Source: Myxococcales bacterium (GTDB taxonomy: Bacteria; Myxococcota_A; Polyangia; Polyangiales; Ga0077539). From it: a stretch of DNA of 64,000 bases. Each line of letters begins with the position of its first letter. Positions within the stretch are counted from its first letter, which is position 1. The stretch is from assembly GCA_016792845.1 (NCBI GenBank), contig JAEUKH010000043.1, positions 153,846 through 217,845 of the forward strand, in the 5' to 3' direction. The notes beneath the pieces were generated by a model. The model searched no databases, had not been told where the DNA came from, and worked only from the letters and a program-made list of their open reading frames with translations. Position numbers and translations under genes: made by a program. Positions 1 through 64,000 of this stretch are shown piece by piece.

Positions 1-2437
1 TGCCCTGGCTGGTGCCGCCGAAGATGGGGTCGTTGACGCGCACCGAGACGAAGCCGTTGACGCCCTGTTGGGCGCTGATCGAATAGGCGAAGCGCTGAAC
101 GCGGCCGTAAAACCAGCTCATCCTGAGGCCGGTGGTCCACCCCGTCTGGGGGATGCCGGGGGGCACCTCGTTCGGGTCGATGCCGCGCTCGAGCCCCGGA
201 AAGCCCCCCAGCGCGCGCACCCACTGCGCCTCGTAGCTGAGCGCAAAGGTGCTCCGCTCGAAGAGCGCGGGATAGGTCACCGACAGCTCGCTCTCGCCGC
301 CCCATCGCTCGGCGGCCCACGGGGTCTCGCGCCCCCCGAGCCGGTACCCGCTCCCGGCCTCGACGCTTCGGTAGGCCCGCATCCTCAGGGTCGGGCGCAC
401 GCCCGCGAAGCTGTAGGTGACGTCGAAGCCCGGGTCGAAGCGCGCGAGCCCGAGGGCGAGCCGCGCGCTCCAGCTGTGGCGCCCCACCACGTCGGCCCCG
501 CCGAGGCGCAGCGCGAGCTGAGGCCCGAACCCGTCGCTGCCGAGCTCGGCGAGCCAGCTCCGCGGGTAGAGGGTCGGCCACGGCGAGTACGGCCCCACGC
601 GATGTTCGAAGGGCAGCCGCGTGTCGTCGACGTCGACGAGGTCGTCGTGGTGAGGGTCTTCGACGTCGCGGCCCAAGGGGTCGACGATGACCGCCGCAGG
701 CTCGCGGAAGCGCGCAGGGTCAAAGGGCATCTCGAAGAGGTCGAAGCCGCGCGGGCCGTAGCCGACGAACACCAACCGCCGCTGGTCGGGGCTCACCACG
801 GGCTGGAACGCGCCATCGACGACGTTGGTGACCTGCCGCGTGACGCCCTCGACGAGGTCGCGGGCGTAGAGGTTGTTGACCCCGGTGCGATCGCTCGACC
901 ACACGAGGTAGCGCCCGTCGGGGCTGAAGGTCGGCGAGAGGTCGAGAGCGACGTCGTCGGTGACGCGCTCGATCTGCCCGGTGTCGCGGTGATAGAGCGC
1001 GATGTCGCGGCGGCCCCCGCGGCGCCACCACGAGAAGGCGATGGTCTGCCCGTCGGGGCTGTACCGCGGCGCGTACACCTGCTCAAACCGGAGCGGGCGA
1101 AAGAGGCAATGCGGCGCCTCCTCGGGGCGCGCGAGGCTGCGCTCAAAGAGCGCCGTCGTGCCGCGATGGTTCGACGTGTAGACGACGTGATCGCCGTCGG
1201 GCGAGACGTCGGGCTGTTGGGCGCGCTCGCCGTGGGTGAGCCGCTCGCGGGTGACGAGCTCAGGCGTCGCGCGGCCCCCGCGTTCGAGCCGCCAGCGGTA
1301 GAGGTCGTGGTAGAGGTAGATGTCTCGGTGCGGCGCAACGTCGCTCACGATGAGGGTGCTGTCATCGACGACCCCGAAGGCTGAGGGGCTCCCGAGCCAG
1401 CCCACGTCGCGGGGCGCGTCGGCCCCCGGCGCGAGGGCCCGGAGCTGCGTCTGAGACTGCCCGTCGTTCGACTCGTAGAGCAGCGTGCCGTCGGACAGAA
1501 AGCGTGGCGCGCGCACCACCTCGCCCTGGTGCGTGAGCCGCCGCGCGGAGGTGAGCCCCTCGGCCGCGATGGCGTCGCGTTGGGCCTCGAAGCGCGCGCG
1601 GGTGGCCACCGCGAAGGCGTCGTAGAGGTCTTCCCAGGTTTCGCCCCAGACGCGACGGGCGGCGCGGTTGAGCTGCCAGGGGATGGTCATCGCGCCGTAC
1701 TCGCGGCTCAGCGAGGCGAGGCTCTGGGCGCCGTGCCGGGCCGCCGCGAACTGCATGAGATACGAGCCGTAGAGGTACCAGAGGTTGCCGTGCGGCCATC
1801 GGTTCGGGCCGTTGGCCACCTGGTCGAGGGTCAGGAGCTGCTGCGAGAGCGCGTCGGCGCGGAGGTACATCTCCCACATCGACGAGCGCATGCGCCCGCC
1901 GCGGGTGTGAAGGCTCTCTTCGTAGGTCGCGAGCCCCTCCAAGATGAACCGCGGCTGCACCTGGTTCGGCGACCACTGCCGGCCCACCACGGCGTTCACC
2001 AGCGCGGGCACGCCGTGGATGTTGTCGACGTGCAGAATGTGCGTGTATTCGTGGGTCGCGAGGCTCGTGAGCCAGTCGTCGTACTGCTGCAACACCGACA
2101 GGTCATCGGGGGCCGAGAGAAAGAGCCGCACGGTGTTGAAGGGCAAGGCGGTGGCGCTGCCGTTGGCGTCGTCGCTGTCGTCGGTGAGCACCACCTCGGT
2201 GCGCTGCTGTTGGCGCCAGCCCAACGGGGCCGCGAGGCGGTCGGCGACGCGCTCCATGATGCGCGCGACGCGACGCGCGACGGCCTCGGTGTCTTGGTAG
2301 AAATGCACGCGAAAGTGCGGCGTCTCGATGGTCTGCCAGCGCAGCCTCGGGTCGGGCTGCGCGGCGGCCTCGGCGGCCCAGGTCATCACCGCCGTCAGCA
2401 CAGCCGCCTGGCGCAGGGTGCGCCCCCTCGCGGTCAC
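1..2437 (-). CDS. MA-clan zinc metallopeptidase (HEXXH) fused to a TolB-like PD40 beta-propeller. The 3' end runs off the window start, so at least 812 aa.
   Basis: One long open minus frame with GC3 bias and no in-window stop, which is why it is not in the ORF track. GTG start at 2437 is followed by a signal-peptide-like 'RTLRQAAVLTAVMTWAAEAAAQP'. 'HEYTH' (HEXXH) sits near 2041-2053. PD40 motifs 'SPTFSPDGRYLVWSSDRTGVNNLY' sit near 880-940. Confidence 0.65.
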   Translation of the reverse strand, partial: MTARGRTLRQAAVLTAVMTWAAEAAAQPDPRLRWQTIETPHFRVHFYQDTEAVARRVARIMERVADRLAAPLGWRQQQRTEVVLTDDSDDANGSATALPFNTVRLFLSAPDDLSVLQQYDDWLTSLATHEYTHILHVDNIHGVPALVNAVVGRQWSPNQVQPRFILEGLATYEESLHTRGGRMRSSMWEMYLRADALSQQLLTLDQVANGPNRWPHGNLWYLYGSYLMQFAAARHGAQSLASLSREYGAMTIPWQLNRAARRVWGETWEDLYDAFAVATRARFEAQRDAIAAEGLTSARRLTHQGEVVRAPRFLSDGTLLYESNDGQSQTQLRALAPGADAPRDVGWLGSPSAFGVVDDSTLIVSDVAPHRDIYLYHDLYRWRLERGGRATPELVTRERLTHGERAQQPDVSPDGDHVVYTSNHRGTTALFERSLARPEEAPHCLFRPLRFEQVYAPRYSPDGQTIAFSWWRRGGRRDIALYHRDTGQIERVTDDVALDLSPTFSPDGRYLVWSSDRTGVNNLYARDLVEGVTRQVTNVVDGAFQPVVSPDQRRLVFVGYGPRGFDLFEMPFDPARFREPAAVIVDPLGRDVEDPHHDDLVDVDDTRLPFEHRVGPYSPWPTLYPRSWLAELGSDGFGPQLALRLGGADVVGRHSWSARLALGLARFDPGFDVTYSFAGVRPTLRMRAYRSVEAGSGYRLGGRETPWAAERWGGESELSVTYPALFERSTFALSYEAQWVRALGGFPGLERGIDPNEVPPGIPQTGWTTGLRMSWFYGRVQRFAYSISAQQGVNGFVSVRVNDPIFGGTSQG

Positions 2438-3150
2438 GGCGCGTCGGCCCCCGCATCGCGCGGCGGGGCGCTCGGCTCGTCGGTTTGGGCGGCCACCCCT
2501 TCGGGCGCGAGCCAGGTGACCGAGGCCTGGGCCATGAGCGCGTCGTCTTCGAGCTGGTCGACCGAGAGCGCCACCTGGGCGCCCCCTTGCCACGACCATT
2601 TCGCCGAGTAGTCAGCTTGATGCGAGGCGAGGCAGAGCGAGAGGTGCCCCGAACAGCCCGGCCCCGCGCGGCGGGCCTCGGTCGAGGGCGGGCCGAGGTC
2701 GCGCCCCAACATCGCGCGGTAGGCGTCGAACTCGCGCCCCATCAGCGCCTCGTCGCGGGTGCGGGTGCCGTCGATGGCCACGCCGCAGAGGCGCGCGTTG
2801 CAGAACTCGTAGGTCACCACCCCCGCGACGGGCACCGCGACCCGCGCCCCCGTGCAGAAGAGATAGCGCCCCTCGCCGCGGCACTGACCGGCCGGGTGCA
2901 AGGCCAGGAGCTCGGCCCGCGATTGCCCGAAGCGAGCCCCGAGGGCGCCGTCTGGCGGGGGGCGATCTTGGATGGGCCGAATCGCCGTACGACGCGCCGC
3001 CGCCGCCCGGGCCGCCGCCACGTTGCCCGCGTCGACCGACGCCGTCGCCGACTGCGGGACGATCCGCTCGACGGCCCCCAAGGCCGCGGGCCTGGCCTTG
3101 CAACCAAGCGCCACCGCCGCAACCGCCCAACACCGCCGCACCGTCACCAT
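2434..3150 (-). CDS. Hypothetical lipoprotein
   Basis: Correct frame is the C-terminal part of ORF 2434..3417. ATG at 3150 gives 'MVTVRRCWAVAAVALGC' (signal peptide plus L-G-C lipobox). Its TGA overlaps the GTG start of the downstream peptidase gene (GTGA). Confidence 0.5.
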   Translation of the reverse strand: MVTVRRCWAVAAVALGCKARPAALGAVERIVPQSATASVDAGNVAAARAAAARRTAIRPIQDRPPPDGALGARFGQSRAELLALHPAGQCRGEGRYLFCTGARVAVPVAGVVTYEFCNARLCGVAIDGTRTRDEALMGREFDAYRAMLGRDLGPPSTEARRAGPGCSGHLSLCLASHQADYSAKWSWQGGAQVALSVDQLEDDALMAQASVTWLAPEGVAAQTDEPSAPPRDAGADAP

Positions 3151-3257
3151 CACGCCGCGCGACCTTAGCACCGTTGGCAGACCGCGTCGCGCGCCCCCGT
3201 TCAGACGAAAACGCCCTGAAGTTTGCGTCGCCGCGCGCGGTGCATATCCTCGGGCCC

Positions 3258-4574
3258 GTGCGGCGCTCGGGCCTCCTCTTGTCGATCGCGTTGTTGGGCT
3301 GCCAGCGGCGCCCCGTCGCGCCCGCGGCGCCCCCGGCCCCAGGGCTCTCGATCGACCTCGCGCCGGGCAGCGTCGACGCCGGGGCGGCGGCCCCTGTGAC
3401 GGCCACAGAGACCCCAAGCGAGGCCCGCTGCGGGTGGCAATGGCCCGCCGAGAGCGCCCTCGAAATTGCAGCCGCTCCTGAGGCGGTGACGGCCTTCGAC
3501 GTGGCCTGCACGGGTCGCGCGCTGGTGGCCTTCTGGCACCGCGGCGCGACGCTCACCGCGGCCTCGCGGAGCCTCAGCGCCGACAGCGCGTGGGGCGACG
3601 CCGTCGAGATCAGCCGCGAGGCGAGCGCGATGGGCACGAGCCTCGGCGCGGCGCAGGGCGCGTGGGTGGCCTACGAGTCGCCGGGGCCGACGCTCCGGGT
3701 GGCTTCGCTCCGCAACGACGTGCTGCGGCGCAGCGACCCTGTTCAGCTCGGGCGCGTGGCGGCGATTCAGCCCATGGTGCTCTGGGCCCAAGACAACCTC
3801 GCGGTGGTGGCGGTGACCCTCGCCGAGCGCGGGCACGAGCGCGTGCTCATCGCGCGGGTGAGCACCGACGGGCAGATCCCCGCGGCGGGCGCGGTCTTGG
3901 GCGACGGCGTGGCGGTGGCGGTGCACCCGGGCGCGCGGGCCTGGGTCGCGGTGGCCACCGCCGAGCGCCTCGAACGCGGCGCCGCGGGCCCGTGGTCGCT
4001 CACAGGATGGCGCATCGACCCGAGGCTCGCGGGCGCCTTCGGGGCGAGCATCCGCGCGGGGCAGTTTGGGGCGCTCCCGCCCGACGCGGCGACGCGGCTC
4101 GGGAGCCTCACCTTGGGGCACGGTCGCTTCGAGGTGAGCCCCTACGCGAGCGCCTCGGGGGCCGTGCTCTATCAGACCGTGCTCGGGGCCGAGCGGGGCA
4201 TGGCGCGGCTCGCGTGGGTGGGCGAAGGCGCGCCGTCGCGGGTCGACCTGCGCACCGCACCGAGCGCCCTCGCGGGGGTCTTCGAGCGCGACCCCGACAC
4301 CGTCGAGGCCCGCTACTGGGACGAGCAAAACACCCTCGTTTCACGGCTGATTTCGCGTACCGAGGCTGCCCCTCCTCGCCCCCTCGACGCGCCCCTCGCC
4401 GACGCGCCCGCGGTGCTCGCCCGGGCCCAGGGCACCCGCACCGTGCTCTGCGGCGGCACCCGCTGGCGGCTCTCGCTCAGCACCACCCGCGCGAACGAGC
4501 CGGCGCGCCTCGAAGCCGCCCGCGAAGACTGCCTCGACGCGCGCGCCGCCCGCGCCGACGGCGGCCGCGACTGA
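3258..4574 (+). CDS. Hypothetical lipoprotein
   Basis: ORF 3174..4574 has coherent non-Arg-rich sequence and GC3 bias. A GTG near 3258 gives 'RRSGLLLSIALLGC' (signal peptide plus lipobox). Start is uncertain within 3174-3258. Confidence 0.5.
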   Translation: MRRSGLLLSIALLGCQRRPVAPAAPPAPGLSIDLAPGSVDAGAAAPVTATETPSEARCGWQWPAESALEIAAAPEAVTAFDVACTGRALVAFWHRGATLTAASRSLSADSAWGDAVEISREASAMGTSLGAAQGAWVAYESPGPTLRVASLRNDVLRRSDPVQLGRVAAIQPMVLWAQDNLAVVAVTLAERGHERVLIARVSTDGQIPAAGAVLGDGVAVAVHPGARAWVAVATAERLERGAAGPWSLTGWRIDPRLAGAFGASIRAGQFGALPPDAATRLGSLTLGHGRFEVSPYASASGAVLYQTVLGAERGMARLAWVGEGAPSRVDLRTAPSALAGVFERDPDTVEARYWDEQNTLVSRLISRTEAAPPRPLDAPLADAPAVLARAQGTRTVLCGGTRWRLSLSTTRANEPARLEAAREDCLDARAARADGGRD

Positions 4575-4924
4575 GCCTTCGCGCGCAGGTCGCGCAGTGG
4601 CCCGGCGGCGGGTGAGACCGTACCGCGGGGCGACCCTTGGCGCGTTCTGGTGCGGCCTCGCGACGTTGACGTTGCCGCCTGCGCGGCCCCGCGGCGACGA
4701 GCGCCCCGAGCCGATCGACGAGGTGTTCGCGCTGGTCTCGACCCGAGTGCGCTGCGCGGTCTCTGTCGCAGCGACGAGAGGCAGGCACCGGGTCACGCGC
4801 TGTGTCTTGTTTCGCAGCACGAGGCGCGACGCTCGAACCCGAGGCCGACCCGCGCAGTTTCTCGACCGCGAGGCGCGCACCCTCGACCGTCACCTCGCGG
4901 CCGTAGGGCTTCCCTGAGCGGCGA

Positions 4925-5215
4925 TCAGAGCAGCACCCGGAGCCGCAAGACGCCGTCTCCCGAGGCGCGGAGCTGGCACCCGAGGCGCACCGTCGGGCCG
5001 TCGCCGAAGACCCCTTCGGTGAGCTGAAGCTCGTCGTCGTCGGGTGGCTCGCAGAGCGGGGCGCCGACCTCGACCTCGACCCGACAGGTGCCGCAATTGG
5101 CGTGGCGACACGCGAACGGAATGCCCGCCCGCACGTCGTCATCGCAGAGATCGACGAGGCGCCCTCCGGCCCAGGAGACGCTGTACCCGGTGCGCACGAA
5201 TTCGACGCGAATCAT
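4925..5215 (-). CDS. 2Fe-2S ferredoxin-like protein (96 aa)
   Basis: Motif 'CRHANCGTCRVEV' (C-x4-C-x2-C) plus a later Cys (LGCQLR), typical of plant-type 2Fe-2S ferredoxins. Confidence 0.65.
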   Translation of the reverse strand: MIRVEFVRTGYSVSWAGGRLVDLCDDDVRAGIPFACRHANCGTCRVEVEVGAPLCEPPDDDELQLTEGVFGDGPTVRLGCQLRASGDGVLRLRVLL

Positions 5216-5218
5216 CGC

Positions 5219-8143
5219 CTAAAACCCTACCGCCGGGTGCTGCCCGTCGACGCCGAAGCCGCGCTCGCTGGGCGCCTCGGCGTGCACCCGCTGAAACCAT
5301 CGGGTGTCGCTGGCGAGGGGCGCCTCGGGGCTCCGTTGGTAGGTGTCGCGCCCGCCGGTGTCGAGAAAGATGCCGACCGTCGCGCGCATGAGCCGGCCCG
5401 GGTCGGTGAGGGTCTCGAGGGCCGCGTTGCCGAGGGTGAGCGCGCTCGCCGCGTCGTAGGTGTCGTCGCCGCCTTCGTCGAAGAAGAGCCCCGCGCCGTT
5501 CGCGTTGCCTGCGCCGAGCGCGAGGTTCGGCACGCCGTAACGGTCGCCCTCGGGCCCGAGCGCGAGCAAGAGACCCAAGCTGAAATCGTGCCCCGCCCCG
5601 GCGGTCATGTTCTGCCGCGTCGCCGTCGCGTTGTGGACGTCGCGCCCGCCCCCGTCGACCAGCGCGCCGTACGCGAAATGGGCCGCGGCGCCCTGCACGT
5701 ACCACCGCCCGTCGTAGTGATCGTCGCCGGTGCCGTCGAGCAAGAGGCCCATGCCGCCCCAGTAGCCCGTGCCCTGGCCGAAGACGCTGGTGGTGTAGCG
5801 ATCGCTGCCCGCAGCGTCGCGCAAGATGCCGAGGCCGCCCGACATGTTGATGCGGTCGGGGTAGGCGTCGCCGCGGCGACCGAAGCCCGCGCCTTGGGTG
5901 AAGCTCGAGTTGGTCGTCGGCGACTGGGCCGAGGGGTAGAGCATCGGCGTCACCTTGCTGTCGTACACGTCGTCGCCGCCGCGGTCGTAGAGGAGCCCCG
6001 CGCCCTGCACGTATCCGTAGCCCTGCGCGAAGGCCCAGGTGGTGTACCGATCGGCCTCTGCGCCGAGGTCGACGAGCACGCCCACGCCGCCCACCGCGGC
6101 CCCCTGCCCCGCGGCTTCGACCGAGTAGGTGTCGGCGCCGCCGTCGTCGAAGAGACCCCCCACCCCGAGGGCGCCGAAGCCCTGCGACATTCTGAGCGAG
6201 CGGTACTGATCGCGCCCCTGGCCGAGGTCGTAGAGGAGCCCCACACCGAGGCGCCCCGCGCCCTGCCGCGCCGTACGCGACATCGACGGCGAGCCCGCCC
6301 CGCTCCGCGCCCTGCCGTCGGCGTCGCTGGCGAGCGTCTCGGGCGTGTCGAGCGGCGACGGCACCTCGGGGTAGCCGTAGCGGTCGTCGCCGGCGAGGTC
6401 GACGAGCACGCTCACGCCATTGTCGACGTCTTGGTTCGCCGCCACCGGCGCGAGATAGGTGTCAGACCCGCCGAGGTCGATCACCACCAGCGTCCGCGGG
6501 AAGTCAGCGGCGTCGTAGCGGTGGTCGGCCGCGTCGCGCACCACCACGCGCCCCGCGGGCGTGTCGACGTTCAGCGAAGGGCCCATCGCGCCGCGCCAGG
6601 TCGACCACGCGACGGCCTCGACGGTGGCGGCGAGGCGCAGCGCCTCGGCCGTGGGCAGGCGCACCGTGTCGCGAAACATCACAAGGTCATCAACCTGCGT
6701 AAAATCAGGGCGATCGTTGAGGCGATTGCTCGGCAGAAAGGTGTTCGGCGCGATGCGAAAGAGCCGCTCGCGGGCCACCGCGTCGGGCGCCGCGATCAGC
6801 CCCGCGTCGCGGGCGTCGAGGGTCTCGCGCGCGACCTCGAGCACCGCCGCGAGGGCACCCGCAAGGGAGGCCGGGAGCCCCATCACCTCACGCGAGAGGG
6901 CGGCCGCATCGGGCGTCGCGCCGCCCCGTCGCTGGAGCGCTTCGAGGGCCCGCAGGAGCGCGTCGTGGCCGCCCGAGGCGACCCGCGGAGACGGCACTTC
7001 GAGGGCGTCGACCCGAGCCCCGAGGCGGAGCGAGGCCGTGCGCGCGAGGGCCGCCGAGAGGGTGCCGACGCCGGTGTCGAGTTGGGGCCCGAGACCGCGC
7101 GCGAAGCGGGCCCCGGCGAGCCAGTCGCGGTGCACGCGGTCAAAGAGCGGGAGGCGGTAACGGTCGCGCGAGACGTTGCTGCCGAAGATGTCGAGGGCGG
7201 CGCTCGGGAAGAAGAGGTTGCAGCGAGAGAAGGGCGCCCCCGGCTCGGCCCCCAAGGCGCGATCGAGCGCAGACCCCGCCTCCGACCCGAGACACCCGCA
7301 CTCGTTCGGGACACACCGCGACCCGAGGCTCCCCACCGGCACGCAGCCCACCGGCCCGCCCCCGCACGAGGCCGCGTCGGTGCACGCCGCCGAGCAGAAC
7401 CCGCGCACCGCAGGGTCGAGCCCCTCTAGGCACGAGAGCCCCGCCGCACACGGGGTCATCGCGTCACAGGGCGCGCCCACGCCGCGCGTGTTGACCCTTG
7501 CAGCGCCGCAGGCCTCGGGCCCGATTCGGTCGTCGGGGATGCAAACTTGCACGCGCGCTCCGGCGCGATTTTGCACCGTGCGGCAGCGCCGCGCGCCGTC
7601 TTCGCAGTCTTCGTCGCGGGCGCAGCGGGCGGTGCACAGAAAGTCGCTGCGGCCCACCGAGAGGCTCGGGTCGCGCAGGTCGGCGCACTCGGTGTACCGC
7701 CCCGAGCACCCCGCCTCGGGGCATCGGTCGCCGCGCCGAGAGCCCGTCACCACACACGAGAAGGCCGTGTCGGGCGTGCAGAGAAGCGCGCCTCGGGGCC
7801 CCTCGCGGCAGGTCGAGGGCACCGCCGCCTCGCAGGGCGCGCCGAGTTCGCTGCACACCGCGCGGCACTCGCGAAAGCCCGGGGCCCGCATGCGGTCGAC
7901 TTCGACGCAGAGGCCGTCGAGGCCGCAGGTCTCATCGCGGAGACAGGGCTGGCACGTGAAGGGCGCCACCGGCGGAGCCTCGACCGGGCCCGCGTCGAGG
8001 GGCCCCGCGTCGACGCCGACGTCGGGCGCGGTGACACCCTGGTCGACCGCGGCGTCTCCGCCCGCGTCACCAGGCGGCGGAGACGCACCGCCCGAACACG
8101 CCAACAACCCCAGCACCCACAGCCCGCGCAGCGCCCTTCGCAT
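5219..8143 (-). CDS. Large secreted lipoprotein (975 aa) with a Cys-rich N-terminal region and C-terminal tandem G-x-G-h-h-h-D-x-G-G-x-D-x-Y repeats (beta-solenoid-like)
   Basis: C-terminal part of ORF 5219..9646. Upstream of 8143 that ORF is antisense to the HD-domain gene. ATG at 8143 gives 'MRRALRGLWVLGLLACSGG' (lipobox). About 36 Cys lie in the first ~350 aa. About 10 repeats of the type 'LGVGLLYDLGQGRDQY', 'LGVGGLFDDGGADTY', 'AGLLYDRGGDDVY', 'MGLLLDGTGDDHY', 'AGLFFDEGGDDTY'. Confidence 0.65.
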   Translation of the reverse strand: MRRALRGLWVLGLLACSGGASPPPGDAGGDAAVDQGVTAPDVGVDAGPLDAGPVEAPPVAPFTCQPCLRDETCGLDGLCVEVDRMRAPGFRECRAVCSELGAPCEAAVPSTCREGPRGALLCTPDTAFSCVVTGSRRGDRCPEAGCSGRYTECADLRDPSLSVGRSDFLCTARCARDEDCEDGARRCRTVQNRAGARVQVCIPDDRIGPEACGAARVNTRGVGAPCDAMTPCAAGLSCLEGLDPAVRGFCSAACTDAASCGGGPVGCVPVGSLGSRCVPNECGCLGSEAGSALDRALGAEPGAPFSRCNLFFPSAALDIFGSNVSRDRYRLPLFDRVHRDWLAGARFARGLGPQLDTGVGTLSAALARTASLRLGARVDALEVPSPRVASGGHDALLRALEALQRRGGATPDAAALSREVMGLPASLAGALAAVLEVARETLDARDAGLIAAPDAVARERLFRIAPNTFLPSNRLNDRPDFTQVDDLVMFRDTVRLPTAEALRLAATVEAVAWSTWRGAMGPSLNVDTPAGRVVVRDAADHRYDAADFPRTLVVIDLGGSDTYLAPVAANQDVDNGVSVLVDLAGDDRYGYPEVPSPLDTPETLASDADGRARSGAGSPSMSRTARQGAGRLGVGLLYDLGQGRDQYRSLRMSQGFGALGVGGLFDDGGADTYSVEAAGQGAAVGGVGVLVDLGAEADRYTTWAFAQGYGYVQGAGLLYDRGGDDVYDSKVTPMLYPSAQSPTTNSSFTQGAGFGRRGDAYPDRINMSGGLGILRDAAGSDRYTTSVFGQGTGYWGGMGLLLDGTGDDHYDGRWYVQGAAAHFAYGALVDGGGRDVHNATATRQNMTAGAGHDFSLGLLLALGPEGDRYGVPNLALGAGNANGAGLFFDEGGDDTYDAASALTLGNAALETLTDPGRLMRATVGIFLDTGGRDTYQRSPEAPLASDTRWFQRVHAEAPSERGFGVDGQHPAVGF

Positions 8144-8401
8144 CACCGCCGGAGCCTCGCACGAAGCGGCCCGAGGCGCCCTCGAAACCCATGCGTCGGC
8201 CTCTACCCTCGCGCGGCGCCGACGGGCGTGTGCGCGGCGCGAGGCGTCGGCGGGCCGCGGGCCGCGCGGTGCAGCCCAAAGGGGTCGCGCGGGGCGCGAG
8301 ACTTCAGCGAGAATGTGTGGGGCTTCGGTCGCGAGGGCGCGGGCTCGCGGGGCGGCTTGCTTCGGGGCCCGAGAGGGGTATAGGGTCCGCGCCCTTTTGA
8401 G

Positions 8402-9358
8402 ATGACGACGGTGAATGCCAACCTTGACCCCGAGGCCCTCGCGCGGCTCGGGTTGCGTACCGTCGATCTGGCGGTGATGGCCCTCGAAGCCACGGTGAAG
8501 ACCAGCGAGAGCGGCGCTCGACCCGAGGGCGTGGTGCGCTGCGATCCGAAGTGGTTCCTCGAAGTCGAGGTGGCGCGGGTGCGCGCGAGCTTGGAGCGGG
8601 TGCTGATGGGTCGCCACCCCGACGAGGGCCTCGACGCGCTCCTCGAAGTGGGCGCCCTCGAGCTCCTCTTGCCCGAGATCAACGCCATGGTGGGCTTCGG
8701 CGACGGCGAGTGGCGCCACAAAGACGTGTGGAAGCACACGAAGCAGGTGGTGCGTCAGGCCGTGCCGCGCACCGAGGTGCGTTGGGCGGCGCTCTTGCAC
8801 GACATCGGCAAGATCAAGACCCGGCGCATCGAGCCCAACGGCGAGGTGCACTTCTTCGGGCACGCCGAGGTCGGCGCGAGCATGTTCGACCGGCTGCAAC
8901 GGCGGCTGCCGCTCTTCAAGGGCGAAGACGCCCTCTCGTCGAGCGTGCGCTTCCTGATCTTGCACCACCTCCGCGCGAGCCAATACGACGACTCGTGGAC
9001 CGACAGCGCCGTGCGTCGCTTCGCCAAAGAGATGGGCGGCTGCATGGGCGACCTCCTCGACCTGTCGCGCGCCGACATCACCACCAAGCGCCCCGAGAAG
9101 AAGCGCCGCGGCCTCGAAGCCATCAGCGAGCTCGCCGCCCGGGTGCGACAGATCCAAGACGAAGACGCGCGGGTGCCGCCGCTGCCCAAGGGCGTCGGCA
9201 CGGCCATCTCGGCGACCTTCGGCATCGCCCCCTCGCCGCGCCTCGGCGAGCTCATGAAGAAGCTCAAAGAGGCCGTCGAAGGCGGCGAGCTCGACGCCCA
9301 GCGCGAGGCCGAGTACTACCTCGAATGGCTCCGCGCCTCGGGCCTCGTCGGCGGTTGA
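8402..9358 (+). CDS. HD-domain phosphohydrolase family protein
   Basis: 'AALLHDIGK' HD motif. Resembles the HD half of CCA-adding/poly(A) polymerase enzymes but lacks the N-terminal nucleotidyltransferase domain. Confidence 0.65.
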   Translation: MTTVNANLDPEALARLGLRTVDLAVMALEATVKTSESGARPEGVVRCDPKWFLEVEVARVRASLERVLMGRHPDEGLDALLEVGALELLLPEINAMVGFGDGEWRHKDVWKHTKQVVRQAVPRTEVRWAALLHDIGKIKTRRIEPNGEVHFFGHAEVGASMFDRLQRRLPLFKGEDALSSSVRFLILHHLRASQYDDSWTDSAVRRFAKEMGGCMGDLLDLSRADITTKRPEKKRRGLEAISELAARVRQIQDEDARVPPLPKGVGTAISATFGIAPSPRLGELMKKLKEAVEGGELDAQREAEYYLEWLRASGLVGG

Positions 9359-9389
9359 CGCCGGGGCCCGCGGGGCGCTCAATCGCGGC

Positions 9390-9908
9390 ATGATCGACCT
9401 CGGGGCCTTCGTGCGCGACGTGCCAGACTTTCCCCGCCCGGGGATCTTGTTCAAAGACATCACACCCCTCCTCGGCGACCCGCGCGCCTTCGCGCAGAGC
9501 ATCGAGACCCTCGCGGCGCCCTTCCGCGGCCGCGTCGACCGGGTGGCCTGCATCGACGCCCGAGGCTTTCTCTTCGGGGCGCCCGCCGCCATCGCCCTCG
9601 GCGTGGGCCTCGTGCCCATTCGTAAACCATCGAAATTACCGTACAAAACTCACTCCGTCGGCTACGCCCTCGAGTACGGCACGAACACCCTCTCGATGCA
9701 CACCGACGCGGTGACGCCGGGCGAGCGGGTGCTCCTCATCGACGACGTGCTCGCCACCGGGGGCTCCGCCGGGGCGGCCATTTCGCTCCTCGAAGCGGGC
9801 GGCGCGAGGCTCGTCGGCGCGGCCTTTCTGATCGAGCTCGCCTTCCTCGGCGGGCGCGCGAAGCTCGCGCCGGGGCTCGACGTCGTGGCCGCGATCACCT
9901 ACGCGTAG
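9390..9908 (+). CDS. apt: Adenine phosphoribosyltransferase
   Basis: 'PDFPRPGILFKDITPLL', the 'LLIDDVLATGGS' PRPP-binding motif, 172 aa. Confidence 0.9.
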   Translation: MIDLGAFVRDVPDFPRPGILFKDITPLLGDPRAFAQSIETLAAPFRGRVDRVACIDARGFLFGAPAAIALGVGLVPIRKPSKLPYKTHSVGYALEYGTNTLSMHTDAVTPGERVLLIDDVLATGGSAGAAISLLEAGGARLVGAAFLIELAFLGGRAKLAPGLDVVAAITYA

Positions 9909-9918
9909 GGCCTCCGCG

Positions 9919-11847
9919 ATGGCCCTCCATGCACCCGAGTTCGCGCCCCACAAGGGCTGGATCAACACCGCCGCGCCGCTGCGCCTCCGCGACCTCCGCG
10001 GCCACGTCGTGGTGATCGATTTCTTCACGAGCTGCTGCATCAACTGCCTGCACGTCTTGCCGATCTTGCGCGACCTTGAGGCGCGCTTCGCCGACGAGCC
10101 CGTGGTGGTGATCGGCGTCCATAGCGGCAAATTCGACGCCGAAGACGACCCCCAGCGGGTCGCCGAGGCGGTGGCCCGTCACCACGTCACGCACCCCGTC
10201 GTGGTCGACGACGCCATGGGCATCTGGTCGCGCTTCACGGTGCGCTCGTGGCCCACCCTGGTCATCGTGCGCCCCGACGGCACCATCGCCTCGATCGCCC
10301 CCGGAGAGCCCGACGCCGCGGTGCTCGACGCCTTTGTGCGCCGGCTCCTCGACGAGGCCCGCGAGGCCAAGACCCTCGCGTCGGCGCCGCTCCGTCTTGA
10401 GGCTCCGCGCGCGACGTCCGAAGCGCCTGCGCCGCTACGCTTTCCTGGCAAGGTGGCCGTCCGCGAGGGCTGGGTCGCGGTGGCCGACACGGGGCACCAC
10501 CGGGTCGTCGTGCGCGACGCCGCGGGCGCGGTCGTCGCCATCGGCTCGGGGGCCCGCGGTCTCGCAGACGGCGGCCCTCACGAGGCCCGCTTCGACGCGC
10601 CGCAGGGCCTCTGCATCGCCGACGGCGCGGTGTGGGTCTGCGACACCGAGAACCACGCCGTGCGCCGCATCGACCTCGCGACCTTCGCGGTCACCACGGC
10701 GCTCGGCACGGGGGCGATGGGCACGTTCCCGCTCGGCGCGCCGGGCCCCGCCCGCGAGACCCCCCTGCGCTCGCCGTGGGACTGCCTCTGGTACGACGGC
10801 GCCCTCCTCATCGCGATGGCGGGCACGCACCAGCTCGCGGTCTGGCGCCCCGCCGACGGCACCGTCGCGGGCTGGGTCGGCAGCGGCCGCGAAGCCCTCA
10901 TCGACGCCCCCGGCCTCGACGCCGCCCTCGCCCAACCCTCGGGCCTGAGCCTCGACGGCGGGCGCCTCTACTTCGCCGACAGCGAGACCAGCGCCCTCAG
11001 GGTGGTGTCGCTCGCCGATCGCAGCGTCTCGACCCTCGTCGGCACCGGCCTCTTCGACTTCGGCGACGTCGACGGCGACGCGGGCGAGGCGCGGCTCCAG
11101 CACCTCCTCGGGGTCGCCGTGGCCCACGACGGCGCCGTGCTCATCGCCGACACCTACAACGACGCGCTGAAGCGCTACGACCCGCGCACAGGCCGGGTGA
11201 GCACCCTCGCGGCCGCGCGGGGGCAGCTCCGCGACCCGGGCGGTCTGGCGGTCGACCCCGACGACCGGCGCATCGTCGTGGCCGACACCGGGCATCACCG
11301 AATCATGATGTTCTCACCAGACGGTGAGCCCCTCGGGCCGATGGTCTTTGAGGGCCTCCGGGCCCCTTCGCCCGCCGAGGCCGACGCGCCGCCGGTCGCG
11401 CTCGCGCAGACCTTCGCGGGGGCCGGGAGCTTCTTCATTTCAGCCGTCCCGGCGCACACTCCGGCGAGCCTCGGGCCGGGCCCGGTCGCCCTCACCCTCA
11501 CCTTCGAGACCCCCGCGGGGTGGAAGTTCGCCGCCGACGCGCCCCGCCTCGCCGCGCTCGAAGTATCACGGCGCAGTGATCTCGTAGACCTCGGCACCAC
11601 CGGCGTGGGCGAGACGCCCGGCGAACCGAGCACCGCCTGGGCGCTCCGGCTCGACGGTCACGTCACCCGCTTCGCGCCCTCGCAGATCGAGAGCGAGGTG
11701 TTGGTGACCCTCAACGCGATGCTGTGCAGCGACGCCGAGGGCTTGTGCGTGCCGGCGCGGGCGTGGTTCCGCGTCGCGCTGAGCCTTGATGCCGCGGGCC
11801 CGTCGGCGCTGGCGTTTCGGCTGCCCCTCGACGCGCCGCGACGCTGA
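9919..11847 (+). CDS. Thioredoxin-like (CxxC) domain fused to an NHL-repeat beta-propeller (NHLRC2-like)
   Basis: 'FFTSCCINCLHVLP' redox motif, followed by repeated 'ADTGHHR', 'CDTENHAVRRID' and 'ADTYNDALKRYD' NHL-type repeats. Confidence 0.8.
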   Translation: MALHAPEFAPHKGWINTAAPLRLRDLRGHVVVIDFFTSCCINCLHVLPILRDLEARFADEPVVVIGVHSGKFDAEDDPQRVAEAVARHHVTHPVVVDDAMGIWSRFTVRSWPTLVIVRPDGTIASIAPGEPDAAVLDAFVRRLLDEAREAKTLASAPLRLEAPRATSEAPAPLRFPGKVAVREGWVAVADTGHHRVVVRDAAGAVVAIGSGARGLADGGPHEARFDAPQGLCIADGAVWVCDTENHAVRRIDLATFAVTTALGTGAMGTFPLGAPGPARETPLRSPWDCLWYDGALLIAMAGTHQLAVWRPADGTVAGWVGSGREALIDAPGLDAALAQPSGLSLDGGRLYFADSETSALRVVSLADRSVSTLVGTGLFDFGDVDGDAGEARLQHLLGVAVAHDGAVLIADTYNDALKRYDPRTGRVSTLAAARGQLRDPGGLAVDPDDRRIVVADTGHHRIMMFSPDGEPLGPMVFEGLRAPSPAEADAPPVALAQTFAGAGSFFISAVPAHTPASLGPGPVALTLTFETPAGWKFAADAPRLAALEVSRRSDLVDLGTTGVGETPGEPSTAWALRLDGHVTRFAPSQIESEVLVTLNAMLCSDAEGLCVPARAWFRVALSLDAAGPSALAFRLPLDAPRR

Positions 11848-11863
11848 CGCGTTCTCTCACCCC

Positions 11864-14485
11864 TCAGGCTTTGCGCAAGATCATCTTGTCGGTCTCGGCC
11901 GCGAGGGTCGGCGAGAGCTCGCGCAAGAGGCGCCGCGCGTCGTCGAGGTCGCGGGGGCTGCCCTTCTGCATCGAGAGCGCCACGACGCGCCCCTGCACGA
12001 GCGGCGCGAGCATCTCGAAGTTCACCGTCGGCAAGACCCTGCGGGTGTACGCGATGCGGCGCATGTCGTCGCGCAGCACGTCCCAAGCTTCGCGGGCCCG
12101 GGCGTAGACCGCCGTCGCGTCGTCGGGCGAGCGCGCCATGGCCTCTGACCGCGGCCCGGTCTCTCGCTCGACCTTGAGCCAGGCCGCCTCGATGTCGGCC
12201 GGAGGCGCGCTCCAGTGCGTGTCGAGCACCTCGAAGTGGTTCGCCGTGAGCCCGCGCTCGCGACGCGCTTGCAAGACGCTCAGCGCGTCAGGGCCCTGCT
12301 TCGCCGCGAGGGGCTCGAACGACACCACATCAAAGGCCGCGAGGAGCCCCAGAAGGTGCAAGAGCGAGCTGCGCGACGCGGTGGCCCCGCCGAGGAGCGT
12401 GTCGAGGCTCTGCTGCCCGTCGAGCTCGTGCTCGACCATGCGGCGCTCGCGGTCGTGAAGCCCTAGCTTTTGGATCACCCAGCGCCGCGCCTCGCGCACC
12501 GTCGGCGCCAGCCCGCGCTGATCTGCGAAGATGGCCTCAAGCTCGGCCTGGGTGCTCATGCGCAAGATCGACTGGCAGCCCTCGACCACGAAGGCGAACA
12601 TCGAGCTCGTGAGGGTCGGCCCTGACGGCGCGCTCGACGGCTCGTGCAGCGACCACTGCCCTTCGGAGAGCGAAAACAGCTCTCGCACCAGGCTCTTCTC
12701 GGTGGCCAGGACGATCGGGCGACCGTGTTCGATGTGCAGCGAGAGCGCCCGGCCGCGAGGCGGCTGAAACTCAACCCGCACCCGCGCGAGCCGCGCCCGC
12801 TCGATGCGGAGCAACAAGTTCGGCAACACCCAGGGCTCGCCCTCGTGGCTCGGCTGCCCGCGCCGCGGCAAGGTCGCCAAGGCCGCCGCGCTGGTGAGCC
12901 CCACGAAATGACCCGACCGCGCGAGGTTCGACGGCGGCAGCGACGACACCGCGCCCTGCGGCCCGCGGCCGAGCACCTCGCGGCCCTCGTGCGAACGCGC
13001 CGTCGAGGCGTCACCCGGCTGAGCGGCCGACGGCGCTGACAGAGGGCGCGACGCCGCAGACGCCGTCACCGTCGGCGCGACGGGGGCGCTCGGGGGCGCG
13101 CTCGCCCGAGGAGGCGGCGAATCAGACGGCGGGCGCGCGGGCGCAGCCGGTGCCACCTCTGCGGGCCGCGCGAAGGCGCCCGTCGGCCGCGGCGGAGGCA
13201 ACGACGACGGCGGCGAAAAAGAGCCCGTCAACCGCGGCGGAGGCAGCGACGACGGCGGCGAAAATGAGCCCGTCAACCGCGGAGGAGGCAACGACGTCGG
13301 CGGCGAAAAAGAGCCCGTCAACCGCGGAGGAGGCAGCGACGACGGCGGCGAAAAAGAGCCCGACACCCGCGGCGGTGGCAGCGACGTCGGCCTGGCCTCG
13401 CCCGCGCCCACCGCCCGCGCCAACGGCGGCGGCACCACGGTCTGACGCCCGCCGTCGACAGCGACCCGCGGCGGCAACGACACCGCCACGCTCTCCGACG
13501 TGCGACGCCCCGCAGGGCCGAGCGCGTCGTCGAGCTGCCACCCGGGCTGCTGATGCCGCGACGCCGACAAGCGAAGCGCCCCCTCGGCCACCGCGCCGCG
13601 ATCTGCACGAACCACCGGAACCCCGAGGTCGCGCCCCACGGCCTCGGCCACCCCCGACACCCGCGCCAGGAGGTCGACCACCACCACCGCCGAGAGCGCG
13701 CTCACCCGAAGCCCCGCCGCCTCGGTCACGGCGCGCCCAAGCTCGCCCGCCGCCCGGGCCAAGAGGTCTTGAATGTGAACCCGCTGGCCCACCCCAAGCT
13801 GCGCCGCCATGGCCCCAAGCTCGGGCACCGCGACGCTCACCTCGTCGCCCGCGAGCAGCGCCTCGCGCGAGGGCCCCAACGCCACCGCCAACGCCTCGGC
13901 CGAGAGACCCTCGCGGAGCCCCGCCAACGACGACGCGAGCAACGCGTCGACGGCGTCGAGGGTGTGGTGCAGCGACCGCGACCGCGACCGCGCCGCGACC
14001 CGCTGCCCAGACACAGAAAACACCGCCGCTTCGAGGCCCTCGGCGTCGTGGACGAAGACCAGCACGTCGCCCCGAAGCGCGGCCCCCAACGCCACCGCGG
14101 CGGCGTCGCACCGCCCGACCATGCGGTCGACCCCGACCCCTGAGGCGCGCAAGACGTCGTTGACCATGGGGCCGTGCACGCCGATCCATCGAGAGGGCAT
14201 CGCCACGGTGACCCCCGCCACCGCGTCAGGCCCCCGCAGCGCCCCCCAAAGCGCCCCCAAGCGCGCCGCCCCCGACGGCGCCGCGAGCACCTCGGACCAC
14301 CGCCCGAGACGCCGCGTCACGCCCGCGCCCCCCGCGAGCCGCGCCCCGTGCCCCACCGCCACCACCCCCGTCGGCCCCTCGGCCACCCACACCGGGAGCT
14401 CGCCCCCCCGCGGCGCCCCCCCGAGCGCCCCCGTCGCCAGTCGAATGATCGAACCGCCCAGGTCGAGGCCCTGCACCACCGCCAT
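11864..14485 (-). CDS. Hsp70/actin-fold (ASKHA) ATPase domain, a Pro-rich tandem-repeat linker, and a conserved C-terminal region ending in a degenerate J-like domain
   Basis: N-terminus 'MAVVQGLDLGGS' resembles the Hsp70/actin phosphate-1 loop. Middle carries 'SLPPPRLTGSFSPP' about five times. C-terminus has 'LLLRIERARL...FAFVVEG...RERRMVEHELDGQQSL...', which resembles DUF4388-type regions. The tail 'NHFEVLDTHWSAPPADIEAAW...AREAWDVLRDDMRRIAYTRR' fits J-domain helix II/III spacing but lacks HPD. It is a paralogue of 14711..17116. Confidence 0.6.
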   Translation of the reverse strand: MAVVQGLDLGGSIIRLATGALGGAPRGGELPVWVAEGPTGVVAVGHGARLAGGAGVTRRLGRWSEVLAAPSGAARLGALWGALRGPDAVAGVTVAMPSRWIGVHGPMVNDVLRASGVGVDRMVGRCDAAAVALGAALRGDVLVFVHDAEGLEAAVFSVSGQRVAARSRSRSLHHTLDAVDALLASSLAGLREGLSAEALAVALGPSREALLAGDEVSVAVPELGAMAAQLGVGQRVHIQDLLARAAGELGRAVTEAAGLRVSALSAVVVVDLLARVSGVAEAVGRDLGVPVVRADRGAVAEGALRLSASRHQQPGWQLDDALGPAGRRTSESVAVSLPPRVAVDGGRQTVVPPPLARAVGAGEARPTSLPPPRVSGSFSPPSSLPPPRLTGSFSPPTSLPPPRLTGSFSPPSSLPPPRLTGSFSPPSSLPPPRPTGAFARPAEVAPAAPARPPSDSPPPRASAPPSAPVAPTVTASAASRPLSAPSAAQPGDASTARSHEGREVLGRGPQGAVSSLPPSNLARSGHFVGLTSAAALATLPRRGQPSHEGEPWVLPNLLLRIERARLARVRVEFQPPRGRALSLHIEHGRPIVLATEKSLVRELFSLSEGQWSLHEPSSAPSGPTLTSSMFAFVVEGCQSILRMSTQAELEAIFADQRGLAPTVREARRWVIQKLGLHDRERRMVEHELDGQQSLDTLLGGATASRSSLLHLLGLLAAFDVVSFEPLAAKQGPDALSVLQARRERGLTANHFEVLDTHWSAPPADIEAAWLKVERETGPRSEAMARSPDDATAVYARAREAWDVLRDDMRRIAYTRRVLPTVNFEMLAPLVQGRVVALSMQKGSPRDLDDARRLLRELSPTLAAETDKMILRKA
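13185..13400. repeat. About five tandem copies of a 42-bp in-frame repeat inside CDS 11864..14485
   Basis: Direct repeats 'gcgacgacggcggcgaaaaagagcccgtcaaccgcggaggaggca' are visible in the sequence. On the minus strand they encode SLPPPRLTGSFSPP units. Confidence 0.75.
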
Positions 14486-14710
14486 GACACCCTCGTCACA
14501 CGCACCCGGCGCCATGCACCGGCGTCAAGCGCCCGCGGCAACGCGCGAACGCCCCATCGCGCACGCCTCAACCCGCAGAGGCCGCCACGCTCGCGATGCT
14601 GCTACTCCGAGGAGGTGCGGCGTCAAGCCTTCACTGTGCAAATTCGCACTGCACCCGTCGATTTAGCCGAAATCTCTTCACAATCAACCAAGCGCTAGAT
14701 AGCGACCTGG

Positions 14711-17116
14711 CTACTCAATCTGCAAATCTTGCTTTTTGATGAGCAACTCTTCGGTCTCATGCCACAGCTCGGGTGACAGCTCGCGGAGGAGCCGCCGCGC
14801 CTCATCGCGCTCGGCCTCGGCCCCTTCTTGCATCGACAGCGCCACGACGCGCCCCTGAACCACCGTCGCGAGCATCTCAAAGCTCACCGTGGGGAAGGTC
14901 TTTCGCGTGTACGCCACCCGCGAGCGATCGTGAGAGAGCACCGCCCACGCCGCGTCGGCCTGCCGCATCAGCTGCGCCGTCAACGCAGGGTGCGCGCGCG
15001 ACGCCGCCGAGCCCGGGCCCCACTGCGCGACAAAATGACGCCGCGCCTGATCGATTTCGTCTCGCCCTGCGCTCCAATGAACGCCATAGAGGGCAAAATG
15101 GTGCAGGGTCGGCGCCCTGGCGACCAGGGCCTCCAGCGAGGGGCCCTCGGGGGCCTCGTCGCGCGTCGGCGGCACCACCCACTGCAAGGCGTCGAAGCTG
15201 GTGAGGAGACACAACAGATGCAAGAGCCCGCTGCGCGAGGCCGCCGCGCCGCCGAGGAGCGCCCCGAGGCTCTGCTGACCGTCGAGGGCCTGCTCGACCA
15301 TGCGGCGCTCGCGCTCGGTGAGGCCGAGCTTGAACACCATCCACCGCCGGTGCTCGCGCACCGCGGGCGCCATCGCCTCGTGCCCGGGCACCACCGCGGC
15401 CTCGAGCTCGGCCTGCGTGGCGCCCCGCAGCACCGATTGAACCCCCTCGACGAGGAAGGCGAACATCGACCACTGGAGCGTCGCGCCCTCTCGCGGCCCC
15501 GCGGCCTCGACGAGACGCCAACGCCCTTCGGTCTGGGCGAAGATCTGACGCAAGACGCCCCGCTCGGCAGCCCCAAGGGTCGGGCGCCCGTGCTCGATCG
15601 CGAGCGCCCAGCGCCCCTCGGCGCTCTCGAGCTCAAGCAGAGCGTACGGCAGCCGCGCGCGCTCGATGCGAAGCAGGAGCCAAGACAGGGGCCACACCCC
15701 TCCGTCGCGGGGCCCCTTGGCGTCGCGTAGACTGACCGCCGCGGCCGCCGTCGGCGCGCCCACCCAAAGCCCCTCGCGCCCAAGCTGGGTCGGCGGGAGC
15801 GAGGCCCCACGCACCGCCCGCTGGCTCTCTTCAGGCGGCAGCGACAGGGGCCGCGGGCGTTGCGACTCGCCCGCTCGCGCCGCCGGGGCATCGCCCGCCT
15901 CGGTCGCCCGCGCGATTTCTGGCGACGCCGTGCGAGGCGACGCCGTGGCGGGTTCGGCGTTGGGCGGAGGCAGGAGCGTCGCACGCGCTGAACGCGCCTC
16001 GGACGGCGGCGGGGCCAGGGGCGCGGGGCCCTCAGACGCGGAGCCCTCAGACGCGGGTCTCTCGGGCGCGCGAACCCACTGCCCCACCCCGCCCCGCGGC
16101 GTCATGCGCGACGGGCGCTCGACCGGCGCGAGGAGGGCCGCCGAGTAACGGGCCGCCCCCTCGGCCGCGGCGAAGCTGTCGGCGCGCGAGATGGCCAGCG
16201 AGAGTCGGGTCTCGAGCGCCTCGCGCAGCGCCTCGCTCTCGCCGAGGAGGTCGAGCGCCACCACCGCGCTCACCGCCGTTCGATCGAGCCCCGCGTCGTG
16301 GAGGGCCAGCGCGTACACCGCCGCCACGGCCTCGGTGAGGGCGCCCAACGCCGCCTCGCGCTGCGCCGCCCGCAGCCGCAGCGTGGTCACCGCGCCCACC
16401 TGGTCGTCGAGGGCCACCAGCTCGACCGGCTCACCCGCAAGGAGCGCGCGCCGCGCCTGCCCCGTCGCCAGGGCCAACGCCAACGACCCGCGCAGCCCGG
16501 GGCCCGCGTTCGGCGCAGCCATTTTCAAGAGCAGGGCGTCGACCTCGTCGAGGGTGAAGCGCGCGTCGTGCACCCGCGCCACGAACGACACCCCCTCGCA
16601 CGCGATCGCGAACACCGCGGCCTCGACCCCGTCGGCGTCGAGCACGAGCCCGAGCACCGTGCCCCGGGTGCGACGCGCCATCGCGTGGGCGGCGGCGTCG
16701 AGGCGCCCCAGCGTCGTGTCGATCACGAGCCCGGCACTCCGCGCCGCCGCGTCGAGGCGCTCGCGGTGCTGCGAGGCCCACCGCGGCGGCAGCGACACCA
16801 CCACCCGCCCGCCGTCGAGGGCGATGCCGCCGGTCTCGACGCTGCGCCGGAGGCTCCCCATCACGAGCCCGAGGCCGCGCGTCGCGTCATGCGATTCAGA
16901 CAGCACCTCGGCCCAACGCGAGAGCGCAGGCTCGCCCCGCATCAACGCCGCCGCCTGCGCCGCGAGCCCCACCTCCCAATGGCCCGCAGCGCCTCGCGCC
17001 AGCACCAACGGAAGCTCGCGCCGAACAGGCCCGCGCCCCGCCAACGACGCCGCCCCCGACTGCGCCATCGCCCGCACCACCGAACCACCCAGATCAATGC
17101 CCACGACCGATTGCAT
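14711..17116 (-). CDS. Paralogue of 11864..14485: Hsp70/actin-like ATPase, low-complexity linker, conserved C-terminal region with degenerate J-like domain
   Basis: 'MQSVVGIDLGGS' N-terminus. C-terminus shares 'LLLRIERARL', 'SMFAFLVEGVQSVLRGATQAELEA', 'RERRMVEQALDGQQSLGALLGGAAASRSGLLHLL', 'FEMLATVVQGRVVALSMQ' and 'RLLRELSP' with the upstream gene. Tail 'HHFALYGVHWSAGRDEIDQARRHFVAQWGPG...ADAAWAVLSHDRSRVAYTRK' is J-like without HPD. Confidence 0.6.
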   Translation of the reverse strand: MQSVVGIDLGGSVVRAMAQSGAASLAGRGPVRRELPLVLARGAAGHWEVGLAAQAAALMRGEPALSRWAEVLSESHDATRGLGLVMGSLRRSVETGGIALDGGRVVVSLPPRWASQHRERLDAAARSAGLVIDTTLGRLDAAAHAMARRTRGTVLGLVLDADGVEAAVFAIACEGVSFVARVHDARFTLDEVDALLLKMAAPNAGPGLRGSLALALATGQARRALLAGEPVELVALDDQVGAVTTLRLRAAQREAALGALTEAVAAVYALALHDAGLDRTAVSAVVALDLLGESEALREALETRLSLAISRADSFAAAEGAARYSAALLAPVERPSRMTPRGGVGQWVRAPERPASEGSASEGPAPLAPPPSEARSARATLLPPPNAEPATASPRTASPEIARATEAGDAPAARAGESQRPRPLSLPPEESQRAVRGASLPPTQLGREGLWVGAPTAAAAVSLRDAKGPRDGGVWPLSWLLLRIERARLPYALLELESAEGRWALAIEHGRPTLGAAERGVLRQIFAQTEGRWRLVEAAGPREGATLQWSMFAFLVEGVQSVLRGATQAELEAAVVPGHEAMAPAVREHRRWMVFKLGLTERERRMVEQALDGQQSLGALLGGAAASRSGLLHLLCLLTSFDALQWVVPPTRDEAPEGPSLEALVARAPTLHHFALYGVHWSAGRDEIDQARRHFVAQWGPGSAASRAHPALTAQLMRQADAAWAVLSHDRSRVAYTRKTFPTVSFEMLATVVQGRVVALSMQEGAEAERDEARRLLRELSPELWHETEELLIKKQDLQIE

Positions 17117-17281
17117 CGCGCGTCTCAACAGCTCTGTGCGTCAGCGGACTCGCACCTACACAGCCCCACAAGGTGTACACTCTGCGTCACACCCTGCAAG
17201 GCTTCGATGCATCGCGGCGCGCCGATCTGACATTTTCAAGCTCGCTTGAAAGCAGCGCGGGCCTCGCGGGGCAGGCGTCTC

Positions 17282-17689
17282 TCACCAATCTTGGCTCAAA
17301 GCAAGCAAGATTCGACCTAAATTGTCTGGCGACGCGGAGAGACGAGTGAGTGCAAAGCGCCCACAACTCGGCAGTTTCTGCCACACCTCGGGCGTCAATG
17401 TCACATCGACGGTTTGTAGCAAGTCGGCCACGGGCCTCGGGTCGTCGTAACGCGCCGCATCGACGGGCGGGCACGGTTGGGCCGTGGCGACGAGGCCGCG
17501 GAGGCAGCTGACAAAGGACGGGTCGTCGGCGTCGCGGGCGGCGCGGGTGAGGGCTTGTCGGGCGTCGAGGCTCAGGCCCTGCCAGTCGGCGCGCGAGATG
17601 CGCCAGCCGGTGAGGTCGAGGCGAAACCTGAGCGGGTACGAGAGGTGCTCGAAGCGGTGAACCTCGGGCGACTCGAAGGCCCAGATCAC
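17282..17689 (-). CDS. Hypothetical small protein (~135 aa), translationally coupled to the SDR gene
   Basis: The non-Arg-rich C-terminal part of ORF 17282..17872 has GC3 bias. A GTG at 17689 overlaps the SDR stop (GTGA). Function unknown. Confidence 0.4.
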   Translation of the reverse strand: MIWAFESPEVHRFEHLSYPLRFRLDLTGWRISRADWQGLSLDARQALTRAARDADDPSFVSCLRGLVATAQPCPPVDAARYDDPRPVADLLQTVDVTLTPEVWQKLPSCGRFALTRLSASPDNLGRILLALSQDW

Positions 17690-18456
17690 AGGGCGCGGCC
17701 TTGGGCTCCGTCGACAGTGAGGCAGGCGCCGGTGACCCAGCTGGCGCGCGACGAGGCGAGGAAGACCACGGCGTTGGCCACCTCGGTGACGGTGCCGAAG
17801 CGGCCGAAGGGCAGCTCTTCGCGCTTCATCTTCTCGATGCGGGCGGGGTCGCTCTGGGCGCGACGATCCCACGAGCCGCCGTCAAAGAGGATCGAGCCCG
17901 GCGCGACGGTGTTCACCCGGATGTTGTGCCGCGCGAGGCTGACGGCCATCTCTTTGCCGAGGGCGATGACCCCGGCCTTGGCGGTCATGTACGGGCTCGT
18001 GGTGCAGTACTCGCGGCCGCAGATCGAGCTGACGTGCACGATGGCGCCGCCGCCCTGCTGCTTCATCTGCGTCACGGCGGCCTGGCTCGCCCACACCGTG
18101 GCCATGAGGTTCAGGTCGAGCACGGCGCTCCACTCGGTGCCGGTGGCCTCGTCGAAGCGGCGGCTCCCGAGGCTGCCGCCGGCGTTGTTGACGAGCACGT
18201 CGAGCCCGCCCATGAGGCTCACGGCCTCGGCCACCGCGGCCCGGGCCCCGGCCTCGACGCTCACATCGGCCGCGACGGCGTGCGCGCGGAGGCCCCGCCC
18301 GGTGAGCGCCGCCGTCGCCGCGTCGAGGGCCTCTCGGCCGCGGGCCACGAGGGTCACCTCGGCGCCCTCTTCACAAAAGAGCGTCGCGATGGCGAGGCCG
18401 ATGCCGCGGCTCGCGCCCACCACGACGACGCGCTTCGAGGTCAAGTTTAGATCCAT
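17686..18456 (-). CDS. SDR-family oxidoreductase
   Basis: 'VVVVGASRGIGLAIA' (TGxxxGIG) and 'NNAG', with YxxxK catalytic-motif context. Start at 'MDLNLTSKRVVVV'. Confidence 0.85.
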   Translation of the reverse strand: MDLNLTSKRVVVVGASRGIGLAIATLFCEEGAEVTLVARGREALDAATAALTGRGLRAHAVAADVSVEAGARAAVAEAVSLMGGLDVLVNNAGGSLGSRRFDEATGTEWSAVLDLNLMATVWASQAAVTQMKQQGGGAIVHVSSICGREYCTTSPYMTAKAGVIALGKEMAVSLARHNIRVNTVAPGSILFDGGSWDRRAQSDPARIEKMKREELPFGRFGTVTEVANAVVFLASSRASWVTGACLTVDGAQGRAL

Positions 18457-18697
18457 TTTGGCGACCGAGAGGTGGCGCAACCACGGGCCCCGCGTCAACC
18501 CGTACACGCCCCGAAGGGCACATCGGCACAGATATTTTGCGCTCTCTGCGCGGCACGTCCGATGCTGTCTCTACGACGCCATGGACCTCCTCCTCGCAGC
18601 ACTCCCTCTCGCGCTGGCCTCAGGGCTCCTCTACCTCACGCTCCGCCTCGACCGCTTCGCGGCGCGCTGACCCCGCCGCGCCCTCGCCGTCTCGCGC

Positions 18698-20773
18698 TCA
18701 TCGCACGAGGTTCACCTGCAAGACCACCAGCCCGTGCGGGCTCGTCCCTTGCTCGATGACCACGTCGCGGTAGCCCTCTTTTCGCACCGTCAGCCGCCGC
18801 GGACGGGCCCGCACCTCAGCCCGAACGAGCACCATTTCGAGCGGCGTCATCCCGAGCACGGAGTCGCCCTCGAACACCCGCGCGCTCGGGGGGTTGCTCA
18901 CCACGCGGATCCGAAACTGCCCCGTCGAGAGCGGATCTGCCGGGGTCGCCCCGGTGAGCGCCAGAAAAGAGCTCTGGAGCGCCTCGCGCTGGCTGTACCC
19001 CAACGCCCCGAGCCCGCCCACGAGGCCGAGCAAGATCAACCATCCGAGCCACGCGCCCTTCGCCCCCCCGGGAGCGGGCCCCGCCGCGTGCATCGCCGTA
19101 GGGGCCCCTGGCAACGCGTAGAAGGCGCCCTGAGGCCCTTGGGCGACCCCGACCGCCTGGGCGTGGCTCCAGGGCCCCTGCGAGCCCCCTAGGCCCCCTA
19201 GGCCGCCTTGACCACCCTGAACGGCAGACAGCGACGGCGCCATGGGGGCCACCGGCGGAGGCAGCCCTGCACCTTGCCAGAGCGCGTCGCGGCCTTCGAT
19301 GAGGGTGTCGAGGTCGGGGGCCGAGGCGCGGTGCTCGACGGCGCCGGGGTTGGTGGGGGCGTTGGGCCCGTCACCGAAGGCGTCGGGGTCGTAGCTGCCG
19401 TCGAGCCGGGTGTTGCGCTCGCGCTCGGGGGCGGCGACGGGGCGCGGCACCGCGGGGAGCTGCCCCGAGGCCAGGGGTTCGATCACCGCCACCATGTCGC
19501 GGATGGTGCGCGAGGCGAGCCCGTCGCGTTGGTTCACCAGGGTCTCGAACTGCTCGTCGTCGTTCTCGTCGGTGGCGGTGCCTTCGTGGGCCGCTTCGGC
19601 CCCGAGCGGCGCGATGGGCGCGATGCCGAGCGAGCGTACGTCGAGGGCGTCTTGGTTCGGGGCGAGGGTCTGGCCCCCGCCGGGCTTGAGCTCGCCGGTC
19701 ACCGAGAGCCCGAGGGCGAGCCCCGGGCGCCGGGCCCCGGGCCGCGCGAACTCGCGGATGATGCGGCGGTTCTCTTCGAGCATCTCGCCGAAGGCCTGGC
19801 GCATCTCGCCGGCCACGTCGTTGCGGGTGGCGCCGCTCAGCTCGGCCTGGATCACCGCTTCGAGGTCTTGCCGCATCGCCTCGGCGGTGGCGTAGCGCTG
19901 GTCGCGGTCGCGGGCGAGAGACTTCGCGAGCACGGCGTCGAGCCCGAGCGGCGCGTCGCGACGGAAATCGCGCACCGAGGGCAGGGCCATGCCCATGATG
20001 TTCTTGTACGTCACCGCGTCGTTGGGGCCCTTGAAGAGCCGCCGCCCGGTGGTCATCTCCCACAGAAGGACGCCCATCGACCAGAGGTCTGTGCGGCGGT
20101 CGATGGGGTTGGGGTAAAACTGCTCGGGGGCCATGTACGCGAGCTTGCCCTTGAGCATCCCCGTGCGGGTGGCCTCGTCTTGGAGGGTGGCCTTCGCGAT
20201 GCCGAAATCGAGCACCTTGGCCACGCCGTCGAGGGTGACAAAGAGGTTCGACGGGGTGACGTCGCGGTGCACCACCTGCAACGGGCGGCCGTCGAAATCG
20301 CGCAGCTCGTGCGCGTGATGGAGGCCGTCGAGGGCGTCGGTGCCGACCCGCAGGAGCAGGCCCATGGGCACCCCGGCCCCGTCTGCGAGGTACTTCCGCA
20401 CGATGCGGTCGAGCGAGAGGCCTTCGAGGTACTCCATCGCGATGAAGTACTGCCCGTCGATCTCGCCCACCTCTTGGGTGCTCACCACATTGGGGTGGTT
20501 GAGCCGCGCCGCGAGCCGCGCCTCATCGACGAACATCTTCACGAAGTGCTCATCGTGCCCGAGCGACGCGTGCATCTTCTTGACCACCACGAGCTTCTGA
20601 AAGCCCATGTTGCCTTGAAGCATCGCGAGGTGCGCCTCGGCCATGCCCCCTTGGCCGAGCCGCGCGATGAGCGAGTATTTGCCAAATCGTGACGCCTCAT
20701 CGACGGCTTCGCGACTGTCTCGATGATTCGACACGCCGACGCCGAGTCGGCCCCAGATGCCGCCCCACGTCAA
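18698..20773 (-). CDS. Ser/Thr protein kinase with a C-terminal transmembrane segment and PEGA domain
   Basis: 'LGQGGMAEAH' glycine loop, 'VVHRDVTPSNLF' catalytic loop, 'DFGIAK' and 'APE' motifs. TM helix 'WLGWLILLGLVGGLGAL'. PEGA-like 'IRVVSNPPSARVFEGDSVLGMTPLE'. Confidence 0.85.
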   Translation of the reverse strand: MTWGGIWGRLGVGVSNHRDSREAVDEASRFGKYSLIARLGQGGMAEAHLAMLQGNMGFQKLVVVKKMHASLGHDEHFVKMFVDEARLAARLNHPNVVSTQEVGEIDGQYFIAMEYLEGLSLDRIVRKYLADGAGVPMGLLLRVGTDALDGLHHAHELRDFDGRPLQVVHRDVTPSNLFVTLDGVAKVLDFGIAKATLQDEATRTGMLKGKLAYMAPEQFYPNPIDRRTDLWSMGVLLWEMTTGRRLFKGPNDAVTYKNIMGMALPSVRDFRRDAPLGLDAVLAKSLARDRDQRYATAEAMRQDLEAVIQAELSGATRNDVAGEMRQAFGEMLEENRRIIREFARPGARRPGLALGLSVTGELKPGGGQTLAPNQDALDVRSLGIAPIAPLGAEAAHEGTATDENDDEQFETLVNQRDGLASRTIRDMVAVIEPLASGQLPAVPRPVAAPERERNTRLDGSYDPDAFGDGPNAPTNPGAVEHRASAPDLDTLIEGRDALWQGAGLPPPVAPMAPSLSAVQGGQGGLGGLGGSQGPWSHAQAVGVAQGPQGAFYALPGAPTAMHAAGPAPGGAKGAWLGWLILLGLVGGLGALGYSQREALQSSFLALTGATPADPLSTGQFRIRVVSNPPSARVFEGDSVLGMTPLEMVLVRAEVRARPRRLTVRKEGYRDVVIEQGTSPHGLVVLQVNLVR

Positions 20774-20813
20774 GCCCAGAACGCCACCTACACCCGCGTC
20801 AACACAGCGTTCA

Positions 20814-21740
20814 TCACCCGTGCCAGACCGCGCTCGGGCCGAGGCTCGGGGCGTCGACCACGGCCCCCTCGGCGGGCGACCACACCCGGGCCCGCGCCCC
20901 GGCGAGCCGCCCGTCGTCTGAGAGCTCGTAGAGGTTGTAGGCCCCCATGCGCCCCGGGCGCGGGTCGAGCAGCGACGCGCTGGTGGCCCCCAAGACGTGG
21001 AGGGTCTCGCCCGCGTCGCCGTGCAGCGCGGCCTGCCCGCGGTGATGCAGGTGCCCGTGGAGGCTCAGGGTCACCGGCCGACCGCGCGTGAGAAGCTCGC
21101 GGACCGGGTCGGCGTCGTGCCAGCCGCGCAGCAGCCGGGCCATCGTTCGGGTGGGGTTGACCACCGGGTGGTGCGCCACCACCACCGGGGTGCGGGCCTT
21201 GACCTCGGGGTGTTCGAGCAGGGCCTTGAGGGCCTCGAACTGGGCCGCCCCGAGGTGCCCCGAGGCGACCAGCGGCAGCCGCGGCACCGCCGTCGAGAGC
21301 CCCACGATGGCCGCCGGCCCGCGGAGCCTGACGAAGGGGTAGCGCAGCCCCTCTGGGGTGGGCAGGTCGCTCGCGATGTTGGGCCCGAAGTGCTTCGCGA
21401 AGCGCTCGCTGCGCGCGGCCCCGCGGGTGTAGAGGTCGTGGTTGCCGGGCACCACCGTGAGGGCCTCGGCGGGCAAGGCGAGGCGGTCGAGCACCCGACG
21501 GGCGAGGGCGAATTCTTCGTCGAGGGCGAGGTTCGTGAGGTCGCCCGAGACGATCACATGGTCGACGGCGCCGGCCCTGAGGTCGTCGATGAGGGCTTCG
21601 AGCACGGCGGGGCGGTGCTTGTGCTCGCGCTTCATGCGGAGGTTCACCATGCCCGTGAGGCGCTTGTTGAGGTAGAGCCGCGAGGCCGAGACCCCCGCGA
21701 GGTCGAGCAGGTGCAGGTCTGACAGGTGCGCGATCTTCAT
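20814..21740 (-). CDS. Calcineurin-like metallophosphoesterase
   Basis: 'MKIAHLSDLHL', 'VIVSGDLTN' and 'VPGNHD' motifs. Only the C-terminal 308 aa of ORF 20814..22526 are real. ATG at 21740. Confidence 0.8.
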   Translation of the reverse strand: MKIAHLSDLHLLDLAGVSASRLYLNKRLTGMVNLRMKREHKHRPAVLEALIDDLRAGAVDHVIVSGDLTNLALDEEFALARRVLDRLALPAEALTVVPGNHDLYTRGAARSERFAKHFGPNIASDLPTPEGLRYPFVRLRGPAAIVGLSTAVPRLPLVASGHLGAAQFEALKALLEHPEVKARTPVVVAHHPVVNPTRTMARLLRGWHDADPVRELLTRGRPVTLSLHGHLHHRGQAALHGDAGETLHVLGATSASLLDPRPGRMGAYNLYELSDDGRLAGARARVWSPAEGAVVDAPSLGPSAVWHG

Positions 21741-21879
21741 GACGTGCCCGAGAGAGTACGCACCGCGGCGGCGGCGTCGAGTCGCTTGCACCGGCTCGCA
21801 CCGGGCGCGTTGACAGCGACGCGCGAAGCGTGGCGAACTCCGCGCGATTTTCGCGACCGACGCGAGAGGAGCACACACC

Positions 21880-22629
21880 ATGGACAAGACCGTCGCCGAC
21901 GCCCTGGCGGCCTGCGCAGACATCCCCGAGGGGGCCAAGCTCCTCGCGGGGGGCTTTGGGCTTTGTGGCATCCCTGAGAACTGCATCGCCGCGATTCGCA
22001 GCCGCGAGACCCGCAACCTCTGGGTGATCTCGAACAACTGCGGCGTTGACGATTGGGGCCTCGGGCTGCTGCTCAACAACAAGCAGATTCGCAAGATGAC
22101 CTCGTCGTATGTGGGCGAGAACAAGGAGTTCGAGCGGCAGTTTCTCCAGGGCGAGCTCGAGGTCGAGCTGGTGCCGCAGGGCACGCTGGCCGAGCGGCTG
22201 CGCGCGGGGGGCTCGGGCATTCCGGCGTTTTTCACCCCTGCGGGGGTCGGCACCCAGGTGGCCGAGGGCGGGCTGCCGATGCTGTACGGCCCGGGCGGCA
22301 GCATCCGAAAGGCCAGCGAGGCCAAAGAGACCCGCACCTTCGAGGGCCGCGAGTACGTGATGGAGCACGGCATCACCGGCGACTTCGCCATCGTCAAGGC
22401 CTGGCGCGGCGACCGCCACGGCAACCTCCAGTTTCGCGCCTCGTCGCGCAACTTCAACCCCCTCTGCGCGATGGCCGCTCGGGTCACCATCGCCGAGGTC
22501 GAGGAGCTCGTCGAACCGGGCGTCATCGACCCCGACGCGGTGCACCTCGCGGGGGTCTTCGTGCAGCGTATTTTTCAAGGCAAAGACTACGTCAAGCGCA
22601 TCGAGCGGCGCACCGTTCAGAAGGGCTGA
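21880..22629 (+). CDS. scoA: 3-oxoacid CoA-transferase subunit A
   Basis: Full-length match to the family III CoA-transferase alpha subunit ('GGFGLCGIPE'). Confidence 0.9.
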   Translation: MDKTVADALAACADIPEGAKLLAGGFGLCGIPENCIAAIRSRETRNLWVISNNCGVDDWGLGLLLNNKQIRKMTSSYVGENKEFERQFLQGELEVELVPQGTLAERLRAGGSGIPAFFTPAGVGTQVAEGGLPMLYGPGGSIRKASEAKETRTFEGREYVMEHGITGDFAIVKAWRGDRHGNLQFRASSRNFNPLCAMAARVTIAEVEELVEPGVIDPDAVHLAGVFVQRIFQGKDYVKRIERRTVQKG

Positions 22630-22641
22630 GAGGCGAGCACC

Positions 22642-23295
22642 ATGTTGACCCGTGAACAGATCGCCCAGCGCGTGGCGCGCGAGCTCCGCGACGGCTTTTA
22701 CGTCAACCTCGGCATCGGCATGCCCACCCTGGTGCCGAACTACGTCGAAGCCGGCGTCGAGGTCGTGCTCCAGAGCGAGAACGGCGTGCTCGGCGTCGGG
22801 CCCTACCCGGTCGAGGCGAGGGTCGACCCCGACCTCATCAACGCGGGCAAAGAGACCATCACCGTGCGCCCCGGCGCGAGCTTCTTCGACAGCGCCCAGA
22901 GCTTCTCGATGATCCGCGCGGGCAAGATCGACCTGGCCATCCTCGGGGCCATGCAGGTGAGCGAATCGGGCGATCTCGCAAACTGGATGATCCCCGGCAA
23001 GATGGTCAAAGGCATGGGCGGCGCGATGGACCTCGTGCACGGCGCCCGCAAGCTCATCGTCATGATGGAGCACGCCGCCAAAGACGGCACCCCGAAGATC
23101 GTGAAGCGCTGCTCGCTGCCGCTCACGGGCCGCGGCGTGGTGCACAAGATCATCACCGACATGGCCGTGATCGACATCACCGCCGAGGGGCTCTTCTTGC
23201 GCGAGGTGGCGCCCGGCGTGAGCGCCCGCGACGTGCAGGCCATCACCGAGCCCACGCTCAAGATCGAGGGCGAGCTCATCGAGATGCCGGTCTGA
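22642..23295 (+). CDS. scoB: 3-oxoacid CoA-transferase subunit B
   Basis: 'NLGIGMPT' and 'SENG' catalytic Glu context. Lies immediately downstream of subunit A. Confidence 0.9.
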
Positions 23296-23317
23296 CCGCA
23301 GCCCCCGCGGCCGGCCC

Positions 23318-25057
23318 TCAGCCGAGCCCTGCGACGAACGCTCGCATCATGCGCCCGAGCGCCGCCTCGGCCCGGGCCCGCGCCGCGGCCATCGCTTCGC
23401 CCGCGCCCACGCGCTCTTTCTGATCAAAATAGAACTTGATCTTGGGCTCGGTGCCGCTCGGCCGCGCCATCACCCGGGAGCCGTCGTCGAGCACGAATTT
23501 CAGCACGTCGCTCGGGGGAAGGCCCGTCGCGACCGGGCGGCCGTCGAGGGTGCCCTCGCCCCGCGCGTAGTCGACCAGGCCCACCACCCTGCGGCCGTCG
23601 AGGGCGCCGGGCGGGGCGGCCCTGAGCCGGGCCATCATCGCCGCGATGGCGCGCTGCCCCTCGGCGCCGGGCAAGGTGACGTTGTGCTGCCCCGACACGA
23701 AGAGCCCGTAGCGGCGCGCGATTTCTTCGAGGCGGTGCTCGAGGGTCTGGCCTCGGGCCTTGAGCCTCGACGCGAGCGAGGCCATCGCGGCGGCCGCGCT
23801 CAGGCCGTCTTTGTCGCGCACGAGGGTGCCCACGCAGTACCCGAGGGCCTCTTCGTAGCCGAAGACGAAGCGGGCCCCGGTGGCCTGGCATCGGGCGTCG
23901 GCGTTGGCGATGATCCATTTGAAGCCCGTGAGGGTCTCGGCGTACTCGGCCCCTTCGGCCGCGGCGATGACGCCGAGGAGGGGCGACGAGACGATGGTCG
24001 TGGCCACGAGCTTGCGATCGCCGCCGGGGTCGCTCACCAGCGCGTCGTGCCCCAGGAGCGCGCCGATTTCGTTGCCGTTGAGCATGCGGTACCGGCCGTC
24101 GGCGCCCCGGAGCCCCACCGCGAGGCGGTCGGCGTCGGGGTCGTTGGCGATCACCAGATCGACCGACTTCTCTGCCGCCAGCGCGAGCGCAAGATCCATC
24201 GCGCCGGGCTCCTCAGGGTTCGGAAAGCGCACCGTCGGGAAGCGCCCGTCTGGGGCCTCTTGCGCCGCCACGCTGTGCACCTCGCCCGCCTCGGCCAAAA
24301 GCCTCGTGGCGAGCCGCGCGCCCACCCCGTGCATCGCCGTGTAGGCCACCGAGAGCCGCGCCGGAGCGCCCCGCGAGAGGGCCCGAACGCCCGCGAGGTA
24401 GGCCGCTTCGAGCGCCTCGCCCAAGCCCACGAGACGCCCCGCGCGGCGCGCCTCGTCGAGCGCACCCGAGGGCACCTCGGCGAGCGACCCGAGGGCCTCG
24501 ATGCGCGCCGCGATGAGTGCGTCGACGGGCGGCACGATCTGCGCGCCGTCTGACCAGTAGACCTTGTACCCGTTGTACTCGGGCGGGTTGTGGCTGGCCG
24601 TGACCATCACCCCGGCGGCGGCGCCGAGGGTCTTCACCGCGAAGGCCGTGCACGGCGTCGGGCCGAGCGCGTCGAAGAGGTAGACCTTGAGCCCGAGGCC
24701 CAGAAAGGCACGGGCCGCGTCTTCGGCGAAGCGGCGCGAGTCGAGGCGGCCGTCGTAGCCCACCACCACGCCGCGCGAGGCCGCGTCGGGCACGCTCTCG
24801 ACGAGGGTCGCGCCGACCCCGTGGCTGGCCTTGAGCACCATCACCCGGTTCATGCGATTGGGCCCCGCCCCGACGACCCCGCGGAGCCCCGCGGTGCCGA
24901 AGGCCAGGGTGGCCCGAAAGCGATCGGCGAGCCCCGCCTCGTCGTCGGCGTCGAGCAGGCTCTGGAGCTCTGCGCGGGTCACCGGGTCAGGGTCTTCGGC
25001 CAGCCATCGCGCAGCGCGGGTGCGAACGGTGATCATGGTGAGGGCGAGCGGTAGCAC
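23318..25057 (-). CDS. Alpha-D-phosphohexomutase (phosphomannomutase/phosphoglucomutase family)
   Basis: 'TASHNPPEYNGYK' active-site serine loop and 'GNEIGALL'. Domain order matches the family. Confidence 0.85.
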   Translation of the reverse strand: MLPLALTMITVRTRAARWLAEDPDPVTRAELQSLLDADDEAGLADRFRATLAFGTAGLRGVVGAGPNRMNRVMVLKASHGVGATLVESVPDAASRGVVVGYDGRLDSRRFAEDAARAFLGLGLKVYLFDALGPTPCTAFAVKTLGAAAGVMVTASHNPPEYNGYKVYWSDGAQIVPPVDALIAARIEALGSLAEVPSGALDEARRAGRLVGLGEALEAAYLAGVRALSRGAPARLSVAYTAMHGVGARLATRLLAEAGEVHSVAAQEAPDGRFPTVRFPNPEEPGAMDLALALAAEKSVDLVIANDPDADRLAVGLRGADGRYRMLNGNEIGALLGHDALVSDPGGDRKLVATTIVSSPLLGVIAAAEGAEYAETLTGFKWIIANADARCQATGARFVFGYEEALGYCVGTLVRDKDGLSAAAAMASLASRLKARGQTLEHRLEEIARRYGLFVSGQHNVTLPGAEGQRAIAAMMARLRAAPPGALDGRRVVGLVDYARGEGTLDGRPVATGLPPSDVLKFVLDDGSRVMARPSGTEPKIKFYFDQKERVGAGEAMAAARARAEAALGRMMRAFVAGLG

Positions 25058-25077
25058 ATCCGGGCGCGCATTTCGGT

Positions 25078-25902
25078 ATGCTCTCGCCCACGATGCAACT
25101 TCGACAGAACCCTCGGGTGGTGGTCACCGGCGCGGGCGGCGGGCTCGGGCGCGCCTTCGCGTACGTGCTGGCCTCGCGCGGCGCGAAGCTGGTGCTCTCA
25201 GACGTCAACGAGGCCGGCCTCGCCGAGACCGCCGACGGGGTGCGGGCCCGCGGCGGCAGCGCCGACACCCTGCGCTGCGACGTGAGCGTGGCGGCCGAGG
25301 TCGAGGCGCTCTTCGACCTCAGCGAGGCCCGACTCGGCGGATGCGACCTGCTCATCAACAACGCCGGGGTCGCGGTGTCGGGCCCGGTGGGCGAGATCCC
25401 GCTGCGCGACTGGGAGTGGATCGTCGGCGTCAACCTCCGCGGGGTCGTGCACGGGTGTCACTATTTCATCCCCGCGATGAAGCGGCGCGGCCGCGGCCAT
25501 GTGCTGAACGTGGCCTCGATCGCGGGCTTCGCGTCGTCGCCCCTGATGGGCCCCTACAACGCCACCAAGGCCGCTGTGATCGCGCTCTCTGAGACCCTCG
25601 CGGGCGAGCTCCGCGGCACCGGCGTGGGCTGCTCGGTGCTCTGCCCGTACTTCTTCCGCACGGGCATCCTCGACAACAGCCGCGCCACGGCGATGCCCGA
25701 CACGTCGAAGGTCACCCGCATCATGGAGTCGACGCGGCAGCAGGCCGAAGAGGTCGCGCGGCTGGCCCTTGAGGGCTGCGAGCGCGACGCGCTCTACATC
25801 TTTCCGCACCGCGAGGCTTGGGCGATCCAGGCCTTCAAGCGCCTCGTGCCGAGCCTCTTGCACCGTCGCCTCGCGGCCGAGATCGCGAAGCGCACGATCT
25901 GA
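25078..25902 (+). CDS. SDR-family oxidoreductase
   Basis: 'VVVTGAGGGLGRA', 'NNAG' and 'YNATKAAV' (YxxxK). Confidence 0.85.
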   Translation: MLSPTMQLRQNPRVVVTGAGGGLGRAFAYVLASRGAKLVLSDVNEAGLAETADGVRARGGSADTLRCDVSVAAEVEALFDLSEARLGGCDLLINNAGVAVSGPVGEIPLRDWEWIVGVNLRGVVHGCHYFIPAMKRRGRGHVLNVASIAGFASSPLMGPYNATKAAVIALSETLAGELRGTGVGCSVLCPYFFRTGILDNSRATAMPDTSKVTRIMESTRQQAEEVARLALEGCERDALYIFPHREAWAIQAFKRLVPSLLHRRLAAEIAKRTI

Positions 25903-25912
25903 GCCGCGACGC

Positions 25913-28378
25913 TCAGCGCGGGCCCAGAAATTCATCGAGCTGCGCGGCGACCCGGGCCTCGGCGGCGGCCAGCGTCGCGCGGCCTGTCTCGTCGAGCGCG
26001 GCCGCGACCGGCGCCTCGGCGTCGAGCCCTACCGCGGCGCTCACCCGCGCGCTGATCTGATCGATCTCGCTCGGGATGAACTGCGTGAAGGCCCGTCGGA
26101 GGTCGGGCAAGAGGAGCTTGAAGGTCTCCCACGGAAGGCCCCCGAGCACCTCATCGACGCACTGTAAGAGCCGCGCAGAGCCGAGAAAAATGTTCTTCGC
26201 CGAGAGAAAGAGCCCGTCGAGGAAGGGCCCCGCCTTGAGCACCTCGTCTCGGCCCCCGCGGAGGTACCGGGTGAGCGCCGCGGCCACCACCTTCTCGCGC
26301 GTCGCGCCCATCGCGAAGAGCACCCCGTAGCCCGCGCCCCGCAGCATAGGCTGGCCGTCTTCGGTCTCGCAGAGGGCGTGGAGCTGCGCGACCCAGAGCC
26401 CCCGATCGAGCCGCGCGGCGTCGAGCGAGAGGGCCGCCCGCTCGACCGTGTGCAGCCCGTCGAGCACCCTCCGGGCCTGGTCGCCCTGGGCGTAGACGCA
26501 GCCCGAGACCGTGAGCGCGCACTTTTGAAAGAGCGCTTCGAGGGTGGCCATGAGCCGCGCGTTGCCCTGGGTCGCGAGGGTGTCGCGGTACTGGTAGAGC
26601 AGCATGAGGTCGGCGAGCCCCCCGGCGAGGCGCTCGAAGCGCGCGTCGCTCGCGATGGCGGCCTCGACGGCCACGAGCACGGCGTCGAAGGCGTCGACGA
26701 GGCCCATCTGGGCGGTCTTCAAGAGCAGCCGCGTGGTCGCCGCGGCGTCGCCCTCGGCCTCGGCCAGCGCGTCGCGGAGACGGTGCGCCGCGGCCTGGGC
26801 GATCGAGGCCCCGCGGTCGCTGAGGTCGACGAGCACCTCGTCGACGCGCTCGCTCCAGCGGAGGCCCCAGGTCTCGCCGAGGAGGTGCAGGTTCTCGCCC
26901 GTCGCGAAATCGGGGCCCTTGAAGAAGCCCGCGGGCACCCCTTGATTGGGCGACCCCTCGCCGAGCCGGGTAAACATCGGCACTTCAAGGAAGGCGCACT
27001 GATGCAAGAACGCGCTCTTCTGCCGGTGCCCCTCGACCCGCCCGACGTCGCACCGCACGGTCTTGGCCTCACCCGAGACGTCGAGCTTGAAGGCCTTGCA
27101 CTGTTGGTAGTAGTCGCGCATCACGGGCACCTTGCCCGCCTCGGGGGTCACCCGGCCCACCCGACGCCCGACGAGCACCTCGCGGGCCGCGGCCTCGACC
27201 ACGCCGCCGTGGAGCCGCGCGTCGCCCTTGATGAGCGCCATTTCGAGCGCGTCGGCGAGGTCTTCGCGGGTGACCTCTCGGTTGCCTCGGAGCCGCGCGA
27301 GGTTCTGCGCGCACTGCCACGCGGTGACGGCGTCGGCGGTGCTGGCGCTGGCCTTCTGCGCCCGCACCCTGCGCATGACCTCGGTGAGCAGCGCGAGCGC
27401 GGCGTGGCTGAAGGGGGTCTCGTCGCCGGCCTCAATGTGCTCCCAAACCGCGTGGTTGTAGCCGGGCAATCGGTTGAGGCCGTAGAGGTTGGCGAGGGCG
27501 GTGTACGCGTGTGCGGTCACCATCGTGTCGAGGTTCTTGTTCTTCGCGAGCTTGCCCTTGGCCGGCACCGTCCACGGGAGGGCGACGGTGTGGAAGGCCC
27601 CGGTGACCACCGCGACGGGCCTGTCTTTGTGGGTCTTCAGCGCGGCGTCGATGCGCTGCCGCATGAAGGCCTCGCGTTGCAGGGTGCCGTCTGCGACGAG
27701 GGCCGCCTCGCCGTCGTCGAGCACGCTGTTTCGCACGCACCACGCGAAGGTGAGCATGGCGCGAAAGTAGCGTTCGGTGCTGGCGTGAAAGCCCTCGGTC
27801 TCGAAGCGGGCGTTCCAGAATTCGTCGAAGTTGCGGCGGCGCTCGGCGAGGCGCAGGGCCTCGAAATAGCGGTTCCGCGCGAGGTGCCCGTCATCGACGG
27901 TCTGCTGCGTCTCGCCCGACGCGAGGTGCTTGTACGCGATGGTCTCGCTGAGCGGCAGGTCACAGAACGCGAGCTCGGCGTCGAGCGCGGCCCCGGCCTT
28001 GAGGGCCACATACTCGGGCGCGTGCTCGGTCAGCGGCCACCACCCGCGGTAGCGCACGGCGATGTCGGCCGAGGGCGAGAGCACGCCGTTCTGCCCGAAC
28101 TGATTGTCGTGATCGCTCAGCGACGAGAACAGCGTGAGCGGCGGCTGGGTCTCGGGGTCGATGATGTACCGAATCAACCCGTCGGCGTCGGCGGGCCCCT
28201 CGACGAGCACCGCCGCGGGCCGCGCCGCTTCGATGGCCTTGCGCACATGCCACGCCGCGGTCGGCGAGAAGTGCCGCACGGGGCACCAGAGCACCCGCGG
28301 GTCGGTGACGATCGCCTCGACGGCGGCCTCGACCTCGGCGGGTCGCGCGGGCGCGTCGGTCTTCTTCCGTGCGGCCAC
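25913..28378 (-). CDS. Large conserved hypothetical protein (821 aa), DUF5682-like partner of the adjacent AAA+ ATPase
   Basis: Coherent, non-low-complexity sequence. Lies 12 bp downstream of the AAA+ gene on the same strand. Family assignment is from recall of the AAA-ATPase plus DUF5682 gene-pair architecture and is unverified. Confidence 0.5.
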   Translation of the reverse strand: MAARKKTDAPARPAEVEAAVEAIVTDPRVLWCPVRHFSPTAAWHVRKAIEAARPAAVLVEGPADADGLIRYIIDPETQPPLTLFSSLSDHDNQFGQNGVLSPSADIAVRYRGWWPLTEHAPEYVALKAGAALDAELAFCDLPLSETIAYKHLASGETQQTVDDGHLARNRYFEALRLAERRRNFDEFWNARFETEGFHASTERYFRAMLTFAWCVRNSVLDDGEAALVADGTLQREAFMRQRIDAALKTHKDRPVAVVTGAFHTVALPWTVPAKGKLAKNKNLDTMVTAHAYTALANLYGLNRLPGYNHAVWEHIEAGDETPFSHAALALLTEVMRRVRAQKASASTADAVTAWQCAQNLARLRGNREVTREDLADALEMALIKGDARLHGGVVEAAAREVLVGRRVGRVTPEAGKVPVMRDYYQQCKAFKLDVSGEAKTVRCDVGRVEGHRQKSAFLHQCAFLEVPMFTRLGEGSPNQGVPAGFFKGPDFATGENLHLLGETWGLRWSERVDEVLVDLSDRGASIAQAAAHRLRDALAEAEGDAAATTRLLLKTAQMGLVDAFDAVLVAVEAAIASDARFERLAGGLADLMLLYQYRDTLATQGNARLMATLEALFQKCALTVSGCVYAQGDQARRVLDGLHTVERAALSLDAARLDRGLWVAQLHALCETEDGQPMLRGAGYGVLFAMGATREKVVAAALTRYLRGGRDEVLKAGPFLDGLFLSAKNIFLGSARLLQCVDEVLGGLPWETFKLLLPDLRRAFTQFIPSEIDQISARVSAAVGLDAEAPVAAALDETGRATLAAAEARVAAQLDEFLGPR

Positions 28379-28390
28379 GCCGAGCGCCTC

Positions 28391-29527
28391 CTAACCCTTC
28401 AAGAACGTGCGCGCTTTGTAGTACTTCTTCCACAAGCCGACGTCTTTGGTGGCCCGCGGTTTGACCGCGACGTCCCAGTACTGTTTGAGCACCTTGAGGT
28501 CTTCGCTGGCGTCTTTGACCGCGGCCCCGGCGAGGTTGATCACCAGGTGCTCGGGCTCGACGACGTTCTCGCCGAAGAAGTTGGCATAGAGCGCCGCGTT
28601 GAAGCCCACGCTCACGGCCTCGGCGGTGCTCATCACGGCGCCCCCGCGTTCGAGCTTGACGCCGTCGAGGGTCTTGCCCGACCGAATCTCATGAAAGGTC
28701 GTGACCAGAAGGTCGAGCACGTCGTCGCCGAGGCTCACCCGCTCGGCCGTCGAGCCCGCGAGGAGGTGCTTCACCTGCGTACGCACGATCTTCACCTCTT
28801 CGGCGAGGGCCTCGACGGGCGGCACAGTCTCGAAGTTGAACCGGCGCTTCAGCGCCGACGACATCTCGTTGACGCCGCGGTCGCGGGTGTTGGCCGTGCC
28901 GATGATGTTGAAGCCCTGGCGGGCCAAGACCACGCCGTCGTCGCCGCGCAGCTCGGGCACCACCATCACCTTGTCGCTGAGGGCGCTCAGGAGCGTGTCT
29001 TGCACCTCGTGGGGCGTGCGGGTGATCTCTTCAAATCGCACGATCTGCCCCTCGCGCATGCCGACGTACAGCGGCCCCGGGACGAGGGCCCGCGGGGTCG
29101 GCCCTTCGGCGAGCAAGAGGGCGTAATTCCACGCGTACTTGATCTGGTCTTCGGTGACCCCGGCCGAGCCCTGGATGGTCAGAAGCGAGCTGCCCGAGAT
29201 GGCGGCCGCGAGGTGCTCGCTCAGCCAGCTCTTGGCCGTGCCAGGCTCGCCGATGAGCAACAGCCCCCGGTCGCTCGCCAAGGTCACGATCGCCCGCTGG
29301 ACGAGCACGTCGTCGCCGTAAAACTTCCGCGAGATCTCGACGCTCGCAGGCGCGCCGTCGCGCGGGAAGCTCAAGGCGCGACCGCTCGACCCGAGCAGGA
29401 AGGTCTCGACCGCCCGCGGAGAGAGCCGCCAGCCCGCCGGCCGCGCGTCTCGATCGTTGGCCAAAAGTGCAGCGATTTCATCAGGATACCGCTGTTCAGC
29501 GGGGAGCCTCAGCGCCAGCTTCGACAT
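28391..29527 (-). CDS. AAA+ ATPase (MoxR/AAA_5-like)
   Basis: Walker A 'LLLIGEPGTAKS', Walker B region 'VRFEEITR', and arginine-finger region 'TANTRDRGVNE'. Confidence 0.75.
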   Translation of the reverse strand: MSKLALRLPAEQRYPDEIAALLANDRDARPAGWRLSPRAVETFLLGSSGRALSFPRDGAPASVEISRKFYGDDVLVQRAIVTLASDRGLLLIGEPGTAKSWLSEHLAAAISGSSLLTIQGSAGVTEDQIKYAWNYALLLAEGPTPRALVPGPLYVGMREGQIVRFEEITRTPHEVQDTLLSALSDKVMVVPELRGDDGVVLARQGFNIIGTANTRDRGVNEMSSALKRRFNFETVPPVEALAEEVKIVRTQVKHLLAGSTAERVSLGDDVLDLLVTTFHEIRSGKTLDGVKLERGGAVMSTAEAVSVGFNAALYANFFGENVVEPEHLVINLAGAAVKDASEDLKVLKQYWDVAVKPRATKDVGLWKKYYKARTFLKG

Positions 29528-29642
29528 CGGAGTGCGGCCGACCTTTCGGTGTCAACGTTGAGCCCGAGACGGTACCACCCTCTCGGGGTCTTGGTTTGGT
29601 CGCAAAGAACACTCTCTCGGCGCGGCGCGTATAGACTCGACC

Positions 29643-31109
29643 ATGATGAACGTGTCGACGCGTCTGCCCCTCCTCGCCGCCCTCGCCACCGCCGCCGGGG
29701 CGCTCGGGTGCAGCCACGCGTTGCAGGTGCCGAGGCCCCCGCCGGGCACGCCCTCGCGGCCGCCTCCGCTTGAGGCCTCGCGCATCGACGTGCCGCTCGA
29801 GAGCGACGTGCGCAGCACCCTCGCGGGGCTCGAGCGCGAGGTGCCGCGCACCTTTAGCACCCAGGGTCGCTTTCAGATGCTCGGGGTGACCCCGGTGGGC
29901 GTGCGGTACGAGGTCACCCGCAGCGATTTTCGCTTCTCGGTCGAGGGCGACCGACTCGTCGCAGAGACCGAGCTCTCGGTGCAGGCCGAGGCCTGCGTGG
30001 GCGCGCCCGGGGGCTTGCCCATCCCGCTCCTCGGGGGGGTGTGTCAGCCCGTGGCGTCGTGCGGGGTGAACGAGGCGCGGCGGCGGGTGGTGATCCGCAC
30101 CGCGACGCAGCTCGGCCTCACGCCCGAGTGGCAGATCGTGAGCCGCACCGAGCCCGCGGGGGTGCGCTTCGTCGACCGCTGCGAGCTCACCGCGTTCAGG
30201 GTCGACGTCACCAACATCGCCAGCGATTTCGTCGTCGCCCAGATGCGCACCGCCACCCACCAGATGGACGCTCGGATCGCCGAGCGCGGCGACCTCAGAC
30301 CCCGGGCCGAGCGGTTCTGGGCCTCGCTCCAGGCGCCCGTCGACCTCGGCGAGGGCTTCTGGCTGACCCTCTCGCCCCGCCGCGTCTTCGCCGCGCCCAT
30401 CACGCTCAGCCCCGAGCGCGTGAGCACCCACGTCGGCATCGAGACCGTCGCCACGGTCACCACCGGGGGCAGGCCCGATACCCAGGAGACCCGCCTCCCG
30501 GCGCTCGAAATGAGCGACGCGGCGGGCTCGAATCGCTTCTCGATCACCTTCGACGCGCGGGTCGGCTTCGACGAGATCAACGCCCTGGTGGGCCAGGAGT
30601 TTCGGGGTCGCACGATGCAGCTCTCGGGTCACGACGTGCTCATCCGCGACATCCGCGCGCGGGCCAGCGAGGCCGCGATGCTCTTCGAGCTCGACGTGCG
30701 CTTCACCGACCCGCCCTTCGGCAACACCGCGGGCACGGTCTACCTGGCGGGCCTCCCGGCCTTCGACGCGGCGAGCTCAAGCATGGTCGTGCGCAACGTC
30801 GATTACACCCTTGAGACCCGCAACGCGCTCTTGTCGGCGGGCGAGTGGTTCATGCGCGGGAGCCTCCGCGAAGACGTCGCGCGGCGGGCCGTCTTCCCCC
30901 TCGGGGCCCGCATCGACCGGCTGCGCACGCAGGCCCAGACCGCCCTCACCCGCGAGCTCGTGCCCGGCACGGCGCTCCGCGGGCAGATCACCGGCGTACG
31001 CCCCGCCAGCGTGTTCGTCACCGACGACGGCGTGCTCGTTCGGGTCAACGTCGACGGCGAGGCCCGGGTCACCCAGAACCTCGACACCCTCGGGCTCACG
31101 GCTCGCTGA
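29643..31109 (+). CDS. Hypothetical lipoprotein (488 aa, possibly DUF4403-like)
   Basis: 'LAALATAAGALGCS' signal peptide plus lipobox. Coherent sequence with GC3 bias. Confidence 0.5.
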   Translation: MMNVSTRLPLLAALATAAGALGCSHALQVPRPPPGTPSRPPPLEASRIDVPLESDVRSTLAGLEREVPRTFSTQGRFQMLGVTPVGVRYEVTRSDFRFSVEGDRLVAETELSVQAEACVGAPGGLPIPLLGGVCQPVASCGVNEARRRVVIRTATQLGLTPEWQIVSRTEPAGVRFVDRCELTAFRVDVTNIASDFVVAQMRTATHQMDARIAERGDLRPRAERFWASLQAPVDLGEGFWLTLSPRRVFAAPITLSPERVSTHVGIETVATVTTGGRPDTQETRLPALEMSDAAGSNRFSITFDARVGFDEINALVGQEFRGRTMQLSGHDVLIRDIRARASEAAMLFELDVRFTDPPFGNTAGTVYLAGLPAFDAASSSMVVRNVDYTLETRNALLSAGEWFMRGSLREDVARRAVFPLGARIDRLRTQAQTALTRELVPGTALRGQITGVRPASVFVTDDGVLVRVNVDGEARVTQNLDTLGLTAR

Positions 31110-32025
31110 CCGGCACCCCGAGGCCCCGCAGCACCCGCCAGACGCCCCCCTCGCTCGCGGCCACACACACCGGCGAGCCCCCCTCACGCAACACCAAGGC
31201 CGTGCCCTCGGGCGCCGCGCTCACCGGCCGCTGCCCGCGATGGAGCGCCAGCGCCGCGGCCTCCTCGACGGTCACCACCCTGACGAGCTCGCCCAGCGCC
31301 GCGAAGCCCCGCAAGGCCCCGCGGAGCCCCGGCACGAGGCCCGCGTCGGCGCGCGCGTCGAAGAGCGCCTGCCCCGGCACGCAGCCCTCGACCGAGAGCC
31401 GCCCCGAGGCGATGCGTCGCAGCGCCGTCAGGTGCCCCAGGGTGCCGAGTCGCTCGGCCAGATCACGAGCGAATGCGCGCACATAGAAGCCCTTCGAGAC
31501 CCGCATCGTGAGGCTCACGGCGCCCCGCGCGGGGTCGACCGCATCGAGATGCACTTCATGAAGTTCGACGTCGCGGGGCGGCAGCGCGACGACCTCGCCG
31601 CGACGCACCCTGACGTGCATGGCCTCGCCGTCGACCTTGATGGCGCTCACCGCCGGGGGCACCTGCGCGAGGGGCCCGGTCATCGTGTCGAGCAGGGCCC
31701 GCAGCGCGTGGGGGTCGAGCCGCGCGGGGTCGAAGGGCGCCTCAGCGGTCACGGCCCCGTCGGCGTCGAGGGAGTCGGTCGCGCGGCCTAGCTGGAGGGT
31801 GGTGCGGTACACCTTGTCGTCTGCGGTGAGCCACGACGAGAGCTTCGTCGCCTCGCCCACCAACAGCACGAGGACGCCCGTGGCCATGGGGTCGAGGGTG
31901 CCCGCGTGGCCCACCTCGCGGGTCGCGAACACCCGCCGCGCCGCGGCGACGACGTCGTGCGAGGTCACCCCCGCGGGCTTGTCGACCCCGAGCACCCCAT
32001 GAAACAGCGCCGGGCGGCGGGTCAC
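31096..32025 (-). CDS. truB: tRNA pseudouridine(55) synthase
   Basis: 'GHAGTLDPMATGVLVL' catalytic Asp motif. Last gene of the nusA-infB operon. Confidence 0.9.
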   Translation of the reverse strand: MTRRPALFHGVLGVDKPAGVTSHDVVAAARRVFATREVGHAGTLDPMATGVLVLLVGEATKLSSWLTADDKVYRTTLQLGRATDSLDADGAVTAEAPFDPARLDPHALRALLDTMTGPLAQVPPAVSAIKVDGEAMHVRVRRGEVVALPPRDVELHEVHLDAVDPARGAVSLTMRVSKGFYVRAFARDLAERLGTLGHLTALRRIASGRLSVEGCVPGQALFDARADAGLVPGLRGALRGFAALGELVRVVTVEEAAALALHRGQRPVSAAPEGTALVLREGGSPVCVAASEGGVWRVLRGLGVPVSEP

Positions 32026-32486
32026 GGCTTCTTCAGTTCGGTCGCCACTTCGGCCAGGAGCTTGTCGAGGCCATCGCCGGCGTGGAGGTGCGCGTCGTGC
32101 TCGATGCTCAGCACCGGCACCCTTCGCATTTCGAGGCGCGGCGCGAGCTTCACCCGGAGGCTCGGCGCGAGGCTCCCGAGGCGCTTGCCCGCGGTCAGGG
32201 CGCGGCGCCCGTCGGCGTCTTCGCCCATGATCACGTAGCGGACCCGCGCGAGCGAGAGGTCGTCGGTGACCTCCACCGACGAGATCACCAGCTCGCGGAG
32301 CCGCGGGTCGTCGAAATCGCGGAGCAGGATCGCCGAGAGTTCTTGTTGGATGCGCGCGGCCACGCGGCCTGCGCGACGGTGCGGGTCAATCTTCCGCGTC
32401 GTCGGGGTTGTCATCTGAGAGCTTCTCCTCGATGCCTGCGAAGGGGTCTCGTTCGCCGACGGGTTCGTCGTCGCCGTACGACACAA
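32022..32486 (-). CDS. rbfA: Ribosome-binding factor A
   Basis: 'RVAARIQQELSAIL', size and operon context. The true start is probably the internal 'MTTPTTRK' near 32412. Confidence 0.8.
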   Translation of the reverse strand: MCRTATTNPSANETPSQASRRSSQMTTPTTRKIDPHRRAGRVAARIQQELSAILLRDFDDPRLRELVISSVEVTDDLSLARVRYVIMGEDADGRRALTAGKRLGSLAPSLRVKLAPRLEMRRVPVLSIEHDAHLHAGDGLDKLLAEVATELKKP

Positions 32487-32766
32487 TCTCGATCTCGCGG
32501 TCGGTCAGCAGGGCCTCTCCGGCCACCGCCGACGCCACCGTCGAGGTCACCTTGTCGCAGACCTCATTACAAAGTGAACGGTCGTTGGTGACCATCACCA
32601 CCCCGAGGGTGGCGAGCTGCCACCGCTCGAGGTCGCCGACTTCAGCGATCGAGACGTTGAAGCGCGCGCGCACGCGGTCGACCGCCTTGCGAACCACCGC
32701 GCGGCGATCTTTCAAAGAATGGGCCGCCATGATGTGCAGCCTGAGACGCAGAAGACCTACCACCAT
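32386..32766 (-). CDS. DUF503 (YlxP-like) protein
   Basis: 'MVVGLLRLRLHIMAAHSLKDRRAVV' is the typical DUF503 N-terminus. Sits in the conserved position between infB and rbfA. Confidence 0.7.
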   Translation of the reverse strand: MVVGLLRLRLHIMAAHSLKDRRAVVRKAVDRVRARFNVSIAEVGDLERWQLATLGVVMVTNDRSLCNEVCDKVTSTVASAVAGEALLTDREIEIVSYGDDEPVGERDPFAGIEEKLSDDNPDDAED

Positions 32767-32785
32767 AGGGGCAGAAGGTTTGCCT

Positions 32786-33271
32786 TCATTCAACCTGCCA
32801 CGCAACCCGCAGCCCCACTTCGTGCTCGCGCGCCGTGAGGAGCGCGCTTCGCAGCGCGAGGAGCATCATCGCCGCGAGGCTCTCGGGCTCGGCGTCGAGC
32901 TCGTCGGGGCCCGGCACGCGGCGCCCCGAGAGCACCGCGAGCACGTCTTCGGCCTTGACCACGCGGCGCTTCTTGCCGACCCAGCCGTCGCTGATGACCC
33001 GGGCGATCACCGCCGCCACCCGCGGCCTGAGCTCGGGCGACAGCACGTTCTTGACCCTGATAGCCATGGCGCGGGCCTTGTCGGGCGAGAAGCGCCCGCC
33101 GTGGGGGTTACGGGCGGTGTACTTCCACGGGCGGCCTGAGGCCTCGGTCACGGCGGCGAGCACGGCCTCGAAGGGGTCGCGATCGTCCCATGAGAATTCC
33201 CAGGTGCCAGGGAGCTCGTCTCCGTCTTCGTCGATCAGTTGAAAGCGCGTTCGACCTGAGAGTTGCTGCAT
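32786..33271 (-). CDS. Hypothetical protein (161 aa) inserted in the nusA-infB operon
   Basis: Coherent ORF with GC3 bias, on the same strand between infB and the DUF503 gene. Confidence 0.45.
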   Translation of the reverse strand: MQQLSGRTRFQLIDEDGDELPGTWEFSWDDRDPFEAVLAAVTEASGRPWKYTARNPHGGRFSPDKARAMAIRVKNVLSPELRPRVAAVIARVISDGWVGKKRRVVKAEDVLAVLSGRRVPGPDELDAEPESLAAMMLLALRSALLTAREHEVGLRVAWQVE

Positions 33272-33295
33272 CTGGCACCGCCCCTGTGGTGACGC

Positions 33296-36259
33296 TCAGA
33301 GCGTCGCCGCGATCTCTTCGAGTTCGTAGGCTTCGATGACGTCGTTGGCCTTGATGTCAGGGGTGTTGTCGAGCGAGATACCGCACTCGAAGCCCTGCGC
33401 CACTTCCTTGACGTCTTCCTTGATGCGGCGAATCGAGGCGATCTTGCCCTCCCACTTCACCGCGCCGTCTCGCACGAGCCGCGCGTTCGCGCCACGCTTG
33501 ACCGACCCGTCGATGACCATGCAGCCCGCGACGATGCCGACCTTGGTGATGTTGAACACCTGGCGGATCTCGGCCTTGCCGAGAGCCTTCTCGACGAACA
33601 CCGGCTTGAGCTGACCGAGCATGAGCTGCTTCAGGTCGTCAACGGCCTCGTAGATCACGTTGTAGAACTTCAGCGCCACCTTGGCGTCGTCGGCCGCGGC
33701 CTGAGCCTTGCCCGCGGGGCGGACGTTGAAGCCGATGACCACCGCGTTGCTCGCCGAGGCGAGCTGCACGTCGGTCTCGGTGATCGCGCCCACCGCGCCG
33801 TGAATGACCCGAACCTGCACCTTCTCGGTCGACAGGGCCGTGAGGGCCTGGCGCAGACCTTCGACGGCGCCCTGGGCGTCGGCCTTGATGACCACGCCCA
33901 CCGTGGCCGCGCCGTCTTTCTGAAGCGCGCGGGCGATGGCGTCGAGGCCGCGGGTGAGGTCGATCTGCGGCTTGTTCACCTTCTCGATGGCCTTGAGCTC
34001 TTCGCTCACCTCTTGGGCCTTGCGGAGGTCGCTCGCGACGTAGAGCTTGTCGCCCGCGTTCGGCACATCGCTGAGACCCAAGATCTCGATCGGCGTCGAG
34101 GGGCCGGCCTTGTCGAGGGGCTTGCCGCGGTCGTCGAACATCGCGCGGATACGCCCGTACGCCGAGCCGACGAGCACCACGTCGCCGTTGCGCACGGTGC
34201 CCTCTTGCACGAGCACCCGGGCCACGGCGCCGCGGCCCTTGTCGAGCTTGGCCTCGAAGACCGTGCCCACGCCGGGCTTCTTCGGGTCGGCCTTCAGGTC
34301 GAGGATCTCGGTCTGAAGGGCGAGGGTCTCGAGCATCTCGTCGAGGCCCTGGCGCGCCTTCGCGCTCACCTTCGAGACGAGGGTCTCGCCGCCGAATTCT
34401 TCAGCGATGACCTCGTACTGCATGAGCTGTTGCAGCACCTTGTCGGGGTTGGCGTCGCCCTTGTCCATCTTGTTGAGGGCGACGATGAGCGGCACCTTGG
34501 CGGCCTTGGCGTGGTTGATCGCCTCGACCGTCGTGGGCATCACGCCGTCGTCGGCGGCCACCACGAGCACGGCCACGTCGGTGAGCTTCGCGCCGCGGGC
34601 ACGGAGCGCGGTGAACGCCTCGTGACCCGGCGTGTCGAAGAACACCACGGTGCCGCGCTTGGTGTTGACCCGGTACGCGCGCACCTCTTGGGTGATGCCG
34701 CCGGCCTCGCCCTCGGCGACCCGCGACCCGAGGATGGCGTCGAGCAGCGTGGTCTTGCCGTGGTCGACGTGACCCATCACCGTCACCACCGGCGCGCGCG
34801 GCATGAGCTCGGTCTTGCCCGAGTCGGCCGGGAGCGCCTTCTTGATGATGTCGTCGATGTTGAGGGCCACGTCTTCGACGGTGAACCCGAACTCGCTCGC
34901 GAGGAACTTGGCCGTGTCAGAGTCGAGCGTCGAGTTGATGTTCTTGCCCGTCTCGCCCGCTTGGATGAGCTTGATAAGCACGTCGGTGGCACGAATGCTC
35001 ATGCGGCGCGCGAGCTCTTGCAGCGAGATCTGGGCCTCGATCTTGATGACCTTCTTGTGCTGGGCCATCTCGGTCTGAGGCGTCTGCAGGCCGCGCCCGA
35101 GGCCGCCCATGCGACCCTGGTTTTGACCCCACGGGCGACCGCCCTGACCCTGATACCCCGGGCGACCCATCGAGCCGCCCATGCCAGGCCCGCCCGGGCG
35201 CTGCGGCGTACCCCGCCCCGGCACCGGACGACCCACCTGGTTGCGGTCGACGTTGACGATGGTCGGGCGACCCCGCGGGGGCATCCCGGGCCCACCCGGG
35301 CCTGAGGTCGGACCCATCGAGGGGCGACCCGGCCCGCCCATCGGCGGACCCATCGAGGGGCGACCCTGCGGCCGCGTGTTGGTCTCCTCGTACACGATGG
35401 TCTTCTTGATCGGATCCCATCGCGCGATGCCCGTACGCTTCTCACCCGGCGGCCCCGGCGGAACACTCGGCCGCGGCGGCGGGTTGCTCGGCCGTGACTC
35501 CTCGCGCGGCGCCTCGGCTTGGCGGCTCTCGTTGGCAGGCCCGCGCGGCGGCGCCGCGGGCTGCGGGCGCACCTCGACCCGCGCCACCGGCGGGGCCTTG
35601 GGGATCTCAACCGCCACAGGCTCGACCTTGGGCGCTTCGACCTTCACGGGTTCAACCTTCGGCGCTTCAACCACGGGCACTTCGACCTTCACGGGCTCGA
35701 CCTTGGGGGCCTCGACCACCGGCGCCTCAGCCCGCACGGGCTCGGCCTTCGGGGTCTCGACGACCGGCGCTTCGACCTTGGGCGCCTCGACCTTGGGCGC
35801 CTCGACCGCCGCGGGCTCGGCCTTCACGGGCTCAGCCTTCGGGGCCTCGACCGCGGGCTCGGCCTTCACGGGCTCGGGCTCGCGCGCCTCGACCCGGGGG
35901 CTCTCACCCCGCGGCGCCTCGGCCGAGGCGTCATGCGAGGCCTCTGCGCGAACGGGCTCGGGGGCGGGCTCTTCGCGCGGCGCGACCCGGGGCGCGGCGA
36001 CGGGGCGCGGCGGCGGCGCGGGCGGGGCCGGCGGCTCGACGCGCTTCAGCTTGCGAATGCCCGGCGCGACCTCGACCTCGACGAAGCTCGCCTGTCGGTC
36101 TTTCAAGATCTGACTCTTGATGATCTCGACGCTCGACCCCTCGACCTTCGACATCTTGTTCTTCACGTCGATGCCCATGGCGCGGATCTTCTGGAGGACG
36201 GTCTCCGTATCCATTTTGAGATCCGCTGCGATCTCGTACACTTTCACCGTACTCATCAT
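33296..36259 (-). CDS. infB: Translation initiation factor IF-2
   Basis: '[12 protein letters not shown]' G1 motif, 'DTPGHEAF' G3 and 'NKMD' G4. N-terminal region carries PEPVKAE/APKVE repeats. 987 aa. Confidence 0.95.
35560..35900. repeat. Degenerate tandem repeats (about 18-24 bp units) inside the infB N-terminal coding region
   Basis: Repeated 'gggctcgaccttg/cacgggctcg...' units encode [15 protein letters not shown]-type repeats. Confidence 0.6.
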
Positions 36260-37053
36260 CGCTCCTCCAGTCCCGCGAGGCGATCGAGTGTCGCCACGAG
36301 CTCCATCGCCAGCGGTGCGCTCTGCACTCCGAGGAGCGCAACCTCACCGCGACCCAACCACTGCCCAAGCTCAGCCTTTGAGCCGTATTTTCTAAGCACC
36401 GGGCCGCGGCTCTCGCCCTCGGCCTCGGTCTCTGCCGCGAGCGCGTGGGCGTGTTCGCCGGCGTCGCGGGCCACCACAATCAACGGTACCAACGTATGCT
36501 CCAACGCGGTCATGAGCGCCTCGGTGCCTACCGCGAGCGATCGGGTACGCCATGCGACCCCCACAAGGGAAGCCGCTTTTGACCTCAGACCGCGGGCCAA
36601 ATCACCCAAGACCACCACGGGGTCAAGGTCGCGCTGCACTTCGACCTTCAAACTGCGCTCGGCGGCGTGCCGCTTGACCATCTCGGTCACGCACCGACGC
36701 GTCGGGTGAACCCACGCGCCGCGCCCGCCTCGGGCCTTGCCGGGGTCGACCGCGACGCGCCCGTCGGGGCCCGCGACCACTCGCAGCATCACCTCGGGCC
36801 GGTCGCCCTGACGACAGCCGACGCACGTACGCCGCGGGCCCGTCGGGGCCTCGACCTCGCGCGTCGGCACCTCAACCGCCGGCGACCTCCCTGCCGCCGC
36901 GGGCGACGCCGCCGACGCCGCCTGACGCGGGGCCGTCGGGCGTGCGCCACCCTGGGGCTTGGGCGCCTGCGGGGCGCGGCCCTTTCGCGGTGACTTCGGG
37001 GTGGGTTTCAACGCTTCTGCCATGGTGATCAAAGGGTCTGTTCGTCTCCTCAA
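36256..37053 (-). CDS. YlxR (DUF448)/L7Ae-like fusion protein
   Basis: 'RTCVGCRQGDRPEVMLRVV' (YlxR) followed by an L7Ae/YlxQ-like region 'LAVGTEALMTALEHTLVPLIVVARDAGE'. Overlaps infB by 4 nt. Confidence 0.75.
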   Translation of the reverse strand: MRRRTDPLITMAEALKPTPKSPRKGRAPQAPKPQGGARPTAPRQAASAASPAAAGRSPAVEVPTREVEAPTGPRRTCVGCRQGDRPEVMLRVVAGPDGRVAVDPGKARGGRGAWVHPTRRCVTEMVKRHAAERSLKVEVQRDLDPVVVLGDLARGLRSKAASLVGVAWRTRSLAVGTEALMTALEHTLVPLIVVARDAGEHAHALAAETEAEGESRGPVLRKYGSKAELGQWLGRGEVALLGVQSAPLAMELVATLDRLAGLEER

Positions 37054-37083
37054 CGATGGTCTACGCGACGCGTTCGGGCCTCA

Positions 37084-38751
37084 TCACGAGGCCGCAGCCT
37101 CGTCGCCCGATGCACTCTCGGCGGCCTCGCGGCGCGCGGCCTCGATCACCTTCTGCTCGCTGCTCAAGAAGGTCGCCGCGCCCTGCTTGATCTGTCGCAC
37201 CTTCTTCAGCGACAGCGCCGTACGCTTCACGAGCTCTTCTTCGGTGATGCTGTTGAGCGCCTCGACGGTCTTGAGCCCCGAGGTCTCAAGGAGGCTCACG
37301 GTGTGCTCGCCAACGCCGCGCACGAACATCAGCCGGTCGCGCTCGCTGAGCGCGTCGGTGCGCTTCGAGGCCTCACGGATGCGCTTCTGCCGAAGCTCCT
37401 CCATCGCCTCTTCGGCGGCGGCCTTGATACGGTCGGCGTTCTCGGCGCCCCCGAGCCCGGGGATGCCCCCGAGCTCTTCGCTGCTCGCCTCGGCCACATC
37501 TTCGAGGTTGCGGAAGCCGAGCTTGTACATCGTCTGCGCCGCCGCCGGGGTGATGCCCGCGATGAGCGAGAGGGCGTCGATGCTCTCGTCTTCTTGCAGC
37601 TTGAATTTGCTCTCTGAGATGATGTCGAGCTTCCACCCGGTGAGCTGCGACGCGAGGCGCACGTTCTGGCCCTTGCGGCCGATGGCCAGCGAGAGCTTCT
37701 CGTCGGGCACCACGAGCTCCATGCTCTTGTCGCTCTCGTTGATCACCACCCGCGCGATCTCGGCCGGCGCGATGGCGTTGCAGACAAAGCGCGCGGGGTC
37801 GCGGTCGTAGGGCACGATGTCGATGCGCTCGCCCCGGAGCTCTTGCACCACGGCCTGCACCCGCGAACCCTTGACGCCCACGCAGGCGCCCACCGGGTCG
37901 ACGTCGGTGGCCTTCGAGGTCACCGCGATCTTGCTGCGCACGCCAGGCTCGCGGGCCGCCGCCACCACCCGCACGATGCCCTCATAGATCTCAGGCACCT
38001 CGGCCTCGAAGAGCTTGATGAGCAGCCCCACGTCGGTGCGCGACAAGAGCACCTGGGGCCCCTTGGCCTCGCGGTCGATGTCGCGAACGTACGCCACGAT
38101 GCGCTCGCCGGGCCGGTAGTTCTCGCGCGGCACCTGGTCGCGGGCCTTGAGGATGGCCTCGGTGCGCCCGAGGTCGACGATGATGTCGTTGCGCTCGAAG
38201 CGGCGAAAGATGCCCGTGATGATCTCGCCCTTGCGGTCTTTGTACTCGTTAAAGACCAGCTCGCGCTCGGCGTCGCGCACCCGCTGAATGATCACCTGCT
38301 TGGCGGCCTGCGCGGCGATGCGCCCGAAGCCCTTGCGCGCGGCCTTGAGGAGCAAAATGTCGCCGAACTGGCGCTCTTGCTCTTCGGCCTTGCGGTTGTC
38401 TTCGATGCGGTAAAACACCTGAAAATCGAGCTTGTCGCCGGCCTCGACGTCGAGCGAGAGGGCGTGCGCCTTTTCGAGCGAGATCTCTTGCTCGGGCTGC
38501 GCCACGTCGTCGACCACGGTCATGCGCTGAAAGAGGTCGACGCCCCCCTCGCGCTCGTTGAAGCGCGCGACGAGGTCACGGGTGCCACCGAGGTGCTTGC
38601 GCGCCGCCGAAAGAATGGCGCTCTCGAGAGTCTCGACGAGCACCGCACGCTCAATGCCCTTGTCCTTCGCGACCACGTCGAGGGTCGACGCGAGGTTGGG
38701 GTTCGCGGGAGCCGGGGCTGCCGGTGCCTGGGGTTGCTTGGTCGCCATGGT
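37084..38751 (-). CDS. nusA: Transcription termination/antitermination factor NusA
   Basis: S1 and two KH domains, C-terminal acidic repeats. Start at the internal 'MATKQPQ'. Confidence 0.95.
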
Positions 38752-38817
38752 GTCTGACCTTCCGACTGTCGTGGGGTCGTGCGAGGGACGCCGCATGGGT
38801 GCGGCGCCCGTCGCCCT

Positions 38818-39471
38818 TCAGGTGCCCTCAGCGCCCACTGGGGCCTTCGGGCTTTTCGGGTTCTTCTTCGTATCTGACGCGCGCGCCTTGCCCGGGCGCA
38901 CCTTTGGCGGGGCCTTGATCTCTGCGAGCTTGGCCCGCGCGATCAACCCCACCGGGACTTCAACCACGCCCTCTTTGGCCGTCACCCGCACGGCCCACGG
39001 GCCATGCTTGGCCCCCGGCGCCGTGGCCGCGGTGCCCGCCAAGGGCGCCTCAAACGCGAGTTTGCCGTCGAGGGCTTGCCGGAGCTTCAAGCGCACCGTC
39101 AACCCCTGAAAGCGGTCAAAGTCTTCGCGCTTCTGCAAGGGTCGCTCGAAGCCCGGGCTCGACACCTCGAGGTCGTACGCGAGCTCGATCGCGTCGACGG
39201 TGTCGAGGTGCGCCGACACGTCTCGGCTCACCGCCACGCACTGGTCGGCGGCCACCCCGGGGCGCTCGGCCGAAGGCAACACCCGCGGATCACCCCCCGG
39301 GAGGTCGATGTACAACCTCAGGATGCCGCGCCCGTTGCCCTGCAACCACTCGATGGCCACCAGGTCGAGACCGTGAGGCGTTACGAGGGGTTCAAGCTCA
39401 GACCGAAGTTGGGAGACGTCGACGCGCAACCTTGCACCGTGCCCGAACGAGACGGGCCACTCAAGGGTCAT
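38818..39471 (-). CDS. rimP: Ribosome maturation factor RimP, with a Lys/Pro-rich C-terminal tail
   Basis: 'LEPLVTPHGLDLVAIEW...LRLYIDLPGG...VSSPGFERPL' are RimP hallmarks. Immediately upstream of nusA. Confidence 0.85.
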   Translation of the reverse strand: MTLEWPVSFGHGARLRVDVSQLRSELEPLVTPHGLDLVAIEWLQGNGRGILRLYIDLPGGDPRVLPSAERPGVAADQCVAVSRDVSAHLDTVDAIELAYDLEVSSPGFERPLQKREDFDRFQGLTVRLKLRQALDGKLAFEAPLAGTAATAPGAKHGPWAVRVTAKEGVVEVPVGLIARAKLAEIKAPPKVRPGKARASDTKKNPKSPKAPVGAEGT

Positions 39472-40270
39472 GCGAGACGACCGCGGTCACCCGGTTGCGG
39501 AGCCATCGGACGCCCTGATCGCTCAGAGAGCCCGCTGCCCCCGCCCGCGAACAGTGAGGCGCCGAACCCGCCCGCGCGCCCCTCAAAAGAGCGGTCGCCG
39601 CGGTCGGCCGGCCCCACACGCCGCAGCGGTGGACCACGCCCACAACAAAGGGGCGGTCTACTGGGAGGGCCCGTCACGCGTCGGAGTGCGTGCGGAGTTG
39701 AACCCCGGAGACGGGCGCCTACCTACCACCCTTCTTCTCGCTCGGCAAGAGCCCTTCGGCAGAGCGTCGCACCCGGCGATGCCCTCGCCCCGCCCCCCTC
39801 GCCTTCGACCCCCTTCGCCCGCCCCCGACGGGCCCTCACGCTGCGGCCGCCGCAGACCTTCGCTCACACGGATCTCAGCGTGAGCGCGAGGTCATTTTCA
39901 CCGCAACGATGCAACCAGCGGCGCGATCACGGTGACGCGTGCGGCGGCTCGATCTTTTCGGAGCGCCGTCAGCGCGAGGGCCGAGGAGCCGCGTCGCGCC
40001 CGAGGGGGTGATGGGGTGACGGCGGCGCGGGCGCGGGACCAAGCAGGCGGCGTTGATGCCCTCGTTCGAGTGACGGCGGCGCGGGCGCGGGGCGCGGTGT
40101 CACACCGGGGCGGAGGGGCGGCGGAGGGGCGAAGCGGCGACGGCGGGGCGATGGGGCCGATCGAGGCTTGCAAAGCGTTCCGAAGGCGAACTACGGTCGC
40201 GGCTCCCGCGAGGGGCGCTGCGGGGCGATCGCAGCCGCCGAGACAACGGGTTCGAGCACGAGGAGATCGA

Positions 40271-42016
40271 ATGCGATCCACAGGGTTTCTGCGCCGTCTG
40301 GCGCTGGTGGCGTGCCTTGGCCTCACCGTCGTGAGCGCCTCAGGCTGTGCAGACGAAAACGACCCCAAGACCTGGGTCGACAGGCTCCCGACGGCGAACA
40401 AGCGCCCCTCGGCCATGCGCAGGCTGCGCCAGATGTGGGAGTCGAAGCTCGCGAGCACGACGCCCCCGAACAACCTGCAAGACCCGCAGGTTCAGCAGAT
40501 GCGTAACACCATCGTGGGCCCGGTGGCCCAGGCCTTCATCGAGCATCGCGAAGAGATCGCGACCCGCAAAGAGGCCATCGAGATCTTGGCCACCGTCGAC
40601 GACGCGCGGGCCATCCCGGCCCTCCTCGCGGCGCTCGAGTTCAGCCCCGGCAACTCTGAGAGCGAGCGCATCGCGCTGCGCGCGGCCCAGGCTCTGCGTG
40701 ATCTTCACCCGCAGAACAACGCCGACGTCAACCGACGGCTCATCGCCACCATCGACCGGGCCACGGGCAACAGCGGCTCGGCGCCGGCGATCCGCGAGGC
40801 GGTGATCCAGGCCATCGCGGCGGTGGGCGCCCGCGACGCGGTGCCGGTGCTCCAGCGGGTGCTCCGCAAGCCGATCGATCAGCAAGAGATCCGCACGGCG
40901 CGGGCCGCGGCTGACGCCCTGGGCGAGCTCGGCGACACCAGCGCCGACAGCGTCAACGCCCTGGTGTACGGGCTCTTCCTCAATGTGCGCCGCGCGAACG
41001 CGTTTAACAACTGCTCGCGCGCCCTCGTGAAGCTCGGCCCCGACGCCGCGGTGCCGGCGCTCATCGCGACGATTCAGAATCAGAACCCCGACGTCACGGT
41101 GCTGATCAACTCGTACGCGGGCCTGCCCGGCGTTCAGCCGCCGCCGCCCGGATACCAGCAAGCGACGGCCATCGACGTGCTGCGCAATTTCGCCGACCCG
41201 CGCGGCATCGAGCCGCTTCTCACGCTCTTGCGCGACCACGAGCAGACGCCCAACGTGCGCGGCGCTTCGTCTGAGGCGCTCGGGTACACCGGGCTCGCCC
41301 TGCCCGCCGCCGACCCGCGCCGGGCCACCATCTTCGACGCGCTCGCGACGGTGTTTCGCGAGGGCACCCCGGGCGGCGAAGACGACATGGCCCCGAGCGT
41401 GGCGCCGGCCCTGGTGCTCTTGGGTGACTCGCGCGCGGTGGGCGTGATCGAGCAGCGTTTGCAGTCGCGGCAGCTCCAGGGGGCCGACACGGTGGCGTAT
41501 CGTTTGGGCCTGCTCATGCCGCTCGCCTCGGCGGTGCGCCACGACAGCTGGTCGACCTTTGATCGCTTCGCCACCGCGGCGAGCGCGCAGCTCACCCAGC
41601 TCGTGGCGCAGAACCCCGACGCCCAGTCTGAGATCGCGCCGGTGCAGACGCAGCTCGCGACGATCCGCGCGGTGGCCCAGGTGGCCCACGACTGCAACGA
41701 CGGCGACCTCGCGTGCTACCAATCGAAGCTCAGCGACGCCGAGAAGAACGTCGTGCGAAAGGCCGCCTACATGATCGCGTGGACGGGCGGCGAGAACCCC
41801 GCCGCGCGGCAGGCCCTCTTGCAGCACGCCGACCACGTCGACCCGCTCGTCCGGCGCTCGATCAACATCGCCATCGACAGCCTCTCGCCGCACGGCTGCG
41901 CCGAGTGCATCACGCGGCTCGAAGGCGTGATCACCGCCGAGCGCGGCCAAGAGAGCAAATCGCTCATGCACCTCGAAGCGCAGATGCTCATCGCGCGGCT
42001 CCGTAGCCGACGCTGA
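40271..42016 (+). CDS. HEAT-repeat lipoprotein
   Basis: ATG at 40271 is preceded by 'aggag'. 'LALVACLGLTVVSASGCAD' lipobox. Repeated 'ARxAIPALLxAL...' HEAT/PBS-lyase-like units. Confidence 0.7.
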   Translation: MRSTGFLRRLALVACLGLTVVSASGCADENDPKTWVDRLPTANKRPSAMRRLRQMWESKLASTTPPNNLQDPQVQQMRNTIVGPVAQAFIEHREEIATRKEAIEILATVDDARAIPALLAALEFSPGNSESERIALRAAQALRDLHPQNNADVNRRLIATIDRATGNSGSAPAIREAVIQAIAAVGARDAVPVLQRVLRKPIDQQEIRTARAAADALGELGDTSADSVNALVYGLFLNVRRANAFNNCSRALVKLGPDAAVPALIATIQNQNPDVTVLINSYAGLPGVQPPPPGYQQATAIDVLRNFADPRGIEPLLTLLRDHEQTPNVRGASSEALGYTGLALPAADPRRATIFDALATVFREGTPGGEDDMAPSVAPALVLLGDSRAVGVIEQRLQSRQLQGADTVAYRLGLLMPLASAVRHDSWSTFDRFATAASAQLTQLVAQNPDAQSEIAPVQTQLATIRAVAQVAHDCNDGDLACYQSKLSDAEKNVVRKAAYMIAWTGGENPAARQALLQHADHVDPLVRRSINIAIDSLSPHGCAECITRLEGVITAERGQESKSLMHLEAQMLIARLRSRR

Positions 42017-42170
42017 GCCTTCGCGCGGCGTGCGTCGGCAGACCCCGTCGGGGGCCCTTCGGGCGGCCCTCAGACGGGGTCCGTCGTTTGGGGCCGAAGG
42101 GGCGAATTTTGCTTCTGGCGCCTTCACTGAGGGGATGGTGAGTCGCGCGGGCTTAGGCTAGGGTGGCGTC

Positions 42171-44201
42171 GTGATTCGACTGGAGGTTGAGGTTGGCGAG
42201 GTGAGGGGTCGCGCGACCGAGCGTGACGCCGCGGAGATCACCCTGGGCCGCGCGCCGAGCTCTGACCTGCTCTTGCCCGACTGGCACATCTCGGGCTCGC
42301 ACGGCGTGCTGCGGGTCTTGCCCGAGAGCGGCGCGGTGCGGTACCGCGACCTGCGCAGCACCAACGGCTCGCGGGTGCGACGCGGCAGCGCGCTTCTGCC
42401 GGTCGACGGCTCGGTCGAGTTCGAGCAAGAGCTCCAGCCGGGTGATCGCCTTGAGCTCGGCGACCCGCAGCACGCGGTGGTGGTGAAGGTGAGCTTCACG
42501 CCCACCGCCGCCAAGGGGCCCTTTCTGCCGCCGACGGCCTCGGCCTTGAGCGCGACGATGCCGGGCGGCGAGGGCGCGGCCCGGGGGGTGCTTCGCGGCT
42601 CGACCCAGGTCGAGGTCGACCCCGAGGCCCACGTGGTGGCGCAGCGCGCGGTGGCCGACGTGGGCGAGGCGCGGCAGCAGGTCGAGCGCGACCCGGTGTC
42701 GTTCAAGACGGTGCTGGCGGCGCTCCAGAAGCTCTCGGGGGCGCTCGAGCTCGACGAGGTGCTCGACGCGGTGGCCGACGCGGTCTTCGAGGTGGTGCCG
42801 CGGGCGACGCACCTCACGGTTCACCTCCGCGACGAGAGCGTCGAGAAGCCGACCTATGTGCCGGTGACGACGCGGGTGCGCGGTGCGACGGGCATCCCCG
42901 CAGAGCCGGTGCCGGTGACCCGCTCGGTGGTGCGCAAGGTGATCGAGCAGCGCGCCGCGGTGCTCGCGGCCGACGCGATGCGCGAGGTGGGCGAGAGCGC
43001 CAGCATCATGGGCGCGAAGATCCTCTCGACGATGGGCGTCCCCTTGTGGAAGGGTGAAGACATCCCGGGCATTTTGCAGGTCGACAATCGCGCGAGCGCG
43101 GGCATCTTCAAAGAGCGCGACCTCGATCTCTTGATGGTGGTGGCGCAGCAGGCCGGCCTGGCCCTCGCCAACGCGCGGCTCTACCAGCGGGTCAAGCTCG
43201 CCGAGGCCAGCGCCCGCAGCGAGAACAGCTTTCTCAAGCAGCGGGCCCAGAAGAAGTTCGAGCGCATGATCGGCGACAGCAGCGCCATGCGCCAGCTCTT
43301 CGAGAAGCTCTCGAAGGTCATCGACACCCGGGTCACGGTGTTGATCGAAGGCGAGACCGGCACCGGCAAAGAGCTCGTGGCGAGCACCATTCATTATCAG
43401 TCTCGCCGAAAAGAGAAGCTCTTCATCGCGCAGAACTGCGCGGCGCTGCCCGAGACGCTGCTCGAGAGCGAGCTCTTCGGTCACAAGAAGGGCGCCTTCA
43501 CCGGCGCCACCGAAGACAAGAAGGGCCTCTTCGACCTGGCCGATGGCGGCACGCTCTTTCTCGACGAGATCGGCGAGATGCCACTGGGGCTCCAGGCCAA
43601 GATCTTGCGCGTCCTTCAAGAGGGCGAGGTGCGCCCGTTGGGCTCTGGGGTGACCCGCACCGTCGACGTTCGCATCGTCGCCGCCACCAACCGTAAGCTC
43701 GAAGACGAGGTCGCGGCGGGGCGCTTCCGGCAAGACCTCTATTATCGCTTGCAGGTCTTCCCGGTGCGCATCCCGCCCTTGCGCGAGCGTCGTGAAGACA
43801 TCCCGATTCTGGCGAACCACTTTTTGAAGCGGTACGCCCACGAGATGGGCAAGGCCATTCACGGCTTCTCTCAGCAGACCCTTGAGCTGATGATGAGTTA
43901 CAACTGGCCCGGCAACGTGCGCGAGCTCGAGAATGAAGTGCAGCGCCTGGTCATTCAGTCTGACCCGGGCGGCTACGTGATGGCCGAGCACCTTTCTCCG
44001 CGCATCCGCAACATCGAGGGCATCCTCGACAAGATTCGCCCCCCGCGGGGCACCCTCAAAGACATGATCGAGCACATCGAGAAGTGGCTCCTCATCGAGG
44101 CGTTGCGCGAACACGGTAACAACAAGAGCGCCACCGCGAAGACCTTGGGCATCACCCGCGAGGGTCTGCACAAGAAGCTGAAGTCGTACGGCATCAGCTG
44201 A
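42171..44201 (+). CDS. Sigma-54-dependent transcriptional activator with N-terminal FHA and GAF domains
   Basis: FHA-like N-terminus ('ITLGRAPSSDLLLPDWHISGSHG'). GAF region. AAA+ with 'GETGTGKE' and 'GAFTGA'. C-terminal Fis-type HTH ('ATAKTLGITREGLHKKLK'). Confidence 0.9.
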   Translation: MIRLEVEVGEVRGRATERDAAEITLGRAPSSDLLLPDWHISGSHGVLRVLPESGAVRYRDLRSTNGSRVRRGSALLPVDGSVEFEQELQPGDRLELGDPQHAVVVKVSFTPTAAKGPFLPPTASALSATMPGGEGAARGVLRGSTQVEVDPEAHVVAQRAVADVGEARQQVERDPVSFKTVLAALQKLSGALELDEVLDAVADAVFEVVPRATHLTVHLRDESVEKPTYVPVTTRVRGATGIPAEPVPVTRSVVRKVIEQRAAVLAADAMREVGESASIMGAKILSTMGVPLWKGEDIPGILQVDNRASAGIFKERDLDLLMVVAQQAGLALANARLYQRVKLAEASARSENSFLKQRAQKKFERMIGDSSAMRQLFEKLSKVIDTRVTVLIEGETGTGKELVASTIHYQSRRKEKLFIAQNCAALPETLLESELFGHKKGAFTGATEDKKGLFDLADGGTLFLDEIGEMPLGLQAKILRVLQEGEVRPLGSGVTRTVDVRIVAATNRKLEDEVAAGRFRQDLYYRLQVFPVRIPPLRERREDIPILANHFLKRYAHEMGKAIHGFSQQTLELMMSYNWPGNVRELENEVQRLVIQSDPGGYVMAEHLSPRIRNIEGILDKIRPPRGTLKDMIEHIEKWLLIEALREHGNNKSATAKTLGITREGLHKKLKSYGIS

Positions 44202-44217
44202 GGCGGGTGCACCCGCC
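44202..44217. promoter_or_regulatory. Perfect 16-bp palindrome GGCGGGTGCACCCGCC immediately after the FHA-GAF activator stop codon
   Basis: Seen directly in the sequence. Either a terminator stem or an operator upstream of Cys-rich paralogue 1. Confidence 0.4.
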
Positions 44218-44341
44218 GCATGGGGATTGTCTCCCGCGGCCGAAGTCAGCTACCTTCGCGTGACGAGGTCTGCGAGCGGCGAGGGCGACCCGTAGTGGGC
44301 GGCGACGTCTTCGTGGGCCTTTCAATTTGGAGGCGACGAAG

Positions 44342-47152
44342 ATGTCAACCCGAAGGCGATGGGCCGGGCCGACGGTGCCGGTCTGGGCTCTTTCAGTGCT
44401 TGCGGTGCTTGGGTGTAGCGGTCGGTCGGTGGTGGGCGGCCCTGAAGACAGCGGCGCCCCGGCGAGCGATCGTCCGACGAGCAACATCGACGCCGCCGAC
44501 GCGGCGGCCGACAGCGGCAATGACGCGGGGGCCGACATCGGCTTCGACAGCCCCGACACGGGCCCGCCGCCCGATGTGTTCTCGGGGTGTCGCACCAACG
44601 CAGACTGCTCGGGCAACGAGTTCGGGTACCGCGTCTGCAACACGATGACCAACAGCTGCGTCGAGTGCACGGCGCAGAGCGAGATGTGCGGCGAGGGCGC
44701 GTACTGCGACCCCACCACCAACCGCTGCGCCCGCGGCTGCCGCGACGACATGGCCTGCCGCGCGGGCACCGTGGCCGTCGACGGCGGCCTCGCCGACGCG
44801 AGCGCGGGCCCGGGCCTCTTCTGCAACCCCAACACCCGCACCTGCGTCGAGTGCGTCTCGAACGACCAGTGCCCGGCGGGCAACCTCTGCATGGGCAACC
44901 AGTGCGTGCGCGGGTGCACCGACACGAGCCGCTGCGCCGCGGGCGAGAGCTGCTGCGCCGGGGCCTGCGTGAACACCCAAGACAACACCGCCCACTGCGG
45001 CATGTGCGGCACGCTCTGCCAGGCGCCGAACGGCGAGCCCGCGTGCAGCATGGGCCGCTGCGTCGTCGGCTCGTGCATGGGCAGCTTCCGCGATTGCGAC
45101 GACAACGTCGGCAACGGGTGCGAGACCAACACCAACAACGACCTCAGGCACTGCGGCGGCTGCGGCCGCGCCTGCGAAGAGCGCCCCAACACCGCGGCGT
45201 CGTGCGCGATGGGCGTCTGCGAGTACCGCTGCCGCGACGGCTTCGCCGACTGCAACATGGACCCCACCGACGGCTGCGAGGTCGACCTCAACAACAGCCC
45301 CGCCCACTGCGGCATGTGCGGCAACCGCTGCGCCCGCGACAACGCCACCGCGGCGTGCCGCAACGGCACCTGCGCCCTCGGCGCCTGCAACGAGGGCTTC
45401 GCCAACTGCGACATGATGGAGCCCAACGGCTGCGAGGTTGACACCCGCACGAGCACGACCCACTGCGGCACCTGCGGCACGATGTGCTCGGCCCCGAGCA
45501 ACGGCACCAGCGCGTGCGCCAACGGCAGCTGCTCGGCCCGCTGCGCGATGCCCTTCGCCGACTGCAACGGCGAGGCGGGCGATGGCTGCGAGGCCAACCT
45601 CAACGAGAACGTGCTCCACTGCGGGAGCTGCGGCAACCGCTGCTCGATCCCCAATGCGACGGGGGTCTGCCAGATGGGGGCCTGCGCCATCGGCGCCTGC
45701 AACGACGGCTTCGCCGACTGCAACATGAACCCCGCAGACGGCTGCGAGACCAACCTCAACGCGAGCGTGGCCTCATGCGGCCGCTGCGGCAACGCGTGCC
45801 GCACGCCCAACGCCTCGCCGGCCTGCCGCAACGGCACCTGCGCCATCGGGGCCTGCAACCCGGGCTTCGCCGACTGCAACGGCAACCCCGCAGACGGCTG
45901 CGAGACCGTGGTCAACAGCGACATCGCGAACTGCGGCCGCTGCGGCAACGTCTGCCCCCGCCCCTCGAACGGCAGCCCCATCTGCACCAATGGCACCTGC
46001 GGCATCGGGGCTTGCGCCTCAGGCACCGCCGACTGCGACATGAACTCGGCCAACGGCTGCGAGACCACCATCAGCAACAACCTCAACAACTGCGGCGCCT
46101 GCGGCCGTATGTGCCCGACCCCCGCGAACGGCAGCGCCGTGTGCGTGGGCGGCGTGTGCAGCCTCGGCACCTGCAACACGGGCTTCGTCGACTGCGACCT
46201 CAACGCCGCCAACGGATGCGAGGTCAACGTCACCACCGACGTCAACAACTGCGGCGGCTGCGGCCGTCGCTGCGTCGCGCCCACCGGCGGGTCGGTGACC
46301 TGCTCGGCCGGGGCTTGTATCCAGGCGTGCCCCTCGGGCCAGCTCAACTGCAACGGCGTCTGCCGGGCCTCGGGCAGCTGCACGAGCGCGGGCACCGGCG
46401 GATGCCAGACCACCGGGAGCCTGAGCTGCTCGGGCACCACCACGGTGTGCTCGGCCACGCCCCGCACCTCGGGCGCCTGCACCACCCCGGTGAACGGCGT
46501 CTGCGGCTCGGGCGGCGTCTGCGCCTGCGCCGCGGGTCAGACCAACTGCAGCGGCACCTGCCGCGCCCTCGCCACCGACAACGCCAACTGCGGCGCCTGC
46601 GGCAGCGTGTGCACCGCCCCGGCGGGCGGCTCGGCCACCTGCACCGGGGGCACCTGCGTGATCACCTGCCCCGCGGGTCAAACCAACTGCGGCGGCACCT
46701 GTCGGAACCTCACCGCAGACAACGCCAACTGCGGCGCCTGCGGGCGCGCGTGCGCGACCAACCAGGCCTGCGTCGCGGGCGTCTGCGTGGGCCAAGGCTC
46801 GCTCCGCTTCACCCTCACCTGGGACACCAACGGCGACATGGACCTCCACGTCTTGCCCCCCTGCGGCACCGAGATCTACTACGGTCGCCTCTCGGCCTGC
46901 GGCGGCACCCTCGACCGCGACGACACCTCGGTGCGCGGCCCCGAGAACGTGTTCTGGAACTCCTCGTACACGCCCGGTCGGTACTACGTCTGCGCCGAGT
47001 CGTACTCGAGCGCCGTGTCGCGCGCGAACTACACCCTCACCGTGGTCCGAAACGGCGTCACCGTGCGCACCGTCACGGGCAATCGCGGCGGCGTCACCGA
47101 CGGCAACCGCGCCTGCGGCCCCGGCTTCAACCAGCTCACCATCGACCTCTGA
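44342..47152 (+). CDS. Giant secreted Cys-rich repeat lipoprotein, paralogue 1
   Basis: 'ggagg' RBS then 'MSTRRRWAGPTVPVWALSVLAVLGCSG' (lipobox). Start may instead be 44327. About 13 copies of a ~48-aa module 'CGxCGxxCxxxNxxxxCxxGxCxxxCxxGFADCDxxxxNGCExxL'. Ends in a shared ~110-aa C-terminal domain ('LRFTLTWD..GDMDLH..PPCGTEIYYG'). Confidence 0.75.
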   Translation: MSTRRRWAGPTVPVWALSVLAVLGCSGRSVVGGPEDSGAPASDRPTSNIDAADAAADSGNDAGADIGFDSPDTGPPPDVFSGCRTNADCSGNEFGYRVCNTMTNSCVECTAQSEMCGEGAYCDPTTNRCARGCRDDMACRAGTVAVDGGLADASAGPGLFCNPNTRTCVECVSNDQCPAGNLCMGNQCVRGCTDTSRCAAGESCCAGACVNTQDNTAHCGMCGTLCQAPNGEPACSMGRCVVGSCMGSFRDCDDNVGNGCETNTNNDLRHCGGCGRACEERPNTAASCAMGVCEYRCRDGFADCNMDPTDGCEVDLNNSPAHCGMCGNRCARDNATAACRNGTCALGACNEGFANCDMMEPNGCEVDTRTSTTHCGTCGTMCSAPSNGTSACANGSCSARCAMPFADCNGEAGDGCEANLNENVLHCGSCGNRCSIPNATGVCQMGACAIGACNDGFADCNMNPADGCETNLNASVASCGRCGNACRTPNASPACRNGTCAIGACNPGFADCNGNPADGCETVVNSDIANCGRCGNVCPRPSNGSPICTNGTCGIGACASGTADCDMNSANGCETTISNNLNNCGACGRMCPTPANGSAVCVGGVCSLGTCNTGFVDCDLNAANGCEVNVTTDVNNCGGCGRRCVAPTGGSVTCSAGACIQACPSGQLNCNGVCRASGSCTSAGTGGCQTTGSLSCSGTTTVCSATPRTSGACTTPVNGVCGSGGVCACAAGQTNCSGTCRALATDNANCGACGSVCTAPAGGSATCTGGTCVITCPAGQTNCGGTCRNLTADNANCGACGRACATNQACVAGVCVGQGSLRFTLTWDTNGDMDLHVLPPCGTEIYYGRLSACGGTLDRDDTSVRGPENVFWNSSYTPGRYYVCAESYSSAVSRANYTLTVVRNGVTVRTVTGNRGGVTDGNRACGPGFNQLTIDL

Positions 47153-47175
47153 GACAGAGCGCCCCACAGGCACTC

Positions 47176-47203
47176 CGGGCCTGACCCGGAGTGTCTGATC
47201 GCC
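47176..47203 (+). terminator. Stable hairpin (cactccggg-cctga-cccggagtg) 24 nt after the stop of Cys-rich paralogue 1
   Basis: 9-bp perfect stem, followed by a second short inverted repeat (agtgtc...gacact). There is no U-tract, so it is an intrinsic-terminator-like or attenuator-like structure only. Confidence 0.4.
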
Positions 47204-47397
47204 GGACACTCGTTCTCTGCGCACTTACAAACATTTTCATAGCTCCGCGGGCTCGTAGTTTTGAGCCGCAGGTGACGCGGCGAAACTTCCGCACGGGGGC
47301 GATTCGTGCGACATTCTGAGGGCCATGATGCTTCGTCGTGGGCCTCGGGCGCCCACGCGACGTTTTCGATTCGCTTCTACGAGAGGACATTTGCGCA

Positions 47398-50300
47398 ATG
47401 AAACAGGCTGAAAAGCTGGCGCTCCTGTCGACGTTTCTGGTGGCCCTCGCGGGCTGTACCGGCGCGTCGGTGGTGGGCGGCCCCGGGGGCGACGCCTCCA
47501 CAGGCACCGACGTACAGGGCAGCGATGCCGACGTCGCCACCCTCGACACGGGCAACGACACAGGCGGCAACGACACAGGCGGCAACGACACAGGCGGCAA
47601 CGACAGCGGCCCGGTCGATGCAGGCCCCACCCGGTGCATGTCGAACAACGACTGCATGGGCAACGCCGCGGGCGGCGTCTGCAACACCATGACGGGCCAG
47701 TGCGTCCAGTGTCTCGGCAGCGAGACCTGCGAGGCCGGTCAGTACTGTGACACCGCCACGAGCAACTGCGTGCGCGGCTGTCGCGACGACAACGCCTGCA
47801 ACACGGCGATGGGCGGCGGCGGCGGCGGCGACGACGCTGGCACCGGCGCGATGCTCCGCTGCAACCCGATGACCCGCACCTGCGTCGAGTGCTACGAAGA
47901 CGCCCAGTGCCCGGCGGGCACGCTCTGCCGCGGCAACAGCTGCGTGCGCGGGTGCACCGATTCGAGCCGCTGCGCGATGGGCGAGAGCTGCTGCGCGGGC
48001 GCCTGCGTGAACACCCAGAGCAACGCAGACAACTGCGGCACCTGCGGCACGGTCTGCAATGTGCCGAACGCCCAGGCGGCCTGTGCGATGGGGCAGTGCG
48101 CCGTGGGCTCGTGCACCGGCGACCGCCGCGACTGCGACAACATGGTCGGCAACGGCTGCGAGACCGACACCAACTCCAGCCTCATGCACTGCGGCGGCTG
48201 CGGGCGCGTCTGCAACACGCCGCCGAACGCGACCGCGAGCTGCACCGCCGGGAGCTGCGGCTTCACCTGCGTGACCGGCTTCGCCGACTGCGACAACGAC
48301 CCGGCCAACGGCTGCGAGACCGACCTCAACTCGAGCGCCGACAACTGCGGCACCTGCGGCACGCGCTGCATGCTCACCAACGCCACGGCGGCCTGTATGG
48401 CGGGCCGCTGCGCGGTGGCCGCCTGCGCCAACGGCTTCGGCGACTGCGACACCAACGCGGCCAACGGCTGCGAGACCAACATCCAGACCAGCACCTCGCA
48501 CTGCGGCACCTGCGGCAGCGCCTGCGCGATGCCCTCGAACGGCGCGGCGGCCTGCACCATGGGCAGCTGCGGCATCGCGATGTGCGGCGCCGGCTTCGCT
48601 GACTGCGACGGCAACACCTCGAACGGCTGCGAGACCAACACCCAGACCAGCGCCACCCACTGCGGGGCCTGCGGCGCCGAGTGTCGGCTCAACAACGCCA
48701 CCGCGTCGTGCGCCGCCGGGGCCTGCGCCGTGGCGACCTGCACCACGGGCTTCGCCAACTGCGACAACAACGCGGCCAACGGCTGCGAGGTCAACACCCG
48801 CGGCGACGTCAACAACTGCGGCGCCTGCGGCACCGTGTGCGCCGCCAGCAACGGCACCCCGAGCTGCAACGCCGGGGCCTGCACCGTCGGCAGTTGCAAC
48901 GACGGCTTCGCCAACTGCGACTCGAACAACGCCAACGGCTGCGAGACCAACACGCAGACCGACACCAACAACTGCGGCGCCTGCCGCAACACCTGCAACC
49001 TCGCCAACGCGAGCTCGGTGTGCCGCGGCGGCTCCTGCGCCATCGGCACCTGCAACGCGGGCTTCGCCGACTGCGACGGCAACGCCGCCAACGGCTGCGA
49101 GACCAACACCAACACCTCGCTCTCGGCGTGCGGCATGTGCGGGCGCGTCTGCAACACCGCGAACGGCACCCCGGTCTGCACCAACGGCGCCTGCGGCGTC
49201 GGCGCCTGCGACACGGGCTTCGCCAACTGCGACAACAACGCGGCCAACGGCTGCGAGGTGGTGGTCCAGAGCGACATCCGTAACTGCGGCTCCTGCGGCC
49301 GCGTGTGCCCCACGCCCTCGAACGGCAGCGCGGTCTGCACCCTCGGCCAGTGTGGCATCGGCACCTGCACGTCGGGCACCGCCGACTGCGACAACAACAC
49401 CGCCAACGGCTGCGAGACCAACACCAACACCAGCGTGCTGAACTGCGGCGCCTGCGGCCGCACCTGCCCCACGCTGCCCAACGCCTCGACCACCTGCACG
49501 GGCGGTCTCTGCGGCCTCGGGGCCTGCGCGACGGGCTTCGCCAACTGCGACAACAACCCCACCAACGGGTGTGAGACCAACCTCACCAACACCGTCGGGT
49601 CGTGCGGCGCCTGCGGCCGCGCGTGCAGCTTCGCCAACGCGTCGGCCACCTGCGCCAACAGCACCTGCGCCCTCGGCACTTGCAACGCGGGCTTCGCCAA
49701 CTGCGACGGCAACGCGGCCAACGGCTGCGAGACCAACATCAACACCACCCTCGCGGCCTGCGGCGCTTGCGGCCGTGTCTGCGCCGCCCCCACCGGCGGC
49801 TCGGCCACCTGCACGGGCGGCACCTGCGTCCAGGCCTGCCCGGCGGGTCAGTCGAACTGCGGCGGCGTGTGTCGCCCCACCGGCGCGGCCTGCACCAGCG
49901 CGGGCACCGGTGGATGCGCCCAGACCGGCACCATCGTGTGCTCGGGCACCACCACCACCTGCTCGGCCGTGCCGCGCACCTCGGGCACCTGCACCGCGCC
50001 CGCGGGCGGCACCTGCGGCGCGGGTGGCGTCTGCGCCTGCCCCACGGGCCAGACCAACTGCTCGAACACCTGCCGCGCCCTCACCACCGACGTGAACAAC
50101 TGCGGCGCCTGCGGCCGCATTTGCACCGCCCCCACGGGCGGCTCGGTGACCTGCGCGAACAGCACCTGCGTCCAGGCCTGCCCGGCGGGTCAGTCGAACT
50201 GCGGCGGGGTGTGTCGCCCCACCGGCGCGACCTGCACCAGCGCGGGCACCGGCGGATGCGCCCAGACCGGCACCCTCGTGTGCTCGGGCACCACCACCGC

Positions 50301-50865
50301 TTGCTCGGCCGTGCCGCGCACCTCGGGCACCTGCACCGCGCCCGCGGGCGGCACCTGCGGCGCGGGTGGCGTCTGCGCCTGCCCCACGGGCCAGACCAAC
50401 TGCTCGAACACCTGCCGCACCCTCACCACTGACAACGCCAACTGCGGCGCCTGCGGTCGCGCGTGCGGCACCAACCAGGCCTGCGTCGCGGGCGTCTGCG
50501 TCGGCCAAGGCTCGCTGCGCTTCACCCTCACCTGGGATCGCGCCGGCGACATGGATCTCCACCTCTTGCCGCCCTGCGGCACCGAGATCTACTACGGTCG
50601 GCTCATGGCCTGCGGCGGCACCCTCGACCGCGACGACACCTCGGCCACCGGGCCCGAGAACATCTTCTGGAGCTCGTCGTACACCCCCGGCCAGTACGTG
50701 GTCTGCCCCGAGGCGTACAACAGCGCCGCGCAGAGCGCCAACTGGACCCTCGTCGTCGTGCGCAACGGCGTCGAGGTCGCGCGCCGCACCGGCGTGCGTA
50801 ACCGGGTCGACGGCAACACCGTGTGCTCGACGAGCTTCCCCGGCGCGATCGTGCTGAACCTCTGA
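47398..50865 (+). CDS. Giant secreted Cys-rich repeat lipoprotein, paralogue 2
   Basis: 'gagagg' RBS then 'MKQAEKLALLSTFLVALAGC' (lipobox). Same 8-Cys module about 16 times, an internal duplication, and the same C-terminal domain as paralogue 1. Confidence 0.75.
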   Translation: MKQAEKLALLSTFLVALAGCTGASVVGGPGGDASTGTDVQGSDADVATLDTGNDTGGNDTGGNDTGGNDSGPVDAGPTRCMSNNDCMGNAAGGVCNTMTGQCVQCLGSETCEAGQYCDTATSNCVRGCRDDNACNTAMGGGGGGDDAGTGAMLRCNPMTRTCVECYEDAQCPAGTLCRGNSCVRGCTDSSRCAMGESCCAGACVNTQSNADNCGTCGTVCNVPNAQAACAMGQCAVGSCTGDRRDCDNMVGNGCETDTNSSLMHCGGCGRVCNTPPNATASCTAGSCGFTCVTGFADCDNDPANGCETDLNSSADNCGTCGTRCMLTNATAACMAGRCAVAACANGFGDCDTNAANGCETNIQTSTSHCGTCGSACAMPSNGAAACTMGSCGIAMCGAGFADCDGNTSNGCETNTQTSATHCGACGAECRLNNATASCAAGACAVATCTTGFANCDNNAANGCEVNTRGDVNNCGACGTVCAASNGTPSCNAGACTVGSCNDGFANCDSNNANGCETNTQTDTNNCGACRNTCNLANASSVCRGGSCAIGTCNAGFADCDGNAANGCETNTNTSLSACGMCGRVCNTANGTPVCTNGACGVGACDTGFANCDNNAANGCEVVVQSDIRNCGSCGRVCPTPSNGSAVCTLGQCGIGTCTSGTADCDNNTANGCETNTNTSVLNCGACGRTCPTLPNASTTCTGGLCGLGACATGFANCDNNPTNGCETNLTNTVGSCGACGRACSFANASATCANSTCALGTCNAGFANCDGNAANGCETNINTTLAACGACGRVCAAPTGGSATCTGGTCVQACPAGQSNCGGVCRPTGAACTSAGTGGCAQTGTIVCSGTTTTCSAVPRTSGTCTAPAGGTCGAGGVCACPTGQTNCSNTCRALTTDVNNCGACGRICTAPTGGSVTCANSTCVQACPAGQSNCGGVCRPTGATCTSAGTGGCAQTGTLVCSGTTTACSAVPRTSGTCTAPAGGTCGAGGVCACPTGQTNCSNTCRTLTTDNANCGACGRACGTNQACVAGVCVGQGSLRFTLTWDRAGDMDLHLLPPCGTEIYYGRLMACGGTLDRDDTSATGPENIFWSSSYTPGQYVVCPEAYNSAAQSANWTLVVVRNGVEVARRTGVRNRVDGNTVCSTSFPGAIVLNL

Positions 50866-50970
50866 CCGAAGCGTAGCGCCCCCTGCGGTGCAGCCCTCGG
50901 GCCGCCGCAGGGGCGTCTCACCCGCCTCGTAGCTCCCTTCACTGACCGATCGCCCGCCGAGAACCCGCGC

Positions 50971-52356
50971 TCAGCCCTCGTCGCGCTCGCCGCGCTTGCC
51001 GAGGCCGTGCTCGTCGAGCTTGGCGTAGAGCTGCGGCCGGGCGATGCCCAAACTGCGCGCGGCCTCGGCGCGGTTGCCCTTGGCCCGTTCGAGGGCCTTC
51101 AAGATCATCCGTCGCTCAAGGGCCGCAACGGCCTCACGGAGGCTCCCGAACTCTTCGGTCGGGTCGACCCCGCCAGATGCCTGTTCAGGCCCCGCACGCC
51201 CCCTCTGAATCGCTTCAGGGAGGTCTTGGGCGTCGATCACCTCGCCGCCGGTCATGGCCGCGGCCCGCGCGATGGAGTGTAGGAGTTCACGCACGTTGCC
51301 CGGCCAGTCGTAGCGCTGGAGGCACGCGATGGCCTCTTCCGACACGGCCCGGGCGTGGGTGCCCTTGAGGGCGTGGGCGACGAGGAGGGCGATGTCGCTC
51401 TTGCGGGCCCTCAGCGGCGGCAGCGCGACCTCGAGCACCGCGAGGCGGTAGTAGAGGTCGTCGCGGAGGGTCGACCCGGCCTCTCCGGGGCGCACCGGGC
51501 GGTGCGTCGCGGCGATCACCCTGCACTTCATCGTCAGGCTCTCGGTGCCTCCGACCCGCTCGTAGCCTTGCGATTGCAGCACCCTGAGGAGCCGGGTCTG
51601 GAGGCCTGGCTCGAGGTCGCCGATCTCGTCGAGAAAGAGCGTGCCGTCGGCGGCGAGCTCGATGCGCCCGGCCTTGCGAGCGACCGCGCCGGTGAAGGCT
51701 CCGCGCTCGTGGCCGAAGAGCTCGCTCTCGATGAGCGTGGGCGGAAGCGCGGCGAGGTTGACGGCCACGAAGGGCGCGCGGCTCCGGGCGCTGTTACGGT
51801 GGATGGCCTCGGCGACCCGCTCTTTGCCAGTACCGGTCTCGCCGGTGATCAAGACCGGGGCGTCGCTCGCGGCGGCACGCCCGATGAACTTCCAGACCTG
51901 GAGCATCGCCGCGCTCGCGCCTACGAGGTCGCCCGGCGCCTCGGCGCGCGGCGCCGCCGACTCGACGGGCCGCTCGACGGCGGGCTTGAGCTCTCGCTGA
52001 CGGATGGCCCGCTGCACCATGTCGAGCAGGCTCGGGAGGTCGAAGGGCTTGGTGGCGTAATCGAAGGCCCCGGCGCGCATCGCGCGGATCGTGCGATCGC
52101 TGTCGCCGTAGGCCGTGGCCATGATGACCGGCACCTCGGGCGCGAGGCCCCCGCGCATGGCCTCAAGGAGCGCGATGCCGTCGCCGTCTTTCAGCCGAAC
52201 ATCGAGCAGCACGCAATCGAAGCGCTCGGCCTCGATCCGGCGGCGCGCCTCGACCACCCCTTCGGCCGCCACGGCCTGATGCCCGAGGCGCTCGACGGCC
52301 TTGACGAGCCCCTCGCGAAGCCCGCGCTCATCATCGACGACCAACACTCTGCCCAT
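50971..52356 (-). CDS. NtrC-family sigma-54-dependent response regulator
   Basis: REC domain ('VLVVDDE', 'DCVLLDVRL'), AAA+ with 'GETGTGKE' and 'GAFTGA', C-terminal HTH. Confidence 0.9.
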   Translation of the reverse strand: MGRVLVVDDERGLREGLVKAVERLGHQAVAAEGVVEARRRIEAERFDCVLLDVRLKDGDGIALLEAMRGGLAPEVPVIMATAYGDSDRTIRAMRAGAFDYATKPFDLPSLLDMVQRAIRQRELKPAVERPVESAAPRAEAPGDLVGASAAMLQVWKFIGRAAASDAPVLITGETGTGKERVAEAIHRNSARSRAPFVAVNLAALPPTLIESELFGHERGAFTGAVARKAGRIELAADGTLFLDEIGDLEPGLQTRLLRVLQSQGYERVGGTESLTMKCRVIAATHRPVRPGEAGSTLRDDLYYRLAVLEVALPPLRARKSDIALLVAHALKGTHARAVSEEAIACLQRYDWPGNVRELLHSIARAAAMTGGEVIDAQDLPEAIQRGRAGPEQASGGVDPTEEFGSLREAVAALERRMILKALERAKGNRAEAARSLGIARPQLYAKLDEHGLGKRGERDEG

Positions 52357-52368
52357 GGTGACCCGCTT

Positions 52369-53763
52369 CTATGCACCAAACTCGGCCCGAAAGGTGGTCG
52401 TCGCGCCGCGGCGTTCGTACCGCAACGTGCCCCCGTGGGCGACGGCCACGGCCCGCGAGAGCGCCAGCCCGAGCCCCGTACCCGACGGCCGCGTGGTGAA
52501 GAAGGGCTCGAAGAGCTCGTGCGCTCGGCTCGGGTCGACGCCGGCGCCCTGATCGTGCACCGCGAGCCGCGCAACCTGCCCGTCGACGGCCACCTCGACG
52601 CGCACCACGCCGCCCTCGGGCGAGGCCTCGACGGCGTTGCGCAGGAGGTTGTCGACGAGCCGCGTGACGGCGTCTCGGTCGAGCGAGAAGCGCCCCGCGC
52701 CCTCGACCTCGAAGCGCACGCCGCGCTGCGCCGCGAGGGGCCCGGCGAGCTCGCAGCGGGCCTCACAGAGCGCCCTGAGGTCGGTCTCGGCGCGCACCAC
52801 CGCGCGGCGACCCGAGATCACCAGGAGGTCGCTCACGAGGCGGTCGAGCCGCGCGATCTCGTCGCCCACGTCGCGGAGGTCTTGGGCCACACCGGGCGGC
52901 TGCTCCGCGAGCTCCATCGCGGCGAGGTCGACCTTGAGCTTGATCGACGCGAGGGGGTTTCGCACCTCATGGCTCACCCCTGCCACGACGCGCCCGAGGG
53001 CCGCCAAGCGCTCGCGGGCGTTGAGGGCCTCGCGCAGCCGGGCTTGCTCGTTGCGCTCGAATTGCAGCGCCCGCGCGAGCTCGGCGATGCCGTCGGAGAT
53101 CGCCGCCAGCTCGGTCATCTCGGGGCGCTCGATGGGGGCCGCGAGGTCGCCCGCGAGGGCCGCGAGCGAGCGACGCAGGGTGTTCGCGCCGTCTCGCAGC
53201 GAGGCCACCCCGCGCAGGGCGAGGCCCACGAGAATTACCGCCGACAGCGCGAGGAGCGCCACCGCGCCGCGCCACCGCTCGTCGACCCCCGCGGGCACAT
53301 ACACCGCCGCCCAGACCCGCGCCCCATCGACGCGGCGCGCCGCGCCCACCACGACCCTGCGCTCGAGCGGTCGGCGGTTGCCCCGCAGCCCGCGCGGAGG
53401 CCCCGCTTCGCCCGCCACGGTGACCACCCCCTCGGCGCCCGCGGCCCGCGCCAACGCGGCGTCACGGACGGCGACGAGCTCAGGCGAGAGGAGCCCGCCT
53501 CCGAGCTCGCGACCGTCGGCGAAGCGCACCCCCCACGGCCCCCGCCCGCGGTGCCGCGGCGCGCCCATCAACGGGTCGTCAGGGCCCAGCGCCGGGTGCT
53601 CAGAGAGCATTCTGAGCACCTCGGCCTCGGCCATCGCCTCGCCCCGTTCGAGCCGCGCTCGGAGGCTCGTCTGCGCGAGGCCCACCACCGCGGCAAGGGC
53701 GCCGACGAGGGTGAGCAGCGCGAACACCGAGAGCACCACGAAGCGTTGACGGAGCGAGCGCAT
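52369..53763 (-). CDS. Sensor histidine kinase (two TM segments, periplasmic sensor, HisKA, HATPase_c)
   Basis: 'VSHEVRNPLASI' H-box, 'GTGLGLALSRAV' G2 box. TM helices 'VVLSVFALLTLVGALAAVVGL' and 'AVALLALSAVILVGLAL'. Confidence 0.85.
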   Translation of the reverse strand: MRSLRQRFVVLSVFALLTLVGALAAVVGLAQTSLRARLERGEAMAEAEVLRMLSEHPALGPDDPLMGAPRHRGRGPWGVRFADGRELGGGLLSPELVAVRDAALARAAGAEGVVTVAGEAGPPRGLRGNRRPLERRVVVGAARRVDGARVWAAVYVPAGVDERWRGAVALLALSAVILVGLALRGVASLRDGANTLRRSLAALAGDLAAPIERPEMTELAAISDGIAELARALQFERNEQARLREALNARERLAALGRVVAGVSHEVRNPLASIKLKVDLAAMELAEQPPGVAQDLRDVGDEIARLDRLVSDLLVISGRRAVVRAETDLRALCEARCELAGPLAAQRGVRFEVEGAGRFSLDRDAVTRLVDNLLRNAVEASPEGGVVRVEVAVDGQVARLAVHDQGAGVDPSRAHELFEPFFTTRPSGTGLGLALSRAVAVAHGGTLRYERRGATTTFRAEFGA

Positions 53764-53781
53764 GACGGCCCCTGCCCTCGC

Positions 53782-54612
53782 TCAGCGACCCGCGACGGGC
53801 GCCCGCGGCGTCGCCGCGAGCACCGTGCCGTCGCCGAGGATGACCCGCTGCGCCAGTACCGAGCGGCCCTGCGGATACGCCCCCCCGCGACCTTCAACCC
53901 GCAGCGTCTCGCCCGCGGCGAAGGTGTGATCGCCGCTGAGCTGCGGGCCCAGCATCACCGTCGTGCCGTCTTCGAGCACGAGGAGGTGGGCGCGGCCGTG
54001 AGGCCCACCGACCACCGCCGAGACGCGGCCGTTGGTGGTCATCGGGGCGAGGCTGTTGAAGCGCTCGGCCATGCGAGCCCGAAGGCCCTCGTGGCCCGCG
54101 CCGTCGGCCCCCTCGCGGCCGTGGTGGGGCCCGCCCTCAGCGCCGGCGCCGCGGCCGTGACGCCCGAACCAGCCGCGACGCCCCTCGCCGCGCCCCTCGG
54201 TCGCGCCCTCAGCGCCCGGAGGCCCCATGCGACGCGACGCGAGCACCTCGGTGCCGTCGGCGAGGCGCAGCGACGCGTGGTGGATCACGCCGCTCTGCCC
54301 GGCGAAGCGAAAGCCCTCGACCTGCACGGCGCTGCCCACCGCGAGGCGCCCCGACACGTCGTCGCTGCCGTGGCGGCCAAAGAGCACCACGGTGCCGTCG
54401 CGGAGCTGAAGCCCGCGGGTGTGACCGAAGGGCCCCACGAGGTAGCGCCCCACAACGCCCGACGCGCGCGCCGCTTCACCCGCGAAGCGCGCCCGCCCTT
54501 CGGCGGCGTTGGGCGAACCCGCCGCCCCGTTCGACCCCGGCGGCACCTGGGCCACAGCCGAGACCGACGCGACCAACAACGCAAGACCTACAAACGCGAG
54601 TGACTTCTTCAT
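53782..54612 (-). CDS. Secreted hypothetical protein with two internal repeat domains, 18 bp upstream of the histidine kinase gene
   Basis: Internal ATG at 54612 gives 'MKKSLAFVGLALLVASVSAVAQ' (signal peptide). Duplicated 'DGTxV(L/M)xG...' half-domains. The 5' part of ORF 53782..54879 is Arg-rich and likely spurious. Confidence 0.55.
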   Translation of the reverse strand: MKKSLAFVGLALLVASVSAVAQVPPGSNGAAGSPNAAEGRARFAGEAARASGVVGRYLVGPFGHTRGLQLRDGTVVLFGRHGSDDVSGRLAVGSAVQVEGFRFAGQSGVIHHASLRLADGTEVLASRRMGPPGAEGATEGRGEGRRGWFGRHGRGAGAEGGPHHGREGADGAGHEGLRARMAERFNSLAPMTTNGRVSAVVGGPHGRAHLLVLEDGTTVMLGPQLSGDHTFAAGETLRVEGRGGAYPQGRSVLAQRVILGDGTVLAATPRAPVAGR

Positions 54613-54909
54613 GGTGACCTCGATTCGATGGCGAGACGAACAGAGCGCATTGCGCGGCGCGTGCCAACCCGCGAGATGCTGATTTTTCGCACGATTCCTC
54701 GACGACACCGGCGCCGGGGCGTCGCGGTGACTGACACCTGTCGCGATGCGCGACACCGGGCGGCCCGACCGCGCAAGGCGATTCCGATCTCGCGGCGGGC
54801 GAGGAGCGCCGACAGCGTGCGGGCCCGACCGCGACCGTTCGGGTCGGGTCTTGGTTGCGACGGCGCCAAGAACGGGCACACTCCGCGGGTCGGAGGGCCG
54901 TCACCACCA

Positions 54910-55527
54910 ATGAGCGCTCGCAAACCCGTCTCGGCCACAGAAGCGTCGGTCTTGCCCACGGTCTCAGAGGTCTGGGCGCCCAGCGCTCCGACGTCTCCGC
55001 AGTGTGAGGCGCCGCAAGCGTGGCACGTCGCGCCTCCTGCGGGGGCGCTCCCGCCGGTGTCAACGCAGCCCCCTGAGCCCGCGGGGTCGCTGGGCGCGTC
55101 GCGGGTCACGCGCCGCCAGCGCGCGCTGAAGGTGGGCCTCGGCGCGGGTCTGTGTGCGGGCGCCGTGAGCGCCATGGGTCTTCAGCTGATCCCCGAATCG
55201 CCGGTCTGCGGCGACACACGCTTTGACGAGCTTGAGGCCCACGCCCCGCGGGTCAGCAGCGCCGCTCGGCGGGCCGAGCTCGTCGCGGTGCTGCGCGAGA
55301 TCGGCCTCGCCACAGGCATGCTGCGCCACGCGAACACCGGGGTCACGCAACATGTGGCAGGCGCGATGCCGGTCGCGACGCCGACGCCGCCGTTGACGGT
55401 GCCGCCCCCGAGCCCGCCGATGCCGACCAACACACTGCAAATCGATGGCGGGTTGCGCGCCGTCGACCCGAGCCCTGAGGTGCCCGCGCGACCCACAACG
55501 GGCCACGCCCCGCGGCACCGTCGGTGA
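54910..55527 (+). CDS. Hypothetical Pro-rich single-pass membrane protein
   Basis: GC3-biased frame. TM segment 'ALKVGLGAGLCAGAVSAMGL'. Stop overlaps the next start (TGATG). Confidence 0.4.
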   Translation: MSARKPVSATEASVLPTVSEVWAPSAPTSPQCEAPQAWHVAPPAGALPPVSTQPPEPAGSLGASRVTRRQRALKVGLGAGLCAGAVSAMGLQLIPESPVCGDTRFDELEAHAPRVSSAARRAELVAVLREIGLATGMLRHANTGVTQHVAGAMPVATPTPPLTVPPPSPPMPTNTLQIDGGLRAVDPSPEVPARPTTGHAPRHRR

Positions 55528-56327
55528 TGTTCTGGCCATCGGCAGGGTCGCCCTTTCGCGAGGCCCGTACTGCTTTTGAAGAGCGCCCTCGCGACGAGTC
55601 GACGGTCAGCGCAGAGCGCCTGGTCGGGTCGGTCTACAACGCCGAGACGCCGCGGCGCGAACAGGTCGCGGCGGCCCTCGAGGGTCTCTCAGACCCGGCC
55701 GAGGCATGGGAGCGGCTCGACAACCTCGGGCTCACGCCCCCCTCGTGGATGCAAGGCCTGGAGCGTCGCTTCGGCTCCCACATCGACGACCTCGGCGACG
55801 GGCGCGCCCGGGGCGAGCGACGCCGTCGGGTCGCCGTCAGCGCGCAGCCCACGAGCCTCGCGCTGGTCGAGGCCATGGCGAGCCGAGGCACCCTCATCGC
55901 GCGCGCCGAGGCCCTCGCCCTCGAGGCCATCACCCGCGCCTCGCGCGCCCCCAGGGTGATCGAGCGCGTAGTCTGGAGCACCCGCCCCCGAGGCGCCCTC
56001 GACGGCCCCCGGGGGACGCTCCTCTCGATTGAAATTTCGTTGAGACTTCAATCACTTGCGGCGCGCTCGGCGGTGCTCGACCGGGCCCACCTCCGCGCCT
56101 TCACCGAGGTGGTTCGGCGCGCCCCGGGAGACGCCCTGGTGAGCGCCGCCGCTCGCGATCACGCCCGCGCGCTCCTCTGGCGCCTCGGAGACGCCGAGGC
56201 GTCGAACCCCTATGGCCCCTTGGTGGGCCTGTGGCTGCTCGGGGTGGTGCCCGACACGGTCGAAGACGCAACGGTGTTTCTCACGGTGCCGCCGGTCGCG
56301 CCGTGCCGCGAGGGCGCGTCGGGCTGA
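55527..56327 (+). CDS. Hypothetical protein
   Basis: GC3-biased and not low-complexity. Translationally coupled to the upstream ORF. Confidence 0.4.
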   Translation: MFWPSAGSPFREARTAFEERPRDESTVSAERLVGSVYNAETPRREQVAAALEGLSDPAEAWERLDNLGLTPPSWMQGLERRFGSHIDDLGDGRARGERRRRVAVSAQPTSLALVEAMASRGTLIARAEALALEAITRASRAPRVIERVVWSTRPRGALDGPRGTLLSIEISLRLQSLAARSAVLDRAHLRAFTEVVRRAPGDALVSAAARDHARALLWRLGDAEASNPYGPLVGLWLLGVVPDTVEDATVFLTVPPVAPCREGASG

Positions 56328-56386
56328 GCGCGAGGGCGCGCTGGGTTGCTGAAATCTGTCGACGGCGGTGCTACGAGGGCCGGGCG

Positions 56387-56794
56387 ACGATGGCCTCTAC
56401 GACCCTCACTGCCATGAATGGTTTGCTCTCCCGCACGAGCCGCGGGTGGGTCTGGCGCGACGGCACCCACGAGAAGCGGGTGCGCGATCTCCGTGCGGCG
56501 GAGGCGTTTCAGTTTCCGACCGTGAGCCACCCTCACCCCGAGCGCCCGGGCGCGCGGGAGGTTTGGGTCCGTGTGCCCGACGAGGCCATCGAGGCCGAGC
56601 CCGACCTCGCCGAGTTTGTGGCCTCCCTCGGCTTCGCGGCGCGCCCCTCGGCGGTCGAAGCGGGCTTCACCGAGGTGCCCGAGGCGGCCTGGCGCCGGTT
56701 CGGCGACACGGTCATCGGCATCGTCTGGGAGCCCGAGCACGAGCAAGCGCTCTTCGACACCGCCGAGGCGGTGCGCCGAAAGGGGGTCGCGTGA
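56387..56794 (+). CDS. Hypothetical protein (135 aa)
   Basis: Internal ATG with good GC3 bias. Stop overlaps the GTG start of the hydrolase gene (GTGA). Confidence 0.45.
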   Translation, partial: TMASTTLTAMNGLLSRTSRGWVWRDGTHEKRVRDLRAAEAFQFPTVSHPHPERPGAREVWVRVPDEAIEAEPDLAEFVASLGFAARPSAVEAGFTEVPEAAWRRFGDTVIGIVWEPEHEQALFDTAEAVRRKGVA

Positions 56795-57555
56795 GCGCCC
56801 CGAGCGATTGGGTCTTTCTCCGCGGGTTGGGGCGCGAGCAGCGTCACTGGGAGGCCTTCCCCGAGGTCTTCGCGGCGACGCTCGGGGTGCGGGTCCAATG
56901 CCTCGATTTGCCCGGCGTGGGCACCGAGTGCCACCGGGTCGCGCCGACCTCCATCGCGGCCACCGTCGACGACCTGAGAGCCCGTTGGCAGCCCCTCGCG
57001 GCGGCCCACCCCGAGCGCACCTGGGGCATCTTTGGCATCTCCCTCGGGGGCATGGTGGCGCAATCGTGGCCCGTCCAATACCCTGGTGATTTCAAGCGCG
57101 TTGTGTTGGTGAACACCTCGGCCGCGAGCCACGCCCTGCCCTGGGAGCGCATGAGCCTCTCGGTCGCCCGGCAAGCCCTCGCAGCGGCCCGGAGCCGCTC
57201 CGAAGCCGACCGTCAGAAGCGCATCTTGAAGTTCACCACCCGCTTCGTCGGCGACCTCGACGGGGTGGCCGCGCGCTGGGCCGAGTACGCCGCCGAGCGC
57301 CCGCTCAAACCCGGCAATTTTCTCAGGCAGCTCGGGGCGGCGATGCGCTTCCGTGCGCCCGCAGCGATCGCCGCGCCGACCCTGGTGATGGTCTCCGAGG
57401 GAGACGCCCTCGCCCACCCGAACAACGGCCGACGCCTCGCCGCCCACTACCGCGCCGCCCTCGCCGTGCACCCGTCGGCGGGCCACGACCTCCCCGTCGA
57501 CGCGCCCGAGTGGGTCTGCCAGACCGTCTCGCAGTGGATGGCCTCGCCGGGCTGA
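56791..57555 (+). CDS. Alpha/beta-hydrolase fold protein
   Basis: 'GISLGGMVAQ' GxSxG nucleophile elbow. Real start is a GTG inside ORF 56368..57555. Confidence 0.7.
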   Translation: MSAPSDWVFLRGLGREQRHWEAFPEVFAATLGVRVQCLDLPGVGTECHRVAPTSIAATVDDLRARWQPLAAAHPERTWGIFGISLGGMVAQSWPVQYPGDFKRVVLVNTSAASHALPWERMSLSVARQALAAARSRSEADRQKRILKFTTRFVGDLDGVAARWAEYAAERPLKPGNFLRQLGAAMRFRAPAAIAAPTLVMVSEGDALAHPNNGRRLAAHYRAALAVHPSAGHDLPVDAPEWVCQTVSQWMASPG

Positions 57556-57616
57556 TTCCGTCTCATCTCGGCACATCTTGACACACCCGCCGACGGTGGC
57601 TTGAGGCTTCGGGCGT

Positions 57617-58531
57617 ATGAACACCTTGCCGTTTGCTCAGCTCCAGCTCTTCGCGGCGGTGGCGCGGCACCGGAGCTTCAGCCGCGCGGCGCGCGAGCTC
57701 GCGCTGACCCGCTCGGCGCTCAGCCAGGCCGTTCGTCAGCTCGAAGAGCAGCTCGGGGTGTCGCTGCTCACTCGCACGACCCGCAGCGTGGCCCTCACCC
57801 CGGCCGGGGCGCAGCTCCTCGGGCGCGTGTCGCCCGCGTTCGCAGAGGTCACCGACGCGCTCCGGGCGGTGACCGCTCAGCCCGGCGCGCTGGTCGGTCG
57901 CCTCAGGCTCTCGGTGCCGCGCTCGGCGGTGCCCTACGCGATCACACCGATCTTGCCGGTGTTTTGCGCGCTTCACCCTGGGGTCGAGGTCGAGGTGTCG
58001 ATCGACGAGCGCCTCGTCGACATCGTGGCCGAGGGCTACGACGCGGGGGTGCGTCTGATCGAGTCGATCGCGCGCGACATGCTCCAGGTTCGTCTCTCGG
58101 CGCCCTTTCGCTTCGTGGTGGTCGCGTCGCCCGGGTACCTCGCGGCCTGCGGCGCGCCGGAGCGCCCTGAAGACCTCGCGGCCCACACCTGCGTGCCCTT
58201 TCGGATGAAGAGCACCCAAACGCTCTACGCCTGGGAGTTCGAGCGCGGCGCGCGCAGCTGGCGTGTGCCGGTGCGCGGCCCCGCGGTGACCGACGACGTA
58301 GGGTTGAGCGTCGCGCTGGCCGAGGCGGGGCTCGGGCTCGCGTACACGCCCGAGCACGTCGTCGAAGAGGCGCTCGCGGCGGGGCGACTCGTGCGCGTGC
58401 TCGAAGCCTACGCCCCTTCGGTGCCAGGGTACTTCTTGTACTTCCCCGAGAGCGGGCGAGCGTCGCCGACGCTGCGGGCGTTCATCGAGGTGGTGCGGGC
58501 CGAGGTCGCCTCGCGTCGCGGGGCGGGCTAA
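57617..58531 (+). CDS. LysR-family transcriptional regulator
   Basis: N-terminal HTH 'FAAVARHRSFSRAARELALTRSALSQAVRQLE', LysR substrate-binding domain, 304 aa. Confidence 0.9.
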   Translation: MNTLPFAQLQLFAAVARHRSFSRAARELALTRSALSQAVRQLEEQLGVSLLTRTTRSVALTPAGAQLLGRVSPAFAEVTDALRAVTAQPGALVGRLRLSVPRSAVPYAITPILPVFCALHPGVEVEVSIDERLVDIVAEGYDAGVRLIESIARDMLQVRLSAPFRFVVVASPGYLAACGAPERPEDLAAHTCVPFRMKSTQTLYAWEFERGARSWRVPVRGPAVTDDVGLSVALAEAGLGLAYTPEHVVEEALAAGRLVRVLEAYAPSVPGYFLYFPESGRASPTLRAFIEVVRAEVASRRGAG

Positions 58532-59271
58532 ACGGTGTACGCGTCGCCCTCTCGGGCTGTCGCCATCGAGGTCTGGGCGGGGTCGTGAAAGTCTGGATAG
58601 TGAATGAGCCGAACCTTGGCGCGGGTCGCGGCGTCGAGCGACTCGAGCGCGCCGAGGGGCGTGTGAATGCCGAGGTTGGTCTCGTGAAAGAACAGCGCGC
58701 TCTCGGCGAGCCACGCGATCAGGCTCGGGTCGAAGCTCGTGTCGGCGCTGTACCCGAATGTCGCGCCGCGGTGCGTGATCTTGAGCGCCGAGGTCGGGAT
58801 GTGATGCACCGTCTCGCGCCAGGCGATCGAGAGGTCGCCGATCTCGGTCGGGCCCTCGGCGCCGAGGGTGACCAGCGTCGCGTAGTCTTCGAGCCGCAGC
58901 GGGTGGCGCGCGCCCTCGCCGTCGAGGAGCACGTCCATCCCGCCGCGGAGGCGCCCCTCCCACAGGCCCGCGAGCACCGGCGCGATGGCGTACACGCTGC
59001 ATTTTCTTTGGGTCACAAAGCGCCGCCAGAACAAGAGCTGCTCGAGGCCGCCGCAGTGGTCGCCGTGAAGATGTGTGATCAGCACCGAATCGACGTCGTC
59101 GAGCGACACGGTCTCGCCGCCGCGCTCGCCGAGGTCTCGCAGGGCCCGCGCGAGGGCCGGCGGCGCGTCGATGAGCAAGCGCGTGTTGGCGCTCTCGACG
59201 AGCAGACACGCGTTGTAATACCGAGCCGTAAAGGCATCACCGACCCCCACCACACGCACCTTGAGTGCCAT
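58528..59271 (-). CDS. MBL-fold metallo-hydrolase
   Basis: 'ITHLHGDHCGG' (HxHxDH) motif. Confidence 0.8.
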   Translation of the reverse strand: MALKVRVVGVGDAFTARYYNACLLVESANTRLLIDAPPALARALRDLGERGGETVSLDDVDSVLITHLHGDHCGGLEQLLFWRRFVTQRKCSVYAIAPVLAGLWEGRLRGGMDVLLDGEGARHPLRLEDYATLVTLGAEGPTEIGDLSIAWRETVHHIPTSALKITHRGATFGYSADTSFDPSLIAWLAESALFFHETNLGIHTPLGALESLDAATRAKVRLIHYPDFHDPAQTSMATAREGDAYTV

Positions 59272-59303
59272 CTTCTACGCTCCAGAGAGTGACCGAGACC
59301 GCC

Positions 59304-60179
59304 ATGCGACGGCCCCTTGTTTTGATCGGACCGGGCTTCACCGGCCAAGAGATTCTGGCACAACGCGCGCCCGCATCAGACACCGTGGTGGCGAGCCGAC
59401 GCCCGCAGCCTGCGCTCGCCGAGCGCTTCAGCCGGGTGACCTGGTGGGTCGCCCCGAGCCTCTCGCCCGAGACCCTTCGGGCCCACCTCGGCGACGGCGG
59501 CGACCTCATCGTGACCGCGCCCCCCGACGGCCTCACCGACGCGCGGCTCTCGGCGGCGATCGGGCCCCGCGACCGCGTCGTCTACATCGCCACCACGGGC
59601 CTCTACGGCGCCCGAGCGGGCCACATCGATCACACCACCCCCATCGCGCCCGACAGCGACAAGGCGCGCCTCAGGGCCGAGGCCGAGGCCGCGTGGTGCG
59701 ACAAGGGCGCGGTGTCGCTGCGCGCCGCGGGCATCTACGGCACCGGACGGGGCCTGCACCTGCGCATCGCGCGGGGTGATTTCGCGCTCCCCGACGACCC
59801 CGAGAAGGTCGTCTCGCGGGTGCACGTCGCCGACCTCGCCCAGCTCTGCCTCGCGAGCCTTGAGGTGCCCTCGCTGCGCGGCCGAGGTTGGCCCGTGGCA
59901 GACCTCTGCGCGGTGCCTCAGGCCCAGGTCGTGCGCGCGCTCTGTCGCGCCCTCGGACGCCCGCTCCCGCCGCGCGTTGCGGTGGGCGACGCGCCCGAGA
60001 GCCTGCGGCACCATCGCGCCGTCGACAGCCGCGCGCTCCTCGCGGCGACCGACGTGACGCTGCGGTATCCGGGGTGGGTCGAGGGCTTTACGGCGTGCAT
60101 CGCGGGCGACCGCCTGGCCGTCGAGATGCCCCTCGCCGAGGCCGCCCGCGAGAGCGCCGTTAGGGCCTCACCACGATGA
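59304..60179 (+). CDS. NAD(P)-binding Rossmann-fold protein (atypical SDR/epimerase-like)
   Basis: 'RRPLVLIGPGFTG' glycine-rich N-terminus. Start at the internal ATG of ORF 59265..60179. Confidence 0.55.
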   Translation: MRRPLVLIGPGFTGQEILAQRAPASDTVVASRRPQPALAERFSRVTWWVAPSLSPETLRAHLGDGGDLIVTAPPDGLTDARLSAAIGPRDRVVYIATTGLYGARAGHIDHTTPIAPDSDKARLRAEAEAAWCDKGAVSLRAAGIYGTGRGLHLRIARGDFALPDDPEKVVSRVHVADLAQLCLASLEVPSLRGRGWPVADLCAVPQAQVVRALCRALGRPLPPRVAVGDAPESLRHHRAVDSRALLAATDVTLRYPGWVEGFTACIAGDRLAVEMPLAEAARESAVRASPR

Positions 60180-60588
60180 CCCCCGCCATGCTCGGCTGGT
60201 GGTACTCGCAGTGGTAGGGGTAGACCCCCGCGGCGTCGAAGCGAACCTCGACCGCCGCGCGGCCGTCGTCGGCGCGCACGATGGGGTTGTTCGGCAACGC
60301 GCCCGCATCGACGCCCTGGACGGGCCCCGGCACGAGCGGGTGAACCGAGAAGGTGCCGCGTTCGAGGCCGTCAAAGCGCACCGTCTGCCCCGGGGCGATC
60401 ACCATGCACGCGGGCGCGTACGAGAGCGCCCCGGCGTCGGCGGCGCCGCCGTAGAAGACGCTCCGTGAGGCGGTCGGCGCGCGCCGATCGACGTAGCCGT
60501 TGGCTGTGCAACCATGGAGCACCGGCCCCGCGACCCCCGTCACCTCGGCCGCCTCACCGCCGCAACCGAGCGCGAGAAGGGGTATCAT
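60160..60588 (-). CDS. Cupredoxin (type-1 copper, plastocyanin/azurin-like) lipoprotein
   Basis: 'MIPLLALGCGG' lipobox. 'YPYHCEYHQPSMAG' Cys-His-Met copper-ligand loop. Confidence 0.7.
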   Translation of the reverse strand: MIPLLALGCGGEAAEVTGVAGPVLHGCTANGYVDRRAPTASRSVFYGGAADAGALSYAPACMVIAPGQTVRFDGLERGTFSVHPLVPGPVQGVDAGALPNNPIVRADDGRAAVEVRFDAAGVYPYHCEYHQPSMAGVIVVRP

Positions 60589-60743
60589 ACGAATGAAGCG
60601 CTTGCATGGATGCATCGTCAAACGACGTTGCCTGAGGCGGGTGAGCCTTGTCGAGGGCGGCCGTGTCTTGACGTTGACGCGGGCGCGGGCAAGTGCTCAA
60701 ACTGCCGCCGACTGGGGCCTTAAGACGTAGGAGGTCTGTTCGA

Positions 60744-61424
60744 ATGAGTGAAGATCAATCACGACGGGATGCGCTGCGAGGCGCGCTTGCCTTCGCGGCG
60801 AGCATGGGCGCCGCGATGGCGGCTTCGATGGCACGTCCGCGAGAAGCCCACGCCCAAGCGGCGGCGGGTGACGTCACAACGCTCACCGCGCTTCAGCGCG
60901 CCGAGTACGACGCCATCCGCACGTACTCGACCGCCGAGAGCATTTTGATGACCGACCTGTCGAGCGATCCGCAGGCTTCGACGGTGCGCGCCGTGGCGGC
61001 GTATTACCGCGGCCAGCACGAGGCGCACGCGAACGCGCTCCGCACCGCCATCACCGCCGCGGGGGGCACGCCCATCGACCCGACCACGGTGTTCTTCATG
61101 CCGCCCACGGGCTTCCGCGCGACGGTGGCCAACATCATCAAGCTCGCGGCGAACAAAGAGAAGGCCGCCGCGGTGGCCTACGCCGAGGCCGTGCGCTCAC
61201 TCGGCACCGCCGAGCGCGCCCAACTCGCGGCCGCCATCGGCGGCGTCGAGACCCAGCACTGGATCGTGCTCTACCTCCTCGCGAAGGGCGTCGTGCAGCC
61301 CGGCATGAACGCCGCGACGATGCTGAACCAGCTCTGTCCGCAGGCTTTTGTGGCCTCTGTGGGCACCGGCACCGCGGGCCTCGAGGCCGTGGCCGAGTAC
61401 CAGTACGCCCCCAACGCCACCTGA
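60744..61424 (+). CDS. Tat-signal ferritin-like domain protein
   Basis: 'SRRDALRGALAFAAS' twin-arginine signal. Four-helix ferritin-like pattern (E...EY.A, QHE.HA). Paralogous to the next gene. Confidence 0.55.
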   Translation: MSEDQSRRDALRGALAFAASMGAAMAASMARPREAHAQAAAGDVTTLTALQRAEYDAIRTYSTAESILMTDLSSDPQASTVRAVAAYYRGQHEAHANALRTAITAAGGTPIDPTTVFFMPPTGFRATVANIIKLAANKEKAAAVAYAEAVRSLGTAERAQLAAAIGGVETQHWIVLYLLAKGVVQPGMNAATMLNQLCPQAFVASVGTGTAGLEAVAEYQYAPNAT

Positions 61425-61442
61425 TCGACGGAGTGCACGACG

Positions 61443-62126
61443 ATGGACAACAACGACAAGCTCTCGCGGCGCCTTCTTCTTCAGGGCGCCACCGCGCTCG
61501 GCGCCTCGGCCACCCTCGCGGGCTGCGGTGAAGACGAAGCCCCGGCCGGCCCGAACCCCGACATTGTGATCCTGAACCGCCTCCTCTCGGCCGAGTACAC
61601 GGCCATCGCGGCGTACACCGCGGGCGCGATGGTGCTGACCTCGCCGCCGATGGGCGACCCCCTCGCCCAACAGTCGCTGATCCTCCGTCAGATCGCGACG
61701 CGCTGGCAGGCGCAGCACCGTGAGCACGCGACGGTGCTCGCGAGCGCCATCACGGCCATCGGCGGCACCCCGGTGACCGAAGCCTCGGTGATGTTCACCC
61801 CCCCCTCAGGGTGGACGGGCACCGTCGCCAACGTGCTCCGCCTCGCGGCGAACCTCGAGCGCGGCGCGGCGCTGGCCTACAACGACGCGGTGAAGACCCT
61901 GTCGAGCGCGGCCAACCGCTTCCTCTCGGCCAACATCCAGGGCGACGAGACGCAGCACTTCATCGTGCTCCACGCGCTGCTCCAGCAGGTCGCGGGCGCC
62001 GGCGCTGAGATCATCAGCGGCATCAACGACGTGGTGCCGGTGCCCTTCGTGAGCACCGTGACGCCGGCCCCGATGGGCGGCACCGGTTCGGGTCTCCAGA
62101 CCGTGGCCGATTTCACCTACACCTGA
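61443..62126 (+). CDS. Tat-signal ferritin-like domain protein (paralogue)
   Basis: 'SRRLLLQGATALGASATLAGC' Tat signal. Shares 'TPP.G...TVAN...LAAN.E...A.AY..AV..L' blocks with the upstream gene. Confidence 0.55.
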   Translation: MDNNDKLSRRLLLQGATALGASATLAGCGEDEAPAGPNPDIVILNRLLSAEYTAIAAYTAGAMVLTSPPMGDPLAQQSLILRQIATRWQAQHREHATVLASAITAIGGTPVTEASVMFTPPSGWTGTVANVLRLAANLERGAALAYNDAVKTLSSAANRFLSANIQGDETQHFIVLHALLQQVAGAGAEIISGINDVVPVPFVSTVTPAPMGGTGSGLQTVADFTYT

Positions 62127-62174
62127 TCTCGCTCGCTACTTTCGTAGGGTCACGCTGCGCAGTACCATCGCGGC

Positions 62175-64000
62175 GTGACCCTTCGTTGTTTCTCCTTCTT
62201 GGCTCTGACATTGGGCCTCGTTTCGGCGTGCAGCACGAGCCCCGCCCCGGGCGCTGACGCCAGCCTCGACGCCTCGAACGACCTCGGCCCTGCCACCGAC
62301 GCGGGGGCCGCGGGCGCCGACGTTCAACCGCTCAGCACGGCGCACTGCCAGTTCGTCGACCCGCCGGCCAACGGCAACACCGGCGCGACGGTGAGCGCGG
62401 GCGCGATCACCGCGGGCGCCGCCGAAGACTACGTCGACCTGCCCGTCGGATCGGCCCTCGGGGCCTACACGGGCCGCGCGAAATTCTTCGGCAACGAGGG
62501 CTTCGTCGACGCGCGCACGAACGAGTACGCGGCGTGGTTCAACCCCAGCGTCGGGGTCGAGACCCGCACCCGGGTGCGCGCCTTGGCGCTCAGCGCGGGG
62601 GGCGAGACGGTGCTGATCCTCAAGGCCGACCTCGGCGCGGCCGACACCAACGTGGCCTACGACGTCGCCGCGGCGCTCGGCCCGGCCTACGCGGGCAAGG
62701 TGATCTTCGCCACGAGCCACAGCCACTCGGCGCCCGGGCACACCATCGCCAACGAGGGGCTCGCGACGCTCGGGTTTGGCCCCTTCCGTAACGAGAGCTA
62801 CCGGCGTTTGGTGGCGGCCCTGACGGCGGTCGCGCGGCAGGCCATCGAGGCCCGCGTCGCGGCCCGGGTGGGCATCTCGCACGACGCCAACTTCGACCCG
62901 ATGAACACCGTCTCGCGCGACCGCCGCCGCGACAACGACGACCTGCCGCGCGGGCGCGACCGCAAAGACAGCGACCTCTTCGTGCTCAGGGTCGACACCG
63001 TCGACGGCGCGCCCATGGCGGTGGTGCCGATCTTCGGCGTGCACCCCACGGTGCTCGGCGGCGACAACAACCTCATCTCGGGCGATGTCTCGACGGCCAT
63101 CGAGCGCTCGCTCGAAGAGAGCTTCGACCGGCGGGTCGTCGTGATGCACCTCCAGGGCGCCGCGGGCGACGTCTCGCCGGGCGGCTCGGGCGGCATGGAC
63201 TGCGGCGCCGAGTCGCGCGGCCCCGCACGGTTTTGCTACGATTTCTCGCGCGTCGAGAGCGTCGGGCGCCTCGCCTTGCCGCTCCTGCGTCGCGCCTGGG
63301 AGGCCGCAGGTACACAGATGCAGCGCGAGACCGAGCTCGAGATGGTGACCCGCTCGGTGGCCCTCGGGCCCGACTGGCGCACCTTCACCGTGCGCGACGG
63401 GGGCTTGTCGTACAGCGATTTCAACCCCGCGCGAGACCCCGACGGGCGCATCTTCGACGACGCCGGGGCGGTGCTCTCGCCCGTCGACGAGTTCGGCGCG
63501 CCCGCGGGCGCAGCGCTCTGCGGCAACGAGAACGGCAACTACCCCCCCGCGGCCATTCGCGGGTCGGTGGCCCTGCGGCCGTATCGCACCTGCAACCGGG
63601 TCGACATCTTCACCCGACTCGTCAACACGCTGGTGCTGCCCTACGAGCCCGTGGTGACGCCCAATCAGGTGCTCTGCGGCTCGACCCGCACCGCCGTGGC
63701 GGCCCTTCGCATCGGGGCCCATCTCTTCGTCACCCTGCCCGGCGAGCCGCTGACCCTCCTGGCCGATCGCGCCCGCGCGCTGTCGCCCGTGGCGCCCGAG
63801 AACACCGTGGTCATCGGCTACGCCAACGGCCACGTCGGGTACTTGCTCACGGCCGACGATTGGCTCCGCGGCGGCTACGAGCCCAACATCAATTTCTGGG
63901 GCCCGCTCGAAGGCGAATACATCGTCGAGCGCGCGATGGAGTTGGCCCGCCTCGCCGTGACGCCGACCCGCGAAGACGGTCAGCGCGGCGGCGCTTCGCG
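62175..64000 (+). CDS. Neutral/alkaline ceramidase-family lipoprotein (3' end beyond the window)
   Basis: Not in the ORF track because it has no in-window stop. GTG start then 'LALTLGLVSACS' lipobox. 'ATSHSHSAPGHT' and 'LQGAAGDVSPGG' match ceramidase N-terminal-domain motifs. Strong GC3 bias to the window end. Confidence 0.55.
   Translation, partial: MTLRCFSFLALTLGLVSACSTSPAPGADASLDASNDLGPATDAGAAGADVQPLSTAHCQFVDPPANGNTGATVSAGAITAGAAEDYVDLPVGSALGAYTGRAKFFGNEGFVDARTNEYAAWFNPSVGVETRTRVRALALSAGGETVLILKADLGAADTNVAYDVAAALGPAYAGKVIFATSHSHSAPGHTIANEGLATLGFGPFRNESYRRLVAALTAVARQAIEARVAARVGISHDANFDPMNTVSRDRRRDNDDLPRGRDRKDSDLFVLRVDTVDGAPMAVVPIFGVHPTVLGGDNNLISGDVSTAIERSLEESFDRRVVVMHLQGAAGDVSPGGSGGMDCGAESRGPARFCYDFSRVESVGRLALPLLRRAWEAAGTQMQRETELEMVTRSVALGPDWRTFTVRDGGLSYSDFNPARDPDGRIFDDAGAVLSPVDEFGAPAGAALCGNENGNYPPAAIRGSVALRPYRTCNRVDIFTRLVNTLVLPYEPVVTPNQVLCGSTRTAVAALRIGAHLFVTLPGEPLTLLADRARALSPVAPENTVVIGYANGHVGYLLTADDWLRGGYEPNINFWGPLEGEYIVERAMELARLAVTPTREDGQRGGAS

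Follow-up and report, generated by a model that had tools for sequence, protein, structure and literature searches.

Two adjacent minus-strand genes in the window (the 64,000-nucleotide stretch of a Myxococcales genome analysed here), which we call W1 and W2, encode proteins in which a degenerate Hsp70-type nucleotide-binding domain (NBD) is joined through a Pro/Ala/Ser-rich linker to a C-terminal module with a J-like domain that has no HPD motif. Both belong to a small, undescribed Myxococcota family whose individual building blocks are known. With modest confidence, we read the pair as tandem-duplicated proteins that act as non-catalytic scaffolds or regulators and not as chaperones, because the NBD motifs are lost, there is no substrate-binding domain (SBD), and the J-like domain is predicted to be unable to stimulate an Hsp70.

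The two genes, of 2.6 and 2.4 kb, lie where the earlier note had placed them and contain every motif that it quoted (VVGIDLGGS/VQGLDLGGS, LLLRIERARL, RERRMVE..LDGQQSL, FEMLA..VQGRVVALSMQ, RRLLRELSP and QWGPG/ETGPRS). Logan contigs of identical sequence carry independent gene calls whose starts lie slightly downstream of those of the full reading frames (Table 1), at M11 in W1 (873 aa) and at M5 in W2 (801 aa). Identity between the two proteins is 38% in the N-domains (E 2e-38) and 44% in the C-regions (E 3e-82), with 44-48% over the C-terminal module, a homology that is far above chance in these alignments and bears out the proposed paralogous pair of common architecture. W1 and W2 are old tandem paralogues, probably from a lineage-specific duplication. 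Local duplication during assembly, which the earlier note had named as a way in which the pair might be spurious, is ruled out because protein identity across regions is just 37-48%, and the same arrangement recurs in two separate Logan assemblies. The linkers are Pro/Ala/Ser-rich and divergent in both copies, as had been described; that of W2 is predicted to be disordered, and that of W1 holds a 45-bp tandem repeat (4.8 copies, 13178-13391) encoding SLPPPRLTGSFSPPS units.

Table 1. Features of the W1-W2 region, in window positions.
Feature	Position	Strand	Details
W1 full ORF	11864..14515	-	intact, 883 aa; likely true start ATG at 14485, giving 873 aa
W1 degenerate Hsp70-type NBD	13535..14485	-	residues 11-327; K70 to S, E171 to R, GG to TL, GG to DL
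W1 Pro/Ser/Ala-rich linker	12929..13534	-	residues 328-529; includes 45-bp repeat
W1 C-module	11867..12928	-	residues 530-883; PATAN-like unit, helical domain, J-like domain, helical tail
W1 J-like domain	12047-12241	-	Pfam DnaJ 759-823, E 0.099; G-P-R replaces HPD at 12149-12157
W2-W1 intergenic spacer	14516..14710	-	195 nt; scan detected no sigma-70-like promoter or intrinsic terminator
W2 full ORF	14711..17128	-	intact, 805 aa from TTG; likely true start ATG at 17116, giving 801 aa (= P0001)
W2 Hsp70-type NBD fold	16118..17116	-	residues 5-337; K70 to A, E171 to R, DxGGGT to DADGVE, GG to TL, GG to DL
W2 disordered Pro/Ala/Ser/Glu-rich linker	15791..16117	-	residues 338-446; pLDDT <50; 15-bp repeat 16022-16057
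W2 PATAN/DUF4388-like alpha/beta unit	15494..15790	-	residues ~447-545; transitive homology only; predicted secondary structure
W2 conserved helical middle domain	15149..15493	-	residues ~546-660; motif LGL..RERRMVE..LDGQQSL
W2 J-like domain	14894..15148	-	residues ~661-745; G-P-G replaces HPD at 704-706 (15011-15019)
W2 C-terminal three-helix tail	14714..14893	-	residues 746-805; FEMLA..VQGRVVALSMQ, RRLLRELSP

Both N-domains have the Hsp70-type actin-like ATPase fold. Their profile matches DnaK in the PDB with E 1e-79, in an alignment that ends with the NBD (profile positions 1-362). Neither W1 nor W2 itself matches Pfam HSP70 or NCBIfam DnaK at E<=1, but 39 of 51 relatives pass the HSP70 model (best 1.8e-60, against 4e-8 for MreB), 37 of the 51 match the DnaK model, and the HscA model is also passed among relatives. 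AF2 modelling of the N-domain yields a pLDDT of 38 from the single sequence and a confident fold with the family alignment; in fold searches with the predicted model, Hsp70 NBDs outscore those of MreB/FtsA/PilM type, and Ssz1 is among the top structural matches. When the DnaK positions D8, K70, E171, D194-G-G-G-T199, GG229/230 and GG341/342 are compared, D8 alone is kept in the pair, and the phosphate-2 loop reads DADG or DAEG. E171 and the three glycine loops are also missing from the nearest relative, P0003, with which the replacement motifs are conserved, while K70 is additionally missing in W1 and W2; most family members outside this sub-branch, such as P0008, retain the catalytic set. On this comparison the fold of the NBD is kept and the residues and glycine loops for ATP binding and hydrolysis are lost. 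The combined loss of E171, K70 and the three glycine loops makes W1 and W2 probably not ATPases, with D8 and the overall pocket remaining. Nor is the NBD followed by a hydrophobic interdomain linker, an SBD-beta and a lid; a disordered linker and an unrelated module stand in their place. Thus, of the N-terminal ASKHA ATPase originally proposed, the Hsp70-type fold holds, the suggested kinship to PilM/FtsA is not borne out, and the ATPase status is improbable for the pair.

The C-module, of about 350 aa, comprises a weakly PATAN/DUF4388-like unit, a helical middle domain, the J-like domain and a helical tail. For the first of these, Pfam DUF4388 (PF14332) has no match in W1 or W2. The profile does match 12/51 and 8/32 relatives, on the region that aligns with W2 ~475-545 (P0149 at 25.8 bits, P0122 at 24.1 bits); the higher of these scores, itself weak, is the best among proteins that consist of the C-module only. 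An hhalign comparison of the W2/W1/P0003 sub-profile with five verified DUF4388 segments aligned only 20 columns (E 0.016), and the matches of the profile search against the PDB included no solved structure of a PATAN domain. Transitive homology therefore hints that the module begins with a PATAN/DUF4388-like unit, and Pfam sees the DUF4388 similarity suggested earlier in the aligned relatives and not in the pair itself. The middle domain (W2 ~546-660) matched no known family. Fold searches with the whole model, whose inter-domain geometry is unreliable (pTM 0.52 for W2), were dominated by NBD matches and returned no fold evidence for the PATAN-like or middle domains.

The J-like domain is the better defined part. 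A C-module profile that includes W1 and W2 matches the J domains of DNAJB8, DnaJ and DNAJA3 in the PDB over the full domain, with E 4e-9 to 4e-8. Pfam DnaJ matches 25/51 and 16/32 relatives, and W1 alone aligns to it with full-length coverage below threshold (E 0.099). In the W2 model the helices are predicted at pLDDT >90. The degenerate J-like domain described earlier is thus borne out, and the missing HPD proves to be a property of the family: the motif is present in 0/106 members, whose consensus there is Y-G-P-G-G. Despite this, the J-fold determinants F678, A727, L731 and R737 (W2 numbering) are strongly conserved and H684-W685, before helix II, is family-invariant; helix II shows no family-wide conservation of basic character. 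P0163, which is more distantly related, retains a true YHPD next to a DUF4388 domain, which suggests that the family's J-like domain descended from a real J-protein. J domains need the HPD to stimulate the ATPase of Hsp70, and from its loss we predict that this one would not stimulate a partner.

In an exhaustive HMMER search the family comprises 183 representatives. Matches to a hand-made, degenerate DNA pattern derived from the motif N-H-F-x-x-L-G-V-H-W were confined to Myxococcota MAGs, except for three that lack a finer label. Other proteins combine the C-module with PilZ, with REC or with additional PATAN domains; as PilZ and REC are classic signal-input domains, we infer that the module behaves like a signalling output module. 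Searches of Pfam, NCBIfam and the PDB with W1 or W2 alone returned nothing significant, a single-protein search of GTDB genomes found no relative, and word-indexed protein searches (whole protein, C-domain, C-module alignment), with sensitivity limited by the low-complexity linker and the index, gave nearly all self matches. Hits to ActJ (NCBIfam; 18 bits against a cut-off of 150) and Glyoxalase_3 (E 0.037) were dismissed. Database labels of members are 'Hsp70 family protein', 'J domain-containing protein', 'actin-like ATPase' or 'hypothetical' only. Around the pair lie unrelated housekeeping and signalling genes (SDR, Nitr_red_assoc, Ser/Thr kinase, Trx-NHL). Neighbourhood clustering against other family loci gave no conserved partner gene, so that the conserved surroundings the earlier note had thought worth looking for did not emerge, and PADLOC gave no defence-system match.

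How does this architecture compare with known systems? In the ribosome-associated complex the J-protein Zuo1, which has an HPD, forms a stable pair with Ssz1, an atypical Hsp70 that does not hydrolyse ATP but still binds it and retains a remnant of the SBD. In W1 and W2, by contrast, both parts sit in one polypeptide, the HPD of the J-like part is missing and there is no ribosome link. Pam16/Tim16 is a J-like protein without HPD and, like our family, keeps the J fold with the motif replaced, and for this reason we predict a structural or regulatory rather than a stimulatory role for the J-like domain here. The family differs from it in the invariant H-W, the Y-G-P-G-G loop, the surrounding module and an unrelated context. 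PATAN is a signal-output domain, marked by an alpha-helical 'alpha-clip' insertion and by interaction with PilB/PilC-type partners, that is typically combined with REC or PilZ, and proteins that carry it include the PatA-type regulators PixE/PixG and M. xanthus SgnC; relatives of the pair share both the DUF4388-like start and the REC or PilZ combinations, but the match is weak and absent from W1 and W2. The NBD fold is common to Hsp70/DnaK, whose SBD, lid and catalytic and nucleotide-binding residues the pair lacks, and to the cd10170 NBD-only Hsp70 homologues, of which myxobacterial genomes hold 3-7 each; the survey of the latter does not mention the PATAN/J-like C-terminus (PMC8265645). CsdK1 and CsdK2 of M. 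xanthus, PilZ-DnaK chaperones by the title of their description (PMC10313047), provide a myxobacterial precedent for Hsp70-type proteins wired to second-messenger signalling domains. Relatives of the pair likewise join PilZ to the C-module; W1 and W2 themselves have no PilZ, SBD or intact ATPase motifs.

The earlier note had read the proteins as a self-regulated or decoy chaperone or as a cytoskeletal/motility ATPase. Its Hsp70-type NBD and HPD-less J-like tail stand, and the two ATPase readings give way to the lost motifs and the higher Hsp70 scores. Most members outside the sub-branch do join an intact catalytic set covalently to a J-like domain, and for these intramolecular regulation is conceivable. 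For W1 and W2, however, an active Hsp70-like ATPase whose cycle is controlled by its own J-like module is improbable: K70, E171, the phosphate-2 loop and both GG motifs are gone, allostery would have neither an SBD nor an interdomain linker to work through, and HPD is missing in 106/106 members. A polymerising actin-like protein (of MreB, ParM or BeeR type) or a PilM/FtsA-like cytoskeletal/motility protein is a poor prospect, with Hsp70 ahead by sequence and by fold and nucleotide-dependent polymerisation unlikely given the missing nucleotide motifs. Decaying pseudogenes, or one gene duplicated by an assembly artefact, might be suspected from the failure of W1 and W2 alone at all curated family thresholds; the intact frames, the divergence of the copies, the confidently predicted fold, the replacement motifs held in common with P0003 and the recurrence of the arrangement in two independent assemblies effectively refute this, and we give it almost no weight.

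A decoy or competitive regulator of DnaK would use the J-like domain to occupy the J-site of real Hsp70s with no stimulation of them, or the pseudo-NBD to titrate DnaJ/GrpE, perhaps in the manner of Pam16 restraining Pam18 or Ssz1 pairing with zuotin. Conservation of the J-fold determinants, the YHPD of P0163 and the structural match to Ssz1, a non-hydrolysing Hsp70 with a J-protein partner, speak for it, but helix II has not stayed basic across the family and no dnaK, dnaJ or grpE lies near the pair, and we consider it unlikely. In the non-catalytic scaffold or regulator that we favour, the C-module would be the working end, as a protein-interaction or output module, and the pseudo-NBD a binding or regulatory surface; candidate partners may lie in the endogenous DnaK system or, by analogy with cyanobacterial PATAN domains, among the components of the type IV pilus. 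A bolder and rather doubtful extension makes the C-module an unrecognised Myxococcota output module through which PilZ (c-di-GMP), REC (phosphorylation) or Hsp70 NBD (nucleotide or partner sensor) inputs would reach a common target, for example the DnaK machinery or the type IV pilus motor. The NBD of the window pair, once a switch driven by ATP, would then bind constitutively, and the two proteins might work together as a heterodimer.

We found no description of this NBD/PATAN/J-like combination of three known building blocks in the literature that could be searched, in keeping with the earlier claim that the arrangement is undescribed. If the C-module is a signalling output, Hsp70 and J-domain folds would have been reused here for regulation and not for protein folding, in parallel to the eukaryotic pseudo-chaperone pairs Ssz1-Zuo1 and Pam16-Pam18, and the many non-canonical Hsp70 paralogues of myxobacteria that lack an explanation would become more accessible to study. 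Motif-intact members set against the degenerate W1 and W2 form a natural comparison for what the NBD contributes.

The two adjacent minus-strand genes W1 and W2, which lie in a window of ~72% G+C, are present exactly where the earlier note had placed them and contain all of the motif strings that it quoted (Table). In the Logan assemblies SRR29844875 and SRR29844876, the genes called on identical contigs begin a few codons within the ORFs, directly 5' of the G-[IL]-D-L-G-G-S motif, giving 873 aa for W1 and 801 aa for W2. The N-domains share 38% identity (E 2e-38) and the C-terminal ~350 aa share 44% (BLASTP, E 3e-82; about 48% across the aligned module); at these identities we reject an assembly artefact as the source of the pair, which is a real, old duplication. 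The Pro/Ala/Ser-rich linkers, predicted to be disordered, do not align to each other, so the proposed contrast between divergent linkers and a conserved C-terminus is borne out. The tandem repeat in the W1 linker codes for repeated SLPPPRLTGSFSPPS units, and repeat expansion seems to be a mode of linker evolution in these proteins.

Table. Features of the gene pair and its surroundings (window coordinates, or W2 residues where marked)
Feature	Position	Strand	Remarks
W1 ORF	11864-14515	minus	883 aa
W2 ORF	14711-17128	minus	805 aa
W1 linker repeat	13178-13391		45-bp tandem repeat, 4.8 copies, 91% matches
W2 linker repeat	16022-16057		15-bp repeat, shorter
W2 conserved helical domain	residues ~546-660		no recognised relatives
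W2 three-helix tail	residues 746-805		from AF2 model
Ser/Thr kinase	18698-20773	minus	neighbour, same strand as W1/W2
785-aa ORF	20788-23145	minus	directly upstream of kinase gene; no Pfam or PADLOC match
974-aa gene	5218-8142	minus	called on identical Logan contig; no Pfam match; Cys-rich N-terminal part, then many G-G-x-D-x-Y-type repeats
1475-aa version of 974-aa gene	5219-9646		mechanical ORF list; overlaps other-strand genes; probably spurious
Thioredoxin-NHL protein			neighbour, convergent
Adenine phosphoribosyltransferase			neighbour
HD-domain protein			neighbour
Nitr_red_assoc protein			neighbour
SDR			neighbour
Phosphoglucomutase			neighbour

Searched alone, W1 and W2 pass no Pfam model (the best match is DnaJ, E 0.099, at W1 residues 759-823), give nothing in NCBIfam beyond a sub-threshold ActJ match and have no match in the PDB by phmmer. 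HMMER, run exhaustively against 1.84 billion representatives, returned 183 relatives at E<=1e-3, and local domain mapping places the C-module in 159 sequences and the N-domain as well in 58. Among 51 full-length members, the Pfam HSP70 model is passed by 39 (best 1.8e-60), DnaJ is matched by 25, DUF4388 by 12 and MreB_Mbl, weakly, by 18; in NCBIfam, which holds no dedicated model for the family, DnaK matches 37 and HscA 34. Members carry unspecific source names ('Hsp70 family protein', 'J domain-containing protein', 'actin-like ATPase involved in cell morphogenesis', 'hypothetical protein'). An NCBIfam model of an MshE-related c-di-GMP-binding motif matches two members of the family (best E 1.5e-8), which hints that some members may bind c-di-GMP directly.

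The earlier note had left the N-domain between an Hsp70 nucleotide-binding domain (NBD) and PilM/FtsA. A profile of the 51 full-length members finds the NBD of DnaK among PDB entries (E 1e-79), with an alignment that spans the whole NBD and nothing beyond; there is no SBD in W1 or W2. The AF2 model of W2, built with the same alignment (mean pLDDT 83), is folded at 1-337 and 447-805 around a disordered linker at 338-446, and a Foldseek search with this model finds Hsp70 NBDs (E 1e-14; target TM at most 0.70). Because these results agree with the Pfam and NCBIfam matches of the relatives, the N-domain is an Hsp70-type NBD, and the profile and fold matches lead us to reject PilM, FtsA or MreB.

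Site-by-site comparison of 33 N-domains with the DnaK NBD shows that most of the family retains D8, T11, K70, E171, D-x-G-A-G-G and both GG motifs (DnaK numbering). W1 and W2, together with P0003, the relative closest to them, carry E171->R, GG->TL, GG->DL and a phosphate-2 segment D-A-[DE]-G-[VL]-E-A-A, and K70 is also gone in W1 and W2. Since all three have these substituted motifs in common, the alignment points to a nucleotide site that is selected and altered, not decaying, and these proteins would be expected to lack Hsp70-like ATP binding or hydrolysis. Of the ATPase proposed earlier, the fold thus stands and the catalytic set, degenerate by alignment, does not.

Now we consider the C-module. 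A profile of 32 sequences, W1 and W2 included, matches the complete J domains of DNAJB8, E. coli DnaJ and DNAJA3 in the PDB (E 4e-9 to 4e-8), with the family's 'gpg' opposite HPD. In 106 modules the columns at this site read Y36/L32 - G51/A24 - P74 - G69 - G53/S33 and HPD occurs in none, which upholds the claim of an HPD-less J-like tail; H684 is invariant and W685, F678, A727 and R737 (W2 numbering) are nearly so. Upstream of the J-like domain, some C-module-only members match DUF4388/PATAN (P0149 at 25.8 bits, just over the cut-off; P0122 at 24.1 bits; P0006 and P0024 weaker) over the equivalent of W2 residues ~475-545. When the profile of the W1/W2/P0003 sub-branch was compared directly with five verified DUF4388 segments, just 20 columns aligned (E 0.016), so for W1 and W2 a PATAN identity is putative and holds at the level of the family only. 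Within the W1/W2/P0003 sub-branch the slower-evolving part is the C-module, at 43-48% identity versus 32-37% for the NBD.

The C-module is portable among Myxococcota proteins: in other MAGs it lies behind PilZ (L007:4690-7962(-), L004:131-3757(+)) or a REC receiver (L020:4921-7998(-)), it follows additional DUF4388 copies in P0112 and P0046, and it is itself duplicated in P0004. The PilZ-type loci L007, L012, L014, L019, L027, L031, L037 and L038 have syntenic neighbours in common, including a pseudouridine synthase. A more distant relative, P0163 (584 aa, Anaeromyxobacteraceae MAG), unites DUF4388 and TPR with a J domain whose YHPD is intact, which suggests that the HPD-less module descended from a real PATAN-containing J-protein, with P0163 as a possible ancestral type. 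At one locus the N-domain and C-module of a member occupy two overlapping reading frames (L033:1337-3418(+), L033:2406-3692(+)), a frameshift, sequencing error or pseudogene.

Scanning 185,579 GTDB species genomes with a degenerate DNA pattern for N-H-F-x-x-L-G-V-H-W matched 37 loci, all in MAGs and none in a cultured isolate; the family is seen in metagenome-derived sequences and MAGs only. Labels are Myxococcota, Myxococcales, Deltaproteobacteria, Polyangiaceae, Sandaracinaceae or Persicimonas for 34, and 'proteobacterium', 'Proteobacteria bacterium' or 'bacterium' alone for three. The check for tandem-pair conservation found no such pair at any of the 37 loci (<=8 kb each). In an NJ tree W1 and W2 are sisters and P0003 comes next; P0003 is single-copy, with a neighbourhood unrelated to that of the pair. 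No neighbour family is common to the other loci and the window, and a PADLOC scan around the pair gave no match. At L013, L017, L023 and L030 (e.g. L023:4233-7058(-)) the member is followed by a conserved protein of ~940 aa that combines MopE-type metal-binding repeats with an FGE-sulfatase domain and is absent beside W1/W2 in the window; these members are NBD-bearing wherever sequence suffices to tell.

What W1 and W2 do we infer entirely. With the catalytic set lost and neither SBD nor HPD present, established Hsp70 and J-domain biochemistry predicts that they would be unable to run a chaperone cycle or to stimulate one. We lean modestly towards a non-catalytic scaffold or regulator, in which the pseudo-NBD would serve as a binding surface and the C-module as the interaction or output end; PilZ and REC, fused to the C-module elsewhere, are signal-input domains. 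The main rival, a decoy engaging the cell's DnaK/DnaJ/GrpE components, has eukaryotic precedents in Pam16 and Ssz1, which engage such components; we consider it conceivable, if rather unlikely. A connection with the control of pili, EPS or polarity is a reasonable lead, because PATAN is the output domain that binds PilB1 and PilC in cyanobacterial PatA-type regulators (bioRxiv 10.1101/2021.06.11.447907) and the M. xanthus Hsp70 homologues SglK and StkA affect S-motility and EPS (PMC8265645); the W1/W2 locus itself offers no support for it.

Myxobacteria have 3-7 NBD-only ('cd10170') Hsp70 homologues per genome (PMC8265645); the text of that survey is silent on J and PATAN domains. As the earlier note had supposed, the literature searched, which covered few subscription-journal papers, does not describe a combination of DUF4388/PATAN with an Hsp70 or J domain. 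We regard the findings on fold and domains as solid. The family is a new domain architecture made of known kinds of parts, and its degenerate-NBD sub-branch (W1, W2 and P0003) is a neat natural experiment.

Follow-up and report, generated by a model that had tools for sequence, protein, structure and literature searches.

A pair of paralogous lipoprotein genes

Within a 64,000-nucleotide window of myxobacterial DNA lie two adjacent genes for long, cysteine-rich repeat proteins. What are these proteins, and what might they do at the cell envelope? As read from the ORFs and their translations, gene A (44342..47152, plus strand) encodes a 936-aa Cys-rich lipoprotein and gene B (47398..50865, plus strand) its 1155-aa paralogue. 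Together they fill positions 44342-50865 exactly, which bears out the tandem paralogy proposed in the first-pass annotation. The translations are 100% identical to the NCBI proteins JNK72_22940 (P0332; gene A) and JNK72_22945 (P0309; gene B), both derived from a Myxococcales MAG and both labelled "hypothetical protein." A GGAGG sequence stands 7 nt upstream of the gene A ATG. Directly 3' of gene A, an inverted repeat, CACTCCGGG...CCCGGAGTG (47171..47193, plus strand; read from the sequence), may mark where a transcript ends or is processed between the two genes; it has no T run and was not called by the terminator scan.

Are these genes real? In a genome of 70% GC they could be compositional or antisense artefacts, or artefacts of repeat assembly; long ORFs on the opposite strand (44194-46485 and 47892-49823) do overlie them, and frameshifts occur inside the repeat arrays at some related MAG loci. 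However, GC3 is 0.95 in the plus frame, homologues number in the thousands, signal peptides are conserved, orthologues are colinear, a curated family (NF041328) matches both proteins, and AF2 models reach pLDDT values of 93-95. The antisense ORFs are the usual mirror frames of high-GC DNA, the coding strand is the plus strand, and an artefactual origin is effectively refuted.

Export signals and N-terminal regions

Both proteins are Sec-exported lipoproteins, paralogues of each other, from an uncultured Polyangiales-type myxobacterium. The signal peptide of A reads MSTRRRWAGPTVPVWALSVLAVLG up to Cys25 (44342..44416, plus strand; lipobox VLGC) and that of B MKQAEKLALLSTFLVALAG up to Cys20 (47398..47457, plus strand; lipobox LAGC), both read from the sequence. 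The lipobox is present in orthologues too, where it is followed by an x-G-x-S-V/I-V/I-G-G motif, and A has 120 cysteines after the lipid-modified residue and B 154, both even counts. The claimed export of disulfide-rich proteins is supported by the recurring lipobox and the even Cys counts. The signal peptides are of the Sec-type lipoprotein class, and neither B nor the orthologues conserve a twin-arginine motif. A sortase or other C-terminal sorting tag, which had been put forward as a point to check, is found in neither A nor B, whose C-termini read ...TIDL and ...VLNL.

Behind the lipidated Cys and a low-complexity linker, almost all of the chain consists of small Cys-knit modules one after another, in the order TIGR04201-type repeats, 52-aa repeat array, and Stig1-type blocks; the DUF2135-like domain closes it. 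In B the linker behind the lipid anchor is (GNDTG)n, encoded by a perfect 15-nt tandem repeat of 3.7 copies (47551..47605, plus strand; TRF, 100% matches). The N-terminal Cys-rich region of A (aa 83-218; 44588..44995, plus strand) is of the TraA-stalk type: it matches TIGR04201 (Myxo_Cys_RPT) in three stretches at 26.3 bits (cut-off 25), and also the portion of the TraA model NF033759 that holds the Cys repeats. The TraA score on A is 30 bits, far under the cut-off of 750. By translation, the N-terminal Cys-rich region of B (aa 80-212; 47635..48033, plus strand) is a homologue of its counterpart in A.

The 8-Cys repeat array

Repeat counting, supported by TRF and NF041328, gives 8 copies of a 52-53-aa, 8-Cys repeat in A (aa 219-636; 44996..46249, plus strand) and 11 in B (aa 213-787; 48034..49758, plus strand). 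The consensus given earlier, CGxCGxxC...N..C..G.C....C..GFADCD....NGCE, describes a very regular module seen in both proteins, but its period is 52-53 aa (156-159 nt) rather than about 48 aa, and the full copies number 8 and 11 rather than 13 and 16. Counting all CGxCGxxC-initiated modules, the shorter post-array Stig1-type ones included, gives 11 in A and 14 in B. The eight cysteines (C1, C4, C8, C17, C22, C27, C34, and C42) are invariant in 19 of 19 copies, as are G2, N12, G41, and E43, and this regularity is far beyond chance. At the DNA level TRF detects the 156-nt period at 45235-46267 in A and at 48131-49782 in B (10.5 copies), with scores of 830-1064. Because the A and B repeats are colinear (A1-B1 to A4-B4, A7-B9) with a mean identity of 50% in amino acids and 67% in DNA, the array is old and has not been homogenised. 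B orthologues hold to 11 repeats at an identity of about 55%; the six at ~58-60% identity all have this number, and across the 575 residues of the array their alignments are gapped at no more than 1-2 positions. The copy number can nevertheless vary, as P0310 (70% identity) has 13.

The AlphaFold check suggested for a three-repeat fragment gave a confident AF2 model of B repeats 6-8 (pLDDT 94.9, pTM 0.74), with a beta-hairpin core in each repeat and without cofactors. Could the cysteines instead chelate Cu, Zn, or Fe through dense CxxCxxxC and D/N-rich motifs, making A and B MopE- or metallothionein-like proteins that bind or buffer metal? Cysteine makes up 13% of residues, the Pfam "Cu-binding_MopE" motif occurs in 5 of 42 array-bearing relatives, and CGxCGxxC resembles ferredoxin cluster motifs, at a sub-threshold E of 0.9. 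Against this stand the Sec-type signal peptides without a conserved twin-arginine motif, the strictly even and invariant Cys framework, the confident folding of the repeat as cofactor-free mini-domains and the absence of a significant Pfam metal-domain match in A or B, which together make metal binding highly unlikely.

Family placement of the repeat

How new is this repeat? No Pfam family matches the 52-aa arrays of A or B, the B array returning zero families at E <= 10, and TIGR02232 does not match either. The array thus stands apart from the known myxobacterial CxDGxxxxGExCDDGN repeat, as had been claimed, although the preceding Cys-rich region of A does match TIGR04201. To call it "novel-looking" is overstated in the light of its Stig1-type kinship and of NCBIfam NF041328 (MXAN_6577-like cysteine-rich protein), which scores 127 bits on whole A and 106.2 bits on whole B, above its cut-off of 100. 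This is half of what the first-pass annotation named as a refutation, since a curated family matches but has no known function, and a literature search for MXAN_6577 found no papers. NF041328 is a 145-position subfamily model that aligns to the post-array Stig1-type block; its alignment to the 52-aa repeats is weaker and covers about 2.5 successive copies at a time. Its best stretch in B (aa 186-339) takes in the end of the N-terminal Cys region and repeats 1-2. On the arrays by themselves it scores 80.2 bits (A) and 77.3 bits (B), on two 52-aa repeats only 20.7 bits, and a single repeat is not detected. The model captures neither the 52-aa period nor the invariant Asn nor the DCDxxxxNGCE loop.

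The Cys framework at the start of Pfam PF04885 (Stig1, stigma-specific STIG1-like), CGxCGxxC...C..G.C...C..G...C, as found in the 43-47-aa, 8-Cys tandem modules of bacteria, is the same as in the 52-aa repeat. The array gives no match to PF04885 at E <= 10; it has two insertions (~4 and ~5 residues), and its C-terminal half differs. The 43-aa modules of paralogues score 106.7 bits against Pfam Stig1, and their profile aligns with the 52-aa profile over columns 1-36 (hhalign, 96.7%, E 4.7e-10). By these profile comparisons, the 52-aa repeat is an extended form derived from the 43-47-aa Stig1-like/MXAN_6577-like module, with about four extra residues that include the invariant Asn and about five that form the "DCDxxxxNGCE" loop. 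It can accordingly be classed as a variant of the known Stig1-like/MXAN_6577-like repeat that has no model of its own yet is very widespread: a search with the repeat profile recovered 13,722 protein clusters, and a single protein can carry as many as 49 copies.

Post-array blocks and the C-terminal domain

The Cys/Gly/Thr-rich segments and the shared C-terminal domain expected after the array are both found. In A, the post-array block (46250..46780, plus strand) consists of a 113-aa Cys/Gly/Thr-rich unit, a 47-aa Stig1-type unit and a CGACGRAC...C cap, and matches PF04885 at 27.3 bits (GA 24.1) and NF041328 at 60 bits. In B (49759..50493, plus strand; TRF, NF041328) it is made up of two 114-aa Cys/Gly/Thr-rich units and a cap, with 50.8 bits to NF041328. 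TRF reports the pair at 49758-50460 (period 342, 2.1 copies, 92% matches); it is a recent 342-nt duplication with 92% identity.

The Stig1 match above the gathering score in A raises another question: are these proteins secreted signaling ligands or lipid-binding proteins like plant STIG1, or carriers of a toxin or antimicrobial? Plant STIG1 binds a receptor kinase and phosphoinositides, and signaling genes do adjoin the family: a sigma-54 EBP, a histidine kinase and a response regulator near A and B, GAF-GGDEF in one other clade, and a redoxin with a Ser/Thr kinase in another. However, no gene partner is conserved across the clades compared, and none points to a particular process. In plants, STIG1 proteins are small ligands that are secreted and have a single domain, whereas A and B are lipid-anchored arrays of ~1000 aa. 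The domain searches found neither a toxin nor an enzyme domain in A or B. A ligand or carrier role is very improbable indeed.

Both proteins end in a DUF2135-like beta-sandwich of about 110-120 aa (A, 46781..47149; B, 50494..50862; both plus strand), 70% identical between A and B (alignment A1), with four conserved Cys and the acidic loops DMDLH and LDRDD..GPEN; D21, D45, D47, E55, and N56 are invariant. AF2 predicts the beta-sandwich with a pLDDT of 93.2, and the closest solved folds to the model are TerD, the KP-43 subtilase C-domain and collagenase CBDs. These belong with the Ca2+-binding beta-sandwich accessory domains considered close to A and B, namely TerD, the C-terminal domains of the KP-43/SubHal subtilases and the PPC-type collagen-binding domains of collagenases ColG and ColH. 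The earlier comparison with PPC/P-domain jelly-rolls is thus partly right, although DUF2135/YfaP-like is the more precise description. The C-terminal profile aligns with E. coli YfaP residues 141-214 (hhalign, 96.6%, E 4.9e-10, 42% identity), sharing the motifs LR..L.WD...D.DLHV..P.G and G.LD.D.T.G.GPE, and several close homologues carry the JGI label "YfaP (DUF2135 family)." By this alignment, the domain is remotely homologous to DUF2135/YfaP. Pfam hmmscan did not call PF09906, the YfaP family, on A, B, or 30 homologues. The E. coli YfaP gene belongs to the yfaS alpha-2-macroglobulin cluster, and the protein differs in its N-terminal part and in having no Cys-rich stalk, whereas the myxobacterial domain has its four conserved Cys. 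A literature search for DUF2135 found no papers.

A lipid-anchored stalk with a binding head?

What could such an assembly do? With moderate confidence, A and B may be regarded as disulfide-braced, fixed-length spacers of the cell envelope with a distal binding head. The stalk and terminal binding module suggested at first pass fit the range of repeat copy numbers, the variety of terminal domains and a tail conserved above the array. Among B orthologues, non-Cys identity is only 40-49% in the array, compared with 48-71% across the post-array block and 52-73% across the C-terminal domain. Repeat-bearing proteins combine with FG-GAP, Kelch or YWTD propellers, Laminin_G_3, Amidase_2, TIG, LTD, or no known domain, and the DUF2135-like domain in turn terminates paralogues that carry 20-40 of the 43-aa Stig1-type modules or have Cys-rich bodies of another kind.

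Might the proteins instead be structural, their Cys-rich rods building an extracellular matrix, coat, cuticle or developmental structure, perhaps by disulfide cross-linking, with a C-terminal domain that has no specific receptor-ligand function? Paralogues are many per genome (at least 7 loci in MAG STL-MYX9), the long arrays of up to 49 copies elsewhere would suit such a role, and Cys-rich proteins are typically extracellular-matrix-associated (PMC3325183). The lipid anchor, however, favors a tethered protein over bulk matrix material, and with an even number of Cys no unpaired residue is evident that could cross-link molecules. Sigma-54 activators, which flank A and B, often control development in myxobacteria, but a sigma-54 -24/-12 element was not found upstream of either gene. 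Moreover, conservation is highest in the C-terminal domain and the post-array block, and this speaks for a specific function at that end of the protein. A structural role therefore appears rather unlikely.

How would a spacer with a binding head work? Four disulfides per module would form in the periplasm and, with each module so locked, the array would be a stiff, protease-resistant rod of fixed length. Tethered to the membrane via the N-terminal lipid, it would hold the C-terminal block (Stig1-like units and DUF2135-like domain) at a set distance, and the acidic loops of that domain, by analogy with the annotations of its structural neighbors, probably bind Ca2+ and form a ligand-binding end. 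Gram-negative lipoproteins mostly face the periplasm; surface exposure is assumed here. Among the closest known systems are rods of tandem EGF-like domains (Notch, fibrillin, Del-1) and TraA of Myxococcus xanthus, which has a PA14-like head, a TIGR04201 Cys-rich stalk and a MYXO-CTERM anchor. TraA shares with A and B its taxon and its general design, that of a cell-envelope protein with a Cys-rich tandem-repeat region, but the polarity of A and B is opposite (N-terminal lipid anchor, C-terminal head), they have neither PA14 domain nor MYXO-CTERM, and their main repeat is from another family. For TraA, it has been proposed that the Cys repeats serve as a rigid stalk on which a binding domain is displayed (PMC3325183). 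By analogy, the tethered rod and ligand-binding end would make A and B putative adhesins or receptors for a component of the matrix, of prey or of neighboring cells, and the repeat and domain combinations across the family would fit a modular stalk with exchangeable ends.

Two paralogous lipoprotein genes in a core chromosomal context

Gene A (44342-47152, plus strand, 936 aa) has GGAGG 7 nt 5' of its ATG and is separated from its paralogue B (47398-50865, plus strand, 1155 aa) by a 245-nt spacer containing an inverted repeat with a 9-bp stem. The coding frames are those of the plus strand and the genes are real; the translations match NCBI JNK72_22940 and JNK72_22945 at 100% identity, two entries of a "Myxococcales bacterium" MAG that carry the label "hypothetical protein", and homologues number in thousands. 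Long mirror ORFs on the minus strand follow from the high GC content of the window (~71%). That the pair is an artefact is hardly conceivable.

The gene 5' of A, in the same orientation, encodes an FHA-GAF-sigma-54 activator (FHA-GAF-AAA+, 42171-44201); genes for an NtrC-type response regulator and a histidine kinase (50971-52356 and 52369-53763, minus) lie downstream of B in the opposite orientation. Two sigma-54 enhancer-binding proteins, the FHA-GAF-AAA+ protein and the NtrC-type regulator, thus flank the pair. Neither A nor B is preceded by a TGGCAC-N5-TTGC-like sigma-54 (-24/-12) promoter; the window has a single near-consensus site (TGGCAC-N5-xTGC), which is remote from both genes (59270, minus strand), and a scan for sigma-70 promoters and terminators gave matches no better than in shuffled sequence. 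In a search for synteny and partner genes, the A-B tandem and the window's neighbour genes were absent at all 80 genome loci, and neighbour-gene clusters of the relatives are clade-specific only. Since the neighbours are not conserved elsewhere and there is no -24/-12 element, the context offers no functional lead. The presence of nusA and infB (NusA and IF-2 domain sets, 33296-38796, minus strand) ~5-10 kb upstream puts the pair in a core chromosomal context and not on an obvious mobile element.

Anatomy of the cysteine-rich array

Both proteins follow the same order of parts: signal peptide, linker, TIGR04201-type Cys region, array of 52-aa repeats, post-array blocks and C-terminal domain. 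The array has a period of 52 or 53 residues, each unit opening at CGxCGxxC. Protein A has 8 full copies, spanning aa 219-636, and protein B has 11, spanning aa 213-787. The first-pass annotation had described 13 and 16 copies of a ~48-residue unit, and both counts and length are corrected here; CGxCGxxC starts number 11 in A and 14 in B when the shorter post-array modules are included. The regular eight-cysteine pattern that it reported is real, as the alignment of all 19 copies and the DNA-level period of 156-159 nt (TRF) agree. Invariant in 19/19 copies are the eight Cys together with G2, N12, G41 and E43, and the consensus reads CGxCGxxCxxxNAxAxCxxGxCxxGxCxxGFADCDxNxANGCETNxN. Mean identity between copies is 50% for protein and 67% for DNA, and the copies in A correspond in order to those in B (first with first, second with second, third with third, fourth with fourth, and the seventh of A with the ninth of B). 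The array is therefore older than the duplication that gave A and B and is not undergoing homogenisation. The sole invariant residue besides Cys, Gly and Glu is the Asn of alignment column 12 (window 44996-46249 and 48034-49758). It falls within an N-x-S/T sequon (NAT, NGT, NAS, NGS) in 15 of the 19 copies and in 34 of 66 homologue repeats, and could serve as a structural Asn turn or as an N-glycosylation site.

A Stig1-type derivative within family NF041328

Is this a new kind of repeat, as first supposed? Pfam is blind to it, with zero families on the whole B array at E <= 10. Scans of single repeats against Pfam and NCBIfam returned only a CPL1-like match (E 0.43), rejected as noise. The claimed mismatch to the "CxDGxxxxGExCDDGN" repeat also holds, its model TIGR02232 giving no hmmscan match at E <= 1 with whole proteins or at E <= 10 with pieces. 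To call the repeat novel goes too far, however, on two counts. NCBIfam NF041328 ("MXAN_6577-like cysteine-rich protein") scores 127 bits on whole A and 106.2 bits on whole B, above its curated cut-off of 100 bits; the arrays alone give 80.2 and 77.3 bits (E ~1e-22), below that cut-off, two repeats give 20.7 bits and one repeat gives no match. The second count is profile homology to a shorter module. Paralogues in related MAGs carry 20-40 copies of a 43-aa eight-Cys module (CGACGRVCxxGxxCxxGxCxxxCxxGxTNCSGVCRDLxTDxxN) followed by a C-terminal domain like that of A and B, and these modules score 106.7 bits with the Pfam family Stig1 (PF04885). Profile-profile alignment (hhalign) of the 52-aa with the 43-aa units gives a probability of 96.7% (E 4.7e-10), with only the first ~36 columns aligning; thus the 52-aa unit is a longer derivative of the Stig1-type module. 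Relative to the latter, it has ~4 residues added around the invariant Asn and ~5 before the last Cys, and its second half is remodelled to GFADCDxxxxNGCE.

A and B belong to the curated but uncharacterised family NF041328, and their repeat is a Stig1-type derivative. The advance lies in defining the 52-aa unit, in showing that it is very widely spread and has no dedicated model, in its conserved copy number and in tying the tail to DUF2135. An EGF-like assignment had also been proposed and is withdrawn, since neither the six-Cys framework with an EGF fold nor a Pfam or PDB sequence match to EGF was found; PDB sequence-profile searches with a three-repeat profile, the 43-aa profile and the B post-array block gave no usable match. 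A literature search on MXAN_6577 found nothing, and "Stig1" matches in a myxobacterial AMP paper are Stigmatella identifiers and irrelevant.

Predicted lipid anchor and flanking modules

A and B are predicted lipoproteins, with signal peptides ending in a lipobox (...LAVLG-C25 in A, ...VALAG-C20 in B) that satisfies [LVI][ASTVIL][GAS]C. The lipobox Cys is followed in both by SVVGG and an Asp/Gly/Thr/Asn-rich linker, and lipobox and SVVGG-type motif are kept in orthologues. A twin-arginine reading of TRRRW in A was rejected, B and the orthologues being without it. The linker just past the lipid anchor of B contains a perfect 15-nt repeat (x 3.7, 47551-47605) encoding (GNDTG)n, a possible site of length variation. 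At the other end, no MYXO-CTERM or sortase-type tag (Cys or motif, TM helix, basic tail) is present in A or B, which stop directly past the beta-sandwich (...NQLTIDL and ...GAIVLNL, respectively). Of the export signals suggested for checking at the outset, the lipobox was found and is conserved, and a sortase-type signal was absent.

Between linker and array, the N-terminal region of A taken alone (aa ~83-218) matches TIGR04201 (Myxo_Cys_RPT), a repeat model based on the TraA stalk, over three stretches at 26.3 bits, where the repeat cut-off is 25 bits; whole protein A scores 19.1 bits, and the match is limited to aa ~83-218 and leaves the 52-aa array uncovered. The post-array blocks are Cys/Gly/Thr-rich with 47-aa modules. 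Protein A matches PF04885 through this block, at 25.2 and 27.3 bits (gathering threshold 24.1 bits); hmmscan reported no Pfam families on protein B, and no match to PF04885 on either 52-aa array. A function as STIG1-like ligand or toxin carrier seems very improbable. The post-array block of B contains a tandem duplication of 342 nt (114 aa, 92% identical, 49758-50460, TRF), which accounts for part of the size difference between B and A and is recent, much younger than the 52-aa array (~67% DNA identity). Besides the lipid-modified residue, A has 120 Cys and B 154; both counts are even, as full pairing of Cys would predict. That these cysteines make A and B metal-binding proteins is very improbable.

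A DUF2135-like C-terminal domain

The C-terminal domain (~120 aa) is 70% identical between A and B and has 33 close homologues, several named "YfaP (DUF2135 family)" by JGI. AlphaFold2 on the homologue alignment predicts an all-beta fold (pLDDT 93.2, pTM 0.86). The domain had been likened to PPC/P-domain jelly-rolls, which is roughly right at the level of fold; a PDB profile search made weak contact with subtilase C-domains (E 0.03-0.07). The family assignment did not survive, as there was no Pfam match to PF04151 or P_proprotein and no strong fold match, Foldseek with the domain model returning nothing significant. The closest family is instead DUF2135: hhalign of the domain alignment against residues 141-214 of E. 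coli YfaP gives a probability of 96.6% (E 4.9e-10, 72 columns, 42% identity). The Pfam model itself (PF09906) gave no hmmscan match at E <= 10 with the C-terminal domain of either protein or with any of the 32 members of the alignment. A literature search on DUF2135 found nothing, and we know of no role for DUF2135/YfaP, even in E. coli. Within the alignment D21, D45, D47, E55 and N56 are invariant. A Ca2+ site is suggested by these acidic residues and by the fact that several of the top neighbours bind Ca2+.

Distribution of the domain and of the repeat

Scanning genomes with the C-terminal profile turned up 66 loci of at least 48% identity, all in uncultured Polyangiales/Myxococcota MAGs and often many per genome. 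The ORFs bearing the domain fall into B-like proteins (~1200 aa, 11 repeat spacings), A-like proteins (~975-1060 aa, 9-10 spacings), ~800-aa proteins with 8 spacings, arrays of 20-40 copies of the 43-aa module, and other Cys-rich bodies. In the ~800-aa clade (L042:5289-5969 and L042:6010-7947; also loci L043, L050 and L051) a thioredoxin/AhpC-TSA-like redoxin and a DUF6029 protein lie 5' of the gene and a Ser/Thr kinase with an AAA_16 domain lies 3'; the redoxin might assist disulfide handling. At some MAG loci (L022:3941-10369 and L030:4838-10369) the 43-aa arrays are partly read in a shifted frame, with runs of LRRLR, which suggests frameshift errors or collapsed repeats in the assemblies. 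Gene calls in such arrays are consequently unreliable, and the many truncated "proteins" of 100-200 aa among the homologues of the domain arise in this way.

Weaker relatives (36-49%) form the C-terminus of membrane proteins from Alphaproteobacteria and Anaerolineae. Those at loci L067-L081 (for example L067:9074-10354, L072:8963-10354 and L068:8462-10372), from Alphaproteobacteria and an Anaerolineae MAG, are 410-640 aa long with few Cys; a soluble region at the N-terminus is followed by a single TM segment, by a Pro/Glu-rich or coiled stretch and by the DUF2135-like domain, for which this is a second, unrelated architecture.

For the repeat, searching 1.84 billion cluster representatives (clusters at 50% identity) with a three-repeat profile gave 13,722 matches at E <= 1e-3, of which 3,271 reach E <= 1e-30. 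Among the best 150 of the 13,722, the longest protein has 4,295 aa and the highest copy number is 49; a lipobox is present in about half, a DUF2135-like end in none. Pfam, run on 42 of these 150, mostly found no family; its matches (FG-GAP, Kelch, YWTD propellers, Laminin_G_3, Amidase_2, TIG, LTD, MopE motifs, Stig1) are typical extracellular modules. Heads are swapped across the family: cultured Chondromyces homologues (C. apiculatus CAP_2185, P0361; C. crocatus, P0325) join the array to a different beta-rich C-terminal domain, with the motif NWY.v.FTGNTN...FRFD.R.NC...VLIRVYRV. The name of their UniRef cluster, "Tryptophan synthase alpha chain", seems to be a mis-annotation. One 1139-aa protein built of 52-aa repeats (P0346) is filed under the rotifer Adineta steineri; its composition is Lys/Ile/Asn-rich, in low-GC style. 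Contamination by an AT-rich bacterium and horizontal transfer could each account for it, and in both cases the repeat extends beyond high-GC myxobacteria.

A spacer of set length with a functional tip?

If the array is a building block, what does it build? Six orthologues of B (58-60% identity, 1151-1169 aa) all have exactly 11 repeats, and their alignments with B contain only 1-2 gapped positions across the 575-residue array. At non-Cys positions the array is 40-49% identical to that of B, the post-array block 48-71% and the C-terminal domain 52-73%. The constraint is on Cys framework and length, with drift at the surface and better conservation of the distal end, a pattern to be expected of a structural spacer with a functional tip. 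Repeat number is not immutable, as a closer relative (P0310, 70% identity) has 13. That A and B are structural proteins of a matrix or coat we consider unlikely. With about equal belief and doubt we favour a lipid-tethered rod: the anchor would hold a presumably surface-exposed, disulfide-braced rod of fixed length, and the rod would present the conserved C-terminal block, whose DUF2135-like beta-sandwich, probably Ca2+-binding, would contact a putative ligand. Results back the export signals, the anatomy of the repeat, the family relationships, the class of fold, the conservation of copy number and the exchange of heads within the family; the ligand, Ca2+ binding, exposure at the surface, stiffness and pairing of Cys in disulfides are inferred. 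A comparable stalk-and-head logic has been proposed for TraA of Myxococcus xanthus, a Cys-rich repeat protein of the envelope (PMC3325183); the polarity of A and B is the opposite, and the domains are different.

A bolder reading, which we put forward tentatively and hold to be rather doubtful, extends to the whole family. The 52-aa unit (CGxCGxxC-x3-N-x4-C-x2-G-x-C-x4-C-x2-GFxDCDxxxxNGCE) would be a distinct family lacking a model, among the commoner extracellular repeats of bacteria, and would act as a molecular ruler of defined length, stiffened by Ca2+ and disulfides, which in A and B would set the reach of a DUF2135-type head for Ca2+-dependent recognition. Current views are left intact, since surface proteins with Cys-rich repeats are a theme already recognised in myxobacteria, and for specialists in such proteins the result is useful and not surprising. 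Were the ruler reading true, DUF2135 would gain its first functional context, and DUF2135/YfaP a structural and contextual hypothesis in the form of a Ca-site beta-sandwich at the tip of a stalk. A definable building block would become available for a very large number of metagenomic "hypothetical proteins", with a new Pfam/InterPro repeat model that has Stig1 and NF041328 as its sisters. From the conservation of repeat number comes the idea that myxobacteria may use disulfide-knit rods as envelope spacers of set length.
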